This document shows positions 1 through 64,000 of a DNA stretch of 64,000 bases, piece by piece. The translations under genes were made by a program, and so were the position numbers. The stretch comes from Escherichia phage KKP 3954, in sequence record OR067838.1. One strand, written 5' to 3'. The number at the start of each line of letters is the position of its first letter. Positions within the stretch are counted from its first letter, which is position 1. The notes under the pieces were generated by a model that was not told where the DNA came from, did no database searches, and worked only from the letters and a program-made list of their open reading frames with translations.

Positions 1-1224
1 AGTTGTTCCGTTGACAGTTTGATAAACAAGTTTTACGGAATACATAGCAGAGGCTCCAGGAGAGAAACGAATAATTTCTTGTCCTCCGTCTTCTGTTGTA
101 ACTGTTATGTTCGTTGTTCCATGTGTCAAAGTGTTGATTGGTTTAGTTTTATAAATAACCTCGGCAACTTCTTCAGCACTTCCTCCATAAACTATAGTCT
201 GGAAAGTCATAGCTGGAGCATGTTCTTGATCATGCAATGTAGGGTTATCATAAATCTTCACCTTGGTAACACCATCGGTAAGCAACAGTGCTTTCACAAT
301 AGCTGCACGTGTCCCTGCATTAGCTTCGTCTACGTTGTCATTGAAACGAGAACGGAATTCTGCATCTGTCTCAACGTCTCGACCAGGAGAAAATGAATAG
401 AAGTTACCACTATCAAGATAACCTGTGAAGGTAGAAGAGATACCTGTAATGGACTCTACACCCACCGGATTATATCCTTTCTCTGCTGCAACTACCGGAA
501 TTTCACTCCATTTGGTTCCAACTGGAACACTAGCATAAAATTTGATAGGAGTTACTAGTCCCACTGGAGTATCATTGGTTAAAGAAGTAAAACCAATTGA
601 CAAGTTACCAGAATCAGAAAATACAAGACTACGATCAGCCTCTGTTAAGTTTGCCTTGATAAAAGTTTCAAGATCGGCTATAAATGTAGAAGAACCAGGT
701 GCAAGTGTTTTACTGTTTAGTCCTCCATCTATCGCACTTTGTGCATAAAAGGTAATATTTGGAACACCTGTAGCAGTTGCATTAGCACGAGAAATTTGAT
801 AAGCTGCAATCTTAGCATTCAACATAGTTGGTGTGCTAACATAGTAGTTCATATCGCTATCAGAGTTGAAGTAAATATCTGTGCCTAACTCGTAAGTCCA
901 AGCTGCTTTGTTATTACTTTTAACATATGCATAACCTGTGCTTGCTGCTGCCCCTGCTCGATAGAAACCACGTTTAGAAAAGATTTCGTCAAGATAAATA
1001 CCTTCTGCACCATCCAGTGTTTGAGTATTATAAACCCCTTGCATACCTTCCCACAATGTGTAATCTGTGTATGCAATTATTCTAAACAGTTGTCCGATCA
1101 CAGTATCTTCCGAAGTGGCTGCATCTGCACCAAATGTGTTTTTTACTGCTGTCATGTAGTTGTTTAAAACATCGTCAAAAGTCGGGATTACAAATCCCGC
1201 ATCTGTCAAACCATATTCGTCCAT
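1..1224 (-). CDS. structural protein, baseplate-J-like N-terminus; C-terminus lies beyond window start
   Basis: Stop-free minus-strand frame from ATG (1224..1222) to the window edge, absent from ORF track because no stop in window. N-term MDEYGLTDAGFVIPTFDDVLNNY. Start overlaps upstream stop (TAATG). Confidence 0.4.
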   Translation of the reverse strand, partial: MDEYGLTDAGFVIPTFDDVLNNYMTAVKNTFGADAATSEDTVIGQLFRIIAYTDYTLWEGMQGVYNTQTLDGAEGIYLDEIFSKRGFYRAGAAASTGYAYVKSNNKAAWTYELGTDIYFNSDSDMNYYVSTPTMLNAKIAAYQISRANATATGVPNITFYAQSAIDGGLNSKTLAPGSSTFIADLETFIKANLTEADRSLVFSDSGNLSIGFTSLTNDTPVGLVTPIKFYASVPVGTKWSEIPVVAAEKGYNPVGVESITGISSTFTGYLDSGNFYSFSPGRDVETDAEFRSRFNDNVDEANAGTRAAIVKALLLTDGVTKVKIYDNPTLHDQEHAPAMTFQTIVYGGSAEEVAEVIYKTKPINTLTHGTTNITVTTEDGGQEIIRFSPGASAMYSVKLVYQTVNGTT

Positions 1225-1466
1225 TAGTCATCCTCTTTGGTAGATTGTGATCTGCCCCAACGTAAATCAATAAGATTTTTCATGAGGCGAGAAGGGGTTA
1301 TCATGAAAACAAAAGCCCAACCCATCCATTCAGGAATTTCTTTTTCTATTCCTAAAAAGATAAACATGCCTGTCATAACCGACATGCCTACAGCGTTCCA
1401 GACTTTAGTAGAACTGACTTTATTATCAGGATATATACAGAACATACCTATTAAAAATTTTCTCAT
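1224..1466 (-). CDS. small membrane protein, possible holin-like
   Basis: 80 aa with two to three hydrophobic segments (VGMSVMTGMFIFLGI, MGWAFVFMI). Confidence 0.25.
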   Translation of the reverse strand: MRKFLIGMFCIYPDNKVSSTKVWNAVGMSVMTGMFIFLGIEKEIPEWMGWAFVFMITPSRLMKNLIDLRWGRSQSTKEDD

Positions 1467-1768
1467 AGTGCGTTCTCATTACTTTTTAAATCACGAGATA
1501 CAGCTAATTCCCCAAGGTCTACAGAACCCGCTGAATGCACAAATACAGCAGCACTAAGACTAATGGCAGTAGTACCTGGGGCAATATCAGCAGGTAGGGA
1601 ATACGCCCTTTGCGTCTCCTTGTCATAGATAACCTTATACCCACCCAAATCCACACCAACTGAGAAATAAACAACTTCTGATTGCTTAACTCCGAAGTGA
1701 CGGGCTATAGCTTGCTTGTTAGTTTGTTTTGCTACCGAGCCTGTTGGCTGAGTAAACATTTCATTCAT
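1463..1768 (-). CDS. hypothetical protein
   Basis: 101-aa ORF, 4-nt overlap with downstream gene. Confidence 0.3.
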   Translation of the reverse strand: MNEMFTQPTGSVAKQTNKQAIARHFGVKQSEVVYFSVGVDLGGYKVIYDKETQRAYSLPADIAPGTTAISLSAAVFVHSAGSVDLGELAVSRDLKSNENAL

Positions 1769-1820
1769 GGATTAATCCTCGTGTTTTAGTTTTAAATGCC
1801 CCGCCGAAGCGGGGTTTTGT

Positions 1821-4217
1821 TTAGTCGGTTATGCTTGATATCGCTGCATACTGGTTCACGGATACAGGAGTTGCGTCTATTCTAGTGTTTCTCGATGATG
1901 ACCTAACCATCAGAAACACCATAGCGCGTCCAGATCCGTCAACATACTTGAGTATCCCTGTTGTATTTGCGGATATTTGTTGTAGGAATATCTGTCCTTG
2001 CGTTGTCGATGTAATAACAGCCGGAGTAGACACCACGGCTGAACCGATTATAAATACACTTATTTTTCCGGATAATTGATACAAAAGCGCCGCAGTTCCA
2101 GAAAACGTACCGGATGCCAATGTAACATTTATATCCCCCGACAACCGGATATACGCGCTTGGTGATGCCGTTATTGTTACGGATGAAGCGTTTATACGAA
2201 ACCCTTTATAACTGGTTACGACTCTGGTAAGTGAGACAGACCCTGTTACATTTATAACGAAGTCGCCGCGAAAACCACCTTTTTGTCTAACGATGTTTAC
2301 AATTTCTATCGCCCGCTCCAGAGATGCTACAGCCCTACCAGAAACAAATCCGGAGTTCTCATCGTTACCAGTTGCAGGGTTAACAAAGATTTCTCTCGTG
2401 AAATCCATCCCTAAATAGTTTACAGCAGACCAGTTACCAATACTTCCATAATCAGTAATAGCAGGGCTTACATTCTCTACGCGCAATGGTGCATTAGTGA
2501 ATGTTCCACCAACCATCCCATTAGAGAACCCTCCGACTGGGGGCATACCACGAGCAATAACTTTACGCTCAGTACCATCTTGACCACAGAAGAAGAACCC
2601 ATAGGAAAGACAGGTATAGTTAATTTGCGACCAGTTATCCAAATCTATATAACTGTTAGCTATCACAAAATTGTGACGCATAATCATATTGCCGCCTACA
2701 TCTTCTACGTGCGGCTTTCGTAAGTGAATGTCTGTATCGTTAAATGCGAACGCCTGCCTCCACCATTCAACGACAGGTTCGTCGATAACAAAATCACGAA
2801 CTGTATCGCAAGTTATACCAGTATTCTGATTTTTTCCTTCAGCAGTCCATGCCGTTGCTGGATAGACTAATTCTGGATTGTCGGCGTTAGCACCAACTCG
2901 TGCAACATAAGGATTGGTTATACGTAGCCCGGCGTTTGCCTTATAAAGATGGATACCCTGACGCATAGCCAGCACTTTAGGGGAACGGAAATCAGCACCC
3001 CATGACCATCTAAAATACATTCCTAACATGGGTGCTGATACCAGATTACCGCCACGTTCTGTGATTCCTATACTGGTTTTTGTACCTTTACATCCAGGGG
3101 ACATTGAGAAGTTAAGACCTATCTTGACACCGCCAGAACATGCTACTGATAGGTCGAATAGGAATCCATCTGACATCGTGATATAACCGTTCACATCGGT
3201 AATATCGTTGTCAGGCGTGCCGATTAAAGCGCCAGTTTTCCTCACATAAGAAATACCTGACAACTCAAAAACAACTGGTTCTGTAGCAGCGGTGTTTAAA
3301 TCCGTCGGAGCATAATAAAAACCAACTGGTATTTGTCTGTTGAAATAGGTCTGCGCACCAACCTGATCGTAATGTACATGACGCATAAGCAGGAGCGGAA
3401 CAGCAGACTCTACACGAGAAGTAAACACCACATGAACTGGTTTAAGGCTATATTTATATGCCTCCAAAGCTGTAGCGTTGGCGTAAGATGATGCCATACC
3501 CGCTGTGATATAAGAGTTCAGAGCGTTGATTTTTTCTGTGCCTGTTCCGGCGAAATCATCAACGTAAAGCTCATTAATCAGTTTCGCATACAATCCATTC
3601 ACGATTGGCATCGGCGTGACTTCGGAAACAATCTCCCATCTGGATCCACCAGTTGACACTTTCTGACCCAGAATAAGAGTTGCATCAGCAGCCATAGCCT
3701 GGATATTACTAAAGCCGTGCACATAACGATCTCCACCCTCACTAGAGATGTTTTCTTTAAGAGATGCATCGCCAACACTAACCCACGCTCCTAATTTAAC
3801 CTCACCTGTGCTATCTGGAGTTGAACCAGTTGGAACTATTTTTGGTAGGTCACTATCCCAAGTGTAGCACTGACCACCTGCAATATACCAAACAGCATCA
3901 GTAGATGTGGATACAGTAGCCCCCTCTTCAAAACTACCATCAACAAGTGTTAACCCCGCTTCAGCAAGACTACGACGCCACTGTTCACGATCATTAAGAA
4001 GATTGTTATTCAACTCTTCCTGAACAGTATTACCATTTGAGGATTGTATTAAATCTGCTCCATCTGTATCTTTCAACTGGGTGGCTAAAACCACCCCAGT
4101 GTCAGTAAGAAAGTTGGAAACTGTGCTTTTAACAGTTTTATCAGGTTGATCTAAAACCAGGTAATCTGAACCATTAACTTTTGATGTTTCGGGTAAATTA
4201 GTAATTGTAGTTGACAT
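1821..4217 (-). CDS. tail spike / tail fibre protein
   Basis: 798 aa, Gly/Ser/Thr/Asn-rich repetitive composition typical of beta-helix tailspikes; position in tail module. Confidence 0.45.
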   Translation of the reverse strand: MSTTITNLPETSKVNGSDYLVLDQPDKTVKSTVSNFLTDTGVVLATQLKDTDGADLIQSSNGNTVQEELNNNLLNDREQWRRSLAEAGLTLVDGSFEEGATVSTSTDAVWYIAGGQCYTWDSDLPKIVPTGSTPDSTGEVKLGAWVSVGDASLKENISSEGGDRYVHGFSNIQAMAADATLILGQKVSTGGSRWEIVSEVTPMPIVNGLYAKLINELYVDDFAGTGTEKINALNSYITAGMASSYANATALEAYKYSLKPVHVVFTSRVESAVPLLLMRHVHYDQVGAQTYFNRQIPVGFYYAPTDLNTAATEPVVFELSGISYVRKTGALIGTPDNDITDVNGYITMSDGFLFDLSVACSGGVKIGLNFSMSPGCKGTKTSIGITERGGNLVSAPMLGMYFRWSWGADFRSPKVLAMRQGIHLYKANAGLRITNPYVARVGANADNPELVYPATAWTAEGKNQNTGITCDTVRDFVIDEPVVEWWRQAFAFNDTDIHLRKPHVEDVGGNMIMRHNFVIANSYIDLDNWSQINYTCLSYGFFFCGQDGTERKVIARGMPPVGGFSNGMVGGTFTNAPLRVENVSPAITDYGSIGNWSAVNYLGMDFTREIFVNPATGNDENSGFVSGRAVASLERAIEIVNIVRQKGGFRGDFVINVTGSVSLTRVVTSYKGFRINASSVTITASPSAYIRLSGDINVTLASGTFSGTAALLYQLSGKISVFIIGSAVVSTPAVITSTTQGQIFLQQISANTTGILKYVDGSGRAMVFLMVRSSSRNTRIDATPVSVNQYAAISSITD

Positions 4218-4225
4218 TTTTACTC

Positions 4226-6379
4226 CTATATATAAAATTTTTGTGTTGTTACTAAATCTTCTCCAGATTTAGTGGCTAATGTAATTCCACTTATGGTGGC
4301 AATCTCAACATTTACCTGTTTAAGAGTGATATCCTGTAAATAAACGTTCAAAGGCACGTTACCCATATAGAAAACTTGGGATTGAGAATTAACTACCGTG
4401 ATAGAATCATGCATTATTTGAGGATAGGCCCATATATATTGTGTAAGTCCGTCAAACTTATTGGCGTTCAACACTATGTTACCTATAATCATCTTCCAAA
4501 GATATGTGCGGTAGTTTGATTTAGGATCAAAGCCATACAAAGGTGCAAGAGTAGCATCTGGAACAAAACCTGAAAGGTAGTGAATATCAGAATATTCAAA
4601 ACCTAATTTTTCATGTGGTATAGTAATTGCATCAAATGCTTTCATCATCTTACCTTCCAGAAGCCAGTCATAACACTCTGAACAGTAAAAATCAAAAGCT
4701 TCAGGAATGTAGTAATCAGACGGGAAGTTAACTTTCTCCATCAAACCGTTGCCGATAATTGATGGCAAGAACGGAAGCAATGTTACCTTGGCTCCTGGGT
4801 AAGTTGCTCTAGTATCTGTTGCAAACTTTGTAACTCTTAATCCTAGTTTACGAGACAAAAATGCATAGTATTCGTCAAACGGCGTTCCTGTTTTATAATT
4901 ATCTATTGTTCCTGCATCTTGTGCAAATAAACCTGTTTCTGTGTTGAATGCCAGTTTGGTAGTGTAATCATATATGCAAGGCATTTTACTTGCTGTATTA
5001 TACCACCACCAAGGCTCACCAATTTGAATGACAACTGGAATATTATTAGCTTGCGAAATAGATGCTATTTTATTAATAACATTTTGCAAATATTCCATAC
5101 CTTCGTCAATAGTTGGAGACAATACGTAACTAGGAGGCTCATACCCTGTTGCTGCAAGAGCATCGTTCCAATCATGCTGGACCCATTCTACAGGACAAAC
5201 TGTGCTCATCAACTCAAAACTTAAAGAGTTCATTATTGTGTAACCCTTCTCGTTCGCTATAGCATGGAAACTATTTAGCCAAGCTTCTGTAGCGGGATTC
5301 AGGAAGACAGATCTATTTAAAGCCCAAGATGTTCCGTTCCATGAGAACTCATAATAGTGAGACATTCCATTGTAATGGTTAATCATTCCACGATAACCTA
5401 GCGCATATGTATTATAAATAACTCTCTCTGGAGTCAGGTTATACATATCATCATAAGATGTGCACATGCGAATATCATGTTCAGGCTGGACAAGGTTGCT
5501 GACTTTCATCATACTATAACCAGAAGTAGGTTCAAGAAGAGTGAAAGTAAACCAAGCCTCTTGACTGTCAATAGGTACAATCTCTTCTATTTCTTCATAC
5601 CTCGTTGTAATCAAAGAGAAGAAAATATCATCTACAGCACTCATATCCAAAGGAATATCATTATTAGGACCAGAGAAGATATTACCAAAATCTAATTTGA
5701 TTGTGGCTGTTTTACCATCTTCTGAAATATCTGAAGCGTAGAATCCTAAACTGACATAATGAACACTTTTATCCAAGAGAGTTACAGTCAAAGTCGGCAC
5801 CAAAGGTTCTTCTTTAAAACCTGGCATGTTTTGACTAATTTCCATTTTAAACCAAAGTTTCTCTGAACTTAAATCTGTGTGGGGTAAATACCCAACACCT
5901 TTATGGTCATATTTGTCAACTGTGCTCCAGATAACCCCTGCCAAACCTGCTGCTGTTCTGTTTACAAATCTTGCAGTAAAAGAGTCTCCATGAGATACAA
6001 TAGAACAACTTTCCGTTGCTTGAGAATCTATTGTCCAATACATAGGAGAGAACATTTTAACGTCTTTTGTAGTCCAAGTTATTGGAGTAGTATTTTCTTG
6101 GATCGTAGTTATAATACAATTGATGGTCGTTTCAACCATCATGTTATTTTGACTAATCCCTGAAACTTGGAGGGAGAAGTTAAGATCTATTGAGTTCTTT
6201 GGTCGTTCAAATACTTCAACCACAATGGTAGCAGAATCAGCATCATCAGGGAACACAAGTGTTCCCGATTTTGCAATATAATCTCTACCAGCGACTGCTG
6301 TTCCATCAACAGTCGTGTAGTTAAATGAACTCGCATTTACTCTCTTGTCTCGCGTGACAGTAAATATAGCTTGTTTCAT
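4226..6379 (-). CDS. tail fibre / receptor-binding protein
   Basis: 717-aa ORF adjacent to other tail fibre genes. Confidence 0.4.
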   Translation of the reverse strand: MKQAIFTVTRDKRVNASSFNYTTVDGTAVAGRDYIAKSGTLVFPDDADSATIVVEVFERPKNSIDLNFSLQVSGISQNNMMVETTINCIITTIQENTTPITWTTKDVKMFSPMYWTIDSQATESCSIVSHGDSFTARFVNRTAAGLAGVIWSTVDKYDHKGVGYLPHTDLSSEKLWFKMEISQNMPGFKEEPLVPTLTVTLLDKSVHYVSLGFYASDISEDGKTATIKLDFGNIFSGPNNDIPLDMSAVDDIFFSLITTRYEEIEEIVPIDSQEAWFTFTLLEPTSGYSMMKVSNLVQPEHDIRMCTSYDDMYNLTPERVIYNTYALGYRGMINHYNGMSHYYEFSWNGTSWALNRSVFLNPATEAWLNSFHAIANEKGYTIMNSLSFELMSTVCPVEWVQHDWNDALAATGYEPPSYVLSPTIDEGMEYLQNVINKIASISQANNIPVVIQIGEPWWWYNTASKMPCIYDYTTKLAFNTETGLFAQDAGTIDNYKTGTPFDEYYAFLSRKLGLRVTKFATDTRATYPGAKVTLLPFLPSIIGNGLMEKVNFPSDYYIPEAFDFYCSECYDWLLEGKMMKAFDAITIPHEKLGFEYSDIHYLSGFVPDATLAPLYGFDPKSNYRTYLWKMIIGNIVLNANKFDGLTQYIWAYPQIMHDSITVVNSQSQVFYMGNVPLNVYLQDITLKQVNVEIATISGITLATKSGEDLVTTQKFYI

Positions 6380-6387
6380 TTTACCCC

Positions 6388-7305
6388 TTACTCGGTAACG
6401 TCCACACTAATGTTTGCCATTGTCAAAACAGTAAGTGCAGGAATATTGCTCGAATCCAAAACAGGTAATGCATTTTGGGGATTAAGTTTTTTGTATAAAG
6501 CATACAACCCAAAACCACGTAACAACTCTCCAGCGTGGAAGCCAAAGAAGACTCCGTTATCACTATCTGGTCTAGGAGCGGAACTCCAACAGCCATTCAT
6601 AACATGATTAGGACCAAGAACAATATAATTTTCCTGAATAAGTTCAAAACAGCGGTCTGCTACTATTTTAATGTTAGGAATTTCTGAATCATACCCAGCC
6701 ATCCCCATTATAGCACATCCTGCCATAAAGAGCGCAGACATGTGACTTGTAAAGTCATCTACAGGTGCTGCCACTTCTCCGTTGGGATAAAATATTGTTG
6801 GTGTTCTTCCTTCGTTGTTGTCTTGGAACCACTTTAGATAGTTGATCCAGTTTTTACAAACTGTTAAAAGTTTTTCAGGAACTTCTGCCCCTCGTTGTTT
6901 CAGTTCGTATACTGTATGACACGCACAGAAGAATGCTCGTGCTTCATAACCATCCCAAGCTTTATCGTTCCAATGATACATTGTGAACTCATTCTTGTTT
7001 CCGTATTTATGAGCATCCCAACGATCCCAAACATAAGCTTGTGCCATTGGTCCAGGCATCACAGGGGCAAACTTATTATAAAACCACATTTGTGAATCAT
7101 ATAAAAAGTCTATACTGTTGTTCATACGAACCCAATCAATATCTCTCCCTTTAAAACAATATAAGGATGGGTATTGATAACCTGGGTAAGGAATACCACG
7201 CCAACCGTCATATAAGGCTGTGTTAGGATCACTGATATTGGAAAATGGAATGATTCCTGGAGTATAATTCAAACTGTTAAGTTTGTAGTCCAGTATTGTA
7301 TACAA
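6388..7305 (-). CDS. tail-associated protein, glycoside-hydrolase-like
   Basis: 305 aa, Trp/Tyr-rich, resembles alpha/alpha-barrel glycosidase fold by composition only. Confidence 0.3.
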   Translation of the reverse strand: MYTILDYKLNSLNYTPGIIPFSNISDPNTALYDGWRGIPYPGYQYPSLYCFKGRDIDWVRMNNSIDFLYDSQMWFYNKFAPVMPGPMAQAYVWDRWDAHKYGNKNEFTMYHWNDKAWDGYEARAFFCACHTVYELKQRGAEVPEKLLTVCKNWINYLKWFQDNNEGRTPTIFYPNGEVAAPVDDFTSHMSALFMAGCAIMGMAGYDSEIPNIKIVADRCFELIQENYIVLGPNHVMNGCWSSAPRPDSDNGVFFGFHAGELLRGFGLYALYKKLNPQNALPVLDSSNIPALTVLTMANISVDVTE

Positions 7306-9266
7306 TCTCCAAGTTTTGCTGTATAAGGATTTTCAGATGAAACTGTAACCCTGAAATACATTGTGTAATCATCACCAGTGGCTGAAGAATACAAAGATGG
7401 TATATCGTTAACGCAATAAAAATCGATTGCCCCTGTCAAGCCATTTGCAGGTTCAGAATCCAATGCAATATTGATCTGATCAACAGCAGTCAGGTTTATT
7501 GACGAAGGTTTTGCCTCTGTGTCTTCGTGATTAGGTTGCCAAGTACTTAATTTGAAATCGGCAGGACTTAAAGCTTTAGTAACCCATGCAGAATTTGTTT
7601 TTTCTAACATGGCCCACCATCTCCAACCTGCGGAATCCGTAATAGTGATGTTAAAATCATCTGCGTATGAACGATACGTAATAGATTTTAAATTGGCTGT
7701 TTTAGTTGGTGTTAACCAAAACCCAACAGTAAAACCACCATCTGAATCCATATTAGCAGAAACTATCTGATCACTATTTGTCCCAGCAATACCAGTTGCA
7801 TATTTATATTGTATCACAGTATTGCTTCCCCAGTCAACAATGATTCTAGGTTCAGCAATAATATATACACCACCCCCAGGAGGTTCGGTGCGCATAAAAC
7901 TGGATAGAGGTATATCCATCTTAGTCATATTAGCTGCACCAAGAGGTAAGCCACAACGATATGTCACTGTATCTGTTTCACTCTTAGTCTTGCTTAATTC
8001 TAACTCTGGACGGAAAAGAACACCTTCCCCTGCATCATCTACACCTTGAAACTCAATACGCAGTTTTGAATTCTGATCCACTCTGAACCAAACTGCCTGT
8101 TGTTCTAGAGTTGTTTGTGCTGCAACATCTTGGCGAATTACTGTGTATCCTAACTCGTCACGAGAATATTTAGGTATTGCTGTAGATGGGTATGAGTAAT
8201 CATACGAGATACCGTCTGTAAAAGGAATTATTGCTGTAGTAGATCTACGGAAGAATTTATCAAACATATCAATGTTTGAGTAGTCTTGGCACAGCAATAA
8301 AGAAGATTGCCAGCAAAGCCAGTATTTTCTCTCTCCTGTGATCTGATACATCAGGTAGTTTGCATCACACCACCACGTTTCAGCATCGGAAGCATTATCT
8401 TGATAACCTAACTCTACCGGAACGTTTACAGGACGGTTATGCCACATCTCATTACGCTTAAGCAGATATCCACCGTGTTCTACAGGGTTGCATGTAGCGT
8501 AGTTGAATTTATAGTCACCGTTCACAGAAGCATTTTTAAGCTGCACTGTTCCATATTCTGCGAAGCTGTGACCTGTAGATAAAATGTTACCATCCCAATC
8601 AACTTTACGTCCTAGACGATCTATAATCCATTCAACGTCCCACTGATCTCCATATTCTTTCCAGTTGGTTGAACCATCTGGGTTAATTGCATAAACTGTT
8701 GCGTTAACGGAGTTCCAACCAAGATTACCATTGAAAGCAAACCAAGCTTTATCTAAGTATTCCCCCCAATGCGGTGCACCTTTAGGAATAACAGTCCTTC
8801 CGTTAATCCAAGTCATCATGCTACCTTTGAACCCGCCGTGCGTAGGATACCCATCATCTGTGAGAGGGTAATGTGCTAAACGTGGTTCTTTACCATTGAT
8901 GATCCAGTTGGGACGATATTTAGCTGGAGGATCAGGAATAGGTTGGCCCCCGAAGAAGTGATCTATATAAGCTTGCCAATACTTTTCGGCAGATTCAAGA
9001 TATTTTTTATCCCCTGTAGCCAAATATGCATAAGCAAAACCAGTGATAAGCACAGATTGACCTTCGGTAGTAGCGTCACCGTTTGGTTGCCCTTCCTGCG
9101 CTGTCCAGTTAATAAAGTGTCTGTTGTTCGCCAATACGTTTTGTGGGTTGATAATGTAGTGCTGAACCGTAGGATCTATGGTAAGCCCAGTATTTCTTTC
9201 CAAAAACTGAACCAACCCTTCAATCAACTGAAACGTGTTGTCAATATTGTGCTTAACTCTTGACAT
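7269..9266 (-). CDS. tail protein with putative polysaccharide-degrading domain
   Basis: 665 aa; segment GFAYAYLATGDKKYLESAEKYWQAYIDHF recalls alpha/alpha-toroid glycoside hydrolases; aromatic-rich. Confidence 0.35.
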   Translation of the reverse strand: MSRVKHNIDNTFQLIEGLVQFLERNTGLTIDPTVQHYIINPQNVLANNRHFINWTAQEGQPNGDATTEGQSVLITGFAYAYLATGDKKYLESAEKYWQAYIDHFFGGQPIPDPPAKYRPNWIINGKEPRLAHYPLTDDGYPTHGGFKGSMMTWINGRTVIPKGAPHWGEYLDKAWFAFNGNLGWNSVNATVYAINPDGSTNWKEYGDQWDVEWIIDRLGRKVDWDGNILSTGHSFAEYGTVQLKNASVNGDYKFNYATCNPVEHGGYLLKRNEMWHNRPVNVPVELGYQDNASDAETWWCDANYLMYQITGERKYWLCWQSSLLLCQDYSNIDMFDKFFRRSTTAIIPFTDGISYDYSYPSTAIPKYSRDELGYTVIRQDVAAQTTLEQQAVWFRVDQNSKLRIEFQGVDDAGEGVLFRPELELSKTKSETDTVTYRCGLPLGAANMTKMDIPLSSFMRTEPPGGGVYIIAEPRIIVDWGSNTVIQYKYATGIAGTNSDQIVSANMDSDGGFTVGFWLTPTKTANLKSITYRSYADDFNITITDSAGWRWWAMLEKTNSAWVTKALSPADFKLSTWQPNHEDTEAKPSSINLTAVDQINIALDSEPANGLTGAIDFYCVNDIPSLYSSATGDDYTMYFRVTVSSENPYTAKLGDCIQYWTTNLTV

Positions 9267-9739
9267 TAAATAACTCCTGCTAAAACTAAGCTACCTGTCC
9301 AAGTTGCACCATTATCATAACTGATAAACTCAAAAGTGTCTGTTGCACCTTGACGATAACTCAAAACTGGGGAACGACCAAAACTCCATTTTACAGAAGA
9401 AGGCCATACGACTTTATTTGCACCACTTCCTTGACGCAAAGATAAAGTAAAGTTTAAAACTGCATTCGTTGCTACTGGAATATTAGTAAAACTAATTGTG
9501 CACGTTGCAGAAGATAAGGTTGCCGAAAAATATTCTGCTGAACTAATATCTAATGCCAAGGTGCTAGTTACTGTTCCCCGTGCATTTAAACGGTTTCTAG
9601 TTACCCCTGCACCACTCAATAGCACTTTCAAAGAAGTCTTCTTTGTTATTCCAGCCTGATCTGTTACAAAGAAATCTGTATCAGATACAGAGGTTGTTTG
9701 TGTAAGATCAGAAACTTTGATCGTAGTTAAATCTGCCAT
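9266..9739 (-). CDS. baseplate/tail protein
   Basis: 157-aa ORF translationally coupled to gp25-like gene. Confidence 0.3.
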   Translation of the reverse strand: MADLTTIKVSDLTQTTSVSDTDFFVTDQAGITKKTSLKVLLSGAGVTRNRLNARGTVTSTLALDISSAEYFSATLSSATCTISFTNIPVATNAVLNFTLSLRQGSGANKVVWPSSVKWSFGRSPVLSYRQGATDTFEFISYDNGATWTGSLVLAGVI

Positions 9740-10365
9740 TATTCTTCTACTCCTGTCATAGCTGTTATACCGAAATTATTGTTTGTAGCTAATGCATCAC
9801 CTTTTTCGTTAACCATGATTCTTTCCCCTGCTGACTCTGTAGACCATTCATTCCACCAAGTAGAGTAGGTATCACGTGGCAAACCAACAAAGTTGATAAA
9901 GCGATAAAGTCTATTCGAATTCTCAACAATACTGTAAGCTTCACAAATGATCGCTGCATTGTCTTCACCAGCTTCAGGGTAAATAAACTCTTCAGAAGGT
10001 TGAGTATTGAATATAGATGTTACTGTATCTGCTCCAACTGTGACCATAACTGTCATTGAGTAATAACGTTGATCCATGTCATAAGCAGATTTATAACTGT
10101 TTATTGTATCTATGTAAACGTTTTTGGCAATCTCTGCTAAAAATATTCTGTCTACAATATCTTTCTTTCTGGCAACACCAATAATCTCTTGTAAGTAAGG
10201 AACACCGAAGTTAGTATTTAAAAACCACTCTCCACGATACGTGTTCAGAGTTATCCCAAGAGTTTGTGCTGCAATTTCTGTTCTGGTTGTGGTGAGGACC
10301 AAATCCCCATCATCCATGATGAGGTCGTTGTTTGGTCCAAGCTTTAAGTCAAAAGGGATTCCCAT
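9739..10365 (-). CDS. baseplate wedge protein, gp25/GPW-like
   Basis: N-term DLKLGPNNDLIMDDGDLVLTTTRTEIAAQTLGITLNTYRGEWFLNTNFGVPY matches the GPW/gp25 family pattern. Confidence 0.55.
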   Translation of the reverse strand: MGIPFDLKLGPNNDLIMDDGDLVLTTTRTEIAAQTLGITLNTYRGEWFLNTNFGVPYLQEIIGVARKKDIVDRIFLAEIAKNVYIDTINSYKSAYDMDQRYYSMTVMVTVGADTVTSIFNTQPSEEFIYPEAGEDNAAIICEAYSIVENSNRLYRFINFVGLPRDTYSTWWNEWSTESAGERIMVNEKGDALATNNNFGITAMTGVEE

Positions 10366-10366
10366 G

Positions 10367-11101
10367 TTAGGCTCCTGTTGGTTTTAAGGACTCGGCACTT
10401 GAGCTACCGCTCTGAATGTTACGAACCGTGTGCGTGTGAGTATGGAATCCGATGCCATTACCATCTGTCATCAAACCGTTCTGATCTATTTTAAGACCAT
10501 TAATATCTGCTACGCCGCCTTTGAAAGTTAAATTACCACCTTTTAGATCCAAAGTCCCTGTGCCATCTGTAATAGTAATACCAGAGGTAGTAATATCTAT
10601 TCTCATCCCTTGACTATTCCATATTGAAATATTACCTGTAGGGTCGAAAGAAGCGTATGTGTTTTTGTTATTAGAAATAACTACCTTTTCAGAATCTACG
10701 GCTTCTGTTGAATCTGTTCCTGTAGCTATTTTGGGAATAAAACAAATAGGGTATAATCCACAAGGCTGCATAAAAGTGGATGACGAAGAGGTTTCCCCAC
10801 TAGTTTGCAGTGCATTAGAAGGATCTCTTTCAGAAAATATAACAGTTCCTAAATCGCCAGCTTTAATAGGGAATGAGATTCTTCCTGTCCCACCACCATT
10901 AACCATAAAAGGAACGTCTTCAAAAGTAGGATAATCTATTTCATCTTCACTAGATCGTGTGTTTTTAACAATAGACTCTAAAGTGACAGTTTTAGCACCA
11001 TAATTAACGCCAGTCACACGGACTGGCAAGGCTGTATGGACTTCTGCTAATTGTTCTGTCATTAAGCCACGCATTGCTGTGACAAAATTCAATGCATCCA
11101 T
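10367..11101 (-). CDS. baseplate central spike (gpV/gp5-like)
   Basis: C-terminal beta-helix-like G/T repeats and HTHTH metal-binding-like tip motif. Confidence 0.5.
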   Translation of the reverse strand: MDALNFVTAMRGLMTEQLAEVHTALPVRVTGVNYGAKTVTLESIVKNTRSSEDEIDYPTFEDVPFMVNGGGTGRISFPIKAGDLGTVIFSERDPSNALQTSGETSSSSTFMQPCGLYPICFIPKIATGTDSTEAVDSEKVVISNNKNTYASFDPTGNISIWNSQGMRIDITTSGITITDGTGTLDLKGGNLTFKGGVADINGLKIDQNGLMTDGNGIGFHTHTHTVRNIQSGSSSAESLKPTGA

Positions 11102-12111
11102 TATTTCTCCTTAGTCATTATTTCAGACACGGATACACACTCCACTTCAGTAACCCACTCTTTACCCTCTTTATCACCATTGTGAGAAACAGAAACAACT
11201 TTAAATGGACCATCATAATCTCGGCTTTTTAACCAGATTGTTTTTTCTGGTAAAATTGCACCGTTCATTTGGCATTTAAATTTAACACCATCTGTAGGTT
11301 TCTTTGCCTTCTTAGAGGACTTGGTAACTTTTTTAGTAGGTTTAATATCGTTGTGGAATGGTTCTGGACTTCCTATCAGACCAGTTTCAGGGCTAATATA
11401 GGCGCTACGTGCACTAGACATTTGTGAACGAGGAGTGACATAAACAGATCCATCTTGTATTGACACATTGTGATCAATACTTTTACAAATATGTTCTAGG
11501 TAATGTGAAGTGTTTCCACACATAGCTGTTGCTGAAGATAAGGTTTGATCATTATCTACGTGTATATTACCTTCTGTAGTTCCTAAATCCTTTACCAAAT
11601 CTGTAACAACACGTTTGATTTTAGTTCCTTTTGGATAACTGCGGCTTGTTCTTGCTTCTGCAATGTTAATACCGCCATCCAAACAGTGTAAAGTGGTTTT
11701 CCTGTCTACCGAGTCAAAAGTATCACTAACCCACTGGATAGTTCCTTTGAAGACCATAACCAACTCTTCACCTTCGTATCCTACCGCTAAAGCAACAGCC
11801 AAGTTATTTCGGATACCACGGTTTATATAGTTAACAGTATCATCCGAAAGGTTATAAACTACAATCTCTGCTTGGTTAGGATCTTTGTTATTATCTTTCT
11901 TAATGCTGAAGGTTATTTGATGGTCTTGCAACAAATACAAATTAGAAGAGGATTTTTCTGTTGTCCCTAACTTGGTATCCAAATCTACCGTAGATTTAAA
12001 TGCCGAGTTCTTAGTTCTCTTCTGTATTGTGTTTGTGGCAGAACCAATTAATAATTTGTATGCCCTGTTTAAATTAGGGGCAGGAGCTTTTGTATACTCT
12101 CTTTCTGCCAT
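11101..12111 (-). CDS. baseplate hub protein (gpD/XkdQ-like)
   Basis: 336 aa, position between TMP-proximal genes and spike. Confidence 0.4.
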   Translation of the reverse strand: MAEREYTKAPAPNLNRAYKLLIGSATNTIQKRTKNSAFKSTVDLDTKLGTTEKSSSNLYLLQDHQITFSIKKDNNKDPNQAEIVVYNLSDDTVNYINRGIRNNLAVALAVGYEGEELVMVFKGTIQWVSDTFDSVDRKTTLHCLDGGINIAEARTSRSYPKGTKIKRVVTDLVKDLGTTEGNIHVDNDQTLSSATAMCGNTSHYLEHICKSIDHNVSIQDGSVYVTPRSQMSSARSAYISPETGLIGSPEPFHNDIKPTKKVTKSSKKAKKPTDGVKFKCQMNGAILPEKTIWLKSRDYDGPFKVVSVSHNGDKEGKEWVTEVECVSVSEIMTKEK

Positions 12112-12120
12112 ATTATCTCC

Positions 12121-12399
12121 TTACGCCTGATTAGGTTTGTTATCAATATAAACCAATACAAAACGTTTATCTCGACCTGTAGTTGTATACCCAGGACGAC
12201 CATTAATCTTAACTGTATCTACTATATACAATTGACCATCTGGCACACTTTCAAGATATTTATAAGGTTTAAGAAGATCTAAACCATTTGTAACTTTGAA
12301 ACTTATACTTGGATCATCTCCAGATAATCCTATCTGACATTGCCAAGACTCGTCCCTAGTGTTCCACCTTAAACGAATGTCATAATCAACTCCATCCAA
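12121..12399 (-). CDS. small tail/baseplate protein; N-terminus probably extends to ATG near 12449
   Basis: Track start is TTG; adding one A to the A4 run upstream gives MVSEKLKSIPDQTYTVTLDGVDYD in frame from ATG at about 12449..12447. Confidence 0.3.
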   Translation of the reverse strand: MDGVDYDIRLRWNTRDESWQCQIGLSGDDPSISFKVTNGLDLLKPYKYLESVPDGQLYIVDTVKINGRPGYTTTGRDKRFVLVYIDNKPNQA

Positions 12400-12537
12400 T
12401 GTAACTGTATATGTTTGATCAGGTATACTCTTCAGTTTTCAGATACCATGCAAAATAAGTAGAATGGTCCTCCAGATAAACTGCACTGTAGCCTGTATTA
12501 CTTGTAGACCTTGTTGTTTTAGAATAAGTTGTCACTA

Positions 12538-13239
12538 TTAACCTCCGTTGTTTGTTGGGGTATTAGTAGCTTCAGCAGTTCTTACTGTAATATCTGACTT
12601 AGGACCATTCGAAGCAACTTGACCTTTCACATCACCACCAGTTGACTTATTTGGTGCTGTTTTTACAGCAATAGCGTTAGTAGTGGCCTTAGAAACGAGA
12701 CGGATTTGTTCAAACTCTAAATCAAATTGCATAGCAAATTCAGATTTATAATCATACGAATAACCTTTGAGGATAACATTTTCAAAAGTTCTGTGTTCTG
12801 TCAAAAGAACTATTGGTTGTCTTGCCTCAAATATTTGGTCTAGATATTCTATTGCTTGAGAAATCCTTGCTCCATTTACACCTGCACTGTATAATTGATC
12901 TCGCATAAGCCGAATTGGTGTTTCGGTAATTATACCTGAAAGTTTAAATCTGTTGTTTTTTATTTGAACGTGGTCACTTACATCCGATCCTGATTCTACT
13001 GGAAAACTTGTAACATCTGCCTCACGAGTTACACCTACTTCAGGGACCGAATCGAAAGTAATTGCTTTAAAGTTTTGAATGTATTGATCACTTGAACTAT
13101 TATAAACACTTGCTAAAATGCAGAAACCATTATCACCCTTTACAGTAGATGCCGAGGTATTTTTATTCTCGGTAGAGTTGATTTCCTGTTCTGCCTTATA
13201 GACGGCTCTCACCGACTGTTGTGGAGTCATTGCTGCCAT
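12538..13239 (-). CDS. tail protein of unknown function
   Basis: 233-aa ORF between tape measure and baseplate genes. Confidence 0.3.
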   Translation of the reverse strand: MAAMTPQQSVRAVYKAEQEINSTENKNTSASTVKGDNGFCILASVYNSSSDQYIQNFKAITFDSVPEVGVTREADVTSFPVESGSDVSDHVQIKNNRFKLSGIITETPIRLMRDQLYSAGVNGARISQAIEYLDQIFEARQPIVLLTEHRTFENVILKGYSYDYKSEFAMQFDLEFEQIRLVSKATTNAIAVKTAPNKSTGGDVKGQVASNGPKSDITVRTAEATNTPTNNGG

Positions 13240-13365
13240 GATAACCTCGTAGTAATGATAATGCCAAAAGGAAGATGCAAGATCTTCCCATATTGATTAT
13301 TGTAACACATATAGAAACTTCGTGTCAAGGAAAACGAAAATACCCCGCCGAAGCGAGGTATTTTA

Positions 13366-14985
13366 TTAACCACCAGTGTTAGATTGTCCACTTAGAGTTG
13401 AAAGAGACAAACGTTGGAAAATACTATTTCCGCTATTTTGAATTCTTGCATCAAGAATATTTCCAAACTCGGAAGAAGGGCTGATCGTAACTTTGATAAG
13501 ATCACTTGGTATTGCTACCGTATTCTCAACAACAGGTTGATTACGAGCCAAACTTACGTTAGGTGTATAGGCTGATTCACGTAAATCTTCAAGAGGATTA
13601 CCAAATCCAAAAGCACGTGTCCTTGTTTGTTCTCCTCTCCACATACGACCAATATCTTGTGTATCAATACCTGTTAAATTATACAACCAATCTGCTACAG
13701 GATTGCTGTCTCCACTTTGCGTTGCCTCGTATGCTTTTTGTGCCAAAGATTTATTAGGATCTGTGTTGTCTCCGAAGGTATCTGGGAATGTTTCTTTAAG
13801 CCAATTGGTAAAAGATCCGAAACCATCTCCTAATTCTTTAGCAAAACCACCAAGTTGAACTGTTGTTTTACCAAGTTCTTCACCTAAATCTTTGGCGAAC
13901 TGATCTAGCACTTTAACGTTATCCAACCAAGAATCATCTTTAGGTAAAGCTTTTACAAAACCTTCTAAGAAATGGTTCTGCATACCTTGACCTACAAGCT
14001 GAACTGTTGCAGCAAAACGAGTAAACTCTTTAGAAGCATCTATTTGTTCTTGAGTTAATGTTGCACCTGTTCTTTGAAGCATTTTCAATACTTCATTATA
14101 CCCTTCGCCGTTTTTACTAAACATACGTTGGTAGTGCATAAGGTCATCACCAAGGTTTTCAAGAAGTCGCCCGATTTGAGCGGAGTTCATACCTCGACGC
14201 TCACCTTCATTAACAGTAGCCTGAATAAAAGCTAAAGGATCGTTCTGTAAAGGTTTAAGCTGTTCTGGATTCCATCCAAACAAGTTCATAATGTCAGTTA
14301 TGCCATTATCACCGCCTTTCCACTTCCCTTCTTTCTCATTCCACTTTGCAGCTAAAACTGTATTACCAAGACGTTCACGAACGTCTTTAATATTATCTAT
14401 TGATTTAATAATATTTGCAGAGTCTACACCGTTCTGTTCACCCCAAGCTGTCATTGCCAAAATAGCGTTGGCGTTTGTCTGAACGTTTTCAGCACCACGG
14501 CTTACAAGTTTAATTCTTTCGTTAGTATTCATCAACGTGTTACCAACTACAGAACCACCTGCAAACAGCCCAGCACCTATTAAAGAGGATGCAATCATGC
14601 GTGGATTAAGACCTGCCGCACCTTCTTTTAATTGTCCATATCGACGATCACGATCACGTTTTTGTTGAGCTAATTCACGCTTACGGTTGCGTTCTATATC
14701 TCTAAGTTCACGATTTCGCATACGTATACGCATTTTAGCTTCTGCTTCTAACTCTCTACGAATACGGCGACGACCGCGAACCTCGTCTTCTATTTCAGCA
14801 TTCTTTTCACGATGCGATCTGCGTAAAGCATCCAACTGGTGAGCAAGAGCTTGGTTCATACGTTGAAGAGTTATTTCACCCTTTTTGTATTGCTCTACAG
14901 CTTTACCCATAACATCTCTAGCTTCTTGCATAGCGCCAGGACTGGCTTTACTAAATGCTCTTGCTCTGTAGTTAAAGTTCTGCAA
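13366..14985 (-). CDS. tail tape measure protein, main part
   Basis: 539 aa, Arg/Glu-rich coiled-coil N-region then Gly-rich hydrophobic segment; follows tail chaperones. Confidence 0.5.
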   Translation of the reverse strand: MQNFNYRARAFSKASPGAMQEARDVMGKAVEQYKKGEITLQRMNQALAHQLDALRRSHREKNAEIEDEVRGRRRIRRELEAEAKMRIRMRNRELRDIERNRKRELAQQKRDRDRRYGQLKEGAAGLNPRMIASSLIGAGLFAGGSVVGNTLMNTNERIKLVSRGAENVQTNANAILAMTAWGEQNGVDSANIIKSIDNIKDVRERLGNTVLAAKWNEKEGKWKGGDNGITDIMNLFGWNPEQLKPLQNDPLAFIQATVNEGERRGMNSAQIGRLLENLGDDLMHYQRMFSKNGEGYNEVLKMLQRTGATLTQEQIDASKEFTRFAATVQLVGQGMQNHFLEGFVKALPKDDSWLDNVKVLDQFAKDLGEELGKTTVQLGGFAKELGDGFGSFTNWLKETFPDTFGDNTDPNKSLAQKAYEATQSGDSNPVADWLYNLTGIDTQDIGRMWRGEQTRTRAFGFGNPLEDLRESAYTPNVSLARNQPVVENTVAIPSDLIKVTISPSSEFGNILDARIQNSGNSIFQRLSLSTLSGQSNTGG

Positions 14986-15043
14986 ACGAAGATTACCTAA
15001 GTCTTCCCTACGTGCTGCTGCTTTAGCTTCGCGTTCAGCAGCT

Positions 15044-15355
15044 TTACGAGCTTTTTTCTTCTTCTCTTCCTTGCGGGGTTTTAGGAGTTCTAGGTCTGCC
15101 AGATCCGCCTACAGGAGCACCCGCTCCAGCGGGAGTAGGTGCTCGCATAGGTTTTTGACTTTGAGTTTGAGCTTTCTTAAGTTCACGCTCAATCTCTTTC
15201 ATTTGTTGTCTAAACTTGGTCATGTTCATAGTGGGTTGCATTTTATTTGCAAACTTCTGAACACTCAACACGGCATCTTTTGCTTCCTTGAGACTGTTCT
15301 TGTCCACCTTAAACGTAACCACGTTACTAATTTTGGAGGCGTTAATTTCTAACAA
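15044..15355 (-). CDS. tape measure protein N-terminal segment, separated by apparent frameshift
   Basis: Frame stays open from 15099 into the 13366..14985 ORF; deleting one A of the A6 run at 15047-15052 fuses them. Confidence 0.4.
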   Translation of the reverse strand: MLEINASKISNVVTFKVDKNSLKEAKDAVLSVQKFANKMQPTMNMTKFRQQMKEIERELKKAQTQSQKPMRAPTPAGAGAPVGGSGRPRTPKTPQGREEEKSS

Positions 15356-15375
15356 AGTATGTTCCTCGTGTTGGA

Positions 15376-15714
15376 TTAAACAAGTTTCTTAAACAAATCT
15401 GACATTTTATTTGTCTGGTTTTGATGTTTTCTCTTTATTGAAGTGTCTTTAACATACATGGCTTCAACATACTCTTCGTATGTTAAATACTCATATAGTT
15501 TTAAAAGATAATCTACACCGTAGTTATCCAATGTTTTCAGTGTTTCCGAGGTATCTTTAACGACTTTGCAAAGAATAACCTCATACCACTTCAAAGTAAG
15601 GGTTTTCGTTGCTGTGTCGATAGCATGTTCAATCGCAGGTGTTAATTTGCTGCTAAACTCGTCATCGCCTGAAGCTGTGTGAACAGTTTTCCGAAACCTC
15701 GTTTGAAAAAAGGG
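15376..15714 (-). CDS. tail assembly chaperone frameshift extension (gpGT-like)
   Basis: The -1 frame is open from the slippery site into ORF 15376..15594. Confidence 0.45.
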   Translation of the reverse strand, partial: PFFQTRFRKTVHTASGDDEFSSKLTPAIEHAIDTATKTLTLKWYEVILCKVVKDTSETLKTLDNYGVDYLLKLYEYLTYEEYVEAMYVKDTSIKRKHQNQTNKMSDLFKKLV

Positions 15715-16124
15715 CCGTAGTTTACCTCCAGAACTTTAGCAGTAAGATCTAACACTAGTTCTGGGTGAGCCATAAATAATTCATCAAAATTTTCTGCAAC
15801 GTTATAACCGTCTTGAGTATAAACCTCATCTAAAATTTTACGCAAAAAGACAGTTAAATTCTTTTCTTCCAAACCTGCAAAAAGTTGGATCAGTGCCATA
15901 GCAATACGTGACTCAAGGTCTTCGTCTGCGGACATTGTTGCTGTGCTATACATAGTCATAGGAACAACCAGAACACTACCCAATTCTGGAATCCTGTCAA
16001 ACACTTTAGATGGACTCCACTTCATAATACGGAAAGTAACAGATCTGTTTCCATCTAACGGAATCTCAACTACTTCTTCTGGTCGAGCATATTTTTGAAT
16101 TGTGTTATCTTGTTCTTGTGACAT
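15642..16124 (-). CDS. tail assembly chaperone (gpG-like)
   Basis: 160 aa between tube and tape measure; contains slippery heptamer near 3' end. Confidence 0.5.
   Translation of the reverse strand: MSQEQDNTIQKYARPEEVVEIPLDGNRSVTFRIMKWSPSKVFDRIPELGSVLVVPMTMYSTATMSADEDLESRIAMALIQLFAGLEEKNLTVFLRKILDEVYTQDGYNVAENFDELFMAHPELVLDLTAKVLEVNYGPFFKRGFGKLFTQLQAMTSLAAN
15708..15714 (-). promoter_or_regulatory. -1 ribosomal frameshift slippery heptamer C_CCU_UUU
   Basis: Minus-strand GGC CCT TTT TTC; X_XXY_YYZ in the zero frame of the chaperone gene. Confidence 0.5.
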
Positions 16125-16169
16125 ATTTTCCTCTCTAATGATAAAAAGGGCATTTCTGCCCTTTATTTA

Positions 16170-16649
16170 TTATTGAATTGTCAGAGCAGAGATTGAGTTA
16201 AGGGTGCTCAAACCTACACCAACTTCATTACGCAGAAGGCTTGCATCTTTAAGACCAATAACCCATTGGTTCTCTGTAATCATTTCGCCAATAGTATCTT
16301 CAGGCTGACTTTGAATCCATCCAATCGTGCTAATGTAATAGCCACGTGGGTCTTCCAAGTAAACACTGAATGCTACTTGACGAGTAGAATACATTGTTTG
16401 TGCATATGTTGCAAGTACTTCGTTAGCTGGAGATGTGCGTTGCAAAGACATTGTGAGTGTTCCCAAACGGTTACGACTCAAAGCTAGTGAAACGTCGCCA
16501 TCAGTCCCTGAATAAGGGTTGATAATATCGTTAGATTTAGCAATAACGATTTTAGTATCAGCCGCAAAACCCCACGGTTCCCAACCACCTAATGAAAGGA
16601 TAACTTGAGATGGGTCGTAGGCCATTACGCCAGTAAGCATTTTATCCAT
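16170..16649 (-). CDS. tail tube protein
   Basis: 159 aa directly downstream of sheath. Confidence 0.5.
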   Translation of the reverse strand: MDKMLTGVMAYDPSQVILSLGGWEPWGFAADTKIVIAKSNDIINPYSGTDGDVSLALSRNRLGTLTMSLQRTSPANEVLATYAQTMYSTRQVAFSVYLEDPRGYYISTIGWIQSQPEDTIGEMITENQWVIGLKDASLLRNEVGVGLSTLNSISALTIQ

Positions 16650-16661
16650 TATAGATCCTCT

Positions 16662-17783
16662 TTATTTTGATAACGGGGGGCTTAACCCCCGCCGTATTAG
16701 TTTGCAAGTACGGTTAGTCAGGACGTTGACCTGAACTTTAACGTAATGGAAGAAGCCAGCGTAAACATATTCAATCTTCATCCCATCAACCAGACGAGCA
16801 TTGATTTGCGCATCGGTCATATCGGCACGAGAAGGAATATAAACAATAGGTTTCAGATCGACACGCAAACCAGTCTCTTCAGAAGTAACAACTTCATTAG
16901 CGATGGAACCGTTGAGGATACCTACTTGGATCGGGTTAGCCAGAACAGCTTGTCGAATCAAAGCCAGACCGTTTGAAGTAGCACGAACACCACCACCCAG
17001 CATAGACTGTTGTTTAAACAGTGTAAACAGTGATTCTTCTGTGCGAGCTTTAAACCACAAAGCATGAACAACATAGTCAACAAAGAAACCGCTAACCATC
17101 AATCCATCACGATAGAACAGAGTTCCATGCTCTTTACGATAGATGTTACCGTTCTGTTGAACAATATTGTTTTCCGAAGTCTGATCCAGTTTCTCGATCT
17201 CTACTCCTACCAGTGTTTTACCGTGAAGGGTAGTTAAACCAGGTTGACGAGAACAGATTGCACCAACAACTGCTGCTTCTGGGAATACAGAATCTGCATC
17301 AGTCATCCACAAAGCAAAGCAAGTGTTATTATAACCGAGGTCATTCAGTCGTTCCAGAACGTTATCTTCTGCTTTCGTTTTAATTCCAGGTTCAGAGCTA
17401 GAGAAGAAGTAAACTTTATCATTCTCTTCTACCCATGCAGCCAAAGCTAGAACATCTTCTGTTTCATGGGAATCTGAAAGGGTCCAGAACCAGCTACTAT
17501 CAATATCATGCAGAGCAGCGATATCTTCCGTAATAGCATTAGCATAGACAGTTTCTTGAGTGAAACCTGTGCTGTCAATAGAACCAAACTTACCTTCTAC
17601 TGGAGTGAAAGTCATTGCAGCGCCGTTGTTAGCTACTGTAAACAGTGGGCCATAAACAAGATCTGCATTGATCATTTCAGTCAGACCAACTACAATCTCT
17701 TGTGCAGTTGCAGTGTCATCAGCAATGAATTTAAATTCTTTTTTCTTGGGTACCATTTTTGATGGTAATTGTGTAAGTTGCAC
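16662..17783 (-). CDS. tail sheath protein, C-terminal part
   Basis: 373 aa; overlaps upstream fragment in another frame at an A6/T6 run. Confidence 0.5.
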   Translation of the reverse strand: MQLTQLPSKMVPKKKEFKFIADDTATAQEIVVGLTEMINADLVYGPLFTVANNGAAMTFTPVEGKFGSIDSTGFTQETVYANAITEDIAALHDIDSSWFWTLSDSHETEDVLALAAWVEENDKVYFFSSSEPGIKTKAEDNVLERLNDLGYNNTCFALWMTDADSVFPEAAVVGAICSRQPGLTTLHGKTLVGVEIEKLDQTSENNIVQQNGNIYRKEHGTLFYRDGLMVSGFFVDYVVHALWFKARTEESLFTLFKQQSMLGGGVRATSNGLALIRQAVLANPIQVGILNGSIANEVVTSEETGLRVDLKPIVYIPSRADMTDAQINARLVDGMKIEYVYAGFFHYVKVQVNVLTNRTCKLIRRGLSPPLSK

Positions 17784-18072
17784 TATCTTCTACGATTGGA
17801 GTTAGAGTAAAGTTTGTAACTTCACGCTTACCAACCATGACTTGATCTGGTGGGAACAAACCGTTAAACAGTTTGACTGCCATAATATACGCTGGATCAT
17901 TTAATCCATAACCTGCTTCCAAAAGTGCATCGGAAGAAGAGTAATATTGAATCGCTTCGCCAGTTACGTTCTGACCTGTAAGGATCAGAGGAATATCGAA
18001 CTGGGTTTCACGAATTGATGTAGCACCATACAGTAAAGTTACGGTTGCTACCTTTTCACGAAAAGTTGCCAT
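17731..18072 (-). CDS. tail sheath protein, N-terminal part
   Basis: 113 aa; together about 486 aa, typical sheath length. Confidence 0.45.
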   Translation of the reverse strand: MATFREKVATVTLLYGATSIRETQFDIPLILTGQNVTGEAIQYYSSSDALLEAGYGLNDPAYIMAVKLFNGLFPPDQVMVGKREVTNFTLTPIVEDSATYTITIKNGTQEKRI

Positions 18073-18106
18073 TTATGCTCCTGTTAGAAACTTAATTCCA
18101 ATGAGT

Positions 18107-18766
18107 TTATTCGGTAGGGTTGTTAAATAATGATCCATTTTGATTGACTGACGAGTATTCGCCTGGAACCAAAGTAATTGCATAAACCCTGTTTAGAATT
18201 AAATCTAAAGGGATAGGATCATTGTAACTATCTCTGAATGAACGGATGTGCATGTTGATTGCTTCTATTGGTGTAGTAGCAATATCTTCAATACTCATAC
18301 GAGTGTTGAACGTCATAACCATACGCGCTCTTAATTCAGTCTTATCTCCGTCTACAATCGTATTGGCTTGAGCTATATTAGAGGCTCCTAAAAAACCAAG
18401 ACCTTTAGAATAGAGATGTTTGTATTTTAATTCCTCTGCACCACGGAGAGCAGCCAGAACATAGCTCATCAAAGTGGTAGGTCTTCCACGATAGGCTACA
18501 AGTTCAATCTCGTAGGTATTATCCATCTCGTAGGAATACATATCATTTTGAATAGAGCTTCGGTAAGACCAACCTCCAGAATCGCTGGAAGTGATAATAC
18601 GTAGTGCTAGGTAAGGAGTATCCGGTTTAATGAATGGCTTATCCATAACATAGACTGGCAACCCCACTAATTCTTGAAGGAAGCCACCTATATTTAAGTA
18701 GATGGCATTTTCGTATGCTTCTATTTGTTGGTAAATATTAGCCAAAGTTTCCTCCTTCTGTTCCAT
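18107..18766 (-). CDS. head-tail joining / tail completion protein
   Basis: 219 aa, position between head and sheath genes. Confidence 0.3.
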   Translation of the reverse strand: MEQKEETLANIYQQIEAYENAIYLNIGGFLQELVGLPVYVMDKPFIKPDTPYLALRIITSSDSGGWSYRSSIQNDMYSYEMDNTYEIELVAYRGRPTTLMSYVLAALRGAEELKYKHLYSKGLGFLGASNIAQANTIVDGDKTELRARMVMTFNTRMSIEDIATTPIEAINMHIRSFRDSYNDPIPLDLILNRVYAITLVPGEYSSVNQNGSLFNNPTE

Positions 18767-19187
18767 AAGACCAGGAGTTGTTTTGATCGTCTAATATTGC
18801 AACACAGTGATGATGGACTAAGAAAGATGTTCTGGTCCAATCTTTAAGGGAATAAACAGAATACCATTTACCATCTATCAGTATCTGATCTGATAACTGT
18901 TCTGTTCCTTGTTGTAACCCCTTCATTTCTGTTTTAGTCCAGAAACTATATTGAGCCTTAGATCTGTAACCTTCAGGTAGTGCATTCAGTGTTTTACCAG
19001 ATATCGGTTGTAAGCTTGCCGCTTCAATAGTAAATGGTTCATATTCTACACTACTTTCTAAGTTAGCAATAACTGAACCAACCGCCTCTTTGTAGACTCG
19101 TCTACGACCTTGGTATTCAGTTAGATCAAGGAGAGTAAATTGATCTAGTAACACTTGTATCTCCTTTTTAGTATACATCAAAAACAA
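18738..19187 (-). CDS. hypothetical head-tail connector protein
   Basis: 149-aa ORF in morphogenesis operon. Confidence 0.3.
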   Translation of the reverse strand: MFLMYTKKEIQVLLDQFTLLDLTEYQGRRRVYKEAVGSVIANLESSVEYEPFTIEAASLQPISGKTLNALPEGYRSKAQYSFWTKTEMKGLQQGTEQLSDQILIDGKWYSVYSLKDWTRTSFLVHHHCVAILDDQNNSWSYGTEGGNFG

Positions 19188-19199
19188 AGTTTATGCAAG

Positions 19200-19688
19200 T
19201 TATTTTTTAGACTTGCTTTTTGTGATTTTTGTTTCGATTGCATTTATCATGTATGCCGTATCTATTAAGATATGATTAGAATAGTTGCCTTTATCTTGTC
19301 GTATCTTAATTGTCACAGGAGATAAAGGACGATAACGTTGCATTGCAATCGCTTGAGCTATTCCTTCTCTAGAGGCTCTCGCTATAGGCTCAAAAACAGC
19401 TAACCCAACATTATTCATTAAGTAATTTGCAAACACCTGCTTCATCTTTTTAGCGATATTGTTCTGTGAGATAACAGCACCATCTGTTATAAAAGGGCGA
19501 GCAGGTATGTTATTTGTTTCATTACCATATTGTTGAATAGCTGCTATTGCAGGAATAGTGAGATCTGATTCAGGATGCCTTTTGTTTGTTAAAAAACCAG
19601 CTTCGATTTGAACTTGTTCAAGGTCCATCATCTTTTTGATAATGGTTTCCCAATCCGTATCATCACCTGGTAAGATCTCACTTTCCAT
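19200..19688 (-). CDS. hypothetical head-tail connector protein
   Basis: 162-aa ORF in morphogenesis operon. Confidence 0.3.
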   Translation of the reverse strand: MESEILPGDDTDWETIIKKMMDLEQVQIEAGFLTNKRHPESDLTIPAIAAIQQYGNETNNIPARPFITDGAVISQNNIAKKMKQVFANYLMNNVGLAVFEPIARASREGIAQAIAMQRYRPLSPVTIKIRQDKGNYSNHILIDTAYMINAIETKITKSKSKK

Positions 19689-20236
19689 TATTTGTCCCTA
19701 CGATAAAAAGAAACAGGTCCATAATTTCGCAAATAATTAACGTTGCGTGTATTACGATCAACACTTGCAACATTACCAAGACCATTTACAGAGTTAGGAT
19801 CGCTGTTTACTCGATCAATCTCACGAGCATCAACACCACCAATAAGAACTTTACTGGTTGCTCCTCGTCCTGCCATGCACCCAGGAATAACCATAAGACC
19901 ATTTAAATAGTTATGATAAATATCTTCCCACGGAGACTTATAAGTTACTTGACCGTTGTTAAATTTAACTTCAACTTCGACTTCACCCATCTTTTCTCTG
20001 CGGGACATAGCTCCTCCTGTTTGAGTATTGTTATTAAGAACATCGTTGTTCCATAAATACTCTAAAACAGAAATCAAGCTGTTCCACAATACTGCACACT
20101 TATCCTTATCTTCATTCCCTATAATATCAATCCAAGTCTGGATGATCTGAATCAGCATTGCATCTGGCAATACTTCTTGAGAAGGGTTATAAACAAGAAT
20201 TCGGATCAGTGGTGCCAACTCTACCGCATTCAGCAT
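19688..20236 (-). CDS. hypothetical head completion protein
   Basis: 182-aa ORF, start/stop overlap with neighbour. Confidence 0.3.
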   Translation of the reverse strand: MLNAVELAPLIRILVYNPSQEVLPDAMLIQIIQTWIDIIGNEDKDKCAVLWNSLISVLEYLWNNDVLNNNTQTGGAMSRREKMGEVEVEVKFNNGQVTYKSPWEDIYHNYLNGLMVIPGCMAGRGATSKVLIGGVDAREIDRVNSDPNSVNGLGNVASVDRNTRNVNYLRNYGPVSFYRRDK

Positions 20237-20245
20237 AAGCCCACC

Positions 20246-20644
20246 TTATTTTTTACGAAGGGAACGTTTTTTAGCTGGAGTGTCTACCGCTTCTACTTTT
20301 AAAACTTCTTCTTTGATTTTTACAGGTGCATAGTCTTCGTAACTTACAAGATAGTAACCCATGTGTTCTTCACTTGCAAAAGGATGCACAAGAATACCTG
20401 TTTCTTCTCTCAAACGCGTGAGGAAGTGAATGAAGTTTCCACCTAATGCAATACGACCATCTTTCAGATAGAAAGACATTGGTGGCGCAGATACTAATGT
20501 TTTATCAGCATCAATCAGTGGTGAAAGCGATTCGAAATCACGAATCATTTCGTGATAACTAAAGTAACGTTTCAATTCTGGGTTTGACATATCAATCTCC
20601 TCATTGTAAACTCTTGTTGTAAACAGAAAAGGCTCGCCCATCAC
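20246..20644 (-). CDS. hypothetical protein
   Basis: 132-aa ORF downstream of major capsid. Confidence 0.3.
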   Translation of the reverse strand: MMGEPFLFTTRVYNEEIDMSNPELKRYFSYHEMIRDFESLSPLIDADKTLVSAPPMSFYLKDGRIALGGNFIHFLTRLREETGILVHPFASEEHMGYYLVSYEDYAPVKIKEEVLKVEAVDTPAKKRSLRKK

Positions 20645-20674
20645 GGACGAGCCTCTAATATTAACAGAGTTCTG

Positions 20675-21676
20675 TTAAGCCGTAGTCAGTTTAACTACCA
20701 GTTCTGGACGGGTGTTAACTGCGAGCAGCGAGAATTCAGACTGAAGCTGAATGGTGCGGTGCTGGCTGATCATGAAGGTATACAGTTCACGAGCCTGGGT
20801 GTTAGCCAGTTCTGGAGTATCCGCAGGAGCGTAGTGCGCCTGGAACATACCTTCGATACCCATAGGCAGAACATATGCTTCACCAGCAGGGATGTTACCG
20901 TGGATATCTTCAATGTAAGTTACACCGTTCCATTCGAACACCTGAACATCCATGTTACCGCTAAGGCGGTCACGCAGAAGGTTAGGAGTTCCCTGGAAAT
21001 ACTGATATGCCTGGCGAACAAATGGAGAGTTAACCAGAGATGCGAAAAATTCACGAGAACACAGAGCTACGATACGGGTAGCGGTAGAGCCATCTTGTTT
21101 AGTATCGATGATGTAAGCACGAGCTTCTTGTTCGATAGTGGCTGCTGGAGAAACAGTGGTAGAAGCAAAGTCTACAGCAACAGATTTCTGGGTAGCACCC
21201 CATTCGGTATACCAGTTGTATGCAGAGTTAGCTGCACCACCTACGCCGTTATAGGCACGACCCATAACTGCTTCTGCAAAGATTTTCTCTTTGGTTTTTG
21301 CTACGTCACGCAGAATCTGGGACATATAGCGGTTAACAACTTCAGCGTCTGTGCGCAGAGAGTCATTGATTCCTGCCATCGCAAAGCTACGGAAAGATTG
21401 AATATCTTGAGCTTTGATGTTTTTATCCAGAGGGAAGAACGGAATACGGAACGCTTTCAGTTCTGGATTTTTCATGGTCAGGAAGTTACGCTCACCACCA
21501 CGCTCACGAGCGGAGATCAGAGCATCTTCAGCTTTTTCTTTACCGATTTCAATAGCGGTAGTTGAATGATAGTCAACGCTGAACAGATTCAGGCTGGCAA
21601 TCAGTGTATCAGGGGAATCCTGAAGTTCGATCATAGGGCTGAAATCTACAACCTGATCTAAAATTACTGCTGGCAT
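20675..21676 (-). CDS. major capsid protein, lambda gpE-like family
   Basis: 333 aa; C-terminal block PMGIEGMFQAHYAPADTPELANTQARELYTF resembles lambda E (NTQAR). Confidence 0.65.
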   Translation of the reverse strand: MPAVILDQVVDFSPMIELQDSPDTLIASLNLFSVDYHSTTAIEIGKEKAEDALISARERGGERNFLTMKNPELKAFRIPFFPLDKNIKAQDIQSFRSFAMAGINDSLRTDAEVVNRYMSQILRDVAKTKEKIFAEAVMGRAYNGVGGAANSAYNWYTEWGATQKSVAVDFASTTVSPAATIEQEARAYIIDTKQDGSTATRIVALCSREFFASLVNSPFVRQAYQYFQGTPNLLRDRLSGNMDVQVFEWNGVTYIEDIHGNIPAGEAYVLPMGIEGMFQAHYAPADTPELANTQARELYTFMISQHRTIQLQSEFSLLAVNTRPELVVKLTTA

Positions 21677-21697
21677 TATATTAATCTCCTATTAAAA

Positions 21698-21973
21698 TTA
21701 AGAAGTGAAAACGACTTTTTCGGTCAGTTTCAGATCATGTGTTTCCAGTGCTGCTACGCCAGCGTCATCTACCAGGGAGCCATCTTTGTAGTATACTGCA
21801 AAGCGGTTCAGAGTAAGATCACGTACGCCAACAACTGCGGTGAAAGTGTCACCTACTGCTACATCATCAATACCGAACAGAGCATCAGTCCAAATCAGAA
21901 CTTTAGCAGCATCGGCAGCTTCAGCTTTAGCAGCTTCAGTGTTGTCAGCTTTCAGGATAGAACCAATTTTCAT
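21698..21973 (-). CDS. small head protein (decoration-like)
   Basis: 91 aa between scaffold and capsid. Confidence 0.3.
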   Translation of the reverse strand: MKIGSILKADNTEAAKAEAADAAKVLIWTDALFGIDDVAVGDTFTAVVGVRDLTLNRFAVYYKDGSLVDDAGVAALETHDLKLTEKVVFTS

Positions 21974-22117
21974 GGTTGCTGTTTTAACCAGGTTAACTTC
22001 ACGTATACACAGTGTCCAAGGTCAGAGCTAAACACTCCACCCAGAACCAGGTGTCCGAATTCCTGGCGAGAGTTAGATAAAGTAATTCCTTTAGCCATTT
22101 AATTTAATCTCCTAAGA

Positions 22118-23233
22118 TTATTGTTTCTGGGCTTTTTTAAGTTCAGCAGCTTTCTGACTAATCAGTTCAGAAGAAGATTTAGCTACAGGTTGAGTATTGA
22201 TCACATCAACACCACGTTCTGCTCCAAATTCTTTCTTAACTGCGTCCACTTCTGCACGTGCTTTTTCGAATGCTTTGACGATAGTTTCAGCGATATCTTT
22301 ATTATCTACCAGATATTTAACGAGAGCTTCAACTTTGTCTTCTTCTACGAAAGAATAGGATTTAACAACAGTTGTATATTCTTCTTCGATACGAGCTTGT
22401 TCAGCTTTACGAAGTTCTTCTGCTTCCTGTTCTGCCTTAGCGATTTTTTCCTGTGCTTCAAGTTCTGCGGCTGCACGTGCATCTGCGGCTGCTTTTTCTA
22501 CAGCTTCAGCGATCTGTGCTTTCATCAGTTCTTGGAATTCAGCAGATTTCAGGAATTCTTCTTTGTTGATATTTTCCAAAGGGGTTTCTCCTTTATTGAT
22601 TCCAGTTGTGTTTGCAGATTTATCACCTGCGGGGTTAGCCTCTGCATCCACAGAGTTTGTATTAGCTTTAGCGTGAGCTTTCACTAAATAATCTTTAACT
22701 TGACTTTGTTTCAAGGAACTCTTAACGAGATTACTCAAAGCATCGTCTAAAACGTCCTCAAAGAAATCAATGGAGATCATTACATCACCATCAACAACTT
22801 GATAATCAGTAACACGAACAACAGGTTTAGCAACCTCTTCAACTTCAACATTCAGTCCGTCAACTTTAAAGCCAACAGAGAACATACCGTTATCTGAACA
22901 GAAAATTGCAACGTTCGCATCGAAGTCAGCATCAATAACGTAAACCCAATCCCAACCAGCTTCAAATTTTTCACGCACTTTTTCAGAGATGCGATCCATC
23001 ACTTGTTGAATATAGCTTTTACGTAACTCTGTAACATCTTCTCCCATTTTAGTGAGAGCTTCTAACTTTTCAAAAGTTATGTCTGGAGATCCGTCTGACT
23101 TAAATAAAAGGGGGGTATTATAACCAGATGCCGCTCCACCTTGAAAATCAAAAGTGTAAGCAATATGAGCACCTAGTGACTCTTCCGTAGCTTTTCCTGA
23201 AAAGTCTACGTTAGTTAAATATGTATTTGCCAC
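22118..23233 (-). CDS. capsid scaffolding protein
   Basis: 371 aa, acidic, long Ala/Glu/Lys coiled-coil C-region. Confidence 0.5.
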   Translation of the reverse strand: MANTYLTNVDFSGKATEESLGAHIAYTFDFQGGAASGYNTPLLFKSDGSPDITFEKLEALTKMGEDVTELRKSYIQQVMDRISEKVREKFEAGWDWVYVIDADFDANVAIFCSDNGMFSVGFKVDGLNVEVEEVAKPVVRVTDYQVVDGDVMISIDFFEDVLDDALSNLVKSSLKQSQVKDYLVKAHAKANTNSVDAEANPAGDKSANTTGINKGETPLENINKEEFLKSAEFQELMKAQIAEAVEKAAADARAAAELEAQEKIAKAEQEAEELRKAEQARIEEEYTTVVKSYSFVEEDKVEALVKYLVDNKDIAETIVKAFEKARAEVDAVKKEFGAERGVDVINTQPVAKSSSELISQKAAELKKAQKQ

Positions 23234-23235
23234 GA

Positions 23236-23715
23236 TTAGTCCTTCTTGACTTTAACGCCCATTGCGCCTATACTCAAACCTTTAAGAACGCCGTCTTTAC
23301 GAGCTTGATATAATTCAGGGTCGTTGAATTGGATTTTAACGAGGGGAGTTCCTTCCACAACGAGTTCGTCACCAATGTAACAATCGACTTCATTTACCCA
23401 AGCTTTAATTGGAGAAAACTTATCGGTGTTCTTCATGTGACCAAGATTACCACTAATGTTGGTAATATTCTCATTGAAGTTGTCAACCATCTTCCTGATT
23501 TCCAAATCAGACATGCGCTCTCCGTGGAGATCGTCTTCTTCAGGTGGACAATACAAGACCTCAATAACCTGCATCTTTTCTTCATCAAATTTATTTTGTT
23601 TGACTAAAGTTTCAGGTTTTTGAGATGGTATAGAATCTTGTTGGGATTCAGAATTCTCTTTAAAACCAGCGAAGGTTTTGAAGAGTTCCCACAGTGTATC
23701 TTTATTGAGTTCCAT
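23236..23715 (-). CDS. head morphogenesis protein
   Basis: 159-aa ORF between portal and scaffold. Confidence 0.3.
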   Translation of the reverse strand: MELNKDTLWELFKTFAGFKENSESQQDSIPSQKPETLVKQNKFDEEKMQVIEVLYCPPEEDDLHGERMSDLEIRKMVDNFNENITNISGNLGHMKNTDKFSPIKAWVNEVDCYIGDELVVEGTPLVKIQFNDPELYQARKDGVLKGLSIGAMGVKVKKD

Positions 23716-23808
23716 TTGAAACCTCTTAAAAACAGATATCCCATAAATCTTAGTCTACAGGATATTTGTTGTTTTGTCAATAGAAAAATTAAAAAATATT
23801 AAATATTT

Positions 23809-25374
23809 TTAATTCGACAGGTTTTGTGCTGAAGGATCTAAAGCAGAAACAGTATCAGATGTTCCAGTCCCTGCTGTAGCTAAACCATCTCCTGATCGTG
23901 AAGTTTTGTCAGGCATATAGTTATCCATGAATTCAAAGAATTTCTCTTTATTGGCAACAATATCGTCAGGGATGCGATATTCAAAACCAATTTTTTCAAG
24001 GAACTCGTTAATAACTTCTGGGGTTAAAGGTATTGCACCAGAGGCTACCAACTGTTGAATAGCTTTAGCATTTACTTCAATATCAGGATCACCCATTTCA
24101 CCACTGACAAACTTAGGCATATCTTCATCAGAAAGGAAGATATTGTTTAGTCGTAGTGTTTGAGGGATTAGTTGAGAGTTTATAGCTTCTACAACAATAT
24201 CTACATCTCGCTCAATAAAATGAGACAATAGTGTTTGTTTGTTGTCAGAAAGCGCAAAACTTCCTGCATCACCATCACCCATAATCAACACACCCGCACC
24301 AAAGCGGTTATAAATATCTAGTTTGCGTTGTTTGATTAGTGCTTGAGTGTCAAACTGTTTACCCGTGCCATCAACACCTTGGAATACAAGATCGTATTGA
24401 CGCATCACTGTACCTTCATAAACGTCTGAAGGCAATACCATGTAGGCTTGCTCACCAGAGTGCAGGTTAGCGATGTTGGCTTGGAGAACTCGAAGAGATT
24501 GTGCTTCATCCCCAGCAGGATCTAAAGATGCCCTGTTTAGAATGTCACTTGGAACCTTAAGAACTGGCATACCGCCTAAATCTTTAGATACCCCAATAAC
24601 CTCAAATTCCTGAATAAGAGATTTTTCACGCCAGCTACGATATACAGCTAAAAGCGGACTAACTCCTAGTGGGTTATTCTCTGTAATGTTGCTACCAACA
24701 AATAAAACTTTACTGAAAGGAATTTCTTTAATACCCGTTTCTAAAGTTGTATTACCTGGGGCTAACATTGTATTGGTGATATTCTGGTTAACAGACAAGA
24801 TAGAACGTCCGTCTGCCGAATATGTAAAAGGTTGAGCCATGTGAAGAGTATCTTGTGGTCTAAAAGCCAGCTTAGTTAATCGCCAATACCCAAAGTAAGG
24901 ACTCTTAGGATCTTCATCCAACTCATAAACTTTTTCTGCGAATGCAAACCCGTATTGCTTATATGTCAAAAGTGATCTAACATATTGACGTAGAGGGGCT
25001 TGCATATTACGTAACATATAATCAATAAACTTAGCAGCTTTTCTTGACTTTGCCGAGCTTACATTGTATTTTATCTTAAAATCAAAGAATGCTCTATCTA
25101 CAAAGATATACGTAGCATCAAGAGCAGTAGCTACATCAGGGTCTTCACCCATCTCTTTAAAAGTTCGAATACATTCTGGGAAACGAGTCTCATAAGGCTG
25201 CATGAAATTCGTAAATGCTTTGATTGAGTTTAATCCGATCGTTCCTATTTCAGGTGACAGGAGTAACGTTTTCTCTTTCTCTGCTTCTTTTGTTGGAGAG
25301 AGAGCAGCTTTATTTGCAGCACCTTTGTCCCAGTATTCTGACTTTTTAGTATACGTTCTTTTTCCTGTTGACAC
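23809..25374 (-). CDS. portal protein
   Basis: 521 aa immediately downstream of terminase large subunit. Confidence 0.65.
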   Translation of the reverse strand: MSTGKRTYTKKSEYWDKGAANKAALSPTKEAEKEKTLLLSPEIGTIGLNSIKAFTNFMQPYETRFPECIRTFKEMGEDPDVATALDATYIFVDRAFFDFKIKYNVSSAKSRKAAKFIDYMLRNMQAPLRQYVRSLLTYKQYGFAFAEKVYELDEDPKSPYFGYWRLTKLAFRPQDTLHMAQPFTYSADGRSILSVNQNITNTMLAPGNTTLETGIKEIPFSKVLFVGSNITENNPLGVSPLLAVYRSWREKSLIQEFEVIGVSKDLGGMPVLKVPSDILNRASLDPAGDEAQSLRVLQANIANLHSGEQAYMVLPSDVYEGTVMRQYDLVFQGVDGTGKQFDTQALIKQRKLDIYNRFGAGVLIMGDGDAGSFALSDNKQTLLSHFIERDVDIVVEAINSQLIPQTLRLNNIFLSDEDMPKFVSGEMGDPDIEVNAKAIQQLVASGAIPLTPEVINEFLEKIGFEYRIPDDIVANKEKFFEFMDNYMPDKTSRSGDGLATAGTGTSDTVSALDPSAQNLSN

Positions 25375-25475
25375 TTGTTCCTCCAGTCAGGTATAAAATC
25401 GTTAAGGCAAGGCTGTATTATATACAACCTCACCTATCTAGTTATAATACACTTTAAAGTGACTTTTGTCAACAA

Positions 25476-27551
25476 TTATCTTTTACGGACACTATACGGT
25501 TGGTGAAATCCGCTGTTCATTCTACTGTATCCTGTAGGAGCATTTGTTGTTGTAGGAATAGCTACTGCCTTGAAAGTATTCTCTTTTGACAGAGTATTGA
25601 AACAAGAAGCAGCAGCATCGGGAATGTCATCTTTAATAGTGGCTGTAGATCTTTCACCATTGAAAGATTCCAATTCTTTATAAAAGTGGGTTAGAGTTTC
25701 CACATTAGGGAAAGAATCTTCAACAATATAAACAAAACCATTTTGACACGCACTACTAAAAGGCATAAAACGCTGAAGCTTTTTCTTGTTGCCTGGCATA
25801 GCATCTGGTTTAACAACAAAACCTTCTAGAATAAGTTTCTTTGCAGACTCTGTATATTCTATTGTTCCAGCACCAGATGGGTCTTTAGGAAGCACTACTG
25901 TAACTTCTGGTCCATCAATCTTACATTGATTAAGAATCAGATTATCCCTTTCCCCAGGTAGTCTTCTAAACCTTCCGAAAATTTTACTTTTCTCATCCAC
26001 AGCGTCATAGTCATAGTCACCAAAGATGTAGATATTACCATCCTGATCTTTACCCATTTTGACAGACGTTGTATAGTCTGGATAACGATAAGTTTCTGTA
26101 GGAACTGAAACAGCTTTATCCCAGGCTCGCATTAGTTTAAGATTGTTAGGAACATCTTTATAAGATATTTTATGTAACCATTCACGTTGAAAGAAAGATT
26201 CTTTCTGAATACGTGCAAACCAACAACCATCCAGAAGCTGTGCTCTTTTAATTGCTGTTTGTGATTTAAGCTGTGCTAAGTAATTAGGGTTAAGCCTAAT
26301 CAGTTCTGGGTTATCAAATATTGTCCCACCAATAAATACGAAAGTTTGTGGTTCAATAACAACTGTCTCCCCTGTATTAGGGTTTTCCATGAAACAGTTT
26401 TCTGGATATTTTTCTTTCAGTTCTTCAGGTGTGTCAGCAAAAACAGGTTCATCGTTAACAATGATGAAATATTTTTGTTTACCACACATATCTTCTCTAG
26501 GATAACCACCCTCATCAAGATAAGGTAACACCCAATTCAAAACCCAACTATCTGCATCGGGGTTACATGTGCACAACATGAAGCTTGTTTCTGATTCTGA
26601 ACGCATACGTCCCAGAAGATAGAGCATTTCATATTGCGTGAAGTGGGTTAACTCGTCAAAACCTACCATTGAATACTGTATACCCTGATGGTTTGTTTCT
26701 GCTGTTACGTTATCATTTTCCAAATGGTCGAATTTGAGGGTTCCACCACCAGTGGCTTCAAAAATGATATCCATTGTACTTTCTTTTACGTGCGGTTGTA
26801 AAGGAAGATACAAACGTTTTGCTTCTGTAAACAGACCACCTGGTTTACGGTGAGCAGTGGTGTTCTTACGAAAAAGTATTCCACCAAACAAAGGATCTTT
26901 GTAGGCGTATTTTAAAGCTTTCAGCAATAGCAGACGAGACTTGCCGCTATTCCCAGTAACGAAGCAGTGATCGCCACGTCTAAAGACAATATAGCTGCTT
27001 GGAGTCTCAAAACAATATTTCTTATCATCTGTTGAAATAACCTCGTGTATTTTTAAGTAAGTGCTCTTTTTACCAGGTATGTTAAAAGGAACACGTTTAC
27101 CGAATGGATTTTCTACATAACCTTGAAGGGGTTTTCCTATTTGCTGTAATGCAATAAGATCTCCTACAAGAATCTCGAAATGTTTCTTTGATTTCTTTTT
27201 CTTATAGAATACAAAACGGTGTTCCATACTAAGTTCTTGGAACAATCCTACACCATTTGTTATTCTGTATAGGTTATCTCCATTTAAATCGTATTCTACA
27301 AAATAAGGTGTTACCAATTCTAAACGCTTATTCTTAGGATTGTATTGGTAAATATCCTCTCCTGAATATTCACTAATCTGTCTCCAACCATCTTTTGTAA
27401 GATATTCCGTTTCAGCAGAAACACATCCAGCGGCACCACCATAAATCATAACTTCTGGCATTAAATCCATTGCAAGAGTCTGTTTACCTGGTTGAGCCTT
27501 TACTTCAATATCTACTCCAGCTAAACTACCTGCTGCCTTTTTCTTTGCCAC
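25476..27551 (-). CDS. terL: terminase large subunit with in-frame intein
   Basis: 691 aa; Walker A is split (YGGAAG / SGKSRLL) by a 159-aa Hint-like insert; C-terminal nuclease region. Confidence 0.75.
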   Translation of the reverse strand: MAKKKAAGSLAGVDIEVKAQPGKQTLAMDLMPEVMIYGGAAGCVSAETEYLTKDGWRQISEYSGEDIYQYNPKNKRLELVTPYFVEYDLNGDNLYRITNGVGLFQELSMEHRFVFYKKKKSKKHFEILVGDLIALQQIGKPLQGYVENPFGKRVPFNIPGKKSTYLKIHEVISTDDKKYCFETPSSYIVFRRGDHCFVTGNSGKSRLLLLKALKYAYKDPLFGGILFRKNTTAHRKPGGLFTEAKRLYLPLQPHVKESTMDIIFEATGGGTLKFDHLENDNVTAETNHQGIQYSMVGFDELTHFTQYEMLYLLGRMRSESETSFMLCTCNPDADSWVLNWVLPYLDEGGYPREDMCGKQKYFIIVNDEPVFADTPEELKEKYPENCFMENPNTGETVVIEPQTFVFIGGTIFDNPELIRLNPNYLAQLKSQTAIKRAQLLDGCWFARIQKESFFQREWLHKISYKDVPNNLKLMRAWDKAVSVPTETYRYPDYTTSVKMGKDQDGNIYIFGDYDYDAVDEKSKIFGRFRRLPGERDNLILNQCKIDGPEVTVVLPKDPSGAGTIEYTESAKKLILEGFVVKPDAMPGNKKKLQRFMPFSSACQNGFVYIVEDSFPNVETLTHFYKELESFNGERSTATIKDDIPDAAASCFNTLSKENTFKAVAIPTTTNAPTGYSRMNSGFHQPYSVRKR
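26949..27425 (-). mobile_element. mini-intein in the terminase P-loop
   Basis: Insert begins CVSAETEYLTKDGWRQI, ends FVTGN followed by Ser+1; splicing restores GAAGSGKS. No endonuclease domain. Confidence 0.6.
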
Positions 27552-27560
27552 ATTTCCTCC

Positions 27561-27905
27561 TTATTCAGCAATAATACCTTTTTCTTGCAGTGTTTTAATA
27601 TATGTTTGTAAACCTAAAACCTTTCGTCTATCTTGCTCCCAAAGAGCGTTGTTTTGAGTTTGGTTGTTAACAACTTCAGATCTACTGACCCCTTTTGCAA
27701 TTTGATTTTTAGTGTATGGCACAGGTGTCGATACTTTATCCATCAAGTCTGAATCTGGACCTTTAACCTTTTCTATGGCTACAGCCTTACACTCATCAAT
27801 AAGAACTGGGGAAACTTTTGTTGATGATGAACAACCCGTCATCATTAGGGGCAAAGCAAGACATACTGCCAGAATTAGTTTTTGCATAATTCGTTGTATC
27901 CTCAT
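27561..27905 (-). CDS. o-spanin (Rz1-like outer-membrane lipoprotein)
   Basis: Signal peptide with lipobox LMMTGC; overlaps i-spanin gene. Confidence 0.55.
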   Translation of the reverse strand: MRIQRIMQKLILAVCLALPLMMTGCSSSTKVSPVLIDECKAVAIEKVKGPDSDLMDKVSTPVPYTKNQIAKGVSRSEVVNNQTQNNALWEQDRRKVLGLQTYIKTLQEKGIIAE

Positions 27906-28206
27906 TGATCGTTTGTTTCTTCTTCTCTAAATCTGCTTTTAATTGTGCATTGTTTTTAGACAAGTTGTTTATTTGAGTATTTAATAATGCTCTTTCTTCA
28001 TCGGCTCTTTTTTGAAGAACATCAAAATCCTGTTTTGCTTTTGCTTGGGCTGCTTGATATAATTGCGTTTGATAGGCAACACCATCTTTGTAGCCAGACT
28101 CACGTATCTTGTTATAAGCAAACATTCCGGTAAGAATAAGAACAACAATTAAAACAAAACCTAATACAGTTTTAGTCTTTAGATTCATTATCTTCTGCTT
28201 CCTCAT
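27796..28206 (-). CDS. i-spanin (Rz-like)
   Basis: N-terminal TM helix then coiled coil; overlaps o-spanin in another frame. Confidence 0.5.
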   Translation of the reverse strand: MRKQKIMNLKTKTVLGFVLIVVLILTGMFAYNKIRESGYKDGVAYQTQLYQAAQAKAKQDFDVLQKRADEERALLNTQINNLSKNNAQLKADLEKKKQTINEDTTNYAKTNSGSMSCFAPNDDGLFIINKSFPSSY

Positions 28207-28387
28207 AAAATTTTATTTTAGGAAGAGAAGGGGCATTATTAACTATCTTCTTCACTTCCATTGGTTGAGCCTCCACTAGGATCTCTTCCCACGTCTTCTC
28301 TGTCATCATAAAGTTCTTCCTCCAAGTTCCAAGCCCGTGTGTAATCATTCTTTTTATCTTTATGATAAGAAGAACGGTTAAAATCAT
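28172..28387 (-). CDS. hypothetical protein
   Basis: 71-aa ORF upstream of spanins. Confidence 0.2.
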   Translation of the reverse strand: MILTVLLIIKIKRMITHGLGTWRKNFMMTEKTWEEILVEAQPMEVKKIVNNAPSLPKIKFYEEAEDNESKD

Positions 28388-28464
28388 TTTTAACTACAAA
28401 ATTGCGCATATTTTATCCTCCTCATATCTGATCTTATCACAAAAGGATATACAATTGCAAGCAT

Positions 28465-28500
28465 TAAAAATAAAAAAGCCCCTAACCTTTCGGAGAGGGG
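28465..28500 (-). terminator. rho-independent terminator
   Basis: GC hairpin followed by a U-tract on the minus strand. Confidence 0.4.
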
Positions 28501-28549
28501 TGTTAAAAATAACAAGGAGGAGGGCCAAAGCCCCAAGAGAGGAGAGGGA

Positions 28550-28846
28550 TTAGATTACGATCTTTTTAGGAACGTCATCTGTATTCTGCACGGCAGGGGT
28601 TTCTTCTTCCATAGCTTCATAATGTTCTTCTAACCATTCTTCTACTTGCTCTTTAATAGCTTTAGCTGCTTGGAAGCGGAGAGGTTTTGCTGCATCCTTA
28701 TCATTAACAAGTTCAACAATATACCGCATAGCTTCTAAATAATGCTCTGCAAATAATTCTTTTACACTTGCTTGCGCCGCATCCATTGCGTAAATCTGTT
28801 GCATTTCGGCTGTTGGTCTTCCACGACCACGTTTTAGTTTAGGCAT
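28550..28846 (-). CDS. small DNA-binding protein, possible terminase small subunit
   Basis: 98 aa with N-terminal KRGRGRP basic motif, acidic C-terminus. Confidence 0.25.
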   Translation of the reverse strand: MPKLKRGRGRPTAEMQQIYAMDAAQASVKELFAEHYLEAMRYIVELVNDKDAAKPLRFQAAKAIKEQVEEWLEEHYEAMEEETPAVQNTDDVPKKIVI

Positions 28847-28914
28847 AATAAAATCCTCCTAAACTTTATCTTAACATATAAAAAATAATAAGTCAAGTTT
28901 TATTCAATAGATAG

Positions 28915-28937
28915 CAAAAAGCCTCCAATAAGGAGGC
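28915..28937 (-). terminator. rho-independent terminator downstream of tRNA cluster
   Basis: GCCTCC-AATAA-GGAGGC hairpin with U-tract on minus strand. Confidence 0.45.
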
Positions 28938-29053
28938 CAATAAATACTGTTAATTTGAAATGCTTTATTATGATTGTGCGTTAAGGAGTCGCACCCCTCC
29001 ATCTTAGAAGGAACCAGGCAAGGTCTTCAAAGATACCGCTGGCAAGCGATATT

Positions 29054-29132
29054 TGGAGGCGGGAATTGGATTTGAACCAATGATCTCCAGCATATGAAAC
29101 TGGCGAGGACGACCAGACTCCTCTATCCCGCT
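29054..29132 (-). tRNA. tRNA-Met (CAU), CCA encoded
   Basis: Manual fold: acceptor AGCGGGA/UCCCGCC, D-stem GAGG/CCUC, anticodon loop UUCAUAU, T-arm AUUGG-UUCAAAU-CCAAU. Confidence 0.6.
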
Positions 29133-29139
29133 ATCATGT

Positions 29140-29208
29140 ATCCCGTGCTGGATTCGAACCAGCGTCACAATAAATTGTGGATCTCTTATCCTGTAAGTCT
29201 AACGGGAA
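29140..29208 (-). ncRNA. tRNA-like RNA with aberrant anticodon arm
   Basis: Canonical T-arm GCUGG-UUCGAAU-CCAGC and 6-bp acceptor, but the middle folds only as CACAA-UUUA-UUGUG; 69 nt. Confidence 0.35.
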
Positions 29209-29210
29209 AC

Positions 29211-29284
29211 TGGTTGTTTCGACAAGAATCGAACTTGTGTCTCACGATTATCAGTCGTGGGTTCTACCATTGAACTACGAAACA
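29211..29284 (-). tRNA. tRNA-Ile (GAU)
   Basis: Perfect 7-bp acceptor, D-arm GUUC/GAAC, anticodon loop CUGAUAA, T-loop UUCGAUU, CCA encoded. Confidence 0.7.
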
Positions 29285-29290
29285 TTTAAT

Positions 29291-29367
29291 TGGTCGGAAT
29301 TGCAGGATTCGAACCTGCGACCCTACGCTCCCAAAGCGTATGCTCTACCAAACTGAGCTAAATTCCG
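29291..29367 (-). tRNA. tRNA-Pro (UGG)
   Basis: 7-bp acceptor, D-arm GCUC/GAGC, anticodon stem UACGC/GCGUA, loop UUUGGGA. Confidence 0.7.
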
Positions 29368-29372
29368 TTATA

Positions 29373-29448
29373 TGGCTGGTCTGTCTGGATTTGAACCAAA
29401 CCTACGACAGTCAAAGTGTCGTGTGCTACCGGACTACACTACAAACCA
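29373..29448 (-). tRNA. tRNA-Gln (UUG)
   Basis: Acceptor with one G-U, anticodon stem CGACA/UGUCG, loop CUUUGAC. Confidence 0.65.
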
Positions 29449-29546
29449 ATAAATCATTTAATGAAGGGCAACCAGAAGAAGTGTGAGAGAAGGAGAAAAC
29501 CATGAGTAAAAGAGAAAGTTTTCTGGCAACCCTTTATTAAATAATT

Positions 29547-29620
29547 TGGAGCGTTCTACGAGGATCGAACTCGTGCCGCCGACTTGGAAGGACGGAATGC
29601 TACCGCTACACCAAGAACGC
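29547..29620 (-). tRNA. tRNA-Gly (UCC)
   Basis: 7-bp acceptor, T-arm ACGAG-UUCGAUC-CUCGU, anticodon loop CUUCCAA. Confidence 0.65.
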
Positions 29621-29933
29621 CCTATATATTTACTATACTACATTTTACTATTTGTTGTCAAGACTTTTATTGATTGGGACAGTGACGAGTATCCCGTTGG
29701 GTGACTAGCCCTACGTTCGGTAAGCTAACTTAAAATAATACAAAACCAAAGTCAAATATTATTCTTCGTTGCTGTCGATGGGAGAGCCGCTTCTCATTTT
29801 GCCCCATCCAACCCTACTCCGGTCAAGTTTCGGGTGACTCTTTTTGTGATCAACACAATACTAAGAACACTGTCTTTCGAGCAGACCTTGTGCACAGGAA
29901 CGACGATCAATCACAATGCTCTTAATGTTGTGT

Positions 29934-30008
29934 TGGTGCTCCCACACTGAATCGAACAGAGATCCACGGATTACAAAACCGTTGTAATAGCCATTATACT
30001 ATAGGAGC
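29934..30008 (-). tRNA. tRNA-Thr (UGU)
   Basis: Acceptor GCUCCUA/UGGGAGC, anticodon loop UUUGUAA; D-stem weak. Confidence 0.5.
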
Positions 30009-30015
30009 AATGCTG

Positions 30016-30091
30016 GGACTCGGCAGGATTCGATACCTGCAATTCCAGAAGCCTATTGGCGACTGGGGGTTTACCTTAACTCTACAAGTCC
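30016..30091 (-). ncRNA. tRNA-like RNA with 8-nt T-loop and no canonical anticodon arm
   Basis: Perfect 7-bp acceptor and T-stem GCAGG/CCUGC with loop UAUCGAAU; interior gives only short tetraloop hairpins. Confidence 0.3.
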
Positions 30092-30098
30092 ATAATTC

Positions 30099-30184
30099 TG
30101 GCGATGAGTATAGGATTCGAACCTATATTGTTCTTTCGAACACGGATTAACAGTCCGCCGCTTAAACCGTTCAGCCAACTCATC
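30099..30184 (-). tRNA. class-II-shaped tRNA with anticodon GUU (Asn anticodon on Ser-like body)
   Basis: 7-bp acceptor, G73, anticodon stem GCGGA/UCCGU, loop CUGUUAA, long variable arm GUUC-GAAA-GAAC. Confidence 0.45.
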
Positions 30185-30190
30185 TTAATT

Positions 30191-30278
30191 TGGTGGTGAG
30201 TGATGGAGTCGAACCACCCGAATCGCAATGATAACAGATTTACAGTCTGCCCCGCTACCCCTACGGAATTAACTCACC
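30191..30278 (-). tRNA. tRNA-Tyr (GUA)
   Basis: 88 nt with long variable arm, anticodon loop CUGUAAA, A73, CCA encoded. Confidence 0.6.
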
Positions 30279-30409
30279 TAAATACTAATATTTAAATTCT
30301 TTTTAAAATAGCCAGTGTTCGCACCACTAACTATGAGTTATCGGTAAGATGGTGGGGGGCTATCTTCCGAAAGTTTACTCTATTAAAGTAAGCTACATTA
30401 AAAAGAACT

Positions 30410-30495
30410 TGGCGGTAGATGTAGGACTCGAACCTACACGCCGTTTCCGACTACAGTTTAGCAAACTGTCGTGGCTACCATTTCACCAATCTACC
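30410..30495 (-). tRNA. tRNA-Ser (GCU)
   Basis: Long variable arm GUCG-GAAA-CGGC, anticodon loop UUGCUAA, G73. Confidence 0.65.
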
Positions 30496-30500
30496 TAATC

Positions 30501-30591
30501 TGGCGGAAGGAGGGAGAGTCGAACTCCCAAGGCTCTTTCAAGCTCGGCGGTTTTCAAGACCGTTTTCGTCGCCACATCGATTTGCCCTTCC
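30501..30591 (-). tRNA. tRNA-Ser (UGA)
   Basis: 91 nt, long variable arm, anticodon loop CUUGAAA, T-arm GGGAG-UUCGACU-CUCCC; position 8 is C. Confidence 0.5.
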
Positions 30592-30825
30592 ATACTTATA
30601 ATCTAACATAAAATAATGATTGTTGTCAATACTTTTTTAAAACATTTTACCATGAATGGTGACTCCACCAACCCCCGTTCTCCACGAACGGTGCTCTTCG
30701 AGCATTTATGTCTTCTAATATAACCGTGGCCTTTGTTTATAATGTCTGACATACTTGCCTCATTCTCTGCCACCATGATCAGTAGTGGGTTCAAATCACT
30801 TGAGCTAATTCATGTTAAAATGTTC

Positions 30826-30900
30826 TGGTGTCTTTACAAGGAATCGAACCTTGACTAAGAGTTTAGAAGACTCCTGTGCTATCCATTACACCATAAAGAC
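30826..30900 (-). tRNA. tRNA-Arg (UCU)
   Basis: Perfect acceptor, D-arm GUGU/GCAC, anticodon loop CUUCUAA. Confidence 0.7.
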
Positions 30901-30902
30901 GT

Positions 30903-30977
30903 TGGTGGCCCTGGCTGGTTTCGATCCAGCTACCTATCGGTTATGAGCCGACAGCTCTCCCATTGAGCTACAGGGCC
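30903..30977 (-). tRNA. tRNA-Met or Ile2 (CAU)
   Basis: Perfect acceptor GGCCCUG/CAGGGCC, D-arm GCUC/GAGC, anticodon loop CUCAUAA. Confidence 0.6.
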
Positions 30978-31224
30978 ATAAATGTGGTAACAGAGACGCT
31001 GACGATTGTAGAGAACCGCTACATTCTCTAAGACCAAGCCCAACTTTCAGCGTAAAAGTTCTTGAGCCGAGACTATTCCTTTTCCTCTTTGGTAGCTAAC
31101 CTCTGAAGAAGTAGTCTCTAACACTATCCGCAGTGCAAGCCCCTCTTAACAAAAGTCAACGACCCTGTTACCACACTTGATGAACGTATCCTAACATATG
31201 AAGGATACGTTTGTCAATAGTTAT

Positions 31225-31539
31225 TTAAGCATATTCTGCTACTTCTTCACTATCTTTCTTTTCCAGAAGAGCAACAACCAAAGCTTCTGCGTTAAAAGTA
31301 TTAATTTCAAGATCCATCTCTCGCATCAGAGCCAAGAAATCAATAACTTTAACATCTTTAGTGATTACAATAGAAGTTGTACCATTGTTTTCAGATGTGT
31401 ATTTTTCTGGATGGAAAAGAAAAACTGCATTGCCGTTACCATCTTCAAACACGTGTTTTTCTAATAGAGACATTGTTCCTCCTAATCTGTTAGTTGTTCG
31501 TCCTCTACCAAGTTTGACACGAGAACGTCTGTTATACAT
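31225..31539 (-). CDS. hypothetical protein
   Basis: ORF with probable true start at internal ATG near 31472 preceded by GGAGGA. Confidence 0.25.
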   Translation of the reverse strand: MYNRRSRVKLGRGRTTNRLGGTMSLLEKHVFEDGNGNAVFLFHPEKYTSENNGTTSIVITKDVKVIDFLALMREMDLEINTFNAEALVVALLEKKDSEEVAEYA

Positions 31540-31733
31540 TGATGCTGATAAACCCTTTCGGGACTATCATCAAAAGCCAAACCTGTGCAAATAGAACAGA
31601 GGTCTGATTCCTTGATGACTCCATTTTTATCACGTCTGGAGTGGTTTGTCAAATGCCTATTACAAGCACGGCACCTAAAATAAAAGCTATTTTGCATATA
31701 TCCTTCGAACCCCAAATGGGGAGTGATCGGCAT
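31482..31733 (-). CDS. zinc-ribbon protein
   Basis: 83 aa with CRACNRH and CSICTG cysteine pairs. Confidence 0.3.
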   Translation of the reverse strand: MPITPHLGFEGYMQNSFYFRCRACNRHLTNHSRRDKNGVIKESDLCSICTGLAFDDSPERVYQHQCITDVLVSNLVEDEQLTD

Positions 31734-31770
31734 CTCCTCACTTCTAGTTTAGCACGAAGGATATCTTAAG

Positions 31771-31956
31771 TCAACTAGGAATAATTTTATCCCTTTTGGT
31801 TTCATAACCAGTCCAATCTAAATCCTCCCAGCCTTCATCATCGTCTAACACATTGTCATCGTCATAAGATGCAATGTTATAAATAGAACGTGGATTACAA
31901 GACATACAATCTTTAATAGGCACATGATGCCATTTGCACGGATTATCACTAATCAT
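31771..31956 (-). CDS. small Cys-rich acidic protein
   Basis: 61 aa, CKWHH and CMSCNP motifs. Confidence 0.25.
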   Translation of the reverse strand: MISDNPCKWHHVPIKDCMSCNPRSIYNIASYDDDNVLDDDEGWEDLDWTGYETKRDKIIPS

Positions 31957-32433
31957 TGCACACCTCCATTCTTGTTAAGATGTTTCATGTATTGTACTTC
32001 ATACTAATCTATAGATCAAGTATTATTTATAATAATTTATTATTTTAATTGATAGAAGTTGATCTATACATACCAGTTCTGATACACTGTACCTGTTTGT
32101 TAGATCTAATAATTATTTATTATTAATATTTAATAATTATTAATCTAATACGAATGACAATATTTGAGTATGAGAGTACTACATCAACAACCTAAAACCT
32201 TAACTCGCTGCGCTCGTTAATAGATTTCTAGGGTAGCATACTTCGAACACAAAAGTCAAGTGTTTTATTAAAATTATTTTCTGTGTGCAAAAACCTTGCT
32301 TAAACAGGTAGCAATAGTATAGCCTATAACATAAGCTTCATAAGAGGCTCGTAGAGCAAGTTTACTTACTAGGTAAGGTGATTTATCATCTTATATATAA
32401 AAAGTGCGTCAGAGACGCGTTTAGGAGGCTAGA
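31957..32433. promoter_or_regulatory. AT-rich divergent control region
   Basis: About 480 bp without ORFs between minus and plus gene blocks; TAATAATTATTTATTATT-type repeats, palindrome GATCTATAGATC, inverted repeat GCGTCAGAGACGC before first RBS. Confidence 0.4.
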
Positions 32434-32757
32434 ATGAGATTTACAAGACAAGAGGTGGTTGTGCTGGACGAAGCAATGACAATGATCGTCTTTTACTATG
32501 AGGATATCTTCTGTGCAGCATATCATTTAAATGACATTCAGATTGAATGGCAGCAGATAGCATTCCTGTTGGACAAGAGTAATCATTTAGATGGCTTTGA
32601 GTATTTGGAGTGGGATGGTGCAAAGGAAGTTAAAATTGTAGGGTTAAATCACGATCAGATTGTTGACATGCAATGTAAGTTGTGTCATTATCAGTTCTCA
32701 AATAAAGTTAAACTCGAAAGGCAACTGGAGGTAGTTAAAGATGATAGCACTAATTAG
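32434..32757 (+). CDS. hypothetical early protein
   Basis: 107-aa ORF with AGGAGG RBS. Confidence 0.3.
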   Translation: MRFTRQEVVVLDEAMTMIVFYYEDIFCAAYHLNDIQIEWQQIAFLLDKSNHLDGFEYLEWDGAKEVKIVGLNHDQIVDMQCKLCHYQFSNKVKLERQLEVVKDDSTN

Positions 32758-32853
32758 TGAGCATCCAATCCTGGCAACAATTGTTCTGATTTTCGCCATT
32801 TGTGTGGTTCACGATGTTCTGGTAAGCTATTTTGACAACAAAGGAGGTAAGAA

Positions 32854-33048
32854 ATGAAAGACGTTATTCAAATGGTATTCCGTGTCACCCTGGATGATAT
32901 TCATGTTGTTAAAGGCACCCAGAACTACACAGAAGCGAAAGAACATTTCCTGGAATGGGTTGAGACGTTGAAGACACAAAACGTTTCCTACAACCGTGTG
33001 ACGCTCACTGGCGACCATACCCCAATCATGGAGTACGTAAAGAAATGA
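32854..33048 (+). CDS. hypothetical early protein
   Basis: 64-aa ORF with RBS. Confidence 0.3.
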   Translation: MKDVIQMVFRVTLDDIHVVKGTQNYTEAKEHFLEWVETLKTQNVSYNRVTLTGDHTPIMEYVKK

Positions 33049-33284
33049 GCAAATATCCAATTACAGGTGTAACCTATTCTTGTGTATCCAAAGGTGGCTT
33101 ATATACGGTCGTGGAATTTCCAAAACCTGCCGGAATATCTAAAGTGTTTGATCCTGTTGTTATCTATGAAGATCTTAGAACAGGTCAACGTTATTGGAGA
33201 TTTGTGAATGACTTTTTAGATCGTATGGAGGTAGTAAGTGGCGAAAACACCGAAGAAGTTATCAAAGCCAAAGAACGTTACTAA
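33045..33284 (+). CDS. hypothetical early protein
   Basis: 79-aa ORF, translationally coupled. Confidence 0.3.
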   Translation: MSKYPITGVTYSCVSKGGLYTVVEFPKPAGISKVFDPVVIYEDLRTGQRYWRFVNDFLDRMEVVSGENTEEVIKAKERY

Positions 33285-33591
33285 GAAACCGAAAAACGAG
33301 GTTCTCAAAGTAGCCAAATCAGTTCCTAAGAAAGATAAATTTGATACGGAGGCATTCGTCTTTGACACACCAATCGAGAAGATTGAAGAAGCGTTGCAAC
33401 GTCTTGAGGAGCAGGAGGCAGATCCAATGGCTGAACCACTCACGGCAGACCAAATTTATTGGTGGGGAATATGGACTTTGCAACTACCAGAAGCAAAAAG
33501 AAGAGGAATGACTTCAGTTCCTACTTGCGCAAAAGAAGCGGCTGTGTTAGGTTTGTATGAGAAATCTAAAAAGAGGAGCAAAAAGAAATGA
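33238..33591 (+). CDS. lysine-rich basic protein, possible nucleic-acid binder
   Basis: 117 aa, Lys-rich at both termini. Confidence 0.3.
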   Translation: MAKTPKKLSKPKNVTKKPKNEVLKVAKSVPKKDKFDTEAFVFDTPIEKIEEALQRLEEQEADPMAEPLTADQIYWWGIWTLQLPEAKRRGMTSVPTCAKEAAVLGLYEKSKKRSKKK

Positions 33592-33869
33592 TCAAGACTT
33601 TCCTGAAGTGTGTAAAAGCAACAGATAATGAGTGGTACTCTGGATTATTCACTGCTGGCAAGAAATACGAGATCCTCAACGGGACAGGCAAGAAGTTTTC
33701 TCTCGTTATAAACGATGAAGGCACGAAGCAAATGGTATTTGCTGAAAGTTCTGTTTATGGTATTTTTGAAGTAGTGCAAGAAGGCTCTCCAATGATTCTG
33801 GAGTATCATGGCACTAATAAACCATATACTGCTATGGATGTTATCAACAATAAGAGGAATGCAAAATGA
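33588..33869 (+). CDS. hypothetical early protein
   Basis: 93-aa ORF. Confidence 0.3.
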   Translation: MIKTFLKCVKATDNEWYSGLFTAGKKYEILNGTGKKFSLVINDEGTKQMVFAESSVYGIFEVVQEGSPMILEYHGTNKPYTAMDVINNKRNAK

Positions 33870-34048
33870 TTTTACTTTATTCCGGTAAGGCGAAATACAT
33901 GCAAGGTGTTAAACGTGTAGAGGTTACTAAGACAGTAACAATCGGAAAATCTTTTATAGTTTATTATTTCATTATTAATGGGAAGGAGTATGCTGTAGCA
34001 AAGACCTTGGTTGATAATGGTAAAACGTGGAAAGTGGAGGCACTATGA
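33866..34048 (+). CDS. hypothetical early protein
   Basis: 60-aa ORF. Confidence 0.25.
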   Translation: MILLYSGKAKYMQGVKRVEVTKTVTIGKSFIVYYFIINGKEYAVAKTLVDNGKTWKVEAL

Positions 34049-34251
34049 TCCCTGTAGCTGGGTGGGTGGTATTGGCAACACTTAATGGGAATGTTACTGT
34101 GGAGACTAAAACCATCTTCAAAGCACCAGAAGATTGCTATAACTCCTTGGTAACTTGGCCTCGTGACGAGGATGATAAGGCAGAGTATCAGTGTTTTTAC
34201 ATTGAGGGTAAGCCTGTAGAATTTGAGGTTAAAGTGAAGGAGGAAAAATGA
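34027..34251 (+). CDS. hypothetical early protein
   Basis: 74-aa ORF. Confidence 0.3.
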   Translation: MESGGTMIPVAGWVVLATLNGNVTVETKTIFKAPEDCYNSLVTWPRDEDDKAEYQCFYIEGKPVEFEVKVKEEK

Positions 34252-34718
34252 GAATTAAAGTAACTAAAGCTTACGATGATAACCCGAAGTTTATCTCTTT
34301 GAATAAGAGTTATGGTGTCGAAAACGGCGATGAGTTCGAGGTTATCGATCTTTTTGAGGACCACGGTTATATTGTCAAAGCCCCAATCACAGAGCAGGCT
34401 ATTATCATCTTACGCACAGAGGCTGTTGAGGTAGGTTCTGATGAGCCTCAATATGACAGCCCATACATGACAGAGTGGATTGTGGCTGTAGATGTTGGAG
34501 GCAGGGTTTCTGTATTGAAAGCTCCTAATCTCCATCCTAGTTTTACAGAGAACGGTAAGACAGCTTTGGATTATGGGTTGCCAGAAGATGTTGAGAATAC
34601 ACCGCCAGGTATGTACCGTTGGATTTGCTCTTTCCATGAAGAGAAGGATTGGGAATCAGGGCTTGTTGATGATTGGCATTTTGAAGTGGAAAGTTCTTTT
34701 TTAATCATGCCAGCTTAA
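34248..34718 (+). CDS. hypothetical early protein
   Basis: 156-aa ORF. Confidence 0.3.
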   Translation: MRIKVTKAYDDNPKFISLNKSYGVENGDEFEVIDLFEDHGYIVKAPITEQAIIILRTEAVEVGSDEPQYDSPYMTEWIVAVDVGGRVSVLKAPNLHPSFTENGKTALDYGLPEDVENTPPGMYRWICSFHEEKDWESGLVDDWHFEVESSFLIMPA

Positions 34719-34728
34719 AGGAGGTTAT

Positions 34729-35073
34729 ATGAAAGTTTGGATAGATGATATGCGGAACCCAGCCGACTATGGACAGGAAGATGCAATTTGGTTTAAAACG
34801 TCACAAGAAGCTATGGCCTTTCTCAATGATCCTGCTAAACTGTATCGAAGAGTAACCGAGTGGTCTTTTGACAATGATTTAGGTATGGAGTCAGACCAAG
34901 ATGGGTATGATGTTTTCCTGCACCTGGAAGAACTTCTGGCGTTTGGTAAACCTTGCTTTGGTTCACCTACCATTTTCGTGCATACTTCTAATCCCGCCGC
35001 TGGGGATAAATTCATGCTTGCAAAAGAATCCATGCTGCGTTATGGTATTAAAATGATTCGTGTGCACTACTAA
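34729..35073 (+). CDS. hypothetical early protein
   Basis: 114-aa ORF. Confidence 0.3.
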   Translation: MKVWIDDMRNPADYGQEDAIWFKTSQEAMAFLNDPAKLYRRVTEWSFDNDLGMESDQDGYDVFLHLEELLAFGKPCFGSPTIFVHTSNPAAGDKFMLAKESMLRYGIKMIRVHY

Positions 35074-35232
35074 GGAGAGAACATGCATCATTTGGTTTGG
35101 TCGGAACAAGAAGAGGACGAAGGTTACTTTATCTACCGAGAAGAAGAGGATTGGCCCGACACAAGTAATGATCTTTTACTTCCAGACACTAGTTTTTTCG
35201 AGGATAACTTAAGAGAGGAGGATTAGGAAACA

Positions 35233-35589
35233 ATGAGTGGTATTGAAAACAACATTTGTTACCAACCTCTTACCTGGATGGGTGAGGGTCATTATGCGCA
35301 ACGTGTTATCGTCTGTGCTGCAAATAAGTATATTTTGAATAATGGTGAAGAGTTAATTATTCCTTGTGTTCGACATGCAAATCCTGTACTATATGCACAG
35401 TTAAACGTGTTGAAAGAAGCAGGTGTAATCAACAAAACTTTGTGCACACCAGATAATCAAGGCTTTATCGATCAGTATTACAATTGGTGGAGTCGTGCGG
35501 ATGCTTACATCATCGCGGAAAATGCTGACCAGATCGACCATGAGCGTAATGGTCACGACCATGAATTATTTAGCGAGGGATTATACTAA
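35233..35589 (+). CDS. hypothetical protein
   Basis: 118-aa ORF with RBS GGAGGA. Confidence 0.3.
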   Translation: MSGIENNICYQPLTWMGEGHYAQRVIVCAANKYILNNGEELIIPCVRHANPVLYAQLNVLKEAGVINKTLCTPDNQGFIDQYYNWWSRADAYIIAENADQIDHERNGHDHELFSEGLY

Positions 35590-36140
35590 TGTTTATTACA
35601 AGCGATTTGCATTTTATGCATAAACGTATTCGAGAGTTTGCTCCTGAATATCGTCCCTGGGAAGATATGGACCACATGACAGAAGCCTTGATCGAAGCAT
35701 GGAACAAATGTGCTACTACTCCTGGTGTTAAGATGTGGCATTTGGGCGACTTCTGTTTCGGAACTGAAGAAGATACCCGTAAAATTGCTTCCCGTCTCCA
35801 AGGAGATATCACCTACTGTGTTGGGAACCATGACTACAGCAAACACCGAGAAGTGCTTGCAGAGTATGGAGAAGTGGTGTATTATGACGAAGTGAAATAT
35901 CAGAAGCTGTTCTTCGTCTTAAGCCATTACCCTATGGCCTCCTGGAATAAACAAGGTCGTGGATCAATCATGCTACACGGGCATTCCCACGGATCTTTCC
36001 CTGATGAAGCTTATGGTAAAATGTTAGATGTGGGTTGGGATGCACACGGAAAAATCTTGCATTTTGATGAGATAATTTCTATGATGAGTAAACGAGATAT
36101 CGTGACTGTAGACCATCACAAAATAATCAAAGGAGAGTAA
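35589..36140 (+). CDS. calcineurin-like metallophosphoesterase
   Basis: Motifs SDLHF, GDFCFG, GNHD, GHSHG. Confidence 0.6.
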   Translation: MFITSDLHFMHKRIREFAPEYRPWEDMDHMTEALIEAWNKCATTPGVKMWHLGDFCFGTEEDTRKIASRLQGDITYCVGNHDYSKHREVLAEYGEVVYYDEVKYQKLFFVLSHYPMASWNKQGRGSIMLHGHSHGSFPDEAYGKMLDVGWDAHGKILHFDEIISMMSKRDIVTVDHHKIIKGE

Positions 36141-36141
36141 T

Positions 36142-37074
36142 GTGACTAAATTTAATTGCGACGATTTGGTTGAAAAAGGTTTAGTTCATAAGAAAACATA
36201 TAAAGAAGGAGAGTATTCTGGTCTATCTGTTCTTAAGTATAAGAACAAAGTTTTCTGGGATAACTTATGGAGCATTGATTCTCGTCTTCTAGAATGTCGC
36301 GGAATCGTTGTTGATGCTGATGACAATGTTGTTATTTGGCCTTTCACTAAGATTTTTAATCGTTTTGAGAATGGCACAGATCTACCATTGGATGAACTTG
36401 TAGATGTGGTTCGTAAAGTAAATGGTTTTATGGCCTCTGTAGGTGTATATAAAGGTCAACTTATTGTATCGACAACAGGAAGCCTTGAATCAGATTTTGC
36501 AAGTATTGCAAAGAATCGTATTGTTTCAGAGTGTGATGACATAGAACATTTCATCAAATGGACAGAGAGTGCAAAAGCAACTTTCCTTTTTGAAATCTGT
36601 GATCCTTCTGATCCGCATATTGTCGAAGAAGAACCAGGTGCATACTTAATTGGTGCCAGAATTCAAAATCCTGATGGGACAAGTTTTATGTTACCTGAAG
36701 GTGCTCTTGATGGAATTGCTTCTGTCACCAAATTTAAGCGTCCTGAAGTTCATCCAATGGTTAAGTTTTCAGATGTTGTTGAAATGTCTAAACATTGTAA
36801 ACACGAAGGGTTTATTGTTCGTGAAACAAACTGTCCGTTTAACTTACTTTTAAAGATTAAGTCACCATACTATCTTACTAAGAAGTTTCTTATGCGTGGT
36901 GGAGATAAGAAGTGGGATCTTATTTGGGATAATCCAAAAAATGCCAAACAAATTGTTGACGAAGAATATTACACTTTGTTAGAATGGATTCGAAATAATT
37001 TTACGAAGACTCAATGGGCTGCTTTAAATCAGCAAGAGCGACGTGAAGAAATCGAAAACTTCTTTGGAGGATAA
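36142..37074 (+). CDS. RNA ligase, T4 Rnl1-like
   Basis: LLECRGIVVD and motif I KVNG, EGFIVRE, LLLKIKSPYY parallel T4 RnlA blocks. Confidence 0.6.
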   Translation: MTKFNCDDLVEKGLVHKKTYKEGEYSGLSVLKYKNKVFWDNLWSIDSRLLECRGIVVDADDNVVIWPFTKIFNRFENGTDLPLDELVDVVRKVNGFMASVGVYKGQLIVSTTGSLESDFASIAKNRIVSECDDIEHFIKWTESAKATFLFEICDPSDPHIVEEEPGAYLIGARIQNPDGTSFMLPEGALDGIASVTKFKRPEVHPMVKFSDVVEMSKHCKHEGFIVRETNCPFNLLLKIKSPYYLTKKFLMRGGDKKWDLIWDNPKNAKQIVDEEYYTLLEWIRNNFTKTQWAALNQQERREEIENFFGG

Positions 37075-37479
37075 ATGAAACAACTTATCATTTTACGTGG
37101 TGTTTCAGGTGCTGGTAAATCTACAGTAGCAGAAATTATTTCTGAAGGTTATTGGCCTATCTGCGAGGCAGATCAATATCATTACACAGAAAGTGGTGTT
37201 TACGATTGGAAGCCAGAAAATGTAGGTAAAGCACACGCATGGTGTCAGAGTATTGTTCGTGATGCTATGGCGTCTAATCTTAACAAGATTATTGTTTCTA
37301 ACACTTCAACCACAGAGAAAGAACTTAAACCTTATCTAGCTCTTGCTGAAGAGTTTGGTTATCAAGTTATCTCTTTAGTTGTTGAAAATAGGCACGGTAA
37401 TGATTCAATTCACGAGGTTCCACAATATATCCGTGATCAGCAAGAGAAACGTCTTCGTGGTTCACTTAAACTTCAATAA
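37075..37479 (+). CDS. polynucleotide 5'-kinase (P-loop)
   Basis: Walker A GVSGAGKST, IVSNTS block like T4 Pnk kinase domain. Confidence 0.55.
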   Translation: MKQLIILRGVSGAGKSTVAEIISEGYWPICEADQYHYTESGVYDWKPENVGKAHAWCQSIVRDAMASNLNKIIVSNTSTTEKELKPYLALAEEFGYQVISLVVENRHGNDSIHEVPQYIRDQQEKRLRGSLKLQ

Positions 37480-37488
37480 GGAGAAATA

Positions 37489-37815
37489 ATGCAGATTTAT
37501 ACAGATGATCGTAAATATGAGACAATTTTAGATGAAGATACTGGACGAATTACCGTTCTCCGTCACGGTGAAGAGTGGCGTGATGAAACGGGAGACAATT
37601 ATATCTTGTCTCTGATTCATCTTATTGAACAAATGCGTGATGATTACGCTGAACTGCATTATGAAAATGAGGCGAATAAAGTAAAATTTGAAAATGAATT
37701 AGAAGAGAAAGAATCTGAAATGGTATATCTAAAAGAAGAGATCTCCCGTTTGGAGGAAGAGATTGATGCTCTTCAGGAAGAGATTTACGAACTCAACAGC
37801 GAACTGAATGCTTAA
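37489..37815 (+). CDS. coiled-coil protein
   Basis: 108 aa, Glu-rich heptad C-terminus. Confidence 0.3.
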   Translation: MQIYTDDRKYETILDEDTGRITVLRHGEEWRDETGDNYILSLIHLIEQMRDDYAELHYENEANKVKFENELEEKESEMVYLKEEISRLEEEIDALQEEIYELNSELNA

Positions 37816-37824
37816 GGATGAATT

Positions 37825-38013
37825 ATGAAAAAAGATATCGTTGTTGATTGGCTGACTTGTCCTTGTGGCAGTCATGAAATCTCTGTAAACACAGAAGGTG
37901 ATAAACATTATTTGTTCTATGGTGATAAAATCACTTGCCTTTCTTGCGGACGCATTGGTATTATAGAAACAGATGATTGCTGTGTTTTTGAATCTTGGGA
38001 TGAAGATGAATGA
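37825..38013 (+). CDS. zinc-ribbon protein
   Basis: CPCG and CLSCG pairs in 62 aa. Confidence 0.3.
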   Translation: MKKDIVVDWLTCPCGSHEISVNTEGDKHYLFYGDKITCLSCGRIGIIETDDCCVFESWDEDE

Positions 38014-38231
38014 GTACTGCATTTTATGTTCGTAGCGGAGACGAGGATTTTCTAGCTACTTTTGATGACGGTGATCTTGAAGATATGTATGAAGATATGC
38101 TTGACTATGCCAAAGGGCAAGGTTTCACAAGCATTGATTATATGTTGGCAACATCTACAACGTTACTCGACGCAGATTTGGATGAAGTGTGTAACAGATT
38201 GAAAATTTCAGTTTTTAAATGGGAGGACTAA
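38010..38231 (+). CDS. acidic small protein
   Basis: 73-aa Asp/Glu-rich ORF. Confidence 0.25.
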   Translation: MSTAFYVRSGDEDFLATFDDGDLEDMYEDMLDYAKGQGFTSIDYMLATSTTLLDADLDEVCNRLKISVFKWED

Positions 38232-39346
38232 TGCAACAAACAAATCAAACGCTGTATGGTAAAGATTCAAAAGGAAAACTTAAACAGTGGACAGTGTATA
38301 CAGATGGTGCAGTTGTTACTGTAGCTCATGGAAGGGTAGGTGGAAAAATCACAGAAAAATCTTATACAGCAGAAGCAAAAAACATTGGTCGTTCCAATGA
38401 AACAACACCGGAAGAACAAGCTGAACTTGAAGCTTTTGCCAAATGGACAAAACAGTTAAAGAATGGCTATTATAAAACAAAAGAAGAAGCTGAAAACCAT
38501 GTTCCTTCTACACCAATGAAATGCCAGGATTATAAAGATTATCCTGAAAGGGTTGTGTTCCCTGGTTATGCACAATACAAACTGAACGGGTTACGTTCTA
38601 TGATTAACATGAAAGGGGAGTGTTTATCAAAAGCTGGGGAAGTGTATAACCTGCCACCTCATTGGGAAGGTATTCCAAACTTTATTAGTGAAGTTGTTGG
38701 TCATCCTCTTGATGGTGAAGTGTTTGCTGGGTTAGGTGTCCTTAGTCTGCAACAAATTAACAGTGCCTGGAAGAAGCATAATGCAAATACACCTTTGCTG
38801 AATTATTACGTATACGATATTCCAGTTCCAGATCTACCGTTTGAAAAACGTGTTGATGTTCTGGCTGCTCTTAAGGCAGTAGTGGAAGATTATGGTCTTG
38901 ATGAGCTTATTTGTGTAGTTCATACAGAGTATATTGAAAACCAAGAACAGTTTGATGCTTTCTATGAAAAAGCTTTACTTGAAAAGGCTGAAGGTGTAGT
39001 ATATCGTAATGCTCGCGGAGTTTACGAATTTGATAAACGTTCTTATGACGTTATTAAACGTAAGCCTCGCCACACCCTTGAAGTTAAAGTAACAAATTCA
39101 AAAAGTGATAAAAATGGCGATGGAGTGTTGACAGGTGAGATGGAAAATGGTAAAGTAGTCGAATTCTTAATGCGTAAAGATGCTCATGAGACTATCAATT
39201 ATCGTAAAGCAGAGAATGCTTCTACCTTGATTAATCAGTTCGTTGAAATAGAGTATGAAGAATTTTCAGATGAAGGTATTCCAACAAAACCTGTTGGTGT
39301 TCGTATTCGAGAAATGATCCCAGGCACTTGGGAACCAGCAGAATAA
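38219..39346 (+). CDS. ATP-dependent DNA ligase
   Basis: Motif I KLNGLR, motif IV EGVVYR, downstream KRK. Confidence 0.55.
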   Translation: MGGLMQQTNQTLYGKDSKGKLKQWTVYTDGAVVTVAHGRVGGKITEKSYTAEAKNIGRSNETTPEEQAELEAFAKWTKQLKNGYYKTKEEAENHVPSTPMKCQDYKDYPERVVFPGYAQYKLNGLRSMINMKGECLSKAGEVYNLPPHWEGIPNFISEVVGHPLDGEVFAGLGVLSLQQINSAWKKHNANTPLLNYYVYDIPVPDLPFEKRVDVLAALKAVVEDYGLDELICVVHTEYIENQEQFDAFYEKALLEKAEGVVYRNARGVYEFDKRSYDVIKRKPRHTLEVKVTNSKSDKNGDGVLTGEMENGKVVEFLMRKDAHETINYRKAENASTLINQFVEIEYEEFSDEGIPTKPVGVRIREMIPGTWEPAE

Positions 39347-39355
39347 GGAGGAAAA

Positions 39356-39550
39356 ATGTTCTTAGCCATTCTAATCGTTTTCAGTGTGCTTTCTTTTTAT
39401 TGTATGAATGCTTCTGAAAACTTTCCTAAGAATTCAAAGAAAAGAACCGTATGTATTGCGATTGATTCATGTATGTCTGGAGTTGGGTATGCGGTAGTTT
39501 CTTGTTTCTTAGCTTATCATTGTGCAAAATACCTGGAGGCATTTTTATGA
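39356..39550 (+). CDS. small membrane protein
   Basis: 64 aa, hydrophobic. Confidence 0.25.
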   Translation: MFLAILIVFSVLSFYCMNASENFPKNSKKRTVCIAIDSCMSGVGYAVVSCFLAYHCAKYLEAFL

Positions 39551-39729
39551 TAATTTTAGCAACAATTCTTATGATGTTGATAGCCATTGCTATTGTAATT
39601 CTGGCATCTTTTCCGGCGGATAAATGGTATTTCAATATTCCACGTATGCTTGTTTTCGGTTTCGCAGGAATTTACATGGGTGAGACTGTAGTAAATATTA
39701 GCAACTTTCTAGAAAGCTATTTTAAATAA
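39547..39729 (+). CDS. small membrane protein
   Basis: ATG overlaps previous stop (ATGA); two hydrophobic helices. Confidence 0.3.
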   Translation: MIILATILMMLIAIAIVILASFPADKWYFNIPRMLVFGFAGIYMGETVVNISNFLESYFK

Positions 39730-39738
39730 GGAGTTATA

Positions 39739-40464
39739 ATGATCGAGAATTTTTTTAAAGATATTAAATTCGATACTGAATTTTTCAAAAATGCAGCAAA
39801 GCACGTGATTGACTGGAATGCCAAAGCACGAGGTGGTGAACAACCGGAATTCACTCAAGAGCTATTTATGTCCCAAATCGGGTTCGTTCGTGAAGAGCTT
39901 AAAGAGTATGAAACAGCCGCGAAAGTAAACGATCATGTAGAACTCTTGGATGCAGCAGCGGATATTTTTGTAGTATCAAGTTATCTGACTTACATGTTCT
40001 TTGGTGAAGAACATACGATGAATTTCTTGGACTATGCTGTAGGCGATGTTTTTACTCCAACTGTGTATACTGATTTTGATGCTTTGGAACAAACATTTAC
40101 AGAGCCAGTTCAAATGGCACTAATGGCTGCTGGTATTATGCGTATGTCTCGTGACACTCTAATCCGTTCAAAATATCCAGAAAAGAAAGTTATTAAAGAG
40201 GTATTGAAAAGTAATGATTCCAAGTATCCAACTAAACAACAGTTGCTGAAAACTTGGAAAACTTCAGATATCGATTCAGCCATTGCACAAGAATGCACTG
40301 CAATTGAAGAACGAAATGCCAATCGTCCAGAAGGAGCATACACTGGTGTTCATGCTGTTTATAATGAAAAACAGAAAGTGTATGTGTTCTTTGATGATAA
40401 AGGTAAGATCATGAAACCATCGACCTTTGTCAAACCTAATATTGCAGGTATTATTAATAAGTAA
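39739..40464 (+). CDS. MazG-like NTP pyrophosphohydrolase
   Basis: EELKEYETAAKVNDHVELLDAAADIFVV resembles the MazG EExxE...D motif. Confidence 0.35.
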   Translation: MIENFFKDIKFDTEFFKNAAKHVIDWNAKARGGEQPEFTQELFMSQIGFVREELKEYETAAKVNDHVELLDAAADIFVVSSYLTYMFFGEEHTMNFLDYAVGDVFTPTVYTDFDALEQTFTEPVQMALMAAGIMRMSRDTLIRSKYPEKKVIKEVLKSNDSKYPTKQQLLKTWKTSDIDSAIAQECTAIEERNANRPEGAYTGVHAVYNEKQKVYVFFDDKGKIMKPSTFVKPNIAGIINK

Positions 40465-40520
40465 TGTTGTAAGCCGCCCTTTATGGGCGGTAATGTGAGA
40501 TGTATTAAATAGGAGGAAAC

Positions 40521-41399
40521 ATGTTTGTAAAATCTTTTAAATCCGCTCTGCCTATGGTTGTTGGTGACAATGCTTCTGTAGCATCCCTTAACAGCATTAC
40601 AGATATTCCTCTGGAATTTGTAACAGCAGAAGGCTCCCAGTCACACACTATCGGTCTTGTTCGTTTCGAAGATGACTCTAAATTTGTAAAAGAGTTTTCA
40701 GATCTTGAACTGCTTAATGTAGGTCAATCTGTGAAGAAGGTAGATAAAAAGAAAGTTAAACGTATTCTGAATGAACGTCTAGAAGAAATGCGTCAGGACA
40801 TGGAGAGCGAAGGTAAAGAGTTTTATGTCGATAAAGAAGTAGTCAAAGCAATGAAGGAAGATATTGAATTTGCACTATTGCCTGAAACAGAACCTGAAGA
40901 TTTCTTTAACTATGTTGTCTTGGATAAAACTACGAATCTTCTTTATGTTCTTAATGGAAGTAAAAAGGTTGCAGAAGAGATTACTTCTTTCCTCCGTTCC
41001 GTTCTGGGGACTTTCCCTTCGGTAGGTTTTAGTGTGCACGAAGAAGCTATTGTAAAAGGTTTTGGTGAATTGCTGGAGAATCACGAAGCAGATCGTATTA
41101 CTCTCGGAAATTATATCAAAATGGAGGATAGCGAGGGCGTTGTTGTTTGGAGTAAAGAATCTCTATACGAGTCTAAAGCTGTCGAACTAAAAGAAGATGG
41201 TAAAGATGTGGTTGCAATTGGTCTTGAATATGACGGTGTTGTAGATTTTGTAGTGGATAAAGAGTTTAAACTTTCTAAACTACGTTTTCCGAAATATTTT
41301 GCAGACGAAGAAGGTAGTATTGAAGCTTCAGTTCTTCTGTGCTTCAATGAGATTCGAGGTCTGATGGAAGATTTAACCAAAGCAACAATCCTTAAATAA
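40521..41399 (+). CDS. RdgC-like recombination-associated protein
   Basis: LLYVLNGSKKVAEEITSFLRSVLGTFP parallels RdgC; about 300 aa, acidic. Confidence 0.4.
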   Translation: MFVKSFKSALPMVVGDNASVASLNSITDIPLEFVTAEGSQSHTIGLVRFEDDSKFVKEFSDLELLNVGQSVKKVDKKKVKRILNERLEEMRQDMESEGKEFYVDKEVVKAMKEDIEFALLPETEPEDFFNYVVLDKTTNLLYVLNGSKKVAEEITSFLRSVLGTFPSVGFSVHEEAIVKGFGELLENHEADRITLGNYIKMEDSEGVVVWSKESLYESKAVELKEDGKDVVAIGLEYDGVVDFVVDKEFKLSKLRFPKYFADEEGSIEASVLLCFNEIRGLMEDLTKATILK

Positions 41400-41403
41400 G
41401 TTC

Positions 41404-41432
41404 TTGACTTGCGGGATTAGTTATGATATTAT
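41404..41432 (+). promoter_or_regulatory. sigma70-like promoter
   Basis: TTGACT, 17-nt spacer, TATTAT. Confidence 0.45.
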
Positions 41433-41461
41433 GCCTACCTACTTAATGAGGTAGGCTTTTT
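41433..41461 (+). terminator. rho-independent terminator
   Basis: GCCTACCT/AGGTAGGC hairpin plus TTTTT. Confidence 0.45.
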
Positions 41462-41471
41462 AGGAGGCGTT

Positions 41472-41681
41472 ATGAAAAAGATTCTGACAGTCGTTCTTTT
41501 AGCTTTTAGTTTCACAGTAGCAGCAGGTCAAATTACTTTAATCTTGTCTGATTCTGAAGTTAATGGCAACACAAAATATTGCTACTATTCTAACGCTAAC
41601 CAAGATGAAGTTATAGCAATCCCGAAAAGTCGTCAATGTCCGTATACTAAAACATTCTCAACAGAGGATGACGATGAATAA
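41472..41681 (+). CDS. small secreted protein
   Basis: N-terminal signal-like MKKILTVVLLAFSFTVAAG. Confidence 0.3.
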   Translation: MKKILTVVLLAFSFTVAAGQITLILSDSEVNGNTKYCYYSNANQDEVIAIPKSRQCPYTKTFSTEDDDE

Positions 41682-42122
41682 TTAGGGGGAAATATTAGCG
41701 GTTATATTTTAATTAAACCTGAAGATCTTCATTTATATGTCAACGAAGAAACAATAGCTGCAATTGATTATGATCAGATCGCTTTCCAAGCAGCGTCTGC
41801 ATTAGAGAAAAGAACAATCATTGCGAAGCACATCCCTTCGGGTGCTCAAAAGGAATTTAAAAATAAGACAGAGTTTTGGGGTAAAAGCAAGACTAAAATT
41901 GGAGGTTGGCTAGGAGATACAAATGCAGAAAGAGCCTCCAAAAACAAACGTCCCTTCACAAAGGAAGAGTTCGAAATCATTGATAAGCAATACCCGCCAG
42001 AAGATATCGGACACACCTTCCAAGCAGCTAAAACAAAAGTCTTAGGTATTCTAAAACATCTACGTTTAGAAAAATATTGCGGAGTTATTGGCGTAGGAAA
42101 AACTTTCAGACACGCCTTCAAA

Positions 42123-42812
42123 ATGCCCGTAGAATATAAATCTGAACGGTTAGATATCAAACCACTTCAGCTTTCAGAAACCAAAGATTATCTTGTGGAA
42201 TTCCACAATGGTGATGTTGTTACTGTAATAGAGGCTGACGATGAGTTGGAGAAATATGGTTTCCAGGGTTATAAAGATTATAAAAGGACGGGTAAATTTT
42301 CTTATATCGTAGTGTCTATCGATAAAGATAGTTTACATACTCCTAGTATCCTTTTTAATTTCTACAAAGAAGATGGAGTCTTTAAAAACCCAGATATAAT
42401 TCTTATTGATGAATCTATTGGCGACATATGGATCGTAGATAAAGGTAAAAAGAAAGAAGTTAAAGGTTGGGGCAGTTACTGGTTAGCATATCAAATGCTA
42501 ATGGGAGATAAAACAGATAGTATCCGACCTTATCAAGATTTTGATATTAAGTTTGGAGATATTACTTGTTTTAATCTTCTTTCAGCTTGTAAAACTCAAG
42601 CAGAGCTTTTCCAAACAGTTAAAGATACTTACTACTCATGGTTCCCAGATGGTGTTAATTTTACTTCTTGGGATGGAGAAGAAGTCCATATGACAACAGA
42701 TGAATGGATAGAAACAATTTTCCAGTTGGTATACATGAAACGCTGGGATAATGACGATACAACATTTGAGAGTATGCTTCAGTCATACATCTCACAACAG
42801 GAGGCAGAGTGA
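42123..42812 (+). CDS. hypothetical protein; open frame extends upstream to 41682 without canonical start
   Basis: Same frame is stop-free for 377 codons from 41682; strong SD AGGGGGA at 41683-41689. Confidence 0.35.
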   Translation: MPVEYKSERLDIKPLQLSETKDYLVEFHNGDVVTVIEADDELEKYGFQGYKDYKRTGKFSYIVVSIDKDSLHTPSILFNFYKEDGVFKNPDIILIDESIGDIWIVDKGKKKEVKGWGSYWLAYQMLMGDKTDSIRPYQDFDIKFGDITCFNLLSACKTQAELFQTVKDTYYSWFPDGVNFTSWDGEEVHMTTDEWIETIFQLVYMKRWDNDDTTFESMLQSYISQQEAE

Positions 42813-43459
42813 GCAGATTAACAGAAGAGCAGAAAGCAGATATCCTTAGTATGAGTGCAGAGGGTATGTCTTCTCGCAATATTGCAGCAATTGTTTTAGG
42901 TAGTCCAACAAGAAAAAGCACAGTAAATGATTTCCTTGCACGTTTCGGTGCAAGTAAACAAGAGCCAGTTAAAAAGAAACAACCAGTTATTAAAATTATT
43001 GATGTTGAAACTGCACCAGAGATTGCATATACTTTCCGTCGATTCAAAGCCTTCATTTCTCCAGACCAGGTAATTCGTAGGGGTTATTTGTTATCTTACT
43101 CTTCTGCTGATTTGTATACAGGTGAAGTAGAAGGTAAGAACTTATCTTCTTATCCTCTTTTCGATATCGATCATACAGACGATTGGGAGCTTTGCCAAGA
43201 TCTTTGGAACCTTCTGAATGAGGCAGATGTAGTTGTGGCACACAACGGGTATAAGTTTGACCGTGCATACATTAACCAACGATTTGCATATCACGATATG
43301 GCTCCTCCTTCTAATTATGTAGTTGTTGATACATTGAAGGCAGCTAAGAAACAATTTGCACTTCCTTCCAACTCCCTTAAAGAAATGGGAGCATATTTCG
43401 AAACAGAAAGTGAAAAACTGGATAACGAGGGGTTCCCCTTTATGGAAAGCATGTTGTGA
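42809..43459 (+). CDS. DnaQ-like 3'-5' exonuclease, N-terminal part
   Basis: Exo I IDVETAP, Exo II AHNGYKFD; N-terminal HTH-like segment. Confidence 0.5.
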   Translation: MSRLTEEQKADILSMSAEGMSSRNIAAIVLGSPTRKSTVNDFLARFGASKQEPVKKKQPVIKIIDVETAPEIAYTFRRFKAFISPDQVIRRGYLLSYSSADLYTGEVEGKNLSSYPLFDIDHTDDWELCQDLWNLLNEADVVVAHNGYKFDRAYINQRFAYHDMAPPSNYVVVDTLKAAKKQFALPSNSLKEMGAYFETESEKLDNEGFPFMESML

Positions 43460-43769
43460 AGGTGATCGTGATGCTTTTGAACGTATGCAGATTTACAATG
43501 ATGGCGATGTTGTTTCACTCCGTGATTTGTATATGAAAATCCTTCCGTGGATTCCACAGCATCCTAACTTATCCGCTTATTACCCAGATGAGAAGGTCCG
43601 TTGTTCTCGTTGTGGCAGTGATCACGTTCACGTTGTTACTGGTAAACAATACCACACTGCGGTAAGTTCTTTCGATATCATTCGTTGTGAATCTTGCGGA
43701 GGTTTGTCACGTAGTAGAGCAAACACCAGATCCAAGGATAAACGAGCAGCAACTATCATCGGAATCTAA
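43356..43769 (+). CDS. DnaQ-like exonuclease, C-terminal part after frameshift
   Basis: Exo III YNDGD then Cys4 zinc ribbon; frames meet at GGGG/CCCC runs near 43420-43430. Confidence 0.45.
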   Translation: MHFLPTPLKKWEHISKQKVKNWITRGSPLWKACCEGDRDAFERMQIYNDGDVVSLRDLYMKILPWIPQHPNLSAYYPDEKVRCSRCGSDHVHVVTGKQYHTAVSSFDIIRCESCGGLSRSRANTRSKDKRAATIIGI

Positions 43770-43775
43770 TAATAA

Positions 43776-43798
43776 GGGAGCTTCTTGCTCCCTTTTTT
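43776..43798 (+). terminator. rho-independent terminator
   Basis: GGGAGC-TTCTT-GCTCCC plus TTTTTT. Confidence 0.6.
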
Positions 43799-43799
43799 A

Positions 43800-43828
43800 T
43801 TGACAAAAATTTGATATTAGTGTATACT
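43800..43828 (+). promoter_or_regulatory. consensus sigma70 promoter
   Basis: TTGACA, 17-nt spacer, TATACT. Confidence 0.55.
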
Positions 43829-43855
43829 CTGCTAACCACAATAAAAGGAGGAAAT

Positions 43856-44083
43856 ATGAGCATTACATTAACAGGTAACGAAATTTTCGAACTGTTTGAA
43901 ATGTTAGGTTTGAACTATACCATCGAGAAAGACCCAGATTTACTTGACGTTGAAATAACAATTCAAGAAGATACAGCAATCTACAATGACGATGGTGATG
44001 TTATCTATCAAGGTAGGGTAGCTTATTATACAGACTACCCAGAAGAAGGCGCAGTAGGAATTCAGGAGGAAAATTATGTCTAA
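43856..44083 (+). CDS. hypothetical protein
   Basis: ATG after GGAGGA RBS. Confidence 0.3.
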   Translation: MSITLTGNEIFELFEMLGLNYTIEKDPDLLDVEITIQEDTAIYNDDGDVIYQGRVAYYTDYPEEGAVGIQEENYV

Positions 44084-44471
44084 TGCTTTTGATAATCAGG
44101 TTGACGGTGATCACTACACAAAAATGGCAATGCAACCTATCGAATTAGCTTATTTGGTTGGTGGCACACCTTGTTTTTGCAAATTGGCAAAATACGCAAC
44201 ACGTATTAAAGGTGAGCGTCAGATTAACCTGGATAAAGCTATCCATTGTATTGAACTGGAAAGAACGCTCATGGAAAATAACACGTATATGGTTCGTGAA
44301 AATTATCCGTCTATGACTAGTGCAGCTAAACATGATCAAGCTATGCTTCTTATCGATTTCTTCACAAAAGATCCTTTAATCCGAGTAGCACTGAAACACA
44401 TGTATAACTCTTCTTATGTAGATGCAATCGAAGCTATTAAACAACTTAAGGAACGTATTAGTGGCGAGTAA
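44076..44471 (+). CDS. phage protein, DUF3310-like
   Basis: VDGDHY ... MQPIELAY ... AKYATRIKG pattern. Confidence 0.3.
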   Translation: MSNAFDNQVDGDHYTKMAMQPIELAYLVGGTPCFCKLAKYATRIKGERQINLDKAIHCIELERTLMENNTYMVRENYPSMTSAAKHDQAMLLIDFFTKDPLIRVALKHMYNSSYVDAIEAIKQLKERISGE

Positions 44472-44644
44472 TACTAAACAATATGGAGCAGGAGAAGTTT
44501 ATAAAATATTCAACCGCAAAGGTGATAAACTTTTACTAACTTTGACTATTCCAGAAACAATGTGCAAGGCGGGGTTAGACCGCCTTTTGTTTTTTAAACA
44601 TAATATCCCACCAGGGGAATATACAGCTAAAAAGGTGAGCAATA

Positions 44645-45220
44645 TTGGCAGGTGAACCAAAAATAATGTGGGGTGAAGGAACACCCTGGAAAACACAAGC
44701 TGAATTTTATACTTATCTTAGGGGATGTTTTAGAAAAGCATGGATGAGACACCCTAATAAAATTAAGGTTATCAATGCAAGGCGTTTTAAAGTTGATCGT
44801 GTAGATAAAGACGGCAATGTAATGATAGACAAGAAAACTGGAAAACCAAAACAAGTTTGGAATTGTGAGTGTGAAATATGTGGACATAGAGGAGGAATGA
44901 AAGACTTCCAAGTGGATCATATTCACGCAGCAAAACAACTTCAATGTTTTGATGATATTCCTCTTTTTGTTTTCCGTTTAATCTATGTGAAAGAAGAAGA
45001 TTTGCGCATGGTTTGTAAATTGTGCAACTCTATTCTTGCTTATGCAGACAAACAAGGTATATCTTTTGAAGAAGCGAAAGCTGAAAAAGAGGCGATAGCT
45101 TTGTGTAGAGCTAAGAAAGATAAAGCTTGGTTGAAGAAGCGTAAAATAGAACCTGAAAGCACAGTAGCAAAACGCCGTAAACAAATAGTCAAAATCCTAT
45201 TGCAGGAAATTGAAAGTTAG
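44645..45220 (+). CDS. HNH endonuclease
   Basis: CECEICGH, VDHIHA, CKLCN arrangement. Confidence 0.5.
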   Translation: MAGEPKIMWGEGTPWKTQAEFYTYLRGCFRKAWMRHPNKIKVINARRFKVDRVDKDGNVMIDKKTGKPKQVWNCECEICGHRGGMKDFQVDHIHAAKQLQCFDDIPLFVFRLIYVKEEDLRMVCKLCNSILAYADKQGISFEEAKAEKEAIALCRAKKDKAWLKKRKIEPESTVAKRRKQIVKILLQEIES

Positions 45221-45256
45221 TATAAGATAACTATACTAAAAGAGAGAGGAGGTTTT

Positions 45257-45865
45257 ATGCAGATAGTATGTGATTGGGATTTAGTTGTGGCTCCGTTAGA
45301 TGTTGCTTGGTTAGAATGGTTGAATAAGATTAGTGGCCTTGGTGTTAAAATCGACACATTCACAAAAAATGCAGATTATGATCTTACCAACTATTTTCCT
45401 GGTTTCAGGGAAGAGTTCAACATAGATCCTTACGGATTTCTGGATAATCCTCATCTCTACGATACAATGGGTTTTGTTCCAGGTATGCCAGATTTCTTAA
45501 AGTATGTTTCAAGGAAAGGTAGCAATCTTTTGATCGCGAGTGTGACAAAAGGTGGTCACTTAAGTTCTAAACATAAACATGTTTTAAGAACATTAGATAC
45601 GATTGATTTTAGCAAAGGATCTGGTAACGGCTTTTTTGCTACGAAAGAAAAATACTTATTACCTTGTGATATAGCAATAGATGACAGGGCTGATAACCTA
45701 TTATATTTTCCAGATGAAGTAGTTAAAATATATTTTAATACACCTTATAAAGATAACCATCTAGAAGAACTAAAGAAAAAACCAAATGTTGTGATCACAG
45801 GTTTAGAAGATCAGTGGCTAACATGTTTGGATGTTTTTAACACTTTGAACAATTTTAAAAACTAA
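45257..45865 (+). CDS. HAD-like hydrolase, possible 5'-deoxynucleotidase
   Basis: N-terminal CDWDLV and later IAIDDRADN; sits upstream of thyX-like. Confidence 0.3.
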   Translation: MQIVCDWDLVVAPLDVAWLEWLNKISGLGVKIDTFTKNADYDLTNYFPGFREEFNIDPYGFLDNPHLYDTMGFVPGMPDFLKYVSRKGSNLLIASVTKGGHLSSKHKHVLRTLDTIDFSKGSGNGFFATKEKYLLPCDIAIDDRADNLLYFPDEVVKIYFNTPYKDNHLEELKKKPNVVITGLEDQWLTCLDVFNTLNNFKN

Positions 45866-45875
45866 GGAGAAAAAA

Positions 45876-46289
45876 ATGACAAAACAGATTTCGGCTAGTA
45901 TTATTGCACATTCCATCACTGAAGACGGAAAAGAGATTGTAACTTTCGAACTTGAATATCCACGTATTATTCATTCAGAACTGATGACTCACCGCCTGTT
46001 CAGTCGTAACGCTGCTTCTAGCCGTGCTATACCTGTTAAAACACTGATCGAAATGGTGCGAAATCAGCCTGCTCGTCCTTATCGTTTTGGTGCTAACCAA
46101 CCTGGTATGCAGGACAAAGGTGTTGACCATGATGCTCTTATTGATGCAGGTTATACTGCTCAAGAGTGGTGGGATCTTGCCGCGCTTAGCGCAGCACGTT
46201 TTGCAGAAGAATTCTCTTTGGCAGGGAATACCACAAACAAGTTGCAAACCGTCTTCTGGAACCTTTCCAACGAATTAAAACAGTTCTGA
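45876..46289 (+). CDS. thyX: flavin-dependent thymidylate synthase ThyX-like, N-terminal part
   Basis: THRLFSRNAASSR fits ThyX (R)HR-x7-S-x-R with Thr for the first Arg. Confidence 0.5.
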   Translation: MTKQISASIIAHSITEDGKEIVTFELEYPRIIHSELMTHRLFSRNAASSRAIPVKTLIEMVRNQPARPYRFGANQPGMQDKGVDHDALIDAGYTAQEWWDLAALSAARFAEEFSLAGNTTNKLQTVFWNLSNELKQF

Positions 46290-46357
46290 CAGCAACAGAA
46301 TATGAAAATTTCTGGTGGCTACGTGATGACAAAGAAGCCGATCCTACTATCGAAGCT

Positions 46358-46876
46358 TTGGCTAAAGAGATGCACAAAGAGTATGAAGAATCTACACCAG
46401 AAGTGCTGAAACCAGGGCAATGGCACACACCTTATGTAGACCATTTCTATGATAATATTGGCACAGAAGGTGACGATCATTTTGTTTTTGGTGGATACTA
46501 CGTTCAAGATGAATCTGGAGAAGTTGTTGTGCTTACTTTGGAAGAAGCTAAAGCTATTTCAGCTTCGTGTTGTGCACAGGTTAGCTATCGTCGTTTGAAT
46601 GCAACTAAAGATAAAGCTTTAGATATTTATGGTCGTTTGCTAACTGGGCGCAAGGTTCATGCTTCTCCATTTGAACATCAAGCCACCCCAATGCAAGAAA
46701 CATGCGAACAATACGGAGAGAACTGTTTTGAAGATTTGTTTATCAATGCTCCTTGGGATTTTAACTCTTGGGAACCAGGTATTACCCATGTAGATCGTAA
46801 TGGTAAGTTTTGGTCTGGCAATTTCAAAGGTTGGATTCAACATCGTCAACTTTTAACAAATCATACTAAATGGTGA
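46358..46876 (+). CDS. thyX: ThyX-like, C-terminal part after frameshift
   Basis: Frame open from 46190; ANRLLEPF...TATEYENFWWLRDDKEADPTI matches ThyX NF-x-LR-xD block. Confidence 0.45.
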   Translation: MAKEMHKEYEESTPEVLKPGQWHTPYVDHFYDNIGTEGDDHFVFGGYYVQDESGEVVVLTLEEAKAISASCCAQVSYRRLNATKDKALDIYGRLLTGRKVHASPFEHQATPMQETCEQYGENCFEDLFINAPWDFNSWEPGITHVDRNGKFWSGNFKGWIQHRQLLTNHTKW

Positions 46877-46892
46877 TCTGTTTAAATAGTTA

Positions 46893-46920
46893 TTGACTTT
46901 AGTATTAGTTTTAGTATAAT
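46893..46920 (+). promoter_or_regulatory. sigma70-like promoter
   Basis: TTGACT, 16-nt spacer, TATAAT. Confidence 0.5.
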
Positions 46921-46941
46921 ATAGCACAATACTGGGAGGAG

Positions 46942-47385
46942 GTGAGTCCTCCCATTCAAAACGAAGGAGAAAATATGTCATTAGTAAATACTACAACTTG
47001 GGCTACCGTAAGCATGTCTACTGTAATGTCTACCCCTATCTGGAAACTAGAATCAAATAAACACAATGGCAATATCCCACACGAGAAACAAAATGCTGTT
47101 ATTAGAGCGTCGCTTGTAATGCTGGGTATGGCTGAAGATTCACACTATTCTGTTGAGCGTAATGTGAATATCCGAAGCAATAACGATAAGCGAGTAGTGT
47201 TTGCAAATACAACGCTTTTCACTTTCCCTGTTTCACCTAATTGTGGTTTTAAACGAATCTATCAAGAAAATGATATTTTTCATTTTGGTGATGAAGAATT
47301 TACAGGTTGGGGTGCGTCACATATTAAGATGGATGATTTCGGTAACTCTTATGATCCTGCGAAAGCAGATGATACTAATCAATGA
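46942..47385 (+). CDS. hypothetical protein
   Basis: 147-aa ORF with RBS AAGGAG. Confidence 0.3.
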   Translation: MSPPIQNEGENMSLVNTTTWATVSMSTVMSTPIWKLESNKHNGNIPHEKQNAVIRASLVMLGMAEDSHYSVERNVNIRSNNDKRVVFANTTLFTFPVSPNCGFKRIYQENDIFHFGDEEFTGWGASHIKMDDFGNSYDPAKADDTNQ

Positions 47386-47636
47386 GAGGGACAATGACTG
47401 ATAATAAATATGAAGGCTGTGAAATCGAAGTCTATTTTGATGAAACTGTTGGTTGTAATGTAACTGTAATTCTAGACACTTCAAAACGTTTATCTCCTAA
47501 AAGACAAGAAGCAGATCGTCGAGCAAAAGCAAAAGGGTTTGATGACATAACTCATTTTGAAGGTTTTCTATATGCTAATGGACTTTTTAATGAAATGAAG
47601 TTCGGTTATGATGTAGATGTTTTGAATATGCATTAA
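47382..47636 (+). CDS. hypothetical protein
   Basis: 84-aa ORF. Confidence 0.3.
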   Translation: MRGTMTDNKYEGCEIEVYFDETVGCNVTVILDTSKRLSPKRQEADRRAKAKGFDDITHFEGFLYANGLFNEMKFGYDVDVLNMH

Positions 47637-47652
47637 TAATAGGGAGGAGAAG

Positions 47653-49893
47653 TTGATTCGTTTTGTAACTAAATCTAATGGTAAGACAGAGGAGTTTAAC
47701 CCAGAAAAACTTCGCAAGTGGTCTGAATTTGCAGCAGGTAAACTAAACTGGTCTGAAATTGAATTAGAAGCTGTGAAGCGGTGTTATGACGGTGTGTCTA
47801 CACGTGATCTGCATAAAGCAATGATTGCAGCGTGTATTGACAAGAAAACACAAGCTTACAGTGATATGGCAGGAAGACTTCTTCTAGGTATGATTTACAA
47901 ACAGGCTCATGGGGGATACCACAGTATCCCTTCACTGAATACCTTTTATCATGATATGGTAGAACGTGGACACTGGGCTAAAATGGATTATACTGATGAA
48001 GAGATCAAAGAAATCGGTAAGATTGTAAAGCATAATAAAAATCTAACTTATGGTTATTCTGTTTTACGTCAGATGGTAGATAAATATCTTATTCGAGATG
48101 CAGTAAACGATGTGGTGCATGAGTCTCCACAGTTTCTTTTCATTGGTATCGCAATGAAGGTTATGGAGATCCAACCAAAAGAACGCCGTATAGAAGATAT
48201 TAAAAAACTTTATACTTATGTTAGCGATCTTAAGATTAATCTGCCATCGCCGTATCTGACAACTCTACGAACTCCAATCAAAGGAAGTGCGTCTTGTTGT
48301 TTATTCCGTGCAGATGATACGGCAGAGTCTTTAGCCATTGCTAATTACTTAGCTCATGAGTATACATTGAATAACGCAGGTATTGGTGTTAATCTTCAAA
48401 CTCGTGCCACAGGTCAAGGTGTTAAGAATAATCGTATTATTCACGGTGGTCTTCTTCCGTATCTGAAATGGATGGAAGATAGTGTTGGAGCTTCAAAGCA
48501 AGCAAGCCGTGGAGGTAGTGCTACAGTTACCTTTACCATACTTGAACCAGACTTCGACGATCTGATTCGACTGAAGAATCCAACAACACCTATAGATAAA
48601 CGAGTGGATAAACTAGATTATTCTATTGTTGTTAACCGTTCGTTCTTGCGTCGAGCAGCAAAAAACGAAGACTGGATGTTAGTTAGTTGTGATGATGCTC
48701 CTGAACTTTATGAAGCTTTATATAAAAGTGAAGAAGAGTTTGATGCAGTTTATGACAAAGTAAGTCGTCGTCGCATTAAGAAAAAATTTGTTAAGGCTCG
48801 TGATCTTCTGACAGAGATTATTGTTCAACGTGCAGAAACAGGACGTATTTACATGTTCTTTGCTGACAACGTTAACAACCATACACCTTTCTTGGATACG
48901 GTGTATCAATCAAACCTGTGTCAAGAGATCTTCTTGCCAACTAAAGCTTTCCACAGTATGCCGGATCTCTTTACTGGTGAGAATACAGAAGATCAAGAAT
49001 TGGCTTTATGCTTCTTATCTTCTATTGTTGCTGGTCGTGTATTACCTGAAGAATATGAGGATGTTGCATACTACACTGTATTGACAATTGACAACGTTAT
49101 TGAAACAATGGATTATCCATTTAAACATAACGAAATAACTGCTAAAGCACGTAGATCTATTGGTGTAGGTATTACAAACTTAGCGCATTACTTGGCAAGT
49201 AATTTTGTAAATTATTCAGATGCTTATGCTAAAAAATTAATGCATGAACTTGCAGAACGTCATTACTTTTGGTTGGCAAAAGCCTCTCTGCGTCTGGCTA
49301 AGGAAAAAGGTAATGCGGAATGGATCGATAAGACAAAATGGCCTCAAGGTTGGCTACCAATTGACACCTATGCTAAAACAGTAGATAGTATCGGTAATTT
49401 TGATCTTAAAATGGACTGGGAAGGCTTACGTGCTGAAATCATTGAACAAGGTGGTATCCGTAACAGTGTATTGGCTGCTATTGCACCTAATGAGTCCAGC
49501 AGTTTGGTAAGCAATACTACTAACTCTCTGTATCCTGTTCGTGATACCATTATGTATAAACAAAGTCAGAAAGGTAGTGTATTATTTATTGTTCCAGACT
49601 ACGAAAAACTGAAAATGTTCTACCAATCTGCCTGGGATACTCCGGCTAAAGACCTTGCAGAAATGTATGGTATCTTTACCAAGTTTACTGACCAAGGAAT
49701 TTCTTGTGATTCTTGGCTAGATTATTCTAAATTGGTAGGTGGACGTTTATCCGTGAAAGCTGAGATGCAGTTTATTTTGAATTTTGCTAGACTGGGTGGC
49801 AAATCATTGTATTACCTTAATAGTAGAACAAAATCAGCAGACTCTTTAGCACAAGAAGATTCTGATGGTGGTTGTGAAGCTTGCAAGATGTGA
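47653..49893 (+). CDS. nrdA: ribonucleoside-diphosphate reductase alpha subunit
   Basis: 746 aa, N-terminal ATP-cone, class I RNR large-subunit length and C-terminal Cys pair. Confidence 0.9.
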   Translation: MIRFVTKSNGKTEEFNPEKLRKWSEFAAGKLNWSEIELEAVKRCYDGVSTRDLHKAMIAACIDKKTQAYSDMAGRLLLGMIYKQAHGGYHSIPSLNTFYHDMVERGHWAKMDYTDEEIKEIGKIVKHNKNLTYGYSVLRQMVDKYLIRDAVNDVVHESPQFLFIGIAMKVMEIQPKERRIEDIKKLYTYVSDLKINLPSPYLTTLRTPIKGSASCCLFRADDTAESLAIANYLAHEYTLNNAGIGVNLQTRATGQGVKNNRIIHGGLLPYLKWMEDSVGASKQASRGGSATVTFTILEPDFDDLIRLKNPTTPIDKRVDKLDYSIVVNRSFLRRAAKNEDWMLVSCDDAPELYEALYKSEEEFDAVYDKVSRRRIKKKFVKARDLLTEIIVQRAETGRIYMFFADNVNNHTPFLDTVYQSNLCQEIFLPTKAFHSMPDLFTGENTEDQELALCFLSSIVAGRVLPEEYEDVAYYTVLTIDNVIETMDYPFKHNEITAKARRSIGVGITNLAHYLASNFVNYSDAYAKKLMHELAERHYFWLAKASLRLAKEKGNAEWIDKTKWPQGWLPIDTYAKTVDSIGNFDLKMDWEGLRAEIIEQGGIRNSVLAAIAPNESSSLVSNTTNSLYPVRDTIMYKQSQKGSVLFIVPDYEKLKMFYQSAWDTPAKDLAEMYGIFTKFTDQGISCDSWLDYSKLVGGRLSVKAEMQFILNFARLGGKSLYYLNSRTKSADSLAQEDSDGGCEACKM

Positions 49894-49900
49894 TGAAACT

Positions 49901-49922
49901 AGGGGCTTCGGCCCCTTTTTAT
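49901..49922 (+). terminator. rho-independent terminator
   Basis: AGGGGC-TTCG-GCCCCT plus TTTTT. Confidence 0.6.
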
Positions 49923-49937
49923 TGAGGAGAATTTTAA

Positions 49938-51026
49938 ATGGCAGCAATTAATTTACACAATGAAGTTTACAAAACAGGAAAATATCCAGTATTTTTAGGG
50001 GAACAATTAGGGATCTTTGATTCTGTTAACGTAACTTATCCAGAGATGCACAAACTCTACAAACTTCAAAAAGCACAAGATTGGGATGAGAATGAAGTCA
50101 ATCTGGATCAGACACGTAAAGATTTCGTAGCTTGTTCTAAAAACAACTATGATGTTATGATTAAAAACTTATCGTTCCAATGGGAAAATGATTCTCTTGC
50201 AAAATCAATCATCACTTTGTTCTCTCCATTCTTGAGTAACAATGAAGCCTGTGCTATGATGATGAAGCAGAGTGAAATGGAAGTTCTCCATGCGTTAACG
50301 TATTCTGAAATAATCCGTCAATGTACTCCAGATCCAATCGAAGTCATCAATCAGATTATGATTAATGATAAAATTTTCAATCGTATGGGTATCATTGCTG
50401 ATATCATGGGTCAGTTGGAAGAAGCTGGTCATAAGTATGCTCTAGGATTGATTGAAGCTAACGATGAACTTCGACTGCTGATTCTTAAAGGGATGGTAGC
50501 CCTGATTGGATTAGAAGGTATTCAGTTTATATCTTCCTTCTCTGCTACTTTTGCTATGGCAGAACAACAACTGTTTGTTGGGGCTTGTAAACTGATCCAG
50601 AAAATTATGCTAGATGAAATCTTGCATGTTAAGATGGATTATGCTGTAATTGATGCATTGATGCATGACCCAATTTGGCGTAAAATTTACGAAGACAATA
50701 TTGAAGAGTTGACTTTGATCCTCGACACTGTTGTTGAACAAGAGGAACAGTGGTGTGACTACCTGTTTAGTGAAGGTCGTTTTATTGTAGGTCTTAACGC
50801 CGAATTGTCTAAACAGTGGGTTTATTTCAATGCTGCTCCTATTTATCGTCGATTGAAAATGAAAGCCAAGTTTAAAGCACCTAAACATAGCCCTTTAGCT
50901 TGGATGGAAAAATGGTTGAATCCTGATTTGATTCAGTCAGCAGCCCAAGAGATTCAGTTAACTAACTACAAATTGAATTCAGCTAACAAAGATCTCTCTG
51001 ATGATGAGGAGCTTGACTTCGAATGA
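49938..51026 (+). CDS. nrdB: ribonucleoside-diphosphate reductase beta subunit
   Basis: 362 aa directly after nrdA, diiron/tyrosyl-radical subunit architecture. Confidence 0.85.
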   Translation: MAAINLHNEVYKTGKYPVFLGEQLGIFDSVNVTYPEMHKLYKLQKAQDWDENEVNLDQTRKDFVACSKNNYDVMIKNLSFQWENDSLAKSIITLFSPFLSNNEACAMMMKQSEMEVLHALTYSEIIRQCTPDPIEVINQIMINDKIFNRMGIIADIMGQLEEAGHKYALGLIEANDELRLLILKGMVALIGLEGIQFISSFSATFAMAEQQLFVGACKLIQKIMLDEILHVKMDYAVIDALMHDPIWRKIYEDNIEELTLILDTVVEQEEQWCDYLFSEGRFIVGLNAELSKQWVYFNAAPIYRRLKMKAKFKAPKHSPLAWMEKWLNPDLIQSAAQEIQLTNYKLNSANKDLSDDEELDFE

Positions 51027-51232
51027 TTTTGAAATGTGTTGGTATAATCGACACATTCAAAGACGTTTTTGATAAAGGGGCTTCTTATGAAGCCTCTGAA
51101 ATGAAGAATGGTTTTTGTGATGTATTCGGTAAACGCCTGAAGAAAAACGGCGATCCTTGGCTAGGAGTTATGTCTTGTGGTCATATTATTGTAAATGGTG
51201 TTGCCAAATTTGAAATAATTAAGGAGGAATAG
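51023..51232 (+). CDS. hypothetical protein
   Basis: 69-aa ORF. Confidence 0.3.
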   Translation: MILKCVGIIDTFKDVFDKGASYEASEMKNGFCDVFGKRLKKNGDPWLGVMSCGHIIVNGVAKFEIIKEE

Positions 51233-51384
51233 TGGCTGAAAAACTTATTTTTTGTCCTGTGTGCGGTGGGACGGGACAGATGGAAGTGGAAATTATGGTA
51301 ACATTTCCTTGCCTGAATTGTCATGGTGAGGGACGAGTAGTAGTCTTTGAAAAAGAAGGGTTGGAGGTAGAAGATGGAGAGTGA
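51232..51384 (+). CDS. zinc-ribbon small protein
   Basis: GTG start after AAGGAGG; CPVCGG and CLNCHG; below track cutoff. Confidence 0.3.
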   Translation: MAEKLIFCPVCGGTGQMEVEIMVTFPCLNCHGEGRVVVFEKEGLEVEDGE

Positions 51385-51527
51385 AAAAGAGTATGTCCGC
51401 ATTCCACGAGAATTAACAGATCACATTGCAGAAGCAATAGCTTTCGAAGCTAGATGTTGTGGAGGTATTGCTTACGATATTTATGAAGCAATTATTAAAG
51501 CTGCTCAAGAAGAGGAGGAGATGAATA

Positions 51528-51854
51528 ATGGGTATTGATATCGAATGGCGTATGTTACAGGGTGCACCATATGATAAATGGAAAGAAATATTTGGAGACG
51601 ACCCACAAGTTGAAGACCAGTTCGATGGGGACTTTAATTGGTTTCTCTGCGAAGGTTTGGGCTTGGAAAACATTTCCCCGTGGTACGATGCAGATCCTGA
51701 AGATTGTGTCTTCGGTGTCAAGCTGTGTAGCGGTTGTGGTGCTTGTGCCATAGACCTCACAAGCTTAAATAAAAAAGCAAATGAGATCTATTTTGAACTA
51801 CTTAATAAGTATAATATTGAAACTGAAACATTAGTGTCACAAAACGTCTGGTAA
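51528..51854 (+). CDS. hypothetical protein
   Basis: 108 aa with CSGCGAC motif. Confidence 0.3.
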   Translation: MGIDIEWRMLQGAPYDKWKEIFGDDPQVEDQFDGDFNWFLCEGLGLENISPWYDADPEDCVFGVKLCSGCGACAIDLTSLNKKANEIYFELLNKYNIETETLVSQNVW

Positions 51855-51863
51855 GGAGAACTG

Positions 51864-52349
51864 ATGCGCTATCTGGTAACAGGTGGTCTTGGTTTTATTG
51901 GGAGCGCCGTGGTGCGCTCTCTTTGTCAAGATCCTAATAACGAAGTTTTTATCATTGATAAAATGGGTTATGCAGCAGACATTGAGAATGTAGGTGATAT
52001 CACTCACGCTAAACTAAGCATGACAGATTTGGCAAACGAAGCCCAGGTCAAAAGTTTAGTAGTAGAGTGCAATCCCGATTTCATCATTCACTTAGCGGCA
52101 GAGAGCCATGTGGATAATTCTATCAAGAATCCACGAGCTTTCATCGACTCCAATATTATTGGTACATACAATTTATTGGAAGCTGCAAGGCTCCTCCCAA
52201 AGAATAAACTGAAGATGTTCATACACGTCTCCACAGACGAAGTGTATACGGTGATATGGCAGACTCTGGCGTTCCCTTTACCGAAGAGACAGCTTATGCC
52301 CCTTCAAGCCCGTACAGTGCGTCTAAGGCAGCATCTGACCATCTTGTGA
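51864..52349 (+). CDS. rmlB: dTDP-glucose 4,6-dehydratase, N-terminal fragment
   Basis: Rossmann GGLGFIGS; reads through HVSTDEVY then leaves frame. Confidence 0.75.
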   Translation: MRYLVTGGLGFIGSAVVRSLCQDPNNEVFIIDKMGYAADIENVGDITHAKLSMTDLANEAQVKSLVVECNPDFIIHLAAESHVDNSIKNPRAFIDSNIIGTYNLLEAARLLPKNKLKMFIHVSTDEVYTVIWQTLAFPLPKRQLMPLQARTVRLRQHLTIL

Positions 52350-52858
52350 AAGCTTGGCACCGTACCTACGATTTACCTGTTGTGATAACCAACTGCTCCA
52401 ATAACTTTGGACCCTATCAACATCCAGAAAAGCTGATCCCAAAAATCATCACAAGTATCTTGACGAATAAAGAGATTCCGGTGTATGGTAAAGGCGATCA
52501 GGTGCGAGACTGGCTTTTTGTTGAGGATCATGCGCGAGCTATTCTTCAAGTGGCAACAGGTGGAGAACCAGGTAAAACGTATAATGTGGGAACACGTAAT
52601 CCCAAAACCAATATGGAGATCATCTATATGGTTTGTGACTACATGGATGCTGTACATCCAGAAGCAGGAACCTACCCTTCTTCCAACTTGATAACTTTTG
52701 TTGAAGATCGTAAAGGGCATGACTTGCGTTATGAAATCAATCCTTCTAAGATAGAGTTTGAACTGGGTTGGAGTGCAAACTCTACATTTGAACAAGATCT
52801 CTACTCAACGATTGAATGGTACTTAAACAACCCTCAATGGTGGAGTGGGAAGATTTAA
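52256..52858 (+). CDS. rmlB: dTDP-glucose 4,6-dehydratase, C-terminal fragment
   Basis: Continues VYGDMADSG...[13 protein letters not shown] (YxxxK) in shifted frame. Confidence 0.75.
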
Positions 52859-52866
52859 GGAGGGCT

Positions 52867-53745
52867 ATGAAAGGTATTATTTTGGCGGGAGGAAGTGGAA
52901 CCCGCCTTCATCCGGTAACACGCAGTGTGAGCAAGCAATTGCTCCCTGTGTATGACAAACCCATGATCTACTACCCTTTATCGGTATTGATGTTGGCTGA
53001 CATTAAGGATATCTTAATCATTACCACACCAGGCGATCAGGAAGACTTTGAGTATCTTCTCGGAGATGGGTCTATGTTTGGGATAAAACTCACTTACGCA
53101 ATCCAATCCGAGCCACGAGGTCTTGCGGACGCTTTCATCATCGGTAAAGATTTTATCGGAGAAGACTCTGTTGCTCTTATTTTAGGTGACAACCTATTCT
53201 TCGGACAAAGCTTTGGTAAACTACTGATTAACGCCAGTGAGATGGTAGATGTTTGTGGCGGAGCTTGTATCTTCGGGTATTTGGTGAAAGATCCTGAACG
53301 ATTCGGTGTGGTTGAATTTGGGAGTAATCGTCAAGCTATTTCTATTGAAGAGAAACCTGAAAATCCTAAATCAGATTATGCTGTCACAGGTTTGTATTTC
53401 TATGATAACTCTGTTGTTCAACGTGCATTAGAAGTAACCCCTTCCGCGCGTGGAGAACTGGAGATCACAGATATCAATCGCAGCTACCTCGAAGACAGGA
53501 AGTTACAAGTGGAAGTTCTCGGACGAGGATTTACTTGGCTTGACACAGGAACACACGCCAGTCTGATGGAAGCTGGTCAATTCGTGCAGACTATTGAGAA
53601 CCGTCAAGGATTGAAGATTGCGTGCCTGGAAGAAATTGCTTTCAAAAAAGGGTGGATTTCTTTAGAGACTTTGTTGTATCATGGAAACTCACTGAAGAAA
53701 ACAGAATACGGGCAATACCTACTCAAATTAGCGGAGAGAAAATGA
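52867..53745 (+). CDS. rmlA: glucose-1-phosphate thymidylyltransferase
   Basis: [32 protein letters not shown], near-identical blocks to enterobacterial RfbA. Confidence 0.9.
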
Positions 53746-54308
53746 AAGTAGAAAAAACAAAAATTGAAGGTGCGGTAATTATCAAACCAGACGTTTATAA
53801 AGATGATCGTGGTTTCTTTTTAGAAACATATAATGAACAAAAATACGAAGATATCATTGGTAGACAAACTTTCGTTCAAGATAACATGTCTAAATCAAAC
53901 TTCGGTGTTTTGCGAGGAATGCACTTTCAAACAAATAATCCGCAAGGTAAGCTTGTTCGTTGTGTAAGTGGGGAAGTATTGGATTTCGCTGTAGACCTAC
54001 GTAAAGATAGTCCTACTTACGGTGCTTGGGACGGTGTTGTTCTTCGTGCACGACACCATACACAGTTCTGGCTTCCACCTGGTTTGGCACATGGTTTTAT
54101 AGTGCTGAGTATGGATGCTATCTTCGAATACAAATGCACAACTCCATACGACCCTTCCAGCGAACAAAGTTTACGTTGGGATGATCCTGATATAGGGATT
54201 GATTGGGGCTTCGATATGATTTTTGACGAAGATTTTAAACCTATCTTATCAACAAAAGATGCAATGGCTAAGTCTTTTCAACAGCTACGTAGCGAGGGTG
54301 TATGCTAA
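53742..54308 (+). CDS. rmlC: dTDP-4-dehydrorhamnose 3,5-epimerase
   Basis: ATG overlaps rmlA stop; RGMHFQ cupin motif. Confidence 0.8.
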
Positions 54309-55144
54309 CATATCTGGTATTGGGTGGTAATGGACAACTGGGACAAGCTTTACGTAAAGTGGCTCCTTCAAATGTGTCTTTAATTTATCCTAAAGAACGT
54401 GTAGATATTACAAATTTTGAAGCTGTGCGAAACGCTATTGTTGAAGATTATGTAGATGGTGTTATTAATTGCGCTGCTTATACGGCTGTAGATAAAGCAG
54501 AACATGATTTTGCTACTGCTTTGGCTGTTAATGCCTATGGCCCTGCAAATACTGCGGCAGTGTGCAGCAAACTTAAAATTGATTTTGTGCATATTTCTAC
54601 AGACTATATTTTTAATTATTCTCATCCTATTTTTGAAGATACTACACCTAACCCAATAAACAATTATGGGTATACGAAAGAACTTGGTGAAAAAATGGTG
54701 CGAGGAGTTAACCCAAATGCATATATTATTCGAACAGCCTCGGTATATAGCGAATTTGGAAATAACTTTCTAAAAACCATGTTGTCTCGCTATAATGATG
54801 GACAACGTGATTTTATTATTGTTGCTGATCAGTTCTCTTGTCCAACATATGCCCCAGATTTAGCAGAAGCTATTTTTGAAGTATTAAAAACAGGTTGGTC
54901 AAGATCTGTAAAGACTTACCATTTTGCAGGAAGCCATCTTATTTCTTGGGCGGAGTTTGCGGAAAAGATCTTGACACAGATGCCAGAACCTGTTAAGATA
55001 TCGGCGGTATCAGCTTCAACCTATAATGCTCCAGCAGCACGTCCGGTGAAGTCACAATTAGTAACCAGTCACTATCTTACAAAATCAGATTTAAATAAAG
55101 GTATTGAACGGTCTTTAGCAGTATTACTTAATAAGGAGAGGTAA
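54302..55144 (+). CDS. rmlD: dTDP-4-dehydrorhamnose reductase
   Basis: 280 aa, N-terminal GGNGQLG Rossmann motif, operon position. Confidence 0.75.
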   Translation: MLTYLVLGGNGQLGQALRKVAPSNVSLIYPKERVDITNFEAVRNAIVEDYVDGVINCAAYTAVDKAEHDFATALAVNAYGPANTAAVCSKLKIDFVHISTDYIFNYSHPIFEDTTPNPINNYGYTKELGEKMVRGVNPNAYIIRTASVYSEFGNNFLKTMLSRYNDGQRDFIIVADQFSCPTYAPDLAEAIFEVLKTGWSRSVKTYHFAGSHLISWAEFAEKILTQMPEPVKISAVSASTYNAPAARPVKSQLVTSHYLTKSDLNKGIERSLAVLLNKER

Positions 55145-55404
55145 TGGAATTTGTAATTTTTGGTAAACCTAACTGTCAATTTTGCGAAATGTCAAAACAA
55201 CTATTAACCATGCGCAATAAACAGTTTGAATATTTAAGTCTTGACCAAGACTACGATTTAGAATCAATGACTAAAACAGTTGTTGATCTTACCGGAGTTC
55301 CTCCACGCACATTTCCACAAATTCTGTCTGAAGTGAACGGGGAGGTAACATACGTAGGCGGTTTTACCGAACTGCGTGATCTCATGGCTCAAATTGCGGA
55401 GTAA
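55144..55404 (+). CDS. glutaredoxin-like protein (NrdH/NrdC type)
   Basis: 86 aa with CQFC active site. Confidence 0.7.
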   Translation: MEFVIFGKPNCQFCEMSKQLLTMRNKQFEYLSLDQDYDLESMTKTVVDLTGVPPRTFPQILSEVNGEVTYVGGFTELRDLMAQIAE

Positions 55405-55409
55405 CAATT

Positions 55410-55559
55410 ATGAAAAGTAAACAGAAACGTAAGATCTTTTCTCGTGCTTTGGCAAATGAGCTGAAGTCCAACATAAAGAAAACGAAACCAAAACGTGAAA
55501 CTTCTCCAGAACACCTGTTGTTTAACGAGTTGGATCACGGAGTAGGAGACGACGAATAG
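55410..55559 (+). CDS. small basic protein
   Basis: 49-aa Lys/Arg-rich ORF, below track cutoff. Confidence 0.2.
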   Translation: MKSKQKRKIFSRALANELKSNIKKTKPKRETSPEHLLFNELDHGVGDDE

Positions 55560-55566
55560 GAAGTAA

Positions 55567-56067
55567 ATGGCTAAAGTAGTAGATGAGTTTGATATGCTAC
55601 GAGTCGATGAAGGACTGAAGCTTACTGTTTATCAAGACCATCTTGGTTATTGGACAGTCGGCATAGGACACCTTCTGACTAAAATAAAAGATAAAGCAAA
55701 GGCTATTCAAATCTTAGATAATCTCCTTGGTCGTAAGACCAATGGAGTTATCACAGAAAAAGAAGCCCGTCAAATCTTTGCTGACGATGTTGCAAAAGTG
55801 AAGAGAGACATAAAAAACAGTGCTATCTTATCACCAATCTATGATAAGGTGAGTGATACTCGTAAATTGGGAATAATCAACATGGTTTTCCAGTTGGGGT
55901 TAAAAGGTGCTGAAGGGTTTCAAAATAGCTTGACTTTAATCAGCAATGCATATTATACTCAAGCAGGTAAAAACATGCGTAAAAGCCGATGGTATAGCCA
56001 GACGCCAAACCGTGCTGAACGAGTAATTAAAGTTCTGACTTCTGGAACTTTAGATGCTTACAACTAA
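55567..56067 (+). CDS. endolysin, T4 lysozyme (gpe) family
   Basis: DEGLKLTVYQDHLGYWTVGIGHLL matches T4 lysozyme catalytic region. Confidence 0.85.
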   Translation: MAKVVDEFDMLRVDEGLKLTVYQDHLGYWTVGIGHLLTKIKDKAKAIQILDNLLGRKTNGVITEKEARQIFADDVAKVKRDIKNSAILSPIYDKVSDTRKLGIINMVFQLGLKGAEGFQNSLTLISNAYYTQAGKNMRKSRWYSQTPNRAERVIKVLTSGTLDAYN

Positions 56068-56104
56068 TAAAGGGGCTTCGGCCCCTTCTAAAAGGAGTGC
56101 TACT

Positions 56105-56863
56105 ATGGGAAATAAAACCGCAGCTAAAACACAACGGCAGAAACTGGCTAATTCAGCAAAGATTGAAAGCCGTTATGCAGCAAAAGCGGTAGGTAATGAC
56201 GATTACCGTTTAGATGAATTTATGCCTGAAGGGGACCAAAATAAGATTGTTCAAAGCATGATTTGGAATGATCTGACTGTTGTAAATGCTCCGGCAGGGA
56301 CTGGTAAAACCTCTGTTGCTTTATGGAAAGCTTTGCAGATGCTTCGTTCAGGAGACTTCCGTAAACTACTTTTTATCAAGAACCCTACTGAAGTCGGAGA
56401 TGATCAGATTGGTTTCTTGTCTGGGGATAAAACAGATAAACTAGCAGCACACTATGAATCTACAAAACGTATTTTCCAGCAATTCATGACAGCCAACAAA
56501 TTGGAAAACGATATTGGATCAGGTAAGATCGAATTGAATATTCCTAACTATTTGTTGGGAGCTACCCTGGATAATACAATTGTCATTATTGACGAAGCAC
56601 AACTTATGTCAACAGAAACACTTAAACTTCTTATTGAACGTGCAGGTATTAATACGCATGTTATTGTATTAGGCGATGTTCGCCAGACATATGCAATTAA
56701 AAAACGTAGCAATGGTCTGCATCAAATTTTGGAACTTTTATATCCAGAAAATGAAGAAGGTGTTCGTGAGCCAATTGTAGATTTTATTGGATATGTTGAA
56801 CTGACAACGGACGATAATAAACGTGGACGTTTGTCTAAACTGATTACTGAAGTGTTTATTTAA
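56105..56863 (+). CDS. phoH: PhoH-like ATPase
   Basis: Walker A APAGTGKT and Walker B IIDEAQ; ATG with RBS (track uses upstream alt start 56054). Confidence 0.8.
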   Translation: MGNKTAAKTQRQKLANSAKIESRYAAKAVGNDDYRLDEFMPEGDQNKIVQSMIWNDLTVVNAPAGTGKTSVALWKALQMLRSGDFRKLLFIKNPTEVGDDQIGFLSGDKTDKLAAHYESTKRIFQQFMTANKLENDIGSGKIELNIPNYLLGATLDNTIVIIDEAQLMSTETLKLLIERAGINTHVIVLGDVRQTYAIKKRSNGLHQILELLYPENEEGVREPIVDFIGYVELTTDDNKRGRLSKLITEVFI

Positions 56864-56898
56864 TAACGTGGCAGGGAAGCCATTTATAAGGAGGATTG

Positions 56899-57399
56899 AT
56901 GGGTGTAGCAACAATAGCTATCGGAAGAAGCGGTATAGATGAGTGCTATCAAACGGGACTCGTAAAACCTAACGAATTTCGTCAAATTTGTGTAAACCAT
57001 ATTGAAAAAGAGATTGCTCTTACTTTAGAGAATATGACCCTCCGAGATAAACTGGAAATGTTTAAATGTTGGTGTCTAGGAGAAGATTGGCTTTTAAACC
57101 ATTTTCAAGAACTTTCTGATAGTAAAGAAAGCTTGTTTGATTGTATAATAGGAATAGCTGGCTCCGATCCTAGCCTTCTGCACATAACAGAAGAAGAGGC
57201 GAAGTTACTGTTCTTAAGTAATTTGTTTAATAAGAAAGCACTGCTTGTTCGTGATTGCAGTGATCTTCTTAATAACCCGCTCGCAACGTCTGATCAAATT
57301 TTTGTTGACAAAGAGACACTACGTGCGATAGAATACATCTGCAAATATGTGAATGGCGGGAAAGCGGTTCTTAAAACATTAACAGAGGAGGAAGAATAG
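56899..57399 (+). CDS. hypothetical protein upstream of HslV-like gene
   Basis: 167 aa, translationally coupled to next gene. Confidence 0.3.
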   Translation: MGVATIAIGRSGIDECYQTGLVKPNEFRQICVNHIEKEIALTLENMTLRDKLEMFKCWCLGEDWLLNHFQELSDSKESLFDCIIGIAGSDPSLLHITEEEAKLLFLSNLFNKKALLVRDCSDLLNNPLATSDQIFVDKETLRAIEYICKYVNGGKAVLKTLTEEEE

Positions 57400-58091
57400 T
57401 GACGACAATTATTGCAACCAAAAATAAGATTTTGAGTGACGGTAAGGTAACTTTTGGTGGACGTGTAGATTCTATTAATTTCAAAAAGGTCCGAAAAATT
57501 GGAGATTACCTTGTAGGTGGTGCTGGTCGTCTGACCTCCGTGCTTTCTTTCTTTCAATGGTTTGAACAAAATCTACAGTGCGAAGCAGCACGTGATGCTG
57601 TCCCTGGTTTGATGATTCACTCTGATCCAGATAAAGAAGATGAAGAGTTTATTGCACTTGTTGTTCATCCTGACGGACGTATTTTCCTGCACGAAGGTAA
57701 CAACCCAACACGTGCATATCCGATTGATGAAGAATATTATGCGGTAGGAAGCGGGTCAGACTTTGCTTTAGCTGCTCTTGATGCAGGGGCAACACCAGAA
57801 CAGGCTATGGAAGTAGCTAAAAAGCGAGATGCTTTTTCTGGTGGTGAAACATTTGTTGAAGAACAAGATGAGATTATTGAATTAACAGACGATGATTTAG
57901 AAAACTTCTCCAAAGAAGAATTGATCAATCTTTTGAAATTCGGTAATCCCTACGGTGAAGAAGAACCTCGTAACGTGGCAGGTAACGAGGCGGATACTGA
58001 AGAAAAATCTGTTGCAGAAAACAACTTGACTTCTAAATCTGAAAATATTAATCTCGTAAATGTGGCGGATTTCGAAGGAACCGCTATTTAA
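57399..58091 (+). CDS. HslV/ClpQ-like Ntn-hydrolase peptidase
   Basis: MTTIIA N-terminus, KKVRKI, GGAGRLTSVLSFFQWFE and YAVGSGSDFALAA parallel E. coli HslV; acidic C-terminal tail. Confidence 0.6.
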   Translation: MTTIIATKNKILSDGKVTFGGRVDSINFKKVRKIGDYLVGGAGRLTSVLSFFQWFEQNLQCEAARDAVPGLMIHSDPDKEDEEFIALVVHPDGRIFLHEGNNPTRAYPIDEEYYAVGSGSDFALAALDAGATPEQAMEVAKKRDAFSGGETFVEEQDEIIELTDDDLENFSKEELINLLKFGNPYGEEEPRNVAGNEADTEEKSVAENNLTSKSENINLVNVADFEGTAI

Positions 58092-58096
58092 CAAAC

Positions 58097-58118
58097 TGCC
58101 CCTTCGGGGGCATTTCTT
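58097..58118 (+). terminator. rho-independent terminator
   Basis: TGCCCC-TTCG-GGGGCA plus TTTCTT. Confidence 0.5.
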
Positions 58119-58218
58119 AAACATAGGAGATTAATAATGTTACAAGTTCCTGCTAAGTTTGTTGAAGGCGCTATCCACTCTTACCGTCAAACATGTAAGA
58201 GGGCAAGAAACTGTTTAG

Positions 58219-58572
58219 ATGGTCTGGTGGCAAAAACCTATACTGTTGAAAAAGAAAAAACGTTGGTTTGGCAAAGATGTTTACGAAGTTAATATTTTTG
58301 GTGAACATAAACTAAACCACGATACTCCTGAAAACATGTTAGAAATATTTCTAAGAGATGACAAAATATCTCCTATGGATTACCAACTTTTAAAATTTTA
58401 TGATTCTTCTTTGGCTATTGATAAGTTTGTTGAAGATATTCTGTCTAGAAAAACAGATAAAAACACTTATCCTCTAGAGGCTGATCAAATAGGATTATTA
58501 AACGAGATTTCATCCTTTAAAGAGTTGGATAATATTACAAAAGAGGAGATTTTAGATGGCATTAGATTATGA
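58219..58572 (+). CDS. hypothetical protein; probably starts at ATG 58137 before a frameshift
   Basis: ORF from 58137 (RBS AGGAG) joins this frame at an A6 run near 58250. Confidence 0.3.
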   Translation: MVWWQKPILLKKKKRWFGKDVYEVNIFGEHKLNHDTPENMLEIFLRDDKISPMDYQLLKFYDSSLAIDKFVEDILSRKTDKNTYPLEADQIGLLNEISSFKELDNITKEEILDGIRL

Positions 58573-59065
58573 TCGCCCAACGAGCGATTATTATCCGACA
58601 CCGCAAAAAGCAATCAACAGTTTGTTTAGTGTTATAGATTTCAAAAATCTAAAGGAAGAAGGTTGGGTTTTTGCAGAACCTTGTAGAGGTGAAGCTGAAG
58701 CGATTTATCGCCATTTTCCTGAAGGTTCAGAATATTGTGAACTTGAAGAAGGTAAAGATTATTTTAGTCATGAATGGGAAAATCGTCCCGACATTATAAT
58801 CACAAATCCTCCATTCAAGTTAGCAATGGAGTTCTTGGAAAAGAGCTTAAAAGAGGCGGATGTTTGTATTTATCTTCTTCGGTTGGGCTTCTTGGAGTCA
58901 AAGAAACGACGAGAGTTCCATCAAAAGAATCCACCAACAAACCTTATAGTCCTTTCAGAACGGCCTTCGTTTGTTGCAGGTGGAACAGATAAGACAGCAT
59001 ACGCTTGGTATGTATACGACCCAAAGAATCGTTTGGGCCTCTCTCAACCATTTTATTTTGTTTAA
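58556..59065 (+). CDS. N6-adenine DNA methyltransferase, phage Dam-like
   Basis: DYYPTP and IITNPPF motifs in 169 aa. Confidence 0.55.
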   Translation: MALDYDRPTSDYYPTPQKAINSLFSVIDFKNLKEEGWVFAEPCRGEAEAIYRHFPEGSEYCELEEGKDYFSHEWENRPDIIITNPPFKLAMEFLEKSLKEADVCIYLLRLGFLESKKRREFHQKNPPTNLIVLSERPSFVAGGTDKTAYAWYVYDPKNRLGLSQPFYFV

Positions 59066-59077
59066 GGAGTGTGAACT

Positions 59078-59314
59078 ATGGGTAAACTAATTATGACAGT
59101 GGCTATTGATTTTGATGAAGTAGATGAAAGCCTCAACCTTTCACTTTCTACTGATGTAGAGGGTGAAATGGATAATATTGAAGCAGCTACTGCTCTTTTC
59201 TTCAAAAAGGCCATTGAAGTTTATGCCGAACATGCTGCAAATCAGGCAGTAGATTACGGTGGTATCGTGCGAGCTTTGGTTCACTCTACCGAGGACAATG
59301 ACTGGGAAGACTAA
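59078..59314 (+). CDS. hypothetical protein
   Basis: 78-aa acidic ORF. Confidence 0.3.
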   Translation: MGKLIMTVAIDFDEVDESLNLSLSTDVEGEMDNIEAATALFFKKAIEVYAEHAANQAVDYGGIVRALVHSTEDNDWED

Positions 59315-59517
59315 TGGCTTACAATTATTACTGCATTTATGCACATGAAAAGAAGAAAGGTGACACTGGGACTAACGTTTATGCGGAGTCTGAATCTCAT
59401 GCAAAAGAGATTGGTGCTATCCTTTTATCACGCTGGACTGGAAATAATTACAGTGCAGAAGATATGTTTGCAGAAGTGGATTCTAGTATCCAAGAAGGCA
59501 ACATAACAACTACGTGA
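59314..59517 (+). CDS. hypothetical protein
   Basis: 67-aa ORF. Confidence 0.3.
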   Translation: MAYNYYCIYAHEKKKGDTGTNVYAESESHAKEIGAILLSRWTGNNYSAEDMFAEVDSSIQEGNITTT

Positions 59518-59525
59518 TATACTTA

Positions 59526-59552
59526 TACTCCCTTCTCGGAGGGAGTATTTTT
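59526..59552 (+). terminator. rho-independent terminator
   Basis: TACTCCC / GGGAGTA hairpin plus TTTTT. Confidence 0.5.
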
Positions 59553-59563
59553 AAGGAGGGATT

Positions 59564-59758
59564 ATGCAGAGCGGAGAAGAACTTTTAGAGAAACAATTCT
59601 CAACGCGTCAACAAGCTTTAAGTTATATGGTTTTTCTAAGCAATCTTGATGTGAATGAGATACTTTTACGGCGCGAAGGTAATTTCTGGAGCGTTAAATA
59701 CCATGCAACAAGATCTGTAATCTACCTAGAAGAGGCGGAATTCTCTTTGGTAGAATGA
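59564..59758 (+). CDS. hypothetical protein
   Basis: 64-aa ORF. Confidence 0.3.
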   Translation: MQSGEELLEKQFSTRQQALSYMVFLSNLDVNEILLRREGNFWSVKYHATRSVIYLEEAEFSLVE

Positions 59759-60345
59759 TCCGAGGAGTAGTTATGCGTTCAACTTTCACTGGCAAAATAA
59801 ACGCTGGTTTAATTTTTACCGCAGTAAGCATTCTTAGCAAAAAGTTTAAAGTTGTTAACTTACCTGTGTGTGTCGATTTCGATCATGTCTTTGATCCTTC
59901 GAACCCCACTCGTTGCATAGTAAGGAGTAATGTTGAAAACCCAACAGAAAATCTTTTTTATGTAACAAAACCATCTCAAAGCATACTTAACCAGGTTGAG
60001 GCGAAATTGATACCTAACGGTAAATATTACTCCTTTTTACCTTGCAAGTCGGTTGAAGTAGAGAATAGCAATACTTTCGCTAACAACTTGTCTGTATTCG
60101 TTTTCTTTGTTTCGCACGAAGATGAAACAGATGAAATGGTAGCAACAGTGAGATCACTTTATGACTCTTTAGGGGTTGTTTATAGACAACAAGTGTGCGA
60201 AAATAATAAAGCTTGTGTAGATTTCATTATCAACGGTATTTGTGTTTGTAGAGTAGAATCTTTTTGGCTGCACGATACATATGTGACTGTAGCAGAGGTT
60301 ATATCTGAACCAAAATTTAGTCATGCGGTTTCGTTAATAATTTGA
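59755..60345 (+). CDS. hypothetical protein
   Basis: 196-aa ORF. Confidence 0.3.
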   Translation: MIRGVVMRSTFTGKINAGLIFTAVSILSKKFKVVNLPVCVDFDHVFDPSNPTRCIVRSNVENPTENLFYVTKPSQSILNQVEAKLIPNGKYYSFLPCKSVEVENSNTFANNLSVFVFFVSHEDETDEMVATVRSLYDSLGVVYRQQVCENNKACVDFIINGICVCRVESFWLHDTYVTVAEVISEPKFSHAVSLII

Positions 60346-60355
60346 GGAGGAAGGA

Positions 60356-60685
60356 ATGGAAATTACTACAGAACAAGCCCTTATCGACGAGGGTCGTAAA
60401 ATCTTAGAAAAGCATTTAGGGGAGATTCATAAAACTCCTGGCTATTTGGGTTGGAGAATTGTTGAAGCTGTAGATTTCCTTCCTCGTAACAGTAAAAGCG
60501 TCGAAATGCGATCTCTTTTCTTATTAGTAAAGGTGGATGGGGATACACCTTTTAAAGATGCCGCAGAGCATATTGAAAAAGTTGAAGAGAAAGCTTATGC
60601 AGAATTTGCCGATCTTGTTTTAGAACAAAAGATTGAAGGAAAGGTGAATATTTTTATTTTCTTAGATTTTGAGGAGGATAAGTGA
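60356..60685 (+). CDS. hypothetical protein
   Basis: 109-aa ORF. Confidence 0.3.
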   Translation: MEITTEQALIDEGRKILEKHLGEIHKTPGYLGWRIVEAVDFLPRNSKSVEMRSLFLLVKVDGDTPFKDAAEHIEKVEEKAYAEFADLVLEQKIEGKVNIFIFLDFEEDK

Positions 60686-61425
60686 TCATACATAGAGAAA
60701 TTACTGTTAAAAGCGATCAAGATCTTTTTATAATTGGAGATCTACACGGTTGTTATAATTTGTATGAAAAAGGAAAGGCAAAGTTAGGTATCCGAGATAC
60801 AGATGTAGTTGTATCTTTAGGAGATCTTACTGACCGTGGAAAGCAAAACTTTCGTTGTGTTTTAGAATTTACTCGTAAACACAATCGCTACGCTATTCGT
60901 GGAAATCATGAAGACATGATGATTAAAGGTATGCTGGAAGGAGATCGTAGCTACTTCGAGTGTTGGTATCAAAATGGAGGATATACAGTCCTTGAAGAAT
61001 GTGGTGAAGAAGGAGCTACAGCCTTAGCAATGATGACAGAAGATTTACCTGTTGTTCTCATTGTTAACTACAGAGGCATGAAACTTGCGTTTATTCATGG
61101 TGGGTATCCATCTTCTTTGGAATATCTCCCTGTAACAGATATTCCAGAATACACTTTGAAGATGACAAAAACACAGGAAAACCGTTTTGCTGAAGCACTT
61201 ATGTGGGACAGAGATATGGTGGACTGTGCTAAAGAGGGAATGAAACTTCCTGTTGTGATGGGTGTGGACTATGTGTTTCATGGACACTCTTATGTAAAAA
61301 CACCTATTATCAATGCGAATCGTGTTTATATGGATACTGGATCTGTGTTCAATAATAACTTAACATTTGCTTATTTCGATATGGACGGTGGTCTTCAATT
61401 TTATTCAACTCTTGAGGAGGATTAA
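60682..61425 (+). CDS. PPP-family Ser/Thr protein phosphatase
   Basis: GDLHG, GDLTDRG, GNHE motifs. Confidence 0.65.
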   Translation: MIIHREITVKSDQDLFIIGDLHGCYNLYEKGKAKLGIRDTDVVVSLGDLTDRGKQNFRCVLEFTRKHNRYAIRGNHEDMMIKGMLEGDRSYFECWYQNGGYTVLEECGEEGATALAMMTEDLPVVLIVNYRGMKLAFIHGGYPSSLEYLPVTDIPEYTLKMTKTQENRFAEALMWDRDMVDCAKEGMKLPVVMGVDYVFHGHSYVKTPIINANRVYMDTGSVFNNNLTFAYFDMDGGLQFYSTLEED

Positions 61426-61733
61426 TGTATAAGATTACAATTATTCAAAGTGTAGGTAATATCCGTAAAGAAGTTATCTTAGAAACAGAAGATGTTAATC
61501 TTGTTCGTGAGATTGTTTTTAAGGAAGATAACCTGCAAGCTGTAGAATCGGATGCACCGAATCTTATGGTGGATCAAGAATATTCTGAACTTCGTCGTAT
61601 TTTTGAAGAGATTCAGAAGAAAGAAACACAACCTACCATAAAACCTTTTGGTCCTTATGATCCGAGCAATCCTAGCAGTCCTTGGATCATGAGAAATACA
61701 GAACCATATACACCTTTTGAAATTACTTGCTGA
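61425..61733 (+). CDS. hypothetical protein
   Basis: 102-aa ORF. Confidence 0.3.
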   Translation: MYKITIIQSVGNIRKEVILETEDVNLVREIVFKEDNLQAVESDAPNLMVDQEYSELRRIFEEIQKKETQPTIKPFGPYDPSNPSSPWIMRNTEPYTPFEITC

Positions 61734-61740
61734 GGTGTTT

Positions 61741-62322
61741 ATGGCAGAATTGTTTTATACGGGAGTTGGAAGTAGAGACATCTCCGAAGAAGAGTGGGCT
61801 TTGATGGTAGGCATAGGGAAATGGCTTTCCAACCTTGGGTTTAAATTAAGGTCTGGGAAGGCAGAGGGTAGTGATTCTGCTTTTGAAACAGGTGTCCAAG
61901 AGTCTGAAAATCCTACTAACAAGGAGATTTATGTTCCTTGGGAAAATTTCAAAGGTAATCAGATTCCAGGTGATGTTATTGTTCTTGCAAAACCAGATAC
62001 AATGAACTATGCTATCTCTGTGCAATGGATCAAAGATGTTCACCCAGCTTATGAAAAGCTTAAGCAGGGTGCTAGAAAATTGCACCAACGTAATGTGCAT
62101 CAGGTGTTAGGTAAAGATTTGGAGAATCCTGCTCCATCATGTTTCTTGTTGGCTTGTGCCGATACTGATAAACACGGAGATGCAAAAGGCGGAACAGCTA
62201 CGGCTTGGAAGATAGCTAAAGCAAATAATGTTCCTTGTTTAAACATTCGTGGGAGAACAAAACAAGAGATTTATGATTTTCTACGACCTTTGGTAATGAG
62301 GGCAATAACAAGTGATTCCTAA
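61741..62322 (+). CDS. Rossmann-like SLOG/DprA-like protein
   Basis: YTGVGSRD and SGKAEGSDSAFE motifs. Confidence 0.3.
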   Translation: MAELFYTGVGSRDISEEEWALMVGIGKWLSNLGFKLRSGKAEGSDSAFETGVQESENPTNKEIYVPWENFKGNQIPGDVIVLAKPDTMNYAISVQWIKDVHPAYEKLKQGARKLHQRNVHQVLGKDLENPAPSCFLLACADTDKHGDAKGGTATAWKIAKANNVPCLNIRGRTKQEIYDFLRPLVMRAITSDS

Positions 62323-62824
62323 ACGTAAACGTGGTGAACAAAGAACAAACTTGGCAGAAATCTTAGATTACAACATGGTTAATGATGTGACAAAAGAAAT
62401 TCTCCCTGTTGTAGAAGATATTCTTCGTAGAGGGTTACGATTCTGCTCGGATCGGGTGCATTTCATGTGGACACATAAAAGTGATTCCGCTTTGAATTTC
62501 TATCCTTTAGACTACACTCTGAACAATGCAGAGATGAAAGATATTAACAAATATTTAATGGGGTATAAAGATATAACCGAAACTGTTCTTGGAGAATTGG
62601 CAGAAATCTTGGCTAACGATATCCTTAGAAATATTAATAAGGCTCTTGACAGAAGCCCAGAAGGAGTAGTAGTATCTTTTGCTGTGCCAGATATGGTTAA
62701 ATATGAGTCTACAATACCTAATAAAGCTTATGCCTTTCTTCGGAGAGACGTTCGTGGAAATGTGTTGGAGATGGAGTCAAACTACAAGATTGAGGAGGTT
62801 TTATGGCAGAGTTCGGATCAGTAA
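62312..62824 (+). CDS. hypothetical protein
   Basis: 170-aa ORF. Confidence 0.3.
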   Translation: MIPKRKRGEQRTNLAEILDYNMVNDVTKEILPVVEDILRRGLRFCSDRVHFMWTHKSDSALNFYPLDYTLNNAEMKDINKYLMGYKDITETVLGELAEILANDILRNINKALDRSPEGVVVSFAVPDMVKYESTIPNKAYAFLRRDVRGNVLEMESNYKIEEVLWQSSDQ

Positions 62825-63093
62825 CAAGTTTTGAAAGTAACTTCGTTACAGCTTGGGAAGCTTGGGATGAAATGGGTGTTGGGGAACTTTATTTTTACAA
62901 TGTAACATTACGTCCAGAGTATGCTTACCTGGTACCAGAAGGAACAGTTCAAATTGGCATGTATTTGTCTTCTCAAGACGGTGTTGTTCAATTTGAGTTT
63001 TATTCGAACACAACGGACAACGAATTTACATATCGTGCATTTCATGTCACCATGTCTTTAGGAGAGGAGAAATTTTATGACGACCAAGTTTAA
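62803..63093 (+). CDS. hypothetical protein
   Basis: 96-aa ORF. Confidence 0.3.
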   Translation: MAEFGSVTSFESNFVTAWEAWDEMGVGELYFYNVTLRPEYAYLVPEGTVQIGMYLSSQDGVVQFEFYSNTTDNEFTYRAFHVTMSLGEEKFYDDQV

Positions 63094-63274
63094 AACAGTA
63101 GAAGAAGCCGTAAAAGCAGCTTATGAGGCTTTAGCGGAAGCAGAGCAGTTAGCAGATGAGACTGGTAAAGGTTTCCGTTTCTCCCCTGAATATGGGATGG
63201 GTGGCTATTATGATCCAGAAGATGAAAATGAGAATACTGGAACAAATTGGCATCCATCTTCTTTAAGTTGTTAA
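63077..63274 (+). CDS. hypothetical protein
   Basis: 65-aa ORF. Confidence 0.3.
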   Translation: MTTKFKTVEEAVKAAYEALAEAEQLADETGKGFRFSPEYGMGGYYDPEDENENTGTNWHPSSLSC

Positions 63275-63561
63275 TAGGAGGTAAAGTGGGAATCGAAGAT
63301 ATCAAAGGTTATAAGGCGCATACTGACGATAAGATTGGCAAGGTTAACGCTATTAAAGATGCAGAAGAGCGTTTAGGTTTAATCTTCAAAGCTTTAGAGG
63401 AAGAGTATTGTGAAGCATATCATGGGTCTTTTGACGGCACAGAAAAAGAATTAGATCTTGCATACGAACGTATTGATCAAATCCGTTGTGCTATTAAACA
63501 TTTAAAAGAAGCTAGTATGTGGGCTTGTCGTTCAGTTTTCCAACCAGAGGAGAAATACTAA
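63247..63561 (+). CDS. hypothetical protein
   Basis: 104-aa ORF. Confidence 0.3.
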   Translation: MASIFFKLLIGGKVGIEDIKGYKAHTDDKIGKVNAIKDAEERLGLIFKALEEEYCEAYHGSFDGTEKELDLAYERIDQIRCAIKHLKEASMWACRSVFQPEEKY

Positions 63562-63779
63562 TGAGTGATCGTAATGTTGAAGAATTAACTGAAAAAGCCC
63601 AAGCTATTATGGCTTTAGTGGACGAACTTACAAAAGAAGCTGAAGATGCTGGTTTTGGTCTTAGTTTAGAAAATGACGCAATCTGTTTTGAAGATTGGCA
63701 ATCCTCTTCTTGTTATGGTGAAGGTGATGATGGTTTCGTCGTTAATTCTCAAGGCGTTTGGCACAGTAGTAGCTGTTAA
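63561..63779 (+). CDS. hypothetical protein
   Basis: ATG after GAGGAG; acidic, Cys-containing. Confidence 0.3.
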   Translation: MSDRNVEELTEKAQAIMALVDELTKEAEDAGFGLSLENDAICFEDWQSSSCYGEGDDGFVVNSQGVWHSSSC

Positions 63780-63788
63780 GGAGAGATT

Positions 63789-64000
63789 GTGGAGTCTGAA
63801 GGCGAACTGCTGATAAAAAAGAAAGTTAAAGAGATGGAACAAGCACAAAGAAAGTTTCGTAAGGAGATTGAAGAACTTTGTGAACAGTTTCAGGAACAAG
63901 CTTGGATAGGTGACTACGGTAACGGAGAAACTTATTACCCTACAGGAACGCCAGCCGCAGATCACTATATTGATTTCATTTGTGAAGATTATGGTGTAGA
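63789..64000 (+). CDS. hypothetical protein, 3' end beyond window
   Basis: GTG after AAGGAGAG; open to window edge. Confidence 0.3.
   Translation, partial: MESEGELLIKKKVKEMEQAQRKFRKEIEELCEQFQEQAWIGDYGNGETYYPTGTPAADHYIDFICEDYGV

Follow-up and report, generated by a model that had tools for sequence, protein, structure and literature searches.

Predicted divergent sigma-70 promoters, a meltable AT tract and an invariant hairpin between the gene blocks of a phAPEC8-like phage

The gap between the gene blocks

The window studied here is a stretch of 64,000 nucleotides from Escherichia phage KKP 3954 (OR067838.1), a phAPEC8-like Phapecoctavirus, that is, an E. coli myophage. Its leftward and rightward genes part at an intergenic gap that a preliminary description had presented as an AT-rich stretch of about 480 bp free of open reading frames (ORFs), and this portrait holds: the gap measures 477 bp (31957-32433), from the start codon at 31956 on the minus strand to the ATG at 32434 on the plus strand, and its A+T content is 70% (61% in the whole window), rising to 82% between 31991 and 32150. 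Compared with about 60 Phapecoctavirus genomes, the region is 97-98% identical. The features that we recognize in it and at its borders are collected in Table 1.

The leftward block holds small genes, a tRNA cluster (30977-29054) and then the terminase, head and tail genes. The rightward block opens with the 107-aa gene and carries early, nucleotide-metabolism and recombination genes, including those for a metallophosphatase, an RNA ligase, a ligase and a ribonucleotide reductase. The proteins that flank the gap show no Pfam domain, and the 107-aa protein, used as a query in IMG/VR, found no homologues. Taken as it was first flagged, the gap looks as expected for a place where the gene blocks of a large virulent coliphage diverge.

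Several other identities for the gap were considered and discarded. It contains no credible ORF, only TTG-started ones of 20-30 aa of which none is conserved, so that we do not regard it as a home of small genes; a 19-codon GTG upstream ORF (32378-32437), joined to the ATG of the gene by an ATGA overlap, loses its frame in the phiWec clade. A genome terminus, terminal repeat or pac site is likewise rejected, since the ends of the Schickermooser record carry an exact terminal repeat of 329 bp and the gap lies some 54.5 kb (54.5-55.0 kb) from the physical end of the genome. Rfam families searched over 28500-33500 at E up to 1 returned tRNAs and sub-threshold noise only. The "repeat_region" features in GenBank records of relatives are 55-bp automatic marks on the AT tracts.

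Table 1. Features of the gap and its borders (window coordinates; numbers between hexamers are spacer lengths in bp; PWM, position-weight score).
Feature	Coordinates	Strand	Remarks
Leftward 61-aa gene	31771-31956	-	phAPEC8_00140 homologue, phrog_26411; first of leftward block
RBS GGAGGTG of the 61-aa gene	31961-31967	-	Read from sequence
P_L1, TTGATC-17-TACAAT	31991-32019	-	PWM 11.2; predicted start ~31984
Inverted repeat TATAGATCAA (32010-32019) / TTGATCTATA (32059-32068)	32010-32068		Arms are the -35 boxes of P_L1 and P_R1
P_R1, TTGATC-18-tgaTACACT, extended -10	32059-32088	+	PWM 11.2; predicted start ~32095
AT tract 2	32100-32149		Imperfect 17-18-bp inverted repeat; starts with perfect palindrome TTAGATCTAA (32100-32109)
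Variable spacer	32150-32194		29% variable sites in 8 Phapecoctavirus genomes; absent in phiWec clade
Invariant element	32195-32229	-	No variable site in 8 genomes; 91% identical to phiWec clade
P_L2, TTGACT-18-tgcTACCCT, extended -10	32230-32259	-	PWM 11.5; predicted start ~32223
AT tract 3, G/C-free at 32263-32280	32260-32295		Upstream of P_L2 -35 box; common to P_R2 remnant
P_R2 remnant, TTGCTT-16-TATAGC, poor match	32296-32323	+	Compared with phiWec-clade site
P_R3, TTTACT-17-TATCAT, weaker, gene-proximal	32361-32389	+	9/12 consensus positions, PWM 8.1; predicted start ~32396
Leader hairpin GCGTC-AGA-GACGC	32406-32418	+	4 nt upstream of AGGAGG
RBS AGGAGG (32423-32428) and rightward 107-aa gene (32434-32757)	32423-32757	+	phAPEC8_00139 homologue, phrog_14390

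Predicted promoters and their conservation

Judging from its sequence, the gap is mainly an ordinary divergent sigma-70 promoter region of a phAPEC8-like phage with predicted starts, a reading to which we assign a probability of about 0.75. The bidirectional early promoters that the preliminary description had proposed are thus upheld as far as letters can tell: three strong sigma-70-type matches, two leftward and one rightward, face the flanking genes, with -35 and -10 hexamers that stand 17-18 bp apart and are commoner than chance. A position-weight scan covering both strands of the window places P_L1, P_R1 and P_L2 among its 34 best positions out of about 128,000. Three hits scoring at least 11 fall within the 477-bp gap; in 1000 dinucleotide shuffles of the local sequence the mean number of such hits was 0.13, and no shuffle gave as many as three. 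In the 25 nt that precede the 36-nt promoter core, the A+T content is 96% for P_L1, 96% for P_R1 and 80% for P_L2, and these tracts look UP-element-like. The best promoters elsewhere in the window have the same form (TTGACA-N15-TGnTAnnnT), are co-oriented with the genes and often follow A+T-rich DNA.

P_L1 and P_R1 stand back to back, and their TTGATC boxes are the two arms of an inverted repeat that is more meaningful than the 10-bp palindrome ATCTATAGAT (32007-32016) also present there; the upstream spacer that both promoters share is AT tract 1 (32020-32058, 90% A+T). The spacer of P_R3 contains GGTAAGGTGATT (32372-32383), which is conserved in Phapecoctavirus, in the phiWec clade and in Justusliebigvirus VEcB. 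The firing of these sites and its timing are inferred from sequence matches, statistics and conservation. Host sigma-70 RNA polymerase would start at about 31984 and 32223 on the minus strand and at about 32095 and 32396 on the plus strand, with AT tracts 1 and 3 acting as upstream UP-element-like tracts, as before other strong promoters of the phage; the rightward starts would serve the early genes, and the leftward ones the small genes, the tRNAs and the structural genes. The first rightward mRNA would carry a 5'-leader hairpin, GCGTC-AGA-GACGC. This is the inverted repeat GCGTCAGAGACGC that had been noticed before the first early RBS and that we find in place, with a 5-bp stem and a 3-nt loop. 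The 41 nt that hold it (32396-32436) fold at -8.7 kcal/mol (z = -2.4), and it is kept in the phiWec clade, where in one genome a C-to-T substitution still permits a G-U pair. A terminator scan calls the same hairpin on the minus strand only, where no gene needs one.

In the literature that we searched, no study mapping Phapecoctavirus transcripts or 5' ends was found, and the authors of the ASO2A genome annotated nine promoters genome-wide with none in the gap. The present coordinates are offered as exact positions for the main predicted early promoters in a genus whose phages are often included in therapy cocktails. Related designs are known. The rV5-like phages are described as relying on sigma-70 promoters, many with an extended -10 or UP element, and bidirectional promoters were expected or found at their divergent junctions (PMC3606486, PMC7344957). 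Like rV5 (genes 10/11; Kropinski et al. 2013, PMC3606486) and Certrevirus CB7 (PMC7344957), our phage is a large virulent myophage without an RNA polymerase of its own, and as in these phages host-type promoters (TTGACA/TATAAT) sit where gene blocks diverge, many of them having an A-rich stretch upstream or an extended -10. It differs from them in several ways: it belongs to another subfamily, Stephanstirmvirinae, its gap lacks sequence homology to their regions, and it has two tandem leftward promoters, one of which is faced by a rightward promoter. The rV5 junction next to the RNA ligase, ATPase and Sir2 genes, which also occur in the rightward block of the window, measures only about 100 bp and yielded no promoters.

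Comparison with relatives separates the parts of the gap. Over the left-gene 5' UTR, P_L1, the first two AT tracts and the P_R2 remnant, the phiWec clade is only 41-55% identical to the window, and over the variable spacer the figure drops to 9%. The clade nevertheless retains P_L1, P_R1 and P_L2 in unchanged order and orientation, with altered boxes and spacers and scores of 10.0-13.1, the equivalents of the first two reading TTGACT-18-tgtTAGAGT and TTGATC-18-tgtTACTAT. The equivalent of P_R2 (TTGTGT-16-tgcTATAGT, score 9.4) is the predicted driver of an extra 70-aa gene that the window lacks. The boxes of P_L2 are identical in every relative, and its spacer is identical in the eight Phapecoctavirus genomes and different in the phiWec clade; boxes that stay fixed while the spacer differs are the pattern expected of a promoter. 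The -10 hexamer of P_L2, TACCCT, is a poor one, and its perfect conservation could have a cause other than promoter function. The whole of 32195-32259 has no variable site among the eight genomes, and it is this conserved part that the earlier reading overlooked. Some records depart from the scheme: in BI-EHEC a 2-bp insertion gives P_R1 a 20-bp spacer, P_R1 is missing from the nieznany record, and the -10 box of P_L1 is lacking in EP57. Faulty assembly may explain such departures, or else single promoters may be dispensable.

What is odd for simple promoters is that P_R1 and P_L2 converge, with predicted starts about 128 bp apart and no intrinsic terminator between them. Such a face-to-face pair might be a transcriptional-interference or antisense switch that sets the balance or timing of leftward expression (tRNA and small genes) versus rightward expression (early genes), and we regard this as quite unlikely. 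Both promoters are strong and conserved in two clades, and where their transcripts overlap, for about 128 nt, the two RNAs would be fully complementary; both promoters are nonetheless predictions, the spacing of their -10 boxes varies between clades (142 vs 104 bp), P_R1 is disrupted or absent in two records, and virulent phages are not known to require a bistable switch. In 186 and P2 two promoters do fire face to face over a short overlap (186 pR/pL), but those phages are temperate and the pair consists of lysis-lysogeny promoters with repressors, whereas ours is virulent and without a known regulator.

Other transcription signals were tried and dropped. As a phage-specific non-sigma-70 promoter motif, k-mer counts over 35 intergenic gaps yielded TTGACAAA only, and GAGGTAAGGTGATT, considered as a repeated motif, exists as a single copy. 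The T4 late promoter TATAAATA has one copy, uninformative within a pure A+T tract and lost in the phiWec clade, where a T4 MotA-box-like TTGCTTAA-N12-TAGTAT (32296) is not conserved either. A boxA-like GCTCGTTAA on the plus strand is unsupported because other copies are scattered through the coding DNA of these genomes.

AT tracts, repeats and GATC sites

The two least stable 40-bp duplexes of the 64 kb lie in the gap, at 32107-32147 (dG -34.2) and 32010-32050 (-36.6), against a mean of -51.3 and a standard deviation of 3.3. The former falls in AT tract 2, which also contains the longest G/C-free run of the window (32107-32144, 38 bp) and which is located between the converging P_R1 and P_L2. 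AT tract 2 lies upstream of no predicted promoter, and the promoter model therefore leaves it unexplained; it is a candidate DNA-unwinding element.

The repeats and palindromes that had first drawn attention fare unevenly. The AT direct repeats are present as TAATAATTTATTATT (32030-32044) and TAATAATTATTTATTATT (32107-32124), but the 38-nt pair from which they come (32007-32044 and 32104-32141) is only 71% identical, which is low-complexity similarity and weak alone. The supposed perfect 12-bp palindrome GATCTATAGATC has no hit in the window: one base had been misread, and the actual sequence at 32006-32017 is AATCTATAGATC. The 12-mer is carried by several relatives (nepoznato, anhysbys, BI-EHEC and ETEC-TG).

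One may ask whether, beyond one promoter per direction, these repeats and palindromes are anything other than slippage products of low-complexity A+T-rich DNA. The modest identity of the direct repeats, the slipping of tract length among relatives (an expansion in BI-EHEC, a 3-bp deletion in phAPEC8) and the loss of AT tract 2 from the phiWec clade all agree with that explanation, to which we give very little credence all the same: substitutions in AT tract 2 are few (4 of its 50 sites vary among Phapecoctavirus genomes, against 29% in the neighbouring spacer), the hairpin fold of the tract has a z of -3.35 relative to dinucleotide shuffles, and 32195-32259 does not vary at all.

GATC is locally in excess, with three sites in 93 bp where 0.22 are expected from the local composition (P = 0.0014), and the palindromes that contain it (ATCTATAGAT, TTGATCTATA, TTAGATCTAA and the related TTAATCTAA) might be operators for a regulator of phage or host origin, or Dam/SeqA-sensitive sites through which the methylation state would influence promoter activity. 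The sites occur at matching places in the phiWec clade despite changed surroundings, the AT-rich intergenic region of PVP-SE1 has four [AT]GATCT sites, and the window has 15 copies of WAGATCTW where 6.9 +/- 2.4 are expected, several of them touching predicted promoters at 13279, 32101, 43197 and 54965; TTAGATCTAA itself would cover about +6 to +15 of P_R1. Against this, two of the three GATCs are part of TTGATC -35 boxes, no regulator has been identified and the flanking proteins lack Pfam domains, and the only methyltransferase seen in the window has no assigned specificity. Nor is GATC depleted or clustered window-wide: 269 copies are observed for 217-291 expected and eight other 100-bp windows hold at least three, which is not significant, so that clustering on this scale was rejected. 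We consider an operator or methylation role very doubtful.

The invariant hairpin and the question of an origin

The element that directly follows P_L2 holds a hairpin core at 32200-32220, which on the minus strand reads TTAACGAGC-GCA-GCGAGTTAA, that is, TTAAC-GA-GC-GCA-GC-GA-GTTAA, and which begins 2-6 nt past the predicted P_L2 start. By standard energy rules it is weak (-4 to -5 kcal/mol, z = -0.3). As a minus-strand terminator it would combine this weak stem with a following GGUUUUAGG, and the terminator scan does not call it. Its apex, GCGCAGC at 32207-32213, fits the mini-hairpin GC-GNA-GC.

The hairpin belongs to a widespread, cross-phylum family that seems not to have been described. 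Its cap has a triloop of the form GNA and tandem G.A pairs, and its outer stem covaries freely. Members have an identical 19-nt core, and where the loop was left free in a search of viral contigs it was G-N-A in 11 of 20 hits against 6% expected. The apex recurs with covarying stems after tRNA genes in bacteria of many phyla, including Alphaproteobacteria, candidate phyla radiation (CPR) bacteria, Bacteroidota and others, and one member sits within a permuted tmRNA gene. The family is also present in divergent intergenic regions of unrelated phages, in one case 20 nt after a consensus promoter, and we find no homology between our phage and the other viral contigs that carry it. Neither the window nor about 80 kb of relatives contains additional copies, and the invariant element has no match in E. 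coli chromosomes. No protein gene recurs beside the bacterial hairpins; judged by eye, their neighbours are housekeeping-like (ClpB-like, HisRS-like). In the literature searched, the core 13-mer appears only in papers printing vector or primer sequences. Membership in a known RNA family was rejected, Rfam being empty for the gap and giving no match over the hairpin in 38 bacterial loci, as was ToxI or pseudo-ToxI, which share AGGTGATTT with the phage element: Rfam again gave no hit, and the locus in PhiTE lies elsewhere.

A 14-mer at the hairpin apex, ACTCGCTGCGCTCG, is identical to ColE1/pBR322 sequence beside a DnaA box downstream of ori, and it may lie within the mapped PriA site of ColE1. 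The closing stem there is GAC/GTC instead of AAC/GTT, which, read from the sequences, is a compensated change. The flanks are unrelated, so that only 14 nt are common to the phage and the ColE1/pBR322 n' (PriA) region, and the phage hairpin differs in having no DnaA box nearby. In ColE1 the n' primosome assembly site is described as "close to" the origin-proximal DnaA box (PMC3640518). The GCGNAGC mini-hairpin is in turn reported from the primase origins of G4, St-1 and alpha3, from RSF1010 ssiA and from the N4 hairpin promoters (PMC13037366, PMC3201870). As described by Hirao and co-workers (GCGNAGC or GCGNNAGC; PMC13037366), this "extraordinarily stable mini-hairpin DNA" is 7-8 nt long, whereas the phage version, GC-GCA-GC on the minus strand, caps a longer hairpin that also contains tandem G.A pairs and an AAC/GTT stem. 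Folded as DNA with standard parameters, the minus-strand hairpin reaches -3.4 kcal/mol, a value to be read knowing that these parameters do not capture mini-hairpins (PMC13037366).

Could the gap then be a transcription-activated origin of replication, besides or instead of a promoter region? RNA from P_L2, P_R1 or both would invade AT tract 2 to form an R-loop, and the displaced minus strand would fold the GC-GCA-GC mini-hairpin. We see this as possible but improbable. Its anatomy has precedents: T4 oriF and oriG have a middle promoter, a downstream DNA-unwinding element and an R-loop primer, and the T7 primary origin has promoters followed by an AT-rich stretch. Here too an extremely A+T-rich, meltable tract, the least stable DNA of the 64 kb, lies within about 10-120 nt downstream of promoters, in this case of both converging ones. 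The likeness is one of anatomy only, since unlike in T4 and T7 the promoters are plain sigma-70 ones, two of them converge on the tract, and the tract is lost in the sister clade. The divergent intergenic region of PVP-SE1, in which two leftward promoters flank an AT-rich GATC cluster and iteron-like repeats, adds a parallel. The cumulative GC skew does reach its minimum at about 32 kb, but the gene-strand switch fully accounts for it, and because the two coincide it brings no independent information; in rV5, too, skew changes merely track gene orientation and were put down to it (PMC3606486). Looking in the gap for features of the oriC, lambda or P1 type, we found one DnaA box with one mismatch, no exact IHF site, no GATCTnTTnTTTT 13-mer with GATC within two mismatches, and no iterons, its tandem repeats being A+T low complexity only; the phiX174 F-G site resembles the hairpin over at most 6 nt. 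Initiator boxes are thus wanting, the phiWec clade has not kept AT tract 2, and the same hairpin family follows chromosomal tRNA genes beside housekeeping genes. The origin reading stays alive because of the promoter and downstream-tract anatomy and of the hairpin with its ColE1 14-mer. A more specific version would have the undescribed class AAC-GA-GC-GNA-GC-GA-GUU mark an origin together with the palindrome of AT tract 2 and the converging promoters, the hairpin on the displaced strand loading a primosome or helicase by analogy with the primosome assembly site beside the ColE1 origin; we hold it to be unlikely. Even so, its promoters, the least stable DNA of the 64 kb and a ColE1-like mini-hairpin make the gap the best candidate that sequence offers for the origin, as yet unmapped, of this phage group.

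A divergent promoter region remains our preferred reading, and within it the hairpin may act as RNA, as its orientation follows transcription; a role of this kind, inferred like every RNA-level role here, also fits its location beside tRNA and housekeeping genes better than an origin role does. It would stand at the extreme 5' end of the P_L2 transcript, most likely as a very stable end-protecting or attenuating stem-loop. Should the family have a specific function, be it RNA end protection or single-strand DNA priming, it would constitute a new and widespread cis element. Hairpins also lie directly downstream of several strong promoters of the window, where 40-mers fold at a mean of -6.2 kcal/mol against a background of -4.75 (one-sided P = 0.04).

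Probable divergent promoters in the gap

The gap between the leftward and rightward genes (31957-32433, 477 bp) contains no credible ORF and is AT-rich, as had been described, with 70% A+T overall and 82% over 31991-32150. Of all 40-bp segments in the window, the two with the lowest duplex stability are found here (32107-32147 and 32010-32050, about 5 sd under the mean), as is the window's longest run without G or C (32107-32144).

A sigma-70 weight matrix was run over both strands of the window; it scored both hexamers, allowed spacers of 15-19 bp and rewarded an extended -10. The top matches belong to one clear family, TTGACA-N15-TGnTAnnnT, whose orientation follows that of the genes and whose upstream DNA is often A+T-rich. 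Three matches scoring at least 11 lie in the gap, versus 0.13 expected from local dinucleotide shuffles, and three were reached in none of 1000 shuffles. The predicted sites point both ways, in agreement with the bidirectional promoters proposed in the preliminary description. From these statistics, the orientation of the sites and, above all, the preservation of function where the sequence itself has diverged, we infer with a probability of roughly three in four that the gap is a divergent promoter region, which is an ordinary kind of element.

Predicted promoters and other elements of the gap
Feature	Position	Orientation	Sequence or organization	Remarks
P_L1	32019-31991	leftward	TTGATC-17-TACAAT	
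AT tract 1	32020-32058			
P_R1	32059-32088	rightward	TTGATC-18-tgaTACACT	predicted start ~32095
AT tract 2	32100-32149		imperfect inverted repeat opening with perfect palindrome TTAGATCTAA	
Invariant block	32195-32229; core 32200-32220	minus strand	TTAAC-GA-GC-GCA-GC-GA-GTTAA	
P_L2	32259-32230	leftward	TTGACT-18-tgcTACCCT	predicted start ~32223
AT tract 3	32260-32295			
P_R2	32296-32323			degraded remnant
P_R3	32361-32389	rightward	TTTACT-17-TATCAT	weaker; directly before first rightward gene

AT tract 1 is the upstream spacer common to the predicted P_L1 and P_R1, and AT tract 3 is likewise upstream of the predicted P_L2. The palindrome reported earlier is explained by this arrangement, since TATAGATCAA and TTGATCTATA are the -35 boxes of the back-to-back P_L1 and P_R1. 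Its perfect 12-bp form, GATCTATAGATC, is absent from the window: the sequence there is AATCTATAGATC, within which a 10-bp palindrome remains (32007-32016), and the 12-mer GATCTATAGATC does occur in several relatives. The AT direct repeats are present, but only as a 71%-identical low-complexity pair, and the inverted repeat GCGTCAGAGACGC lies at 32406-32418, where it had been placed. The earlier view of the gap was largely right in spirit, with one base misread.

The promoter model leaves unexplained the convergence of P_R1 and P_L2, between which no terminator was called, and the two elements that separate them, AT tract 2 and the invariant block. A switch acting by interference would be compatible with the divergent promoters, and we consider it quite unlikely. 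AT tract 2 folds as RNA at -9.8 kcal/mol (z = -3.35); it is nearly invariant in the genus (4 of 50 sites variable) and missing from the phiWec clade.

An operator or Dam-dependent function of GATC sites, equally compatible with divergent promoters, appears very unlikely. The palindrome WAGATCTW occurs 15 times in the window versus 6.9 +/- 2.4 in shuffles (15 reached in 0 of 100), for example at 13279, 32101, 43197, 49152 and 54965, and four or five of these lie at or just past a predicted strong promoter. The window also encodes a predicted DNA methyltransferase of 169 aa (58556-59065, plus strand; phrog_799, E = 3e-59, NPPF motif), which bears on whether the phage methylates its GATC sites. 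Separately, the sequence directly past several of the strongest predicted promoters (25444-25400 and 13299-13260 on the minus strand, 46920-46960 and 41432-41470 on the plus strand) folds into stable hairpins, at -8 to -18 kcal/mol; in some cases a U run comes next, followed by an RBS. These sites look like promoter and 5' stem-loop modules.

Genome setting and comparison with relatives

Genes to the left of the gap all point leftward: three small ones, a cluster of 10-12 for tRNAs (30977-29054) and, beyond these, those for terminase, head and tail. Genes to the right all point rightward, with many small ones followed by those for metallophosphatase, RNA ligase, DNA ligase, exonucleases and ribonucleotide reductase. 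The sign of the GC skew flips at ~32 kb, which is uninformative because the coding strand switches at exactly the same place; the change in rV5 was likewise read by its authors as following the coding strand (PMC3606486). We ruled out that the gap is a genome end: the terminal repeat of Schickermooser is 328 bp (PMC6563267), an exact 329-bp repeat is found at both ends of its record, and the equivalent of the gap lies away from it, at 54.5-55.0 kb.

In the tRNA cluster, ARAGORN called 10 genes, and Rfam added a tRNA (30194-30278, 39 bits) and, below its threshold, a tRNA-like match (30505-30591); relatives have tRNA-Tyr and tRNA-Ser(TGA) annotated at these positions. Directly left of the cluster, a sub-threshold RyhB-like match (28913-28967, minus strand; 27.5 bits versus a gathering score of 55, E = 0.05) is probably noise.

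Over 31000-33500, the window shares 97-98% identity with about 60 Escherichia phages of the phAPEC8-like genus Phapecoctavirus (Stephanstirmvirinae), such as ESCO25, Schickermooser and ASO2A. Across eight genomes of the genus, variable sites amount to 29% in 32150-32194 and 20% in 32297-32360, with none in 32195-32259. Diverged relatives at this locus were limited to one IMG/VR contig and phages like phiWec179/188, for which their authors propose a distinct genus (PMC12695924). Identity to phiWec188 drops to 9% over the variable spacer and is 41-55% over P_L1, AT tracts 1 and 2, the P_R2 remnant and the 5' UTR of the left gene. The clade nevertheless retains P_L1, P_R1 and P_L2 in unchanged order, with altered hexamers and spacers and scores of 10.0-13.1. 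It has a fourth promoter, P_R2, which drives an additional 70-aa gene (L005/L006:2659-2871, loci of the phiWec clade); of this promoter the window keeps only the degraded remnant. An RBS-like remnant, TAAGAGGCT, is also seen at 32341 (compare TAGGAGGCT at 32422), and together they point to a gene loss or gain at 32296-32400.

Three records count against the promoter reading: the P_R1 spacer of BI-EHEC carries an insertion of 2 bp, nieznany lacks P_R1 (its record begins inside the gap and misses the equivalent of 32028-32089), and EP57 lacks the P_L1 -10 box (the equivalent of ~31970-32007 is missing). These anomalies may be assembly faults in AT-rich DNA; assemblies seem to break or lose sequence at the AT tracts.

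The only gap sequence common to Phapecoctavirus, the phiWec clade and Justusliebigvirus VEcB (L015:2600-2625) is GGTAAGGTGATT (32372-32383), present once in the window, in the predicted P_R3 spacer upstream of the first rightward gene. In the distantly related Salmonella phage PVP-SE1, a divergent gap between gp098 and gp099 (L016:2419-2764) adjoins a block of transposase-like-protein genes that starts ~0.8 kb right of the gap in our window. It holds two leftward and one rightward predicted promoters, four [AT]GATCT sites within 80 bp of A+T-rich DNA, a duplicated CTAATTATTCCCAA and 2.5 tandem copies of CAGTTGGGT, and overall looks more origin-like than the window's region.

The element is unannotated in the GenBank records examined, and is described neither in the promoter passages of Phapecoctavirus papers (including PMC12695924) nor in the rV5 (PMC3606486) and CB7 (PMC7344957) papers. 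Its interest lies in a precise predicted promoter map, a candidate origin and an unexplained hairpin family.

The invariant hairpin

The invariant core begins 2-6 nt past the predicted P_L2 start and is weak by standard energy rules. Exact copies of its 19-mer, AACTCGCTGCGCTCGTTAA, were found in 48 metagenome contigs and in 26 species-representative genomes, where chance predicts 4-7 matches per collection and a handful of matches resemble coding DNA; only three carriers are phage relatives. In 41 of 63 distinct sequences, these three included, 6 or more of 10 further pairs extend the hairpin outward, with stems that vary case by case. When 36 sequences chosen for having a stem were aligned, paired cells made up 85.7% versus 64.9% when shuffled, and the covariation score is 0.47 versus 0.12 (slid controls at most 0.13). 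Judged by sequence comparison, the element is a member of a wide hairpin family with covarying stems. Rfam holds no model for it, and in the literature searched the core 13-mer appeared only within printed vector or primer sequences. A covariance model found one copy in the window and zero in ~80 kb of related genomes.

Hosts include Alphaproteobacteria, candidate phyla radiation (CPR) lineages, Bacteroidota, Ignavibacteria, the PVC group and Lachnospiraceae, among others. No protein gene co-travels with the hairpin, whose neighbours resemble housekeeping genes by eye. Sixteen copies lie 6-180 nt downstream of tRNA genes and none upstream, the strand with the G-N-A triloop being the tRNA sense strand in 13 of the 16; another lies within an enlarged permuted tmRNA gene. 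When the three loop bases were left free in an IMG/VR search, G-N-A was found on the same strand in 11 of 20 matches versus 6% expected (GCA, GGA, GTA and GAA). In unrelated viral contigs, which have no protein in common with the window, the element is again in divergent intergenic regions, with the G-N-A strand that of the downstream genes; one contig (L097) has A+T-rich DNA upstream of it, and in one it lies 20 nt past a perfect TTGACA-16-TATAAT, beside a second GCGTAGC.

The hairpin could act as RNA: a highly stable stem-loop right at the 5' terminus of the P_L2 transcript, and in bacteria at the 3' end of tRNA transcripts, would protect the end or attenuate transcription. The link between its orientation and transcription argues for this, as do the housekeeping contexts of the bacterial hairpins. 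Hairpins also directly follow some other strong promoters of the phage, a weak effect (P = 0.04). Alternatively, it could act as ss-DNA, on the strand displaced by P_L2 transcription and beside the region's most meltable DNA, where it would serve an origin for loading or priming. The literature on mini-hairpins and an identity to ColE1 argue for this. Neither DnaA boxes nor IHF sites, 13-mers or iterons were found in the gap. An origin function, itself compatible with divergent promoters, seems unlikely.

GCGNAGC is known as an "extraordinarily stable mini-hairpin DNA", reported from the primase-dependent origins of G4, St-1 and alpha3, from RSF1010 ssiA and from N4 hairpin promoters (PMC13037366; PMC3201870), and its stability is not predicted by standard parameters according to a review (PMC13037366). 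The 14-mer ACTCGCTGCGCTCG (32203-32216) is identical in ColE1, pBR322 and pUC, ~55 nt from a DnaA box downstream of ori, whereas the closing stem is GAC/GTC in ColE1 and AAC/GTT in the phage. Over 600 plasmids matched a ColE1-type 116-mer query at 99% identity or above, with 116/116 identity in the five matches listed. The 14-mer probably lies within the mapped PriA site. In ColE1, the n' primosome assembly site is described as close to the DnaA box and exposed on the displaced strand (PMC3640518; PMC3167613; PMC8246471).

Follow-up and report, generated by a model that had tools for sequence, protein, structure and literature searches.

Clusters of small early genes close to a promoter are familiar from virulent phages, as in the class I genes of T7, the pre-early region of T5 and the early ORFs of T4. 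In T4, tRNA repair by Pnkp and Rnl1 counters the anticodon nuclease PrrC, a paradigm in which RNA repair is a counter-defence function; the bacterial Pnkp is a triad of kinase, phosphoesterase and ligase. In phages of the V5 and Mydo type, Iyer, Burroughs, Aravind and co-workers have described predicted RNA-repair and NAD-ADPR neighbourhoods centred on the cREC (cyclic-phosphate-processing receiver) domain, and these do have a sirtuin or KptA partner (PMC7824862, PMC9503650). cREC itself was without biochemical characterisation as of 2022 (PMC9503650), and our literature search found no later experimental paper on it.

The window analysed here, a stretch of 64,000 nucleotides, belongs to a Phapecoctavirus (phAPEC8-like myovirus), with 97.5% identity to Phapecoctavirus genomes and about 97% to dozens of genomes in GenBank. 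The tRNAs and the genes for lysis, terminase, head and tail lie in its left arm, and those of DNA and RNA metabolism in its right arm. At 32434-35230, a reading made from the sequence alone had proposed about twelve tightly packed, translationally coupled ORFs of 37-156 aa. The block of small ORFs holds up, with a corrected count: eleven co-oriented ORFs of 38-156 aa (o1 to o11) span 32434-35226, and a twelfth, o12, begins at 35233, all on the plus strand like the three genes beyond. The proposed packing, coupling and good ribosome-binding sites are borne out by GGAGG-like Shine-Dalgarno sequences before all 11 ORFs and by their junctions: six are ATGA overlaps of 4 nt, at two more the genes overlap by 17 and 47 nt, and the remaining two are gaps of 9-10 nt. 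There is no block boundary at 35230; o12 and the genes for a phosphoesterase, an RNA ligase and a kinase continue without a gap, and the rightward unit runs from the small ORFs through the predicted RNA-repair module to DNA ligase and exonucleases and on to thymidylate synthase and ribonucleotide reductase. Gene calls for the block are identical in the relatives ESCO37 and SKA64, corresponding to phAPEC8_00139 to 00129, and the GenBank entries of relatives already list the ORFs as hypothetical proteins. Synonymous changes are many, and dN/dS is 0.04-0.30 for o1 and o3-o10 in most comparisons with diverged relatives. The eleven small genes form a real and conserved series that opens the DNA/RNA-metabolism arm of the known phAPEC8-like type; the block is ordinary and already known, and there is nothing new in it. 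What the genes do is a separate matter, and here we think it on balance probable that o1-o9 are small lineage proteins and that o10 and o11 open an RNA-repair module. The region would then be the promoter-proximal part of a long, phAPEC8-like rightward non-structural unit, its eleven genes falling into two parts.

As the earlier reading had placed it, the block lies directly after a divergent region and at the head of the non-structural arm. This intergenic control region (31957-32433, 477 bp) has divergently oriented flanking genes, coincides with a flip in the sign of the GC skew and contains AT-rich repeats and palindromes. An invariant element at 32204-32243 is kept across genera in a six-genome alignment and occurs as a single copy in the window. 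Two candidate rightward sigma-70-like promoters, both weak matches, lie at about 32297-32325 (TTGCTT...TATAGC) and at 32361-32389 (TTTACT-17-TATCAT), and a hairpin at 32406-32418 stands directly 5' of the o1 ribosome-binding site. The promoter scan found no enrichment of sigma-70-like sites (27, against 23.3 +/- 5.3 in shuffled sequence), and an Rfam search of the control region gave no match. Position and the weak sigma-70-like matches are what suggest that the block may be expressed early; for this phage group or subfamily the literature yielded no transcriptome, one of the searches having been poorly framed. Across the same control region, Justusliebigvirus and Mydo carry NAD-salvage genes.

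The first gene of the rightward unit, o1 (32434-32757), encodes an acidic protein of 107 aa (pI 4.7; phrog_14390) that occurs in 132 phage records, all of Stephanstirmvirinae type, with dN/dS of 0.04-0.30 and no match in Pfam, NCBIfam or the PDB. It is followed by o2 (32741-32857; 38 aa; phrog_26968), whose single hydrophobic segment reaches a Kyte-Doolittle 19-residue maximum of 2.73 and which is predicted to be a membrane peptide, in agreement with the membrane-embedded short product first read from the sequence; it is genus-specific and absent from Justusliebigvirus ESCO32. The product of o3 (32854-33048; 64 aa; phrog_15683) is 52% identical in Justusliebigvirus and shows dN/dS of 0.06-0.26 in two comparisons, with 0.65 in a third, low-divergence pair that has only 9 differences. 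A small DUF1653-like domain of 79 aa is encoded by o4 (33045-33284), where the likeness to Pfam DUF1653 (E=0.099, 13.5 bits) stays under the 23.5-bit cutoff and one GenBank record names a homologue as a DUF1653 domain protein; o4 is found in 134 phage records with dN/dS of 0.10-0.18.

The lysine-rich ORF that had been singled out at 33238-33591 is confirmed as such. This gene, o5, starts with GTG, overlaps o4 by 47 nt and encodes 117 aa of which 19% are Lys, 13 of them among the first 35 residues. In the alignment a variable Lys/Pro/Ser-rich N-terminal tail precedes a conserved core with an acidic helix and rich in Trp, and a basic C-terminal tail follows, an architecture from which we infer that o5 probably binds nucleic acid. 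The gene is present in 337 phage records, Vequintavirinae and Mydovirus included. In a set of 1.84 billion representatives the family of o5, clustered at 50% identity, forms only 27 clusters; 26 of the 27 cluster representatives are stand-alone proteins of 79-133 aa, and the weakest match (E=1e-4) has 463 aa. It has no match in Pfam or NCBIfam, its homologues carry no Pfam domain, and a PDB profile search was negative. The GenBank label of transposase is unfounded, there being no Pfam or NCBIfam domain in o5 and no Pfam domain in its homologues.

Beyond o5, the beta-rich o6 (33588-33869; 93 aa; phrog_10169) has weak partial matches to other small-domain PHROGs, occurs in 122 phage records, is replaced in phage tuntematon and shows dN/dS of 0.14-0.16. 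The basic product of o7 (33866-34048; 60 aa; phrog_15376) is 74-76% identical in Justusliebigvirus, with dN/dS of 0.05-0.09, and the acidic o8 (34045-34251; 68 aa; phrog_15821; dN/dS 0.06-0.07) is genus-specific and accessory, being absent from both Justusliebigvirus and tuntematon. Also genus-specific and accessory is o9 (34248-34718; 156 aa), in which an N-terminal SH3-like beta-barrel is joined to a C-terminal DUF8046 beta domain; PF26219 / DUF8046 is precomputed on all 68 homologues, and the BFVD matches are named DUF8046 proteins. One NCBI name of a homologue suggests a GyrI-like or integron-cassette effector-binding domain, a candidate that we rejected on finding that o9 lacks the alpha+beta GyrI-like fold. 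Only o2, o8 and o9 look accessory among o1-o9, and o6-o9 as a group are exchanged for other genes in tuntematon. Separately, homing-endonuclease or extra-gene insertions and a gene-by-gene mosaic of dS values mark the region as recombination-active.

In Pfam, PHROGs, NCBIfam (searched with all of them but o2) and the PDB (searched with o1, o5, o6 and o9), none of o1-o9 matches a family whose function is known, and the best PHROG match of every ORF in the block is of unknown function. These proteins are lineage-restricted and small, with small beta-barrels, one membrane peptide and one Lys-tailed likely nucleic-acid binder among them; their size and folds suggest that they most likely bind macromolecules of the host or the phage stoichiometrically, or modulate them, and they would be made at the first transcription of the arm.

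There are two other readings of these genes. According to the first, which the sequence-only reading had favoured from location, the whole of o1-o11 would be an anti-defence or host-takeover island in which each protein inhibits a host immune or housekeeping factor right after DNA entry. The position beside the divergent control region and the small, tightly coupled genes fit such an island, as do the genus-specific o2, o8 and o9, the swap of o6-o9 in tuntematon, the acidic character of several products and the active recombination to which insertions and mosaic dS point. The homologous arn cluster of T2/T4 is moreover suspected of counter-defence (bioRxiv 10.64898/2026.06.19.733364), and that suspicion also counts in favour. 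Against it, all ORFs searched in Pfam and PHROGs, and all but o2 and o11 searched in NCBIfam, gave no anti-restriction, anti-defence or host-takeover family (Ocr, ArdA, Arn, Acr, Tad, Acb, Atd1/MazG and others), and PDB sequence and profile searches with o1, o5, o6, o9, o10 and o12, which cover the solved structures of Ocr and Arn, were negative. In the BASEL study the relatives in Vequintavirinae and the phi92-like group were "exceptionally susceptible" to restriction-modification systems, which argues against a conserved anti-restriction protein in the block (PMC8594841). Conservation of o3-o7 across two genera and of o5 across two subfamilies, under strong purifying selection, is not the pattern of anti-defence islands, which typically turn over rapidly. 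Furthermore, the known anti-defence and trigger proteins of the subfamily map elsewhere: Atd1 resembles MazG, a domain that the block lacks, and Ksap2 sits between ribonucleotide reductase genes. We therefore regard an island made up of all eleven genes as unlikely. The earlier proposal is supported in part: o10 and o11 lie in a predicted RNA-repair module, and the homology check that accompanied the proposal did not go against it, since Pfam, PHROGs and NCBIfam assigned no ORF to a structural or replication function.

The other reading takes o1-o9 as accessory factors that serve the gene expression or DNA metabolism of the phage itself rather than as effectors against the host or its defences. 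They might, for example, act on host RNA polymerase as transcription-switch factors, or o5 might organise phage nucleic acid as a DNA/RNA-binding protein. These genes open an arm otherwise given to nucleic-acid metabolism, purifying selection on them is strong, and o5 is kept across the whole rV5-like supergroup in the manner of the surrounding enzymes, with Lys-rich tails typical of nucleic-acid binders. Phages of the rV5 type have no recognisable late-transcription factors of the T4 type, which means that their temporal regulators are still to be identified and which we count for this reading (PMC3606486). However, o1-o9 contain no DNA-binding Pfam domain, whether helix-turn-helix, sigma-like or of another kind, and o2, o8 and o9 are dispensable at the genus level. 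We hold accessory factors of this kind to be possible, though not likely.

The second of the two probable parts begins with o10 (34729-35073; 114 aa). Where the first reading had seen no recognisable motifs in the block, o9 carries PF26219 and o10 carries the cREC domain, matching PF20274 (cREC_REC) with E=6.7e-17 and 62.4 bits against a 27-bit cutoff and covering positions 1-83 of the 88 in the model; for the tuntematon homologue the score is 53.6 bits. Copies from three clades (the window, tuntematon and ESCO32), only 46-50% identical overall, share the motifs W-[IL]-D-D-x-R-x-P, F-D-N-D-L-G and V-H-T-S-N-P, and with strands placed according to the published topology, the predicted receiver-type acidic residues (an Asp pair after strand 1 and an Asp after strand 3) are intact. 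Homologues of o10 occur in 350 phage records. Genes of the cREC family are associated with RNA ligase, kinase or NAD-ADPR genes and are never paired with a histidine kinase, and the setting of o10 agrees. Within 2.4 kb downstream of it lie the genes for phosphoesterase, Rnl1 ligase and kinase, and in both Mydo and Bas58 cREC likewise stands beside or near an RNA ligase and a kinase. As a predicted phosphoesterase, o10 would act on 2',3'-cyclic phosphate or on ADPR>P (PMC7824862, PMC9503650).

Always found between the cREC gene and the Arn.3-like gene, o11 (35083-35226; phrog_18323) encodes an extremely acidic peptide of 47 aa, 36% of it Asp+Glu, and in every clade this place is taken by an acidic ORF, about 45-50 aa long. 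Identity to the window copy is about 26-28% in phiWec190/186, tuntematon and Bas60 and 80% in ESCO32; ESCO32 and Bas60 are both Justusliebigvirus. One may ask whether the smallest ORFs, o2 and o11, are chance frames between real genes. At 38 and 47 aa they are very short, o2 has a dN/dS of 0.2-0.6 from too few substitutions for a test and is unannotated in some GenBank records, and the identity of o11 between clades is only about 26%. Both nevertheless have good ribosome-binding sites and fit exactly between their neighbours. The frame of o2 is intact and its hydrophobic core conserved in all five Phapecoctavirus loci checked, unannotated ones included, and the persistence of an acidic ORF at the o11 position in all clades is accompanied by mainly synonymous change against ESCO32 (18.5 synonymous and 12.5 nonsynonymous differences). 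We find it very hard to believe that either is a chance frame.

Just outside the block, o12 (35233-35589; 118 aa) belongs to the T4 Arn.3 family (PF26092), which spans about 1,500 sequenced phages including T4, and is about 45% identical to T4 Arn.3. Many GenBank records label this type of gene "anti-restriction nuclease", an annotation drift that stems from the T4 gene name arn.3. The gene is followed by a calcineurin-like metallophosphoesterase (35589-36140; PF00149, PF12850; phrog_547) predicted to heal RNA 3' ends, a T4 Rnl1-type RNA ligase (36142-37074; PF09511, E=3.5e-15; phrog_562) and a P-loop kinase of the AAA_33 type (37075-37479; PF13671; phrog_2071) that resembles polynucleotide kinase (phrog_505, 2.7e-8). 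The kinase is a stand-alone protein of 134 aa and differs from the bifunctional Pnkp, in which kinase is fused to a HAD 3'-phosphatase. A corresponding gene set is present at the equivalent place in Justusliebigvirus, Mydovirus and Vequintavirus, and o12, phosphoesterase, ligase and kinase are contiguous in 114 phage records (at least 80% coverage), most of those with the block. The tie of o12 to RNA repair consists of adjacency only, which does not hold in T4 or Mydo.

Taking these genes together, o10 and o11 would head a module for RNA end healing and sealing that consists of cREC, the acidic peptide, the Arn.3-like protein, the calcineurin-type phosphoesterase, the Rnl1-type ligase and the P-loop kinase. 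Host metal-independent ribonucleases, such as anticodon nucleases, would leave 2',3'-cyclic-phosphate and 5'-OH ends on tRNA; cREC and/or the metallophosphoesterase could open the cyclic phosphate and remove it, the kinase would phosphorylate the 5' end, and the ligase would reseal the RNA. The outcome would be a functional analogue of T4 Pnkp and Rnl1 countering PrrC. We draw this mechanism from domain identities and from published comparative genomics.

A competing view is that o10, o11, o12 and the metallophosphoesterase degrade small-molecule immune signals or by-products instead of acting on RNA ends, with ligase and kinase as a separable add-on; cyclic ADPR phosphates, cADPR isomers or cyclic (oligo)nucleotides could be the substrates. 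Ligase and kinase are missing at the locus in phiWec179/186/190, tuntematon and a few others, where cREC, o12 and the phosphoesterase are kept, so that these three may do something that does not depend on RNA ligation; the persistence of the four-gene unit in such genomes speaks for this view, as does the phiWec179 genome, which at blastn sensitivity matches only o12 and the phosphoesterase. Iyer et al. predicted that cREC acts also on 1''-2'' cyclic ADPR phosphate and noted fusions to Nudix domains (PMC7824862, PMC9503650). Likewise, o12 has a confident structure model with enzyme-like invariant polar residues (Arg-His, Gln, Arg and Ser-Glu-Tyr) and a fold with no PDB match, and the NAD-salvage genes across the control region in Justusliebigvirus and Mydo would fit. 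On the other hand, o12 and phosphoesterase are contiguous with ligase and kinase in most block carriers, a diverged ligase may lie elsewhere in the ligase-less genomes, and CBASS still restricts Bas60, a relative that has the module, unless Acb5 is supplied. Signal degradation in this sense seems to us improbable. The related proposal, that the same four genes form a self-contained counter-defence module destroying a nucleotide-derived immune signal or an RNA-damage product, we rate as quite improbable; if true, it would make the Arn.3 family a new enzyme class.

Compared with known systems, the block resembles the early clusters of T7, T5 and T4 in being small, tightly packed, mostly orphan and downstream of host-type promoter candidates. 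It differs from them in that no member matches a characterised early effector, its timing is taken here from position, and most members are conserved at the subfamily level instead of being hypervariable. With the middle-gene cluster arn.4-arn.3-arn.2-arn.1-arn of T4/T2 the locus shares an Arn.3 homologue, o12, and a run of small genes, whereas a PDB search revealed no homologue of Arn (the McrBC inhibitor) among o1, o5, o6, o9, o10 and o12. As with T4 Pnkp and Rnl1, three activities are predicted, those of a 5' kinase, of a 3' end-healing enzyme and of a ligase in the Rnl1 family (PF09511), but on separate polypeptides, with a kinase that lacks the HAD phosphatase and with an extra cREC. In its calcineurin-type phosphoesterase the window corresponds to bacterial Pnkp, whose healing domain is of this type, and not to T4. 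The V5/Mydo neighbourhoods differ in gene order; the window array, like the whole 64-kb window, has no sirtuin, KptA or MazG partner, it has an Arn.3-family gene and the acidic 47-aa peptide intercalated, and some of its sister genomes have lost ligase and kinase and kept cREC, Arn.3 and phosphoesterase. Like those neighbourhoods, it places o10 co-directional with an Rnl1 ligase, a P-loop kinase and a calcineurin-like phosphoesterase, and as in Mydo and Bas58 the array heads the metabolism arm, next to DNA ligase.

Megablast with the stretch 31900-35700, which spans the divergent intergenic spacer (31957-32433) and eleven plus-strand ORFs that we call o1-o11 (32434-35226), matched 126 phage records, the top ones 97.5% identical at 100% query coverage, and all 126 are phAPEC8-like myoviruses of about 150 kb (Phapecoctavirus, Stephanstirmvirinae). 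The annotations of ESCO37 and SKA64 give the same gene calls as our ORF list, corresponding to phAPEC8_00139 to phAPEC8_00129. The layout is that of ESCO37: on the minus-strand left side lie three small ORFs, ten tRNA genes and the lysis, terminase, head and tail genes, on the plus-strand right side the small-ORF block, an RNA-repair set, DNA ligase, exonucleases, thymidylate synthase and ribonucleotide reductase, and the sign of the GC skew flips at about 32 kb. The locus is already known, being a near-copy of genes that more than 100 deposited phage genomes already carry under the name hypothetical, and the block is a real, typical promoter-proximal run of small genes in a well-sequenced genus that holds no surprise for specialists. 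Phages named for Campylobacter, Acinetobacter or Pseudomonas (MG065650.1 B15 and OP562383.1 ABPW7 among them) share about 97% identity here with E. coli phapecoctaviruses, and the host labels of these records look doubtful.

The ORFs are genuine genes. When they were compared pairwise with phiWec190, phiWec186, tuntematon and the Justusliebigvirus ESCO32, dN/dS for o1 and o3-o10 was mostly 0.04-0.30, with dS up to about 1, and the single higher value (0.65, o3 against phiWec186) comes from only 9 differences. Too few changes have accumulated in o2 for such an estimate; it is intact throughout the Phapecoctavirus loci, even where GenBank leaves it unannotated, and its hydrophobic core is conserved. 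The position of o11 is in every case taken by an acidic ORF of about 45-50 aa. The good ribosome-binding sites and tight coupling described in the sequence-only reading were confirmed, as all the ORFs have a GGAGG-type Shine-Dalgarno sequence and six junctions an ATGA overlap. Its lysine-rich ORF is o5 (33238-33591, GTG start; 19% Lys, with 13 Lys within residues 1-35), and its short membrane-type product is o2, for which a hydrophobicity maximum of 2.73 over 19 residues predicts that localisation. The count of about twelve ORFs by 35230 needs adjusting, since eleven (38-156 aa) lie within 32434-35226 and the twelfth, o12, begins at 35233; nor does the block close there as a unit, for 35230 is no natural boundary.

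In position and architecture the block is compatible with an early operon. Sigma-70-like sites were no commoner in our promoter scan than in shuffled sequence; the top rightward candidates, TTGCTT...TATAGC at about 32297 (TTGTGT...TATAGT in the phiWec phages) and TTTACT-17-TATCAT at 32361-32389, are only moderately good, yet positionally conserved. Among phages with published transcription analyses rV5 is the closest, and in it the expected bidirectional promoters were not found at the equivalent junction (PMC3606486). Within the spacer, a GC-rich element at 32204-32243, CTCGCTGCGCTCGTT...CTAGGGTAGCATACTT, is invariant in Phapecoctavirus and Justusliebigvirus, and the AT-rich sequence around it has diverged. 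It has no Rfam match and occurs once in the window, which rules out a repeated phage promoter, and it could serve as a regulatory site or as an unusual promoter. Directly 5' of the o1 ribosome-binding site lies a hairpin (GCGTC-aga-GACGC, 32406-32418), and because ESCO32 holds an unlike one at the same place (AGCTC-gttaca-GAGCT), the stem has been preserved although its sequence is wholly different. Read on the minus strand, the window's hairpin is terminator-like, with a T-run after it. A 38-nt AT-rich direct repeat (32007-32044 and 32104-32141) and several near-perfect palindromes (32007-32144) could be origin or UP-element-like sequences; they coincide with the flip in GC skew. Across the divergent region, Justusliebigvirus and Mydovirus carry the NAD-salvage genes for nicotinamide/nicotinate phosphoribosyltransferase and PRPP synthetase (L008 399-3097, L009 1-1121 and L011 15142-17840 in our set of relatives' loci), whereas the window has small ORFs and tRNAs there.

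Conservation differs from gene to gene. By tblastn, o1, o4 and o6 were found in 132, 134 and 122 phage records, Stephanstirmvirinae only, o5 and o10 in 337 and 350, Vequintavirinae too, and o12 in 1525, T4-like phages among them. Justusliebigvirus has o1 (44% identity), o3-o7 and o10-o12 and is missing o2, o8 and o9, and tuntematon retains o1-o5 and has other genes in place of o6-o9. From presence and absence across these relatives, only o2, o8, o9 and partly o6 and o7 behave as accessory genes, and the remainder is lineage-core. In some relatives extra genes have entered the block at junctions: ESCO5 carries a free-standing HNH homing endonuclease at the o5/o6 junction (L013 1324-1929), SKA64 a 202-aa gene at the o9/o10 junction (L002 5834-6442), and phiWec190 a 70-aa gene that separates o1 from the promoter region (L005 2716-2928). 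Against one single relative, the dS of neighbouring genes can be as low as 0.07 or as high as about 1.0 (window 32434-35589 against L005 and L006), and o1 is 93% identical to its counterpart in phiWec190 and only 58% in phiWec186. As dS varies in this way against the same relative, the spread indicates mosaic recombination, with gene-by-gene allelic exchange.

The sequence-only reading had guessed at host takeover or anti-defence for the whole block, and this is somewhat disfavoured as a blanket reading of o1-o9. Their PHROG matches are all to families of unknown function, with no NCBIfam and no significant Pfam match (o4 has a weak DUF1653-like one), and sequence and profile searches of the PDB with o1, o5, o6, o9, o10 and o12 returned nothing below E=0.08. 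Pfam searches of the replacement and insert genes of tuntematon, SKA64, phiWec186 and ESCO32 gave nothing except another cREC. The variable-length Lys/Pro/Ser-rich N-tail, conserved acidic-helix and Trp-rich core and basic C-tail of o5 suggest to us nucleic-acid binding. A profile search of 1.84 billion representative proteins placed it in a narrow family, 27 clusters at 50% identity, in which no domain fusion is confident: 26 are stand-alone proteins of 79-133 aa, and the weakest match (E=1e-4) is a 463-aa protein aligned in five short stretches. In the BASEL study Vequintavirinae and phi92-like relatives proved "exceptionally susceptible" to restriction-modification (PMC8594841), which speaks against any of o3-o7 being a conserved anti-restriction protein. 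Those small proteins of the subfamily that have been studied by experiment also sit elsewhere: the MazG-like Atd1 has no counterpart in it, and Ksap2 (bas60_0220) lies outside it, between ribonucleotide reductase genes.

A counter-defence role is plausible for the genes led by o10 (34729-35073), and the guess as a whole is partly supported. The same reading had seen no recognisable motifs, which fails for o10: it matches Pfam PF20274, the cyclic-phosphate-processing receiver domain or cREC, at 62 bits against a cutoff of 27, the only functionally meaningful hit in Pfam, NCBIfam and PHROG scans of the block, and its receiver-type acidic motifs WxDDxRxP, FDNDLG and VHTSNP are kept among copies just 46-50% identical. 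One recent GenBank record already names a homologue cREC. On its 3' side follow o11 (47 aa, 36% acidic), the T4 Arn.3-family protein o12 (35233-35589), a calcineurin-like metallophosphoesterase (35589-36140), an Rnl1-family RNA ligase (PF09511; 36142-37074) and a stand-alone AAA_33 P-loop kinase (37075-37479). T4 Pnkp and Rnl1 counter PrrC, and by analogy such an RNA-repair module would be counter-defensive. Some relatives, namely phiWec179, phiWec186, phiWec190, tuntematon and a few more, retain cREC, the acidic o11 peptide, the Arn.3-like o12 and the phosphoesterase, and have neither ligase nor kinase in the interval from the phosphoesterase to DNA ligase (window 36142-37479; L005, L006 and L007); in phiWec179 a search at blastn sensitivity found a second match nowhere in the genome. 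The four retained genes may therefore have a function independent of RNA ligation.

Several GenBank names here are misleading, and wrong ones have propagated among relatives for the cREC gene, o5 and 37489-37815. The cREC gene is labelled "putative RNA ligase and tail attachment protein", "transposase-like" is baseless for o5, and the "DNA polymerase I" or "hol-like chemotaxis" product of 37489-37815 is really a 108-aa acidic coiled-coil protein. The name "anti-restriction nuclease" misleads for o12, which is Arn.3, a gene distinct from T4 Arn, and whose confident structure model has no PDB neighbours. Phapecoctaviruses are components of cocktails for phage therapy directed at APEC and ESBL E. 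coli, and host-range engineering would be helped by knowing which small genes are dispensable and which counter-defensive. The practical use of our analysis is a cleaned map, with four GenBank labels corrected and the conserved o3-o7 and o10-o12 split from the accessory o2, o8 and o9, and cREC and the Arn.3-like protein are tractable targets for biochemistry.

The block's sole identifiable module had been predicted beforehand by comparative genomics. Iyer and colleagues defined cREC and predicted that it opens RNA 2',3'-cyclic phosphates or cyclic ADPR phosphate, and described V5- and Mydo-type neighbourhoods in which it accompanies a T4-like tRNA ligase, nucleotide kinase, sirtuin, MazG and sometimes a calcineurin-like phosphoesterase (PMC7824862, PMC9503650); our literature search found no biochemical study of it. 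Because o10 and the genes downstream match that neighbourhood, the 3' end of the block is the start of this known, computationally predicted RNA-repair module. In Mydo and the Vequintavirus Bas58, cREC adjoins the ligase, with kinase, phosphoesterase and Sir2 nearby, and the module occupies the same site as in the window, beside a divergent control region and upstream of DNA ligase; in Bas58 the other strand encodes the kinase and phosphoesterase, immediately across the divergent junction. The window differs from the V5/Mydo-type neighbourhoods in having no detectable sirtuin (tblastn with the Mydo and Bas58 Sir2 proteins), and is like them in grouping cREC with a ligase, a kinase and a phosphoesterase.

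Follow-up and report, generated by a model that had tools for sequence, protein, structure and literature searches.

The window analysed here, a 64,000-nucleotide stretch of Escherichia phage KKP 3954, carries a cassette that we read, with a probability of roughly 70%, as a phage-encoded split pathway for RNA end healing and end sealing. Its products are a metallophosphoesterase (MPE), an Rnl1-family RNA ligase and a stand-alone P-loop kinase. The observations behind this reading are the identities of the genes, their intact active-site motifs, their fold neighbours, their linkage in other phages, fusions, and their displacement by a T4-type Pnkp.

In the proposed pathway, host or competitor ribonucleases (anticodon nucleases or other metal-independent RNases) would cut tRNA or other RNAs of translation. 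The cyclic phosphate left behind would be opened by a cyclic-phosphate-processing receiver (cRec) protein and/or the MPE, and the MPE would then remove the phosphomonoester so formed, leaving a 3'-OH. The 134-aa P-loop kinase would move the gamma-phosphate of ATP onto the 5'-OH, after which the ligase, adenylylated on Lys92, would activate the 5'-phosphate and seal the break. Translation would thus be restored during infection, complementing the phage's own tRNA genes. We infer what the substrates are, how cRec and MPE share the work, and that the pathway serves counter-defence.

The window belongs to a Phapecoctavirus and shares 98.9% identity with phage Schickermooser, where all three genes are already named in the GenBank record. 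Iyer et al. in 2022 predicted RNA repair for the rV5-type neighbourhood (PMC9503650), and cRec-RNA ligase linkage has been described along with a place for calcineurin-like phosphatases in the RNA repair of phages (PMC7824862). The cassette is already known computationally, from annotation and literature, as a prediction; no biochemical or genetic study of cRec, MPE, ligase or kinase was found in the literature searched.

Layout of the cassette and its neighbours

The original prediction placed three adjacent, coupled and separate ORFs at 35589-37479, and the exact coordinates are borne out, on the plus strand. The MPE gene (35589..36140, 183 aa) overlaps the end of the upstream ORF p118 in a TAATG, 1 nt separates its stop from the GTG start of the ligase gene (36142..37074, 310 aa), and the ATG of the kinase gene (37075..37479, 134 aa) abuts the ligase stop. 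Each start is preceded by a GGAG-type ribosome-binding site. Tight packing is common to the whole plus strand between ~32.8 and 41.4 kb, so that coupling alone is weak evidence. The cassette probably belongs to a long operon, made up of small packed genes, from ~32.7 to 41.4 kb. A consensus scan gives a weak outline of the probable transcription unit (32663..41456, plus strand), running from a promoter-like site at 32663-32691 to a terminator-like hairpin at 41433-41456 that coincides with a terminator annotated in Schickermooser; counts of promoter-like sites were not above those in shuffled controls. A promoter or terminator dedicated to the trio was looked for and not found.

The description as a three-gene cassette holds for the trio itself and overlooks a fourth component, the cRec gene (34729..35073, plus strand, 114 aa). 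The cRec product matches PF20274 cREC_REC (E=6.7e-17, 62.4 bits, cut-off 27) and keeps the acidic receiver-type pocket, with D6 D7, D48-N49-D50, S87-N88-P89 and K94 invariant among 7 homologues. Its predicted task is the opening of 2',3'-cyclic phosphate ends or the processing of ADPr>P; catalysis by cRec has likewise been put forward as a prediction (PMC9503650). The gene is placed between ligase and kinase in relatives L005-L009 and directly 3' of the ligase in the rV5-like phage FV3. It belongs to the same neighbourhood as the trio.

Two further ORFs separate cRec from the MPE. A small acidic ORF of 47 aa (35083..35226, plus strand), a hypothetical CDS in Schickermooser, gave tblastn matches in close relatives only (L001, L002, L004) and no match in a family search. 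The next, p118 (35233..35589, plus strand; phrog_839, E=4e-47), is labelled 'anti-restriction nuclease' in some records. Searches of Pfam, NCBIfam and PDB returned no relative of p118, and just one of the 27 ligase clusters has it next to the ligase. Although its gene is translationally coupled to that of the MPE, we rejected p118 as a core component, since it has no relative in these databases and is not conserved with the ligase.

Small ORFs surround the cassette, with DNA-ligase and exonuclease genes nearby. An ATP-dependent DNA ligase (38219-39346; PF01068 E=2.4e-9, phrog_114 E=4.6e-74) is encoded in the same operon 1.1 kb downstream of the cassette, between the kinase gene and a gene for MazG.

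Active sites and fold relatives of the three enzymes

The assignments made originally (MPE, T4 Rnl1-like ligase, P-loop kinase) hold at the level of sequence, profile and fold, and the catalytic residues of the trio are intact except for three substitutions. The MPE, a binuclear enzyme of the COG4186/aq_1665-like type, matches Metallophos PF00149 (24.9 bits, cut-off 21.5) as well as PF12850, phrog_547 'phosphoesterase' (E=6.5e-56) and PDB entry 1xm7 (E=3e-6). The superfamily signature (DxH, GD, GNH[DE], H, GHxH) is represented by D6-L-H8, G53-D54, G79-N80-H81-D82, H113 and G131-H132-S-H134, and across 27 diverse homologues no metal or phosphate ligand varies. The phosphatase is calcineurin-type and not HAD, as first proposed. 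A passage in PMC3675462 cites Keppetipola and Shuman for a link between the GNH histidine and 2',3'-cyclic phosphodiesterase activity; this residue, H81, is present and invariant in the MPE family.

Searched against the PDB, a profile of the 27 MPE homologues retrieved aq_1665 (1xm7, E=8e-24), GpdQ (E=2e-4) and two weaker entries, and no match to the CthPnkp phosphatase or lambda phosphatase. We predict a role in RNA 3'-end healing, as a 2',3'-cyclic phosphodiesterase and/or a 3'/2'-phosphomonoesterase. Several features of the MPE count against the pathway reading. Its G-D-F-C-F-G motif is without the Arg of GDxxDR (Arg237 of CthPnkp); aq_1665, the sole solved member of the subfamily, is of orphan function; and the next PDB relative, GpdQ, is a promiscuous glycerophosphodiesterase. 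The COG4186/aq_1665-type family comprises more than 4,000 clusters at 50% identity (E<=1e-10). Assignment of the MPE as a DNA-repair endonuclease of the PdeM type was rejected at 16.8 bits against a cut-off of 150 (E=0.0034).

The product of 36142-37074 is assigned by its sequence to the Rnl1 family of ATP-dependent ligases and is predicted to seal RNA. It covers the full model (1-227) of RNA_lig_T4_1 PF09511 (E=3.5e-15, 56.9 bits, cut-off 28.3), matches phrog_562 (E=1.6e-69), and has an Rnl1 fold as its nearest solved structure. Nucleotidyltransferase motifs I (Lys of KxxG), III (Glu), IV (EG) and V (KxK) are found as K92-V-N94-G95, E151, E222-G223 and K238/K240, which do not vary among 46 homologues and correspond to K99/G102, E159, E227/G228 and K240/K242 of T4. 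Upstream of motif I, the invariant R53 and K70 and the at least 90% conserved F72 align with T4 R54, K75 and F77; Wang, Ho and Shuman reportedly established in 2003 that Arg54, Lys75 and Phe77 are Rnl1-specific essential residues. Two features of the ligase count against the pathway reading. Thr112, which sits inside an invariant S110-T111-T112-G113 motif, aligns with the essential Lys119 of T4 Rnl1, and the C-terminal helical region is about half as long as the T4 tRNA-specificity domain. The tail after motif V measures ~65 aa (helices 242-307) versus ~120 aa in T4, and the hhalign alignment to T4 Rnl1 reaches only T4 residue 266. Scanning bacterial genomes with the ligase alignment yielded only 4 loci; the family is essentially phage-restricted.

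The kinase matches AAA_33 PF13671 (E=2.4e-10), phrog_2071 (E=2e-56) and phrog_505 'polynucleotide kinase' (E=2.7e-8). Its Walker A motif (GxxxxGK[ST]) reads G9-VSGAG-K15-S16, with G12, G14 and K15 invariant in 32 homologues. In the T4 enzyme, Asp35 activates the 5'-OH, Arg38 contacts the phosphate of the 5'-terminal nucleotide and Arg126 of the lid contacts ATP. The invariant D33 of the phage kinase aligns with the catalytic Asp35 (A-D-Q-Y-H versus R-D-D-Y-R). At the position of the RNA-contacting Arg38 stands His36 (at least 90% conserved), which counts against the pathway reading. An invariant R106 lies in the lid segment; hhalign pairs it with T4 R122, following a gap of 7 residues. The alignment to T4 Pnkp (probability 97.3, E=1.7e-11) covers only T4 residues 1-149, and a Pfam search found no HAD domain on the 134-aa protein, which places it outside the T4-type bifunctional Pnkps. 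Its closest structures are the CthPnkp and T4 polynucleotide kinases, not nucleotide or small-molecule kinases, followed by PSTK (O-phosphoseryl-tRNA kinase) and then by the Pnkp1 kinase of the Pnkp1/Rnl/Hen1 repair complex.

In a rival reading, the cassette would serve counter-signalling or nucleotide metabolism. Here, the MPE would degrade cyclic (oligo)nucleotide or ADPr-derived immune signals, the kinase would act on nucleotides together with MazG, and adjacency to the ligase would reflect a shared anti-defence island, not one pathway. Among functionally characterised proteins in the PDB, GpdQ indeed comes closest to the MPE profile, MazG is encoded in the same operon, and some phage calcineurin-like enzymes (T5 A1 type) are predicted to degrade nucleotide signals (PMC7824862). 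Iyer et al. name the cassette-type kinase 'nucleotide kinase' only (PMC9503650), which counts against the pathway reading. We consider this rival unlikely.

Linkage, fusions and displacement in other phages

Our healing-and-sealing reading is supported by comparison across 80 IMG/VR loci and 2 GenBank loci (82 in total), which fall into 27 ligase clusters with ligase identities from 37% to 98%. Counting a partner as linked when it lies on the same strand within 7 kb of the ligase, we found the MPE in 76 of the 82 loci (24/27 clusters) and the kinase in 66 (22/27 clusters). Failure to detect the kinase in the remaining 5 clusters counts against the pathway reading. Among control neighbours, the DNA ligase was linked in 9/27 clusters, MazG in 3/27, and all others in at most 2/27. 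Adjacency of the trio is far beyond chance. The genes occur in at least five orders (MPE-Rnl-Kin, Kin-Rnl-MPE, Rnl-MPE-Kin, MPE-Kin-Rnl and Kin-MPE-Rnl), and the trio is also present in named phages of Vequintavirus, Pakpunavirus and Saclayvirus. At one locus (L076), a second RNA ligase adjoins the first.

Fused proteins display related combinations. The MPE is joined to a PF09414 RNA ligase in P0243 and to HAD_SAK_2, the HAD domain of Swiss-army-knife RNA repair proteins, in P0267 and P0271, and phrog_8238 aligns to the kinase with its N-terminus and to the ligase with its C-terminus. In Streptomyces phage Karimac, a ligase of the same family lies beside a kinase-HAD Pnkp (AAA_33 + HAD_PNKP), and no MPE was found near it. 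In the Streptomyces phages, the T4-type kinase-HAD Pnkp takes the place of kinase and MPE. Because of the linkage in 24/27 and 22/27 clusters, the shuffled orders, the fusions and the Pnkp replacement, the trio can be regarded, at the level of comparative genomics, as a real functional unit. Conserved linkage with shuffled order, MPE fusions and Pnkp displacement, together with recurrent tRNA co-location and, in one lineage, a neighbouring GGQ release-factor gene, lend support to the healing-and-sealing function proposed at the outset.

The DNA ligase, which recurs near the RNA ligase in a third of the clusters and shares the operon in the window, could also suggest that the cassette processes DNA ends. 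Kinase and MPE would then clean 5'-OH/3'-phosphate DNA ends for this downstream ligase, and the 'RNA ligase' would have a minor or different part. T4 Pnkp can process DNA ends in vitro, and the MPE has its weak match to PdeM, which is a ligase-associated DNA-repair endonuclease. We consider this very unlikely.

tRNA context and known repair systems

A large tRNA cluster had been reported along with the cassette, and it is real. At 29054..30977 on the minus strand, ARAGORN finds 10 genes and Rfam 11 (adding 30194-30278): Met (two), Ile, Pro, Gln, Gly, Thr, 'Asn', Ser and Arg, plus an unannotated Tyr. The cluster lies outside the operon in divergent orientation; that it is 3.75 kb away from the cRec gene, upstream and on the other strand, counts against the pathway reading, as does the absence of tRNA-Lys from the phage's tRNA genes (ARAGORN, Rfam). 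Among the homologous loci, the ligase has tRNA genes within 7 kb in 42/82 (14/27 clusters; raw counts with no genome-wide null), and in 3 clusters they flank it on both sides. A gene for an RF-1/GGQ release factor lies directly upstream of MPE-Rnl at locus L055, as does a similar GGQ-motif ORF at L062.

The frequent position of the cassette beside or inside phage tRNA clusters would also fit a housekeeping role, in which the enzymes mature phage tRNAs or other transcripts. The structural variant of this idea, with the ligase attaching tail fibres like T4 gp63, draws on the T4 label 'RNA ligase and tail fiber protein attachment catalyst', which is copied in many records. The label has been carried over from T4 in name alone; against the T4 RnlA equivalog TIGR02308 (NCBIfam) the ligase scores 24.8 bits versus a cut-off of 242, far below the level set for orthology. 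No virion gene is annotated in the regions flanking the cassette, which sits amid small ORFs by DNA-ligase and exonuclease genes. ARAGORN and Rfam found no intron-bearing or split tRNA in the window, and a role in tRNA splicing was rejected on this ground. Maturation or tail-fibre attachment is highly improbable as the function of the cassette.

The pathway reading has its paradigm in T4, where Pnkp (pseT) and Rnl1 (rnlA, gp63) repair tRNA-Lys cut by the anticodon nuclease PrrC. In T4 the phosphatase is a HAD (DxDxT) domain fused to the kinase, whereas the window encodes a separate binuclear MPE and a stand-alone 134-aa kinase with His at the Arg38 position. The ligase differs by Thr at the Lys119 position and by its shorter C-terminal region, cRec is an extra gene, and the genes are contiguous, whereas pseT and rnlA lie 1.4 kb apart. 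In the bacterial Pnkp/Hen1 system, Clostridium thermocellum Pnkp unites kinase, metallophosphoesterase and ligase in one polypeptide; the window encodes them separately, with the MPE first, the ligase second and the kinase last. The MPE is of another subfamily (COG4186/aq_1665), with no profile match to the CthPnkp phosphatase and without the GDxxDR Arg. In contrast to Pnkp/Hen1, the ligase family is confined essentially to phages, and no methyltransferase that could match the Hen1 2'-O-methyltransferase partner was found among the ORFs scanned from 34248 to 40464, none of which is a methyltransferase of any kind.

Trl1, the fungal and plant tRNA ligase, combines ligase, kinase and a 2H cyclic phosphodiesterase in one polypeptide, whereas the ORFs here are separate. 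Trl1 leaves a 2'-phosphate that Tpt1 removes, and it acts in tRNA splicing. A close counterpart is the rV5/Mydo neighbourhood, where a sirtuin is linked to a tRNA ligase, cREC, kinase, MazG and sometimes a calcineurin-like phosphoesterase (PMC9503650, section 3.7.3). The window likewise has a T4-like tRNA ligase, cREC, small kinase, MazG and calcineurin-like phosphoesterase, and the FV3 counterparts are 36-54% identical to its proteins. All genes of the window are co-directional, whereas in FV3 the MPE and kinase genes point away from the ligase gene; in the window, the DNA ligase is placed between kinase and MazG. A tblastn search of the 64 kb with the FV3 sirtuin (E<=0.01) detected no sirtuin, and by gene content the window is a sirtuin-less relative of the rV5/Mydo neighbourhood. 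The MPE, 'occasional' in Iyer et al. 2022, is nearly universal in the present sample.

The last two observations weaken a Trl1-like or NAD-dependent scheme, in which cRec or MPE would open the cyclic end to a 2'-phosphate, the ligase would seal the 3'-OH,2'-PO4 end in the manner of fungal and plant tRNA ligases, and the 2'-phosphate would be removed later. A sirtuin/KptA-type scheme of this kind has been proposed for rV5-like phages. Besides the missing sirtuin, no KptA/Tpt1 was found among the ORFs scanned near the cassette, and the MPE as a near-universal partner suggests direct phosphate removal. We judge the scheme distinctly unlikely.

The healing-and-sealing reading can be taken further, tentatively and at slightly less than even odds. 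The MPE may represent a large and distinct class of RNA 3'-healing enzymes, apart from HAD, HD, 2H and CthPnkp-type phosphatases, and it may work in a four-protein machine with cRec, a minimal kinase and a short-tailed Rnl1. The substrates would be unlike T4's tRNA-Lys, for instance cuts by other anticodon nucleases or of the HEPN/Cas13 type. On this extended reading, myoviruses of ~90-150 kb that infect E. coli, Klebsiella, Pseudomonas, Vibrio and Acinetobacter would be intrinsically resistant to tRNA-cleaving defences.

The concept is not new, as T4 Pnkp/Rnl1 and bacterial Pnkp/Hen1 are its paradigm and comparative genomics foresaw the neighbourhood; the value of the cassette is that of a well-supported target for biochemistry rather than of a discovery. 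If the pathway reading is true, a function would be assigned to a very large orphan MPE family and the predicted activity of cRec would be put to the test. Several hundred sequenced myoviruses of the therapeutic type (phAPEC8/phi92-like, rV5-like, Pakpunavirus, Saclayvirus and Vibrio phages) would hold a repair kit for RNA cut by defence systems. Its presence would matter for predicting host range and for understanding the evasion of tRNA-targeting immunity such as PrrC, RloC, retron-associated nucleases, PARIS and Cas13.

Gene organisation of the cassette

The original prediction of three adjacent and coupled genes at 35589-37479 is reproduced to the nucleotide by the ORF list, which places on the + strand a metallophosphoesterase (MPE; 35589-36140, 183 aa), an RNA ligase (36142-37074, 310 aa, with the same GTG start as in GenBank) and a kinase (37075-37479, 134 aa). 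In the sequence, the MPE start overlaps the end of the preceding ORF in TAATG, a single nucleotide separates the MPE stop from the ligase GTG, and the kinase ATG abuts the ligase stop with a gap of 0; ribosome-binding sites of the GGAG type are found at the ORFs of the trio. Equally dense packing extends across the entire + strand from ~ 32.8 to 41.4 kb. The top promoter-like site lies at 32663-32691, and 41433-41456 forms a strong hairpin terminator that is annotated also in Escherichia phage vB_EcoM_Schickermooser; the trio therefore probably belongs to a long operon made up of small genes rather than being an independent transcription unit. Further downstream, this operon encodes an ATP-dependent DNA ligase (38219-39346, +; called here with a start 12 nt before that in GenBank), followed by a MazG-like pyrophosphohydrolase (39739-40464, +), the latter a member of the published rV5-type neighbourhood (Iyer et al.).

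Upstream of the trio, a component absent from the original prediction was detected, a cyclic-phosphate-processing receiver (cRec) domain protein (34729-35073, +; PF20274, E=6.7e-17) with a conserved receiver-type acidic pocket. The domain was defined by Iyer et al., who noted that its genes share operons with RNA ligases and predicted a role in resolving 2',3'-cyclic phosphates (PMC7824862). In five related loci, cRec sits in the middle of a ligase - cRec - kinase arrangement, and in the rV5-like phage FV3 its gene lies directly 3' of the ligase. Two ORFs of 47 and 118 aa, confined to close relatives, separate cRec from the MPE; neither fell into a recognisable family in Pfam or NCBIfam, nor did the 118-aa ORF in the PDB. 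The 118-aa ORF (35233-35589, +; phrog_839) is called 'anti-restriction nuclease' in some GenBank records, and a copy beside the ligase is confined to the closest relatives.

Bases 34700-37500 match Schickermooser over their full length at 98.9% identity, and exceed 95% identity to ~ 45 further Phapecoctavirus records (Stephanstirmvirinae; phAPEC8, ESCO5/13 and others). Two near-identical genomes of this genus are deposited as 'Campylobacter phage B15' (MG065650.1) and 'Acinetobacter phage vB_AbaM_ABPW7' (OP562383.1); as members of Phapecoctavirus are coliphages, both host names are probably erroneous or stem from contamination.

Family assignment of the three enzymes

The identities expected for the trio, a calcineurin-type phosphatase, a T4 Rnl1-like ligase and a separate P-loop polynucleotide kinase, all agree with the profile searches. 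The ligase matches Pfam RNA_lig_T4_1 over its full length (E=3.5e-15) and phrog_562 with E=1.6e-69. In pairwise comparison it resembles T4 Rnl1 weakly; a profile built from 16 homologues covers residues 48-266 of T4 Rnl1 (probability 96.6, E=6e-10). The residues equivalent to T4 R54, K75, K99/G102 (motif I), E159, E227/G228 and K240/K242 are invariant in 46 homologues, and F72 (T4 F77) is conserved at 90% or more. The one exception among the T4 residues compared is Lys119, whose counterpart is Thr112 inside an invariant STTG motif. Past motif V, the helical region comprises only ~ 65 residues, and the score against the T4 RnlA equivalog model is 24.8 bits, far below the cut-off of 242 bits. 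The ligase belongs to the Rnl1 clade without being equivalent to T4 gp63 at the level of an orthologue. In a tblastn search of GenBank phages, 671 records contain its subfamily: Escherichia phages account for 198, Pseudomonas phages for 175, Vibrio phages for 83 and Streptomyces phages for 62, followed by those of Klebsiella, Acinetobacter and others. Representative genomes of 185,579 species carried the ligase on only four contigs, of which three belong to metagenome-assembled genomes; the family is therefore essentially phage-borne.

The kinase matches AAA_33 (E=2.4e-10), the 'ATPase' family phrog_2071 (2e-56) and the 'polynucleotide kinase' family phrog_505 (2.7e-8), and lacks a HAD domain. 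A 32-sequence profile spans the whole kinase domain of T4 Pnkp (residues 1-149) with a probability of 97.3 and E=1.7e-11. Both the P-loop lysine K15 and D33, aligned to the catalytic Asp35 of T4, are invariant, while T4 D85-T86 aligns to N76-T77 and T4 Arg38 is replaced by His36. The lid arginine R106 is also invariant and may be the counterpart of T4 R126; the alignment places it opposite T4 R122 after a 7-residue gap. In Acinetobacter phage Acibel004, the 'putative phosphatase' beside the RNA ligase (3863-4291 of that locus) is a homologue of this AAA_33 kinase (Pfam E=1e-5; family HMM E=1.5e-33), and its label is a database mis-annotation.

The MPE gives modest matches to Metallophos and a strong one to phrog_547 (E=6.5e-56). 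All canonical ligands (D6, H8, D54, N80, H81, H113, H132 and H134) are invariant in 27 homologues of 28-64% identity. In the PDB, its profile finds the uncharacterised Aquifex aq_1665 (1xm7, E=8e-24) and then the promiscuous glycerophosphodiesterase GpdQ (2e-4), and matches neither the CthPnkp phosphatase nor lambda phosphatase. The family is very large, numbering 11,113 cluster representatives (50% identity) at E<=1e-3 and 4,162 at E<=1e-10. The MPE is an enzyme of the calcineurin superfamily, and its subfamily, which the Schickermooser note gives as COG4186, is uncharacterised.

Conserved linkage, fusions and tRNA genes

To see whether the trio forms a unit, 80 IMG/VR loci with relatives of the ligase (37-88% identity) and 2 GenBank loci were combined, and the ORFs of these 82 loci (27 ligase clusters at 70% identity) were searched with iterated HMMs, one per window protein. 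An MPE lies within 7 kb of the ligase in 76 loci (24 clusters) and a kinase in 66 (22 clusters), invariably on the same strand as the ligase. Within the same distance, MazG is present in 13 loci (3 clusters), cRec in 10 (2 clusters) and each other neighbour in at most 4 loci and one cluster. The DNA ligase reaches 28 loci (9 clusters); repair of DNA ends together with this neighbour is regarded as a less likely function of the cassette than RNA repair. Five gene orders occur (MPE-Rnl-Kin, Kin-Rnl-MPE, Rnl-MPE-Kin, MPE-Kin-Rnl and Kin-MPE-Rnl), and such persistent linkage with shuffled order is what functionally coupled genes, rather than genes kept together by inherited synteny, typically show. 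Pseudomonas phage K5 shows the order MPE...ligase-kinase and Acibel004 ligase-kinase...MPE. In Streptomyces phage Karimac, the ligase is paired with a classical T4-type Pnkp (AAA_33 + HAD_PNKP) and no MPE. In this non-orthologous displacement, 'kinase-HAD' stands as the equivalent of 'kinase plus MPE'.

Fusion proteins lend independent support to the trio as a unit. In one (P0243), an MPE with 53% identity to that of the window is fused to a PF09414 RNA ligase, and in two others (P0267 and P0271) the MPE is joined to the HAD domain known from 'Swiss-army-knife' proteins of RNA repair. The phrog_8238 profile, 737 residues long, matches the kinase with its N-terminus and the ligase with its C-terminus. 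At one locus (L076), the MPE-Rnl1 pair is directly preceded by a second RNA ligase (3613-4674; PF09414 + PHA02142 OB-fold domain), and one phosphoesterase is thereby flanked by two different ligases.

The FV3 locus (Vequintavirus) reads ligase-cRec-Sir2-MazG with MPE and kinase divergent, its Sir2-like gene (4271-5032) following ligase-cRec as in other rV5-like phages. Such a sirtuin would suit a Trl1-like or NAD-dependent route for a 2'-phosphate, which is less likely here, as none was detected in the 64-kb window by tblastn with the FV3 sirtuin (E<=0.01); because rV5-like phages carry a sirtuin and none was detected in this Phapecoctavirus window, the proposed NAD-dependent step is lineage-specific. 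In K5 (Pakpunavirus), ligase-kinase is followed by genes for PRPP synthetase and nicotinate phosphoribosyltransferase (4346-6891; NAD salvage), another link of the RNA-repair set to NAD metabolism.

The large tRNA cluster anticipated for this phage is present at 29054-30977 on the - strand, opposite the cassette, with 10 genes by ARAGORN and 11 by Rfam. The eleventh (30194-30278, -; Rfam 39 bits), missed by ARAGORN and unannotated in Schickermooser, looks like a class II tRNA-Tyr(GUA) because of its CUGUAAA anticodon loop. Some anticodon nucleases are reported to target tRNA-Tyr. The gene labelled tRNA-Asn(GUU) (30099-30184, -) has 86 nt, a long variable arm and a D-arm similar to that of the neighbouring tRNA-Ser(GCU) (30410-30495); it is a class II body with an Asn anticodon, an unusual combination. 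Across the sample, the ligase has tRNA genes within 7 kb in 42/82 loci and 14/27 clusters, raw counts that are suggestive only; in 3 clusters such genes flank the ligase on both sides, the nearest at 215-290 bp. At one locus (L055), a GGQ/RF-1 peptidyl-tRNA hydrolase-like gene (5948-6376, E=5e-20) directly upstream of MPE-ligase sits among as many as 19 clustered tRNA genes, which suggests that ribosome rescue is coupled to RNA repair. A similar ORF at another locus (L062, 2792-3283) matches it in GGQ motif and position.

A proposed split pathway of end healing and sealing

The concept, the gene families and even the type of neighbourhood have been published, and the genes are so annotated: Schickermooser lists a 'putative phosphoesterase or phosphohydrolase', a 'putative RNA ligase' and a 'putative polynucleotide kinase', and another GenBank record names the ligase 'putative RNA ligase/RNA repair'. 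The window represents a sirtuin-less, co-directional relative of the rV5-type neighbourhood of Iyer et al. As our literature search found no experimental study, the cassette is already known as a prediction. What remains new is the uncharacterised MPE subfamily, cRec, T112 and the short C-terminus of the ligase, and H36 of the kinase.

On the observed identities, motifs, folds, linkage, fusions and displacement, the best-supported model reads the cassette as a split counterpart of the T4 Pnkp/Rnl1 pathway. We infer the substrates, the order of steps and the division of labour between cRec and MPE as follows: a 2',3'-cyclic phosphate would be converted to a 3'-OH by cRec and/or MPE, the 5'-OH would be phosphorylated by the kinase, and the break would be sealed by the Rnl1-type ligase via Lys92-AMP. 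Bacterial Pnkp provides a precedent for a metallophosphoesterase in end healing (PMC3675462). Degradation of a nucleotide signal is less likely than this split pathway, as are housekeeping or tail-fibre roles. Modelled on T4/PrrC and on the recent interpretation that phage tRNAs serve as anti-defence devices (PMC10264068; PMC7824862), the biological rationale would be that the cassette, together with the phage tRNAs, counters anticodon nucleases of the host.
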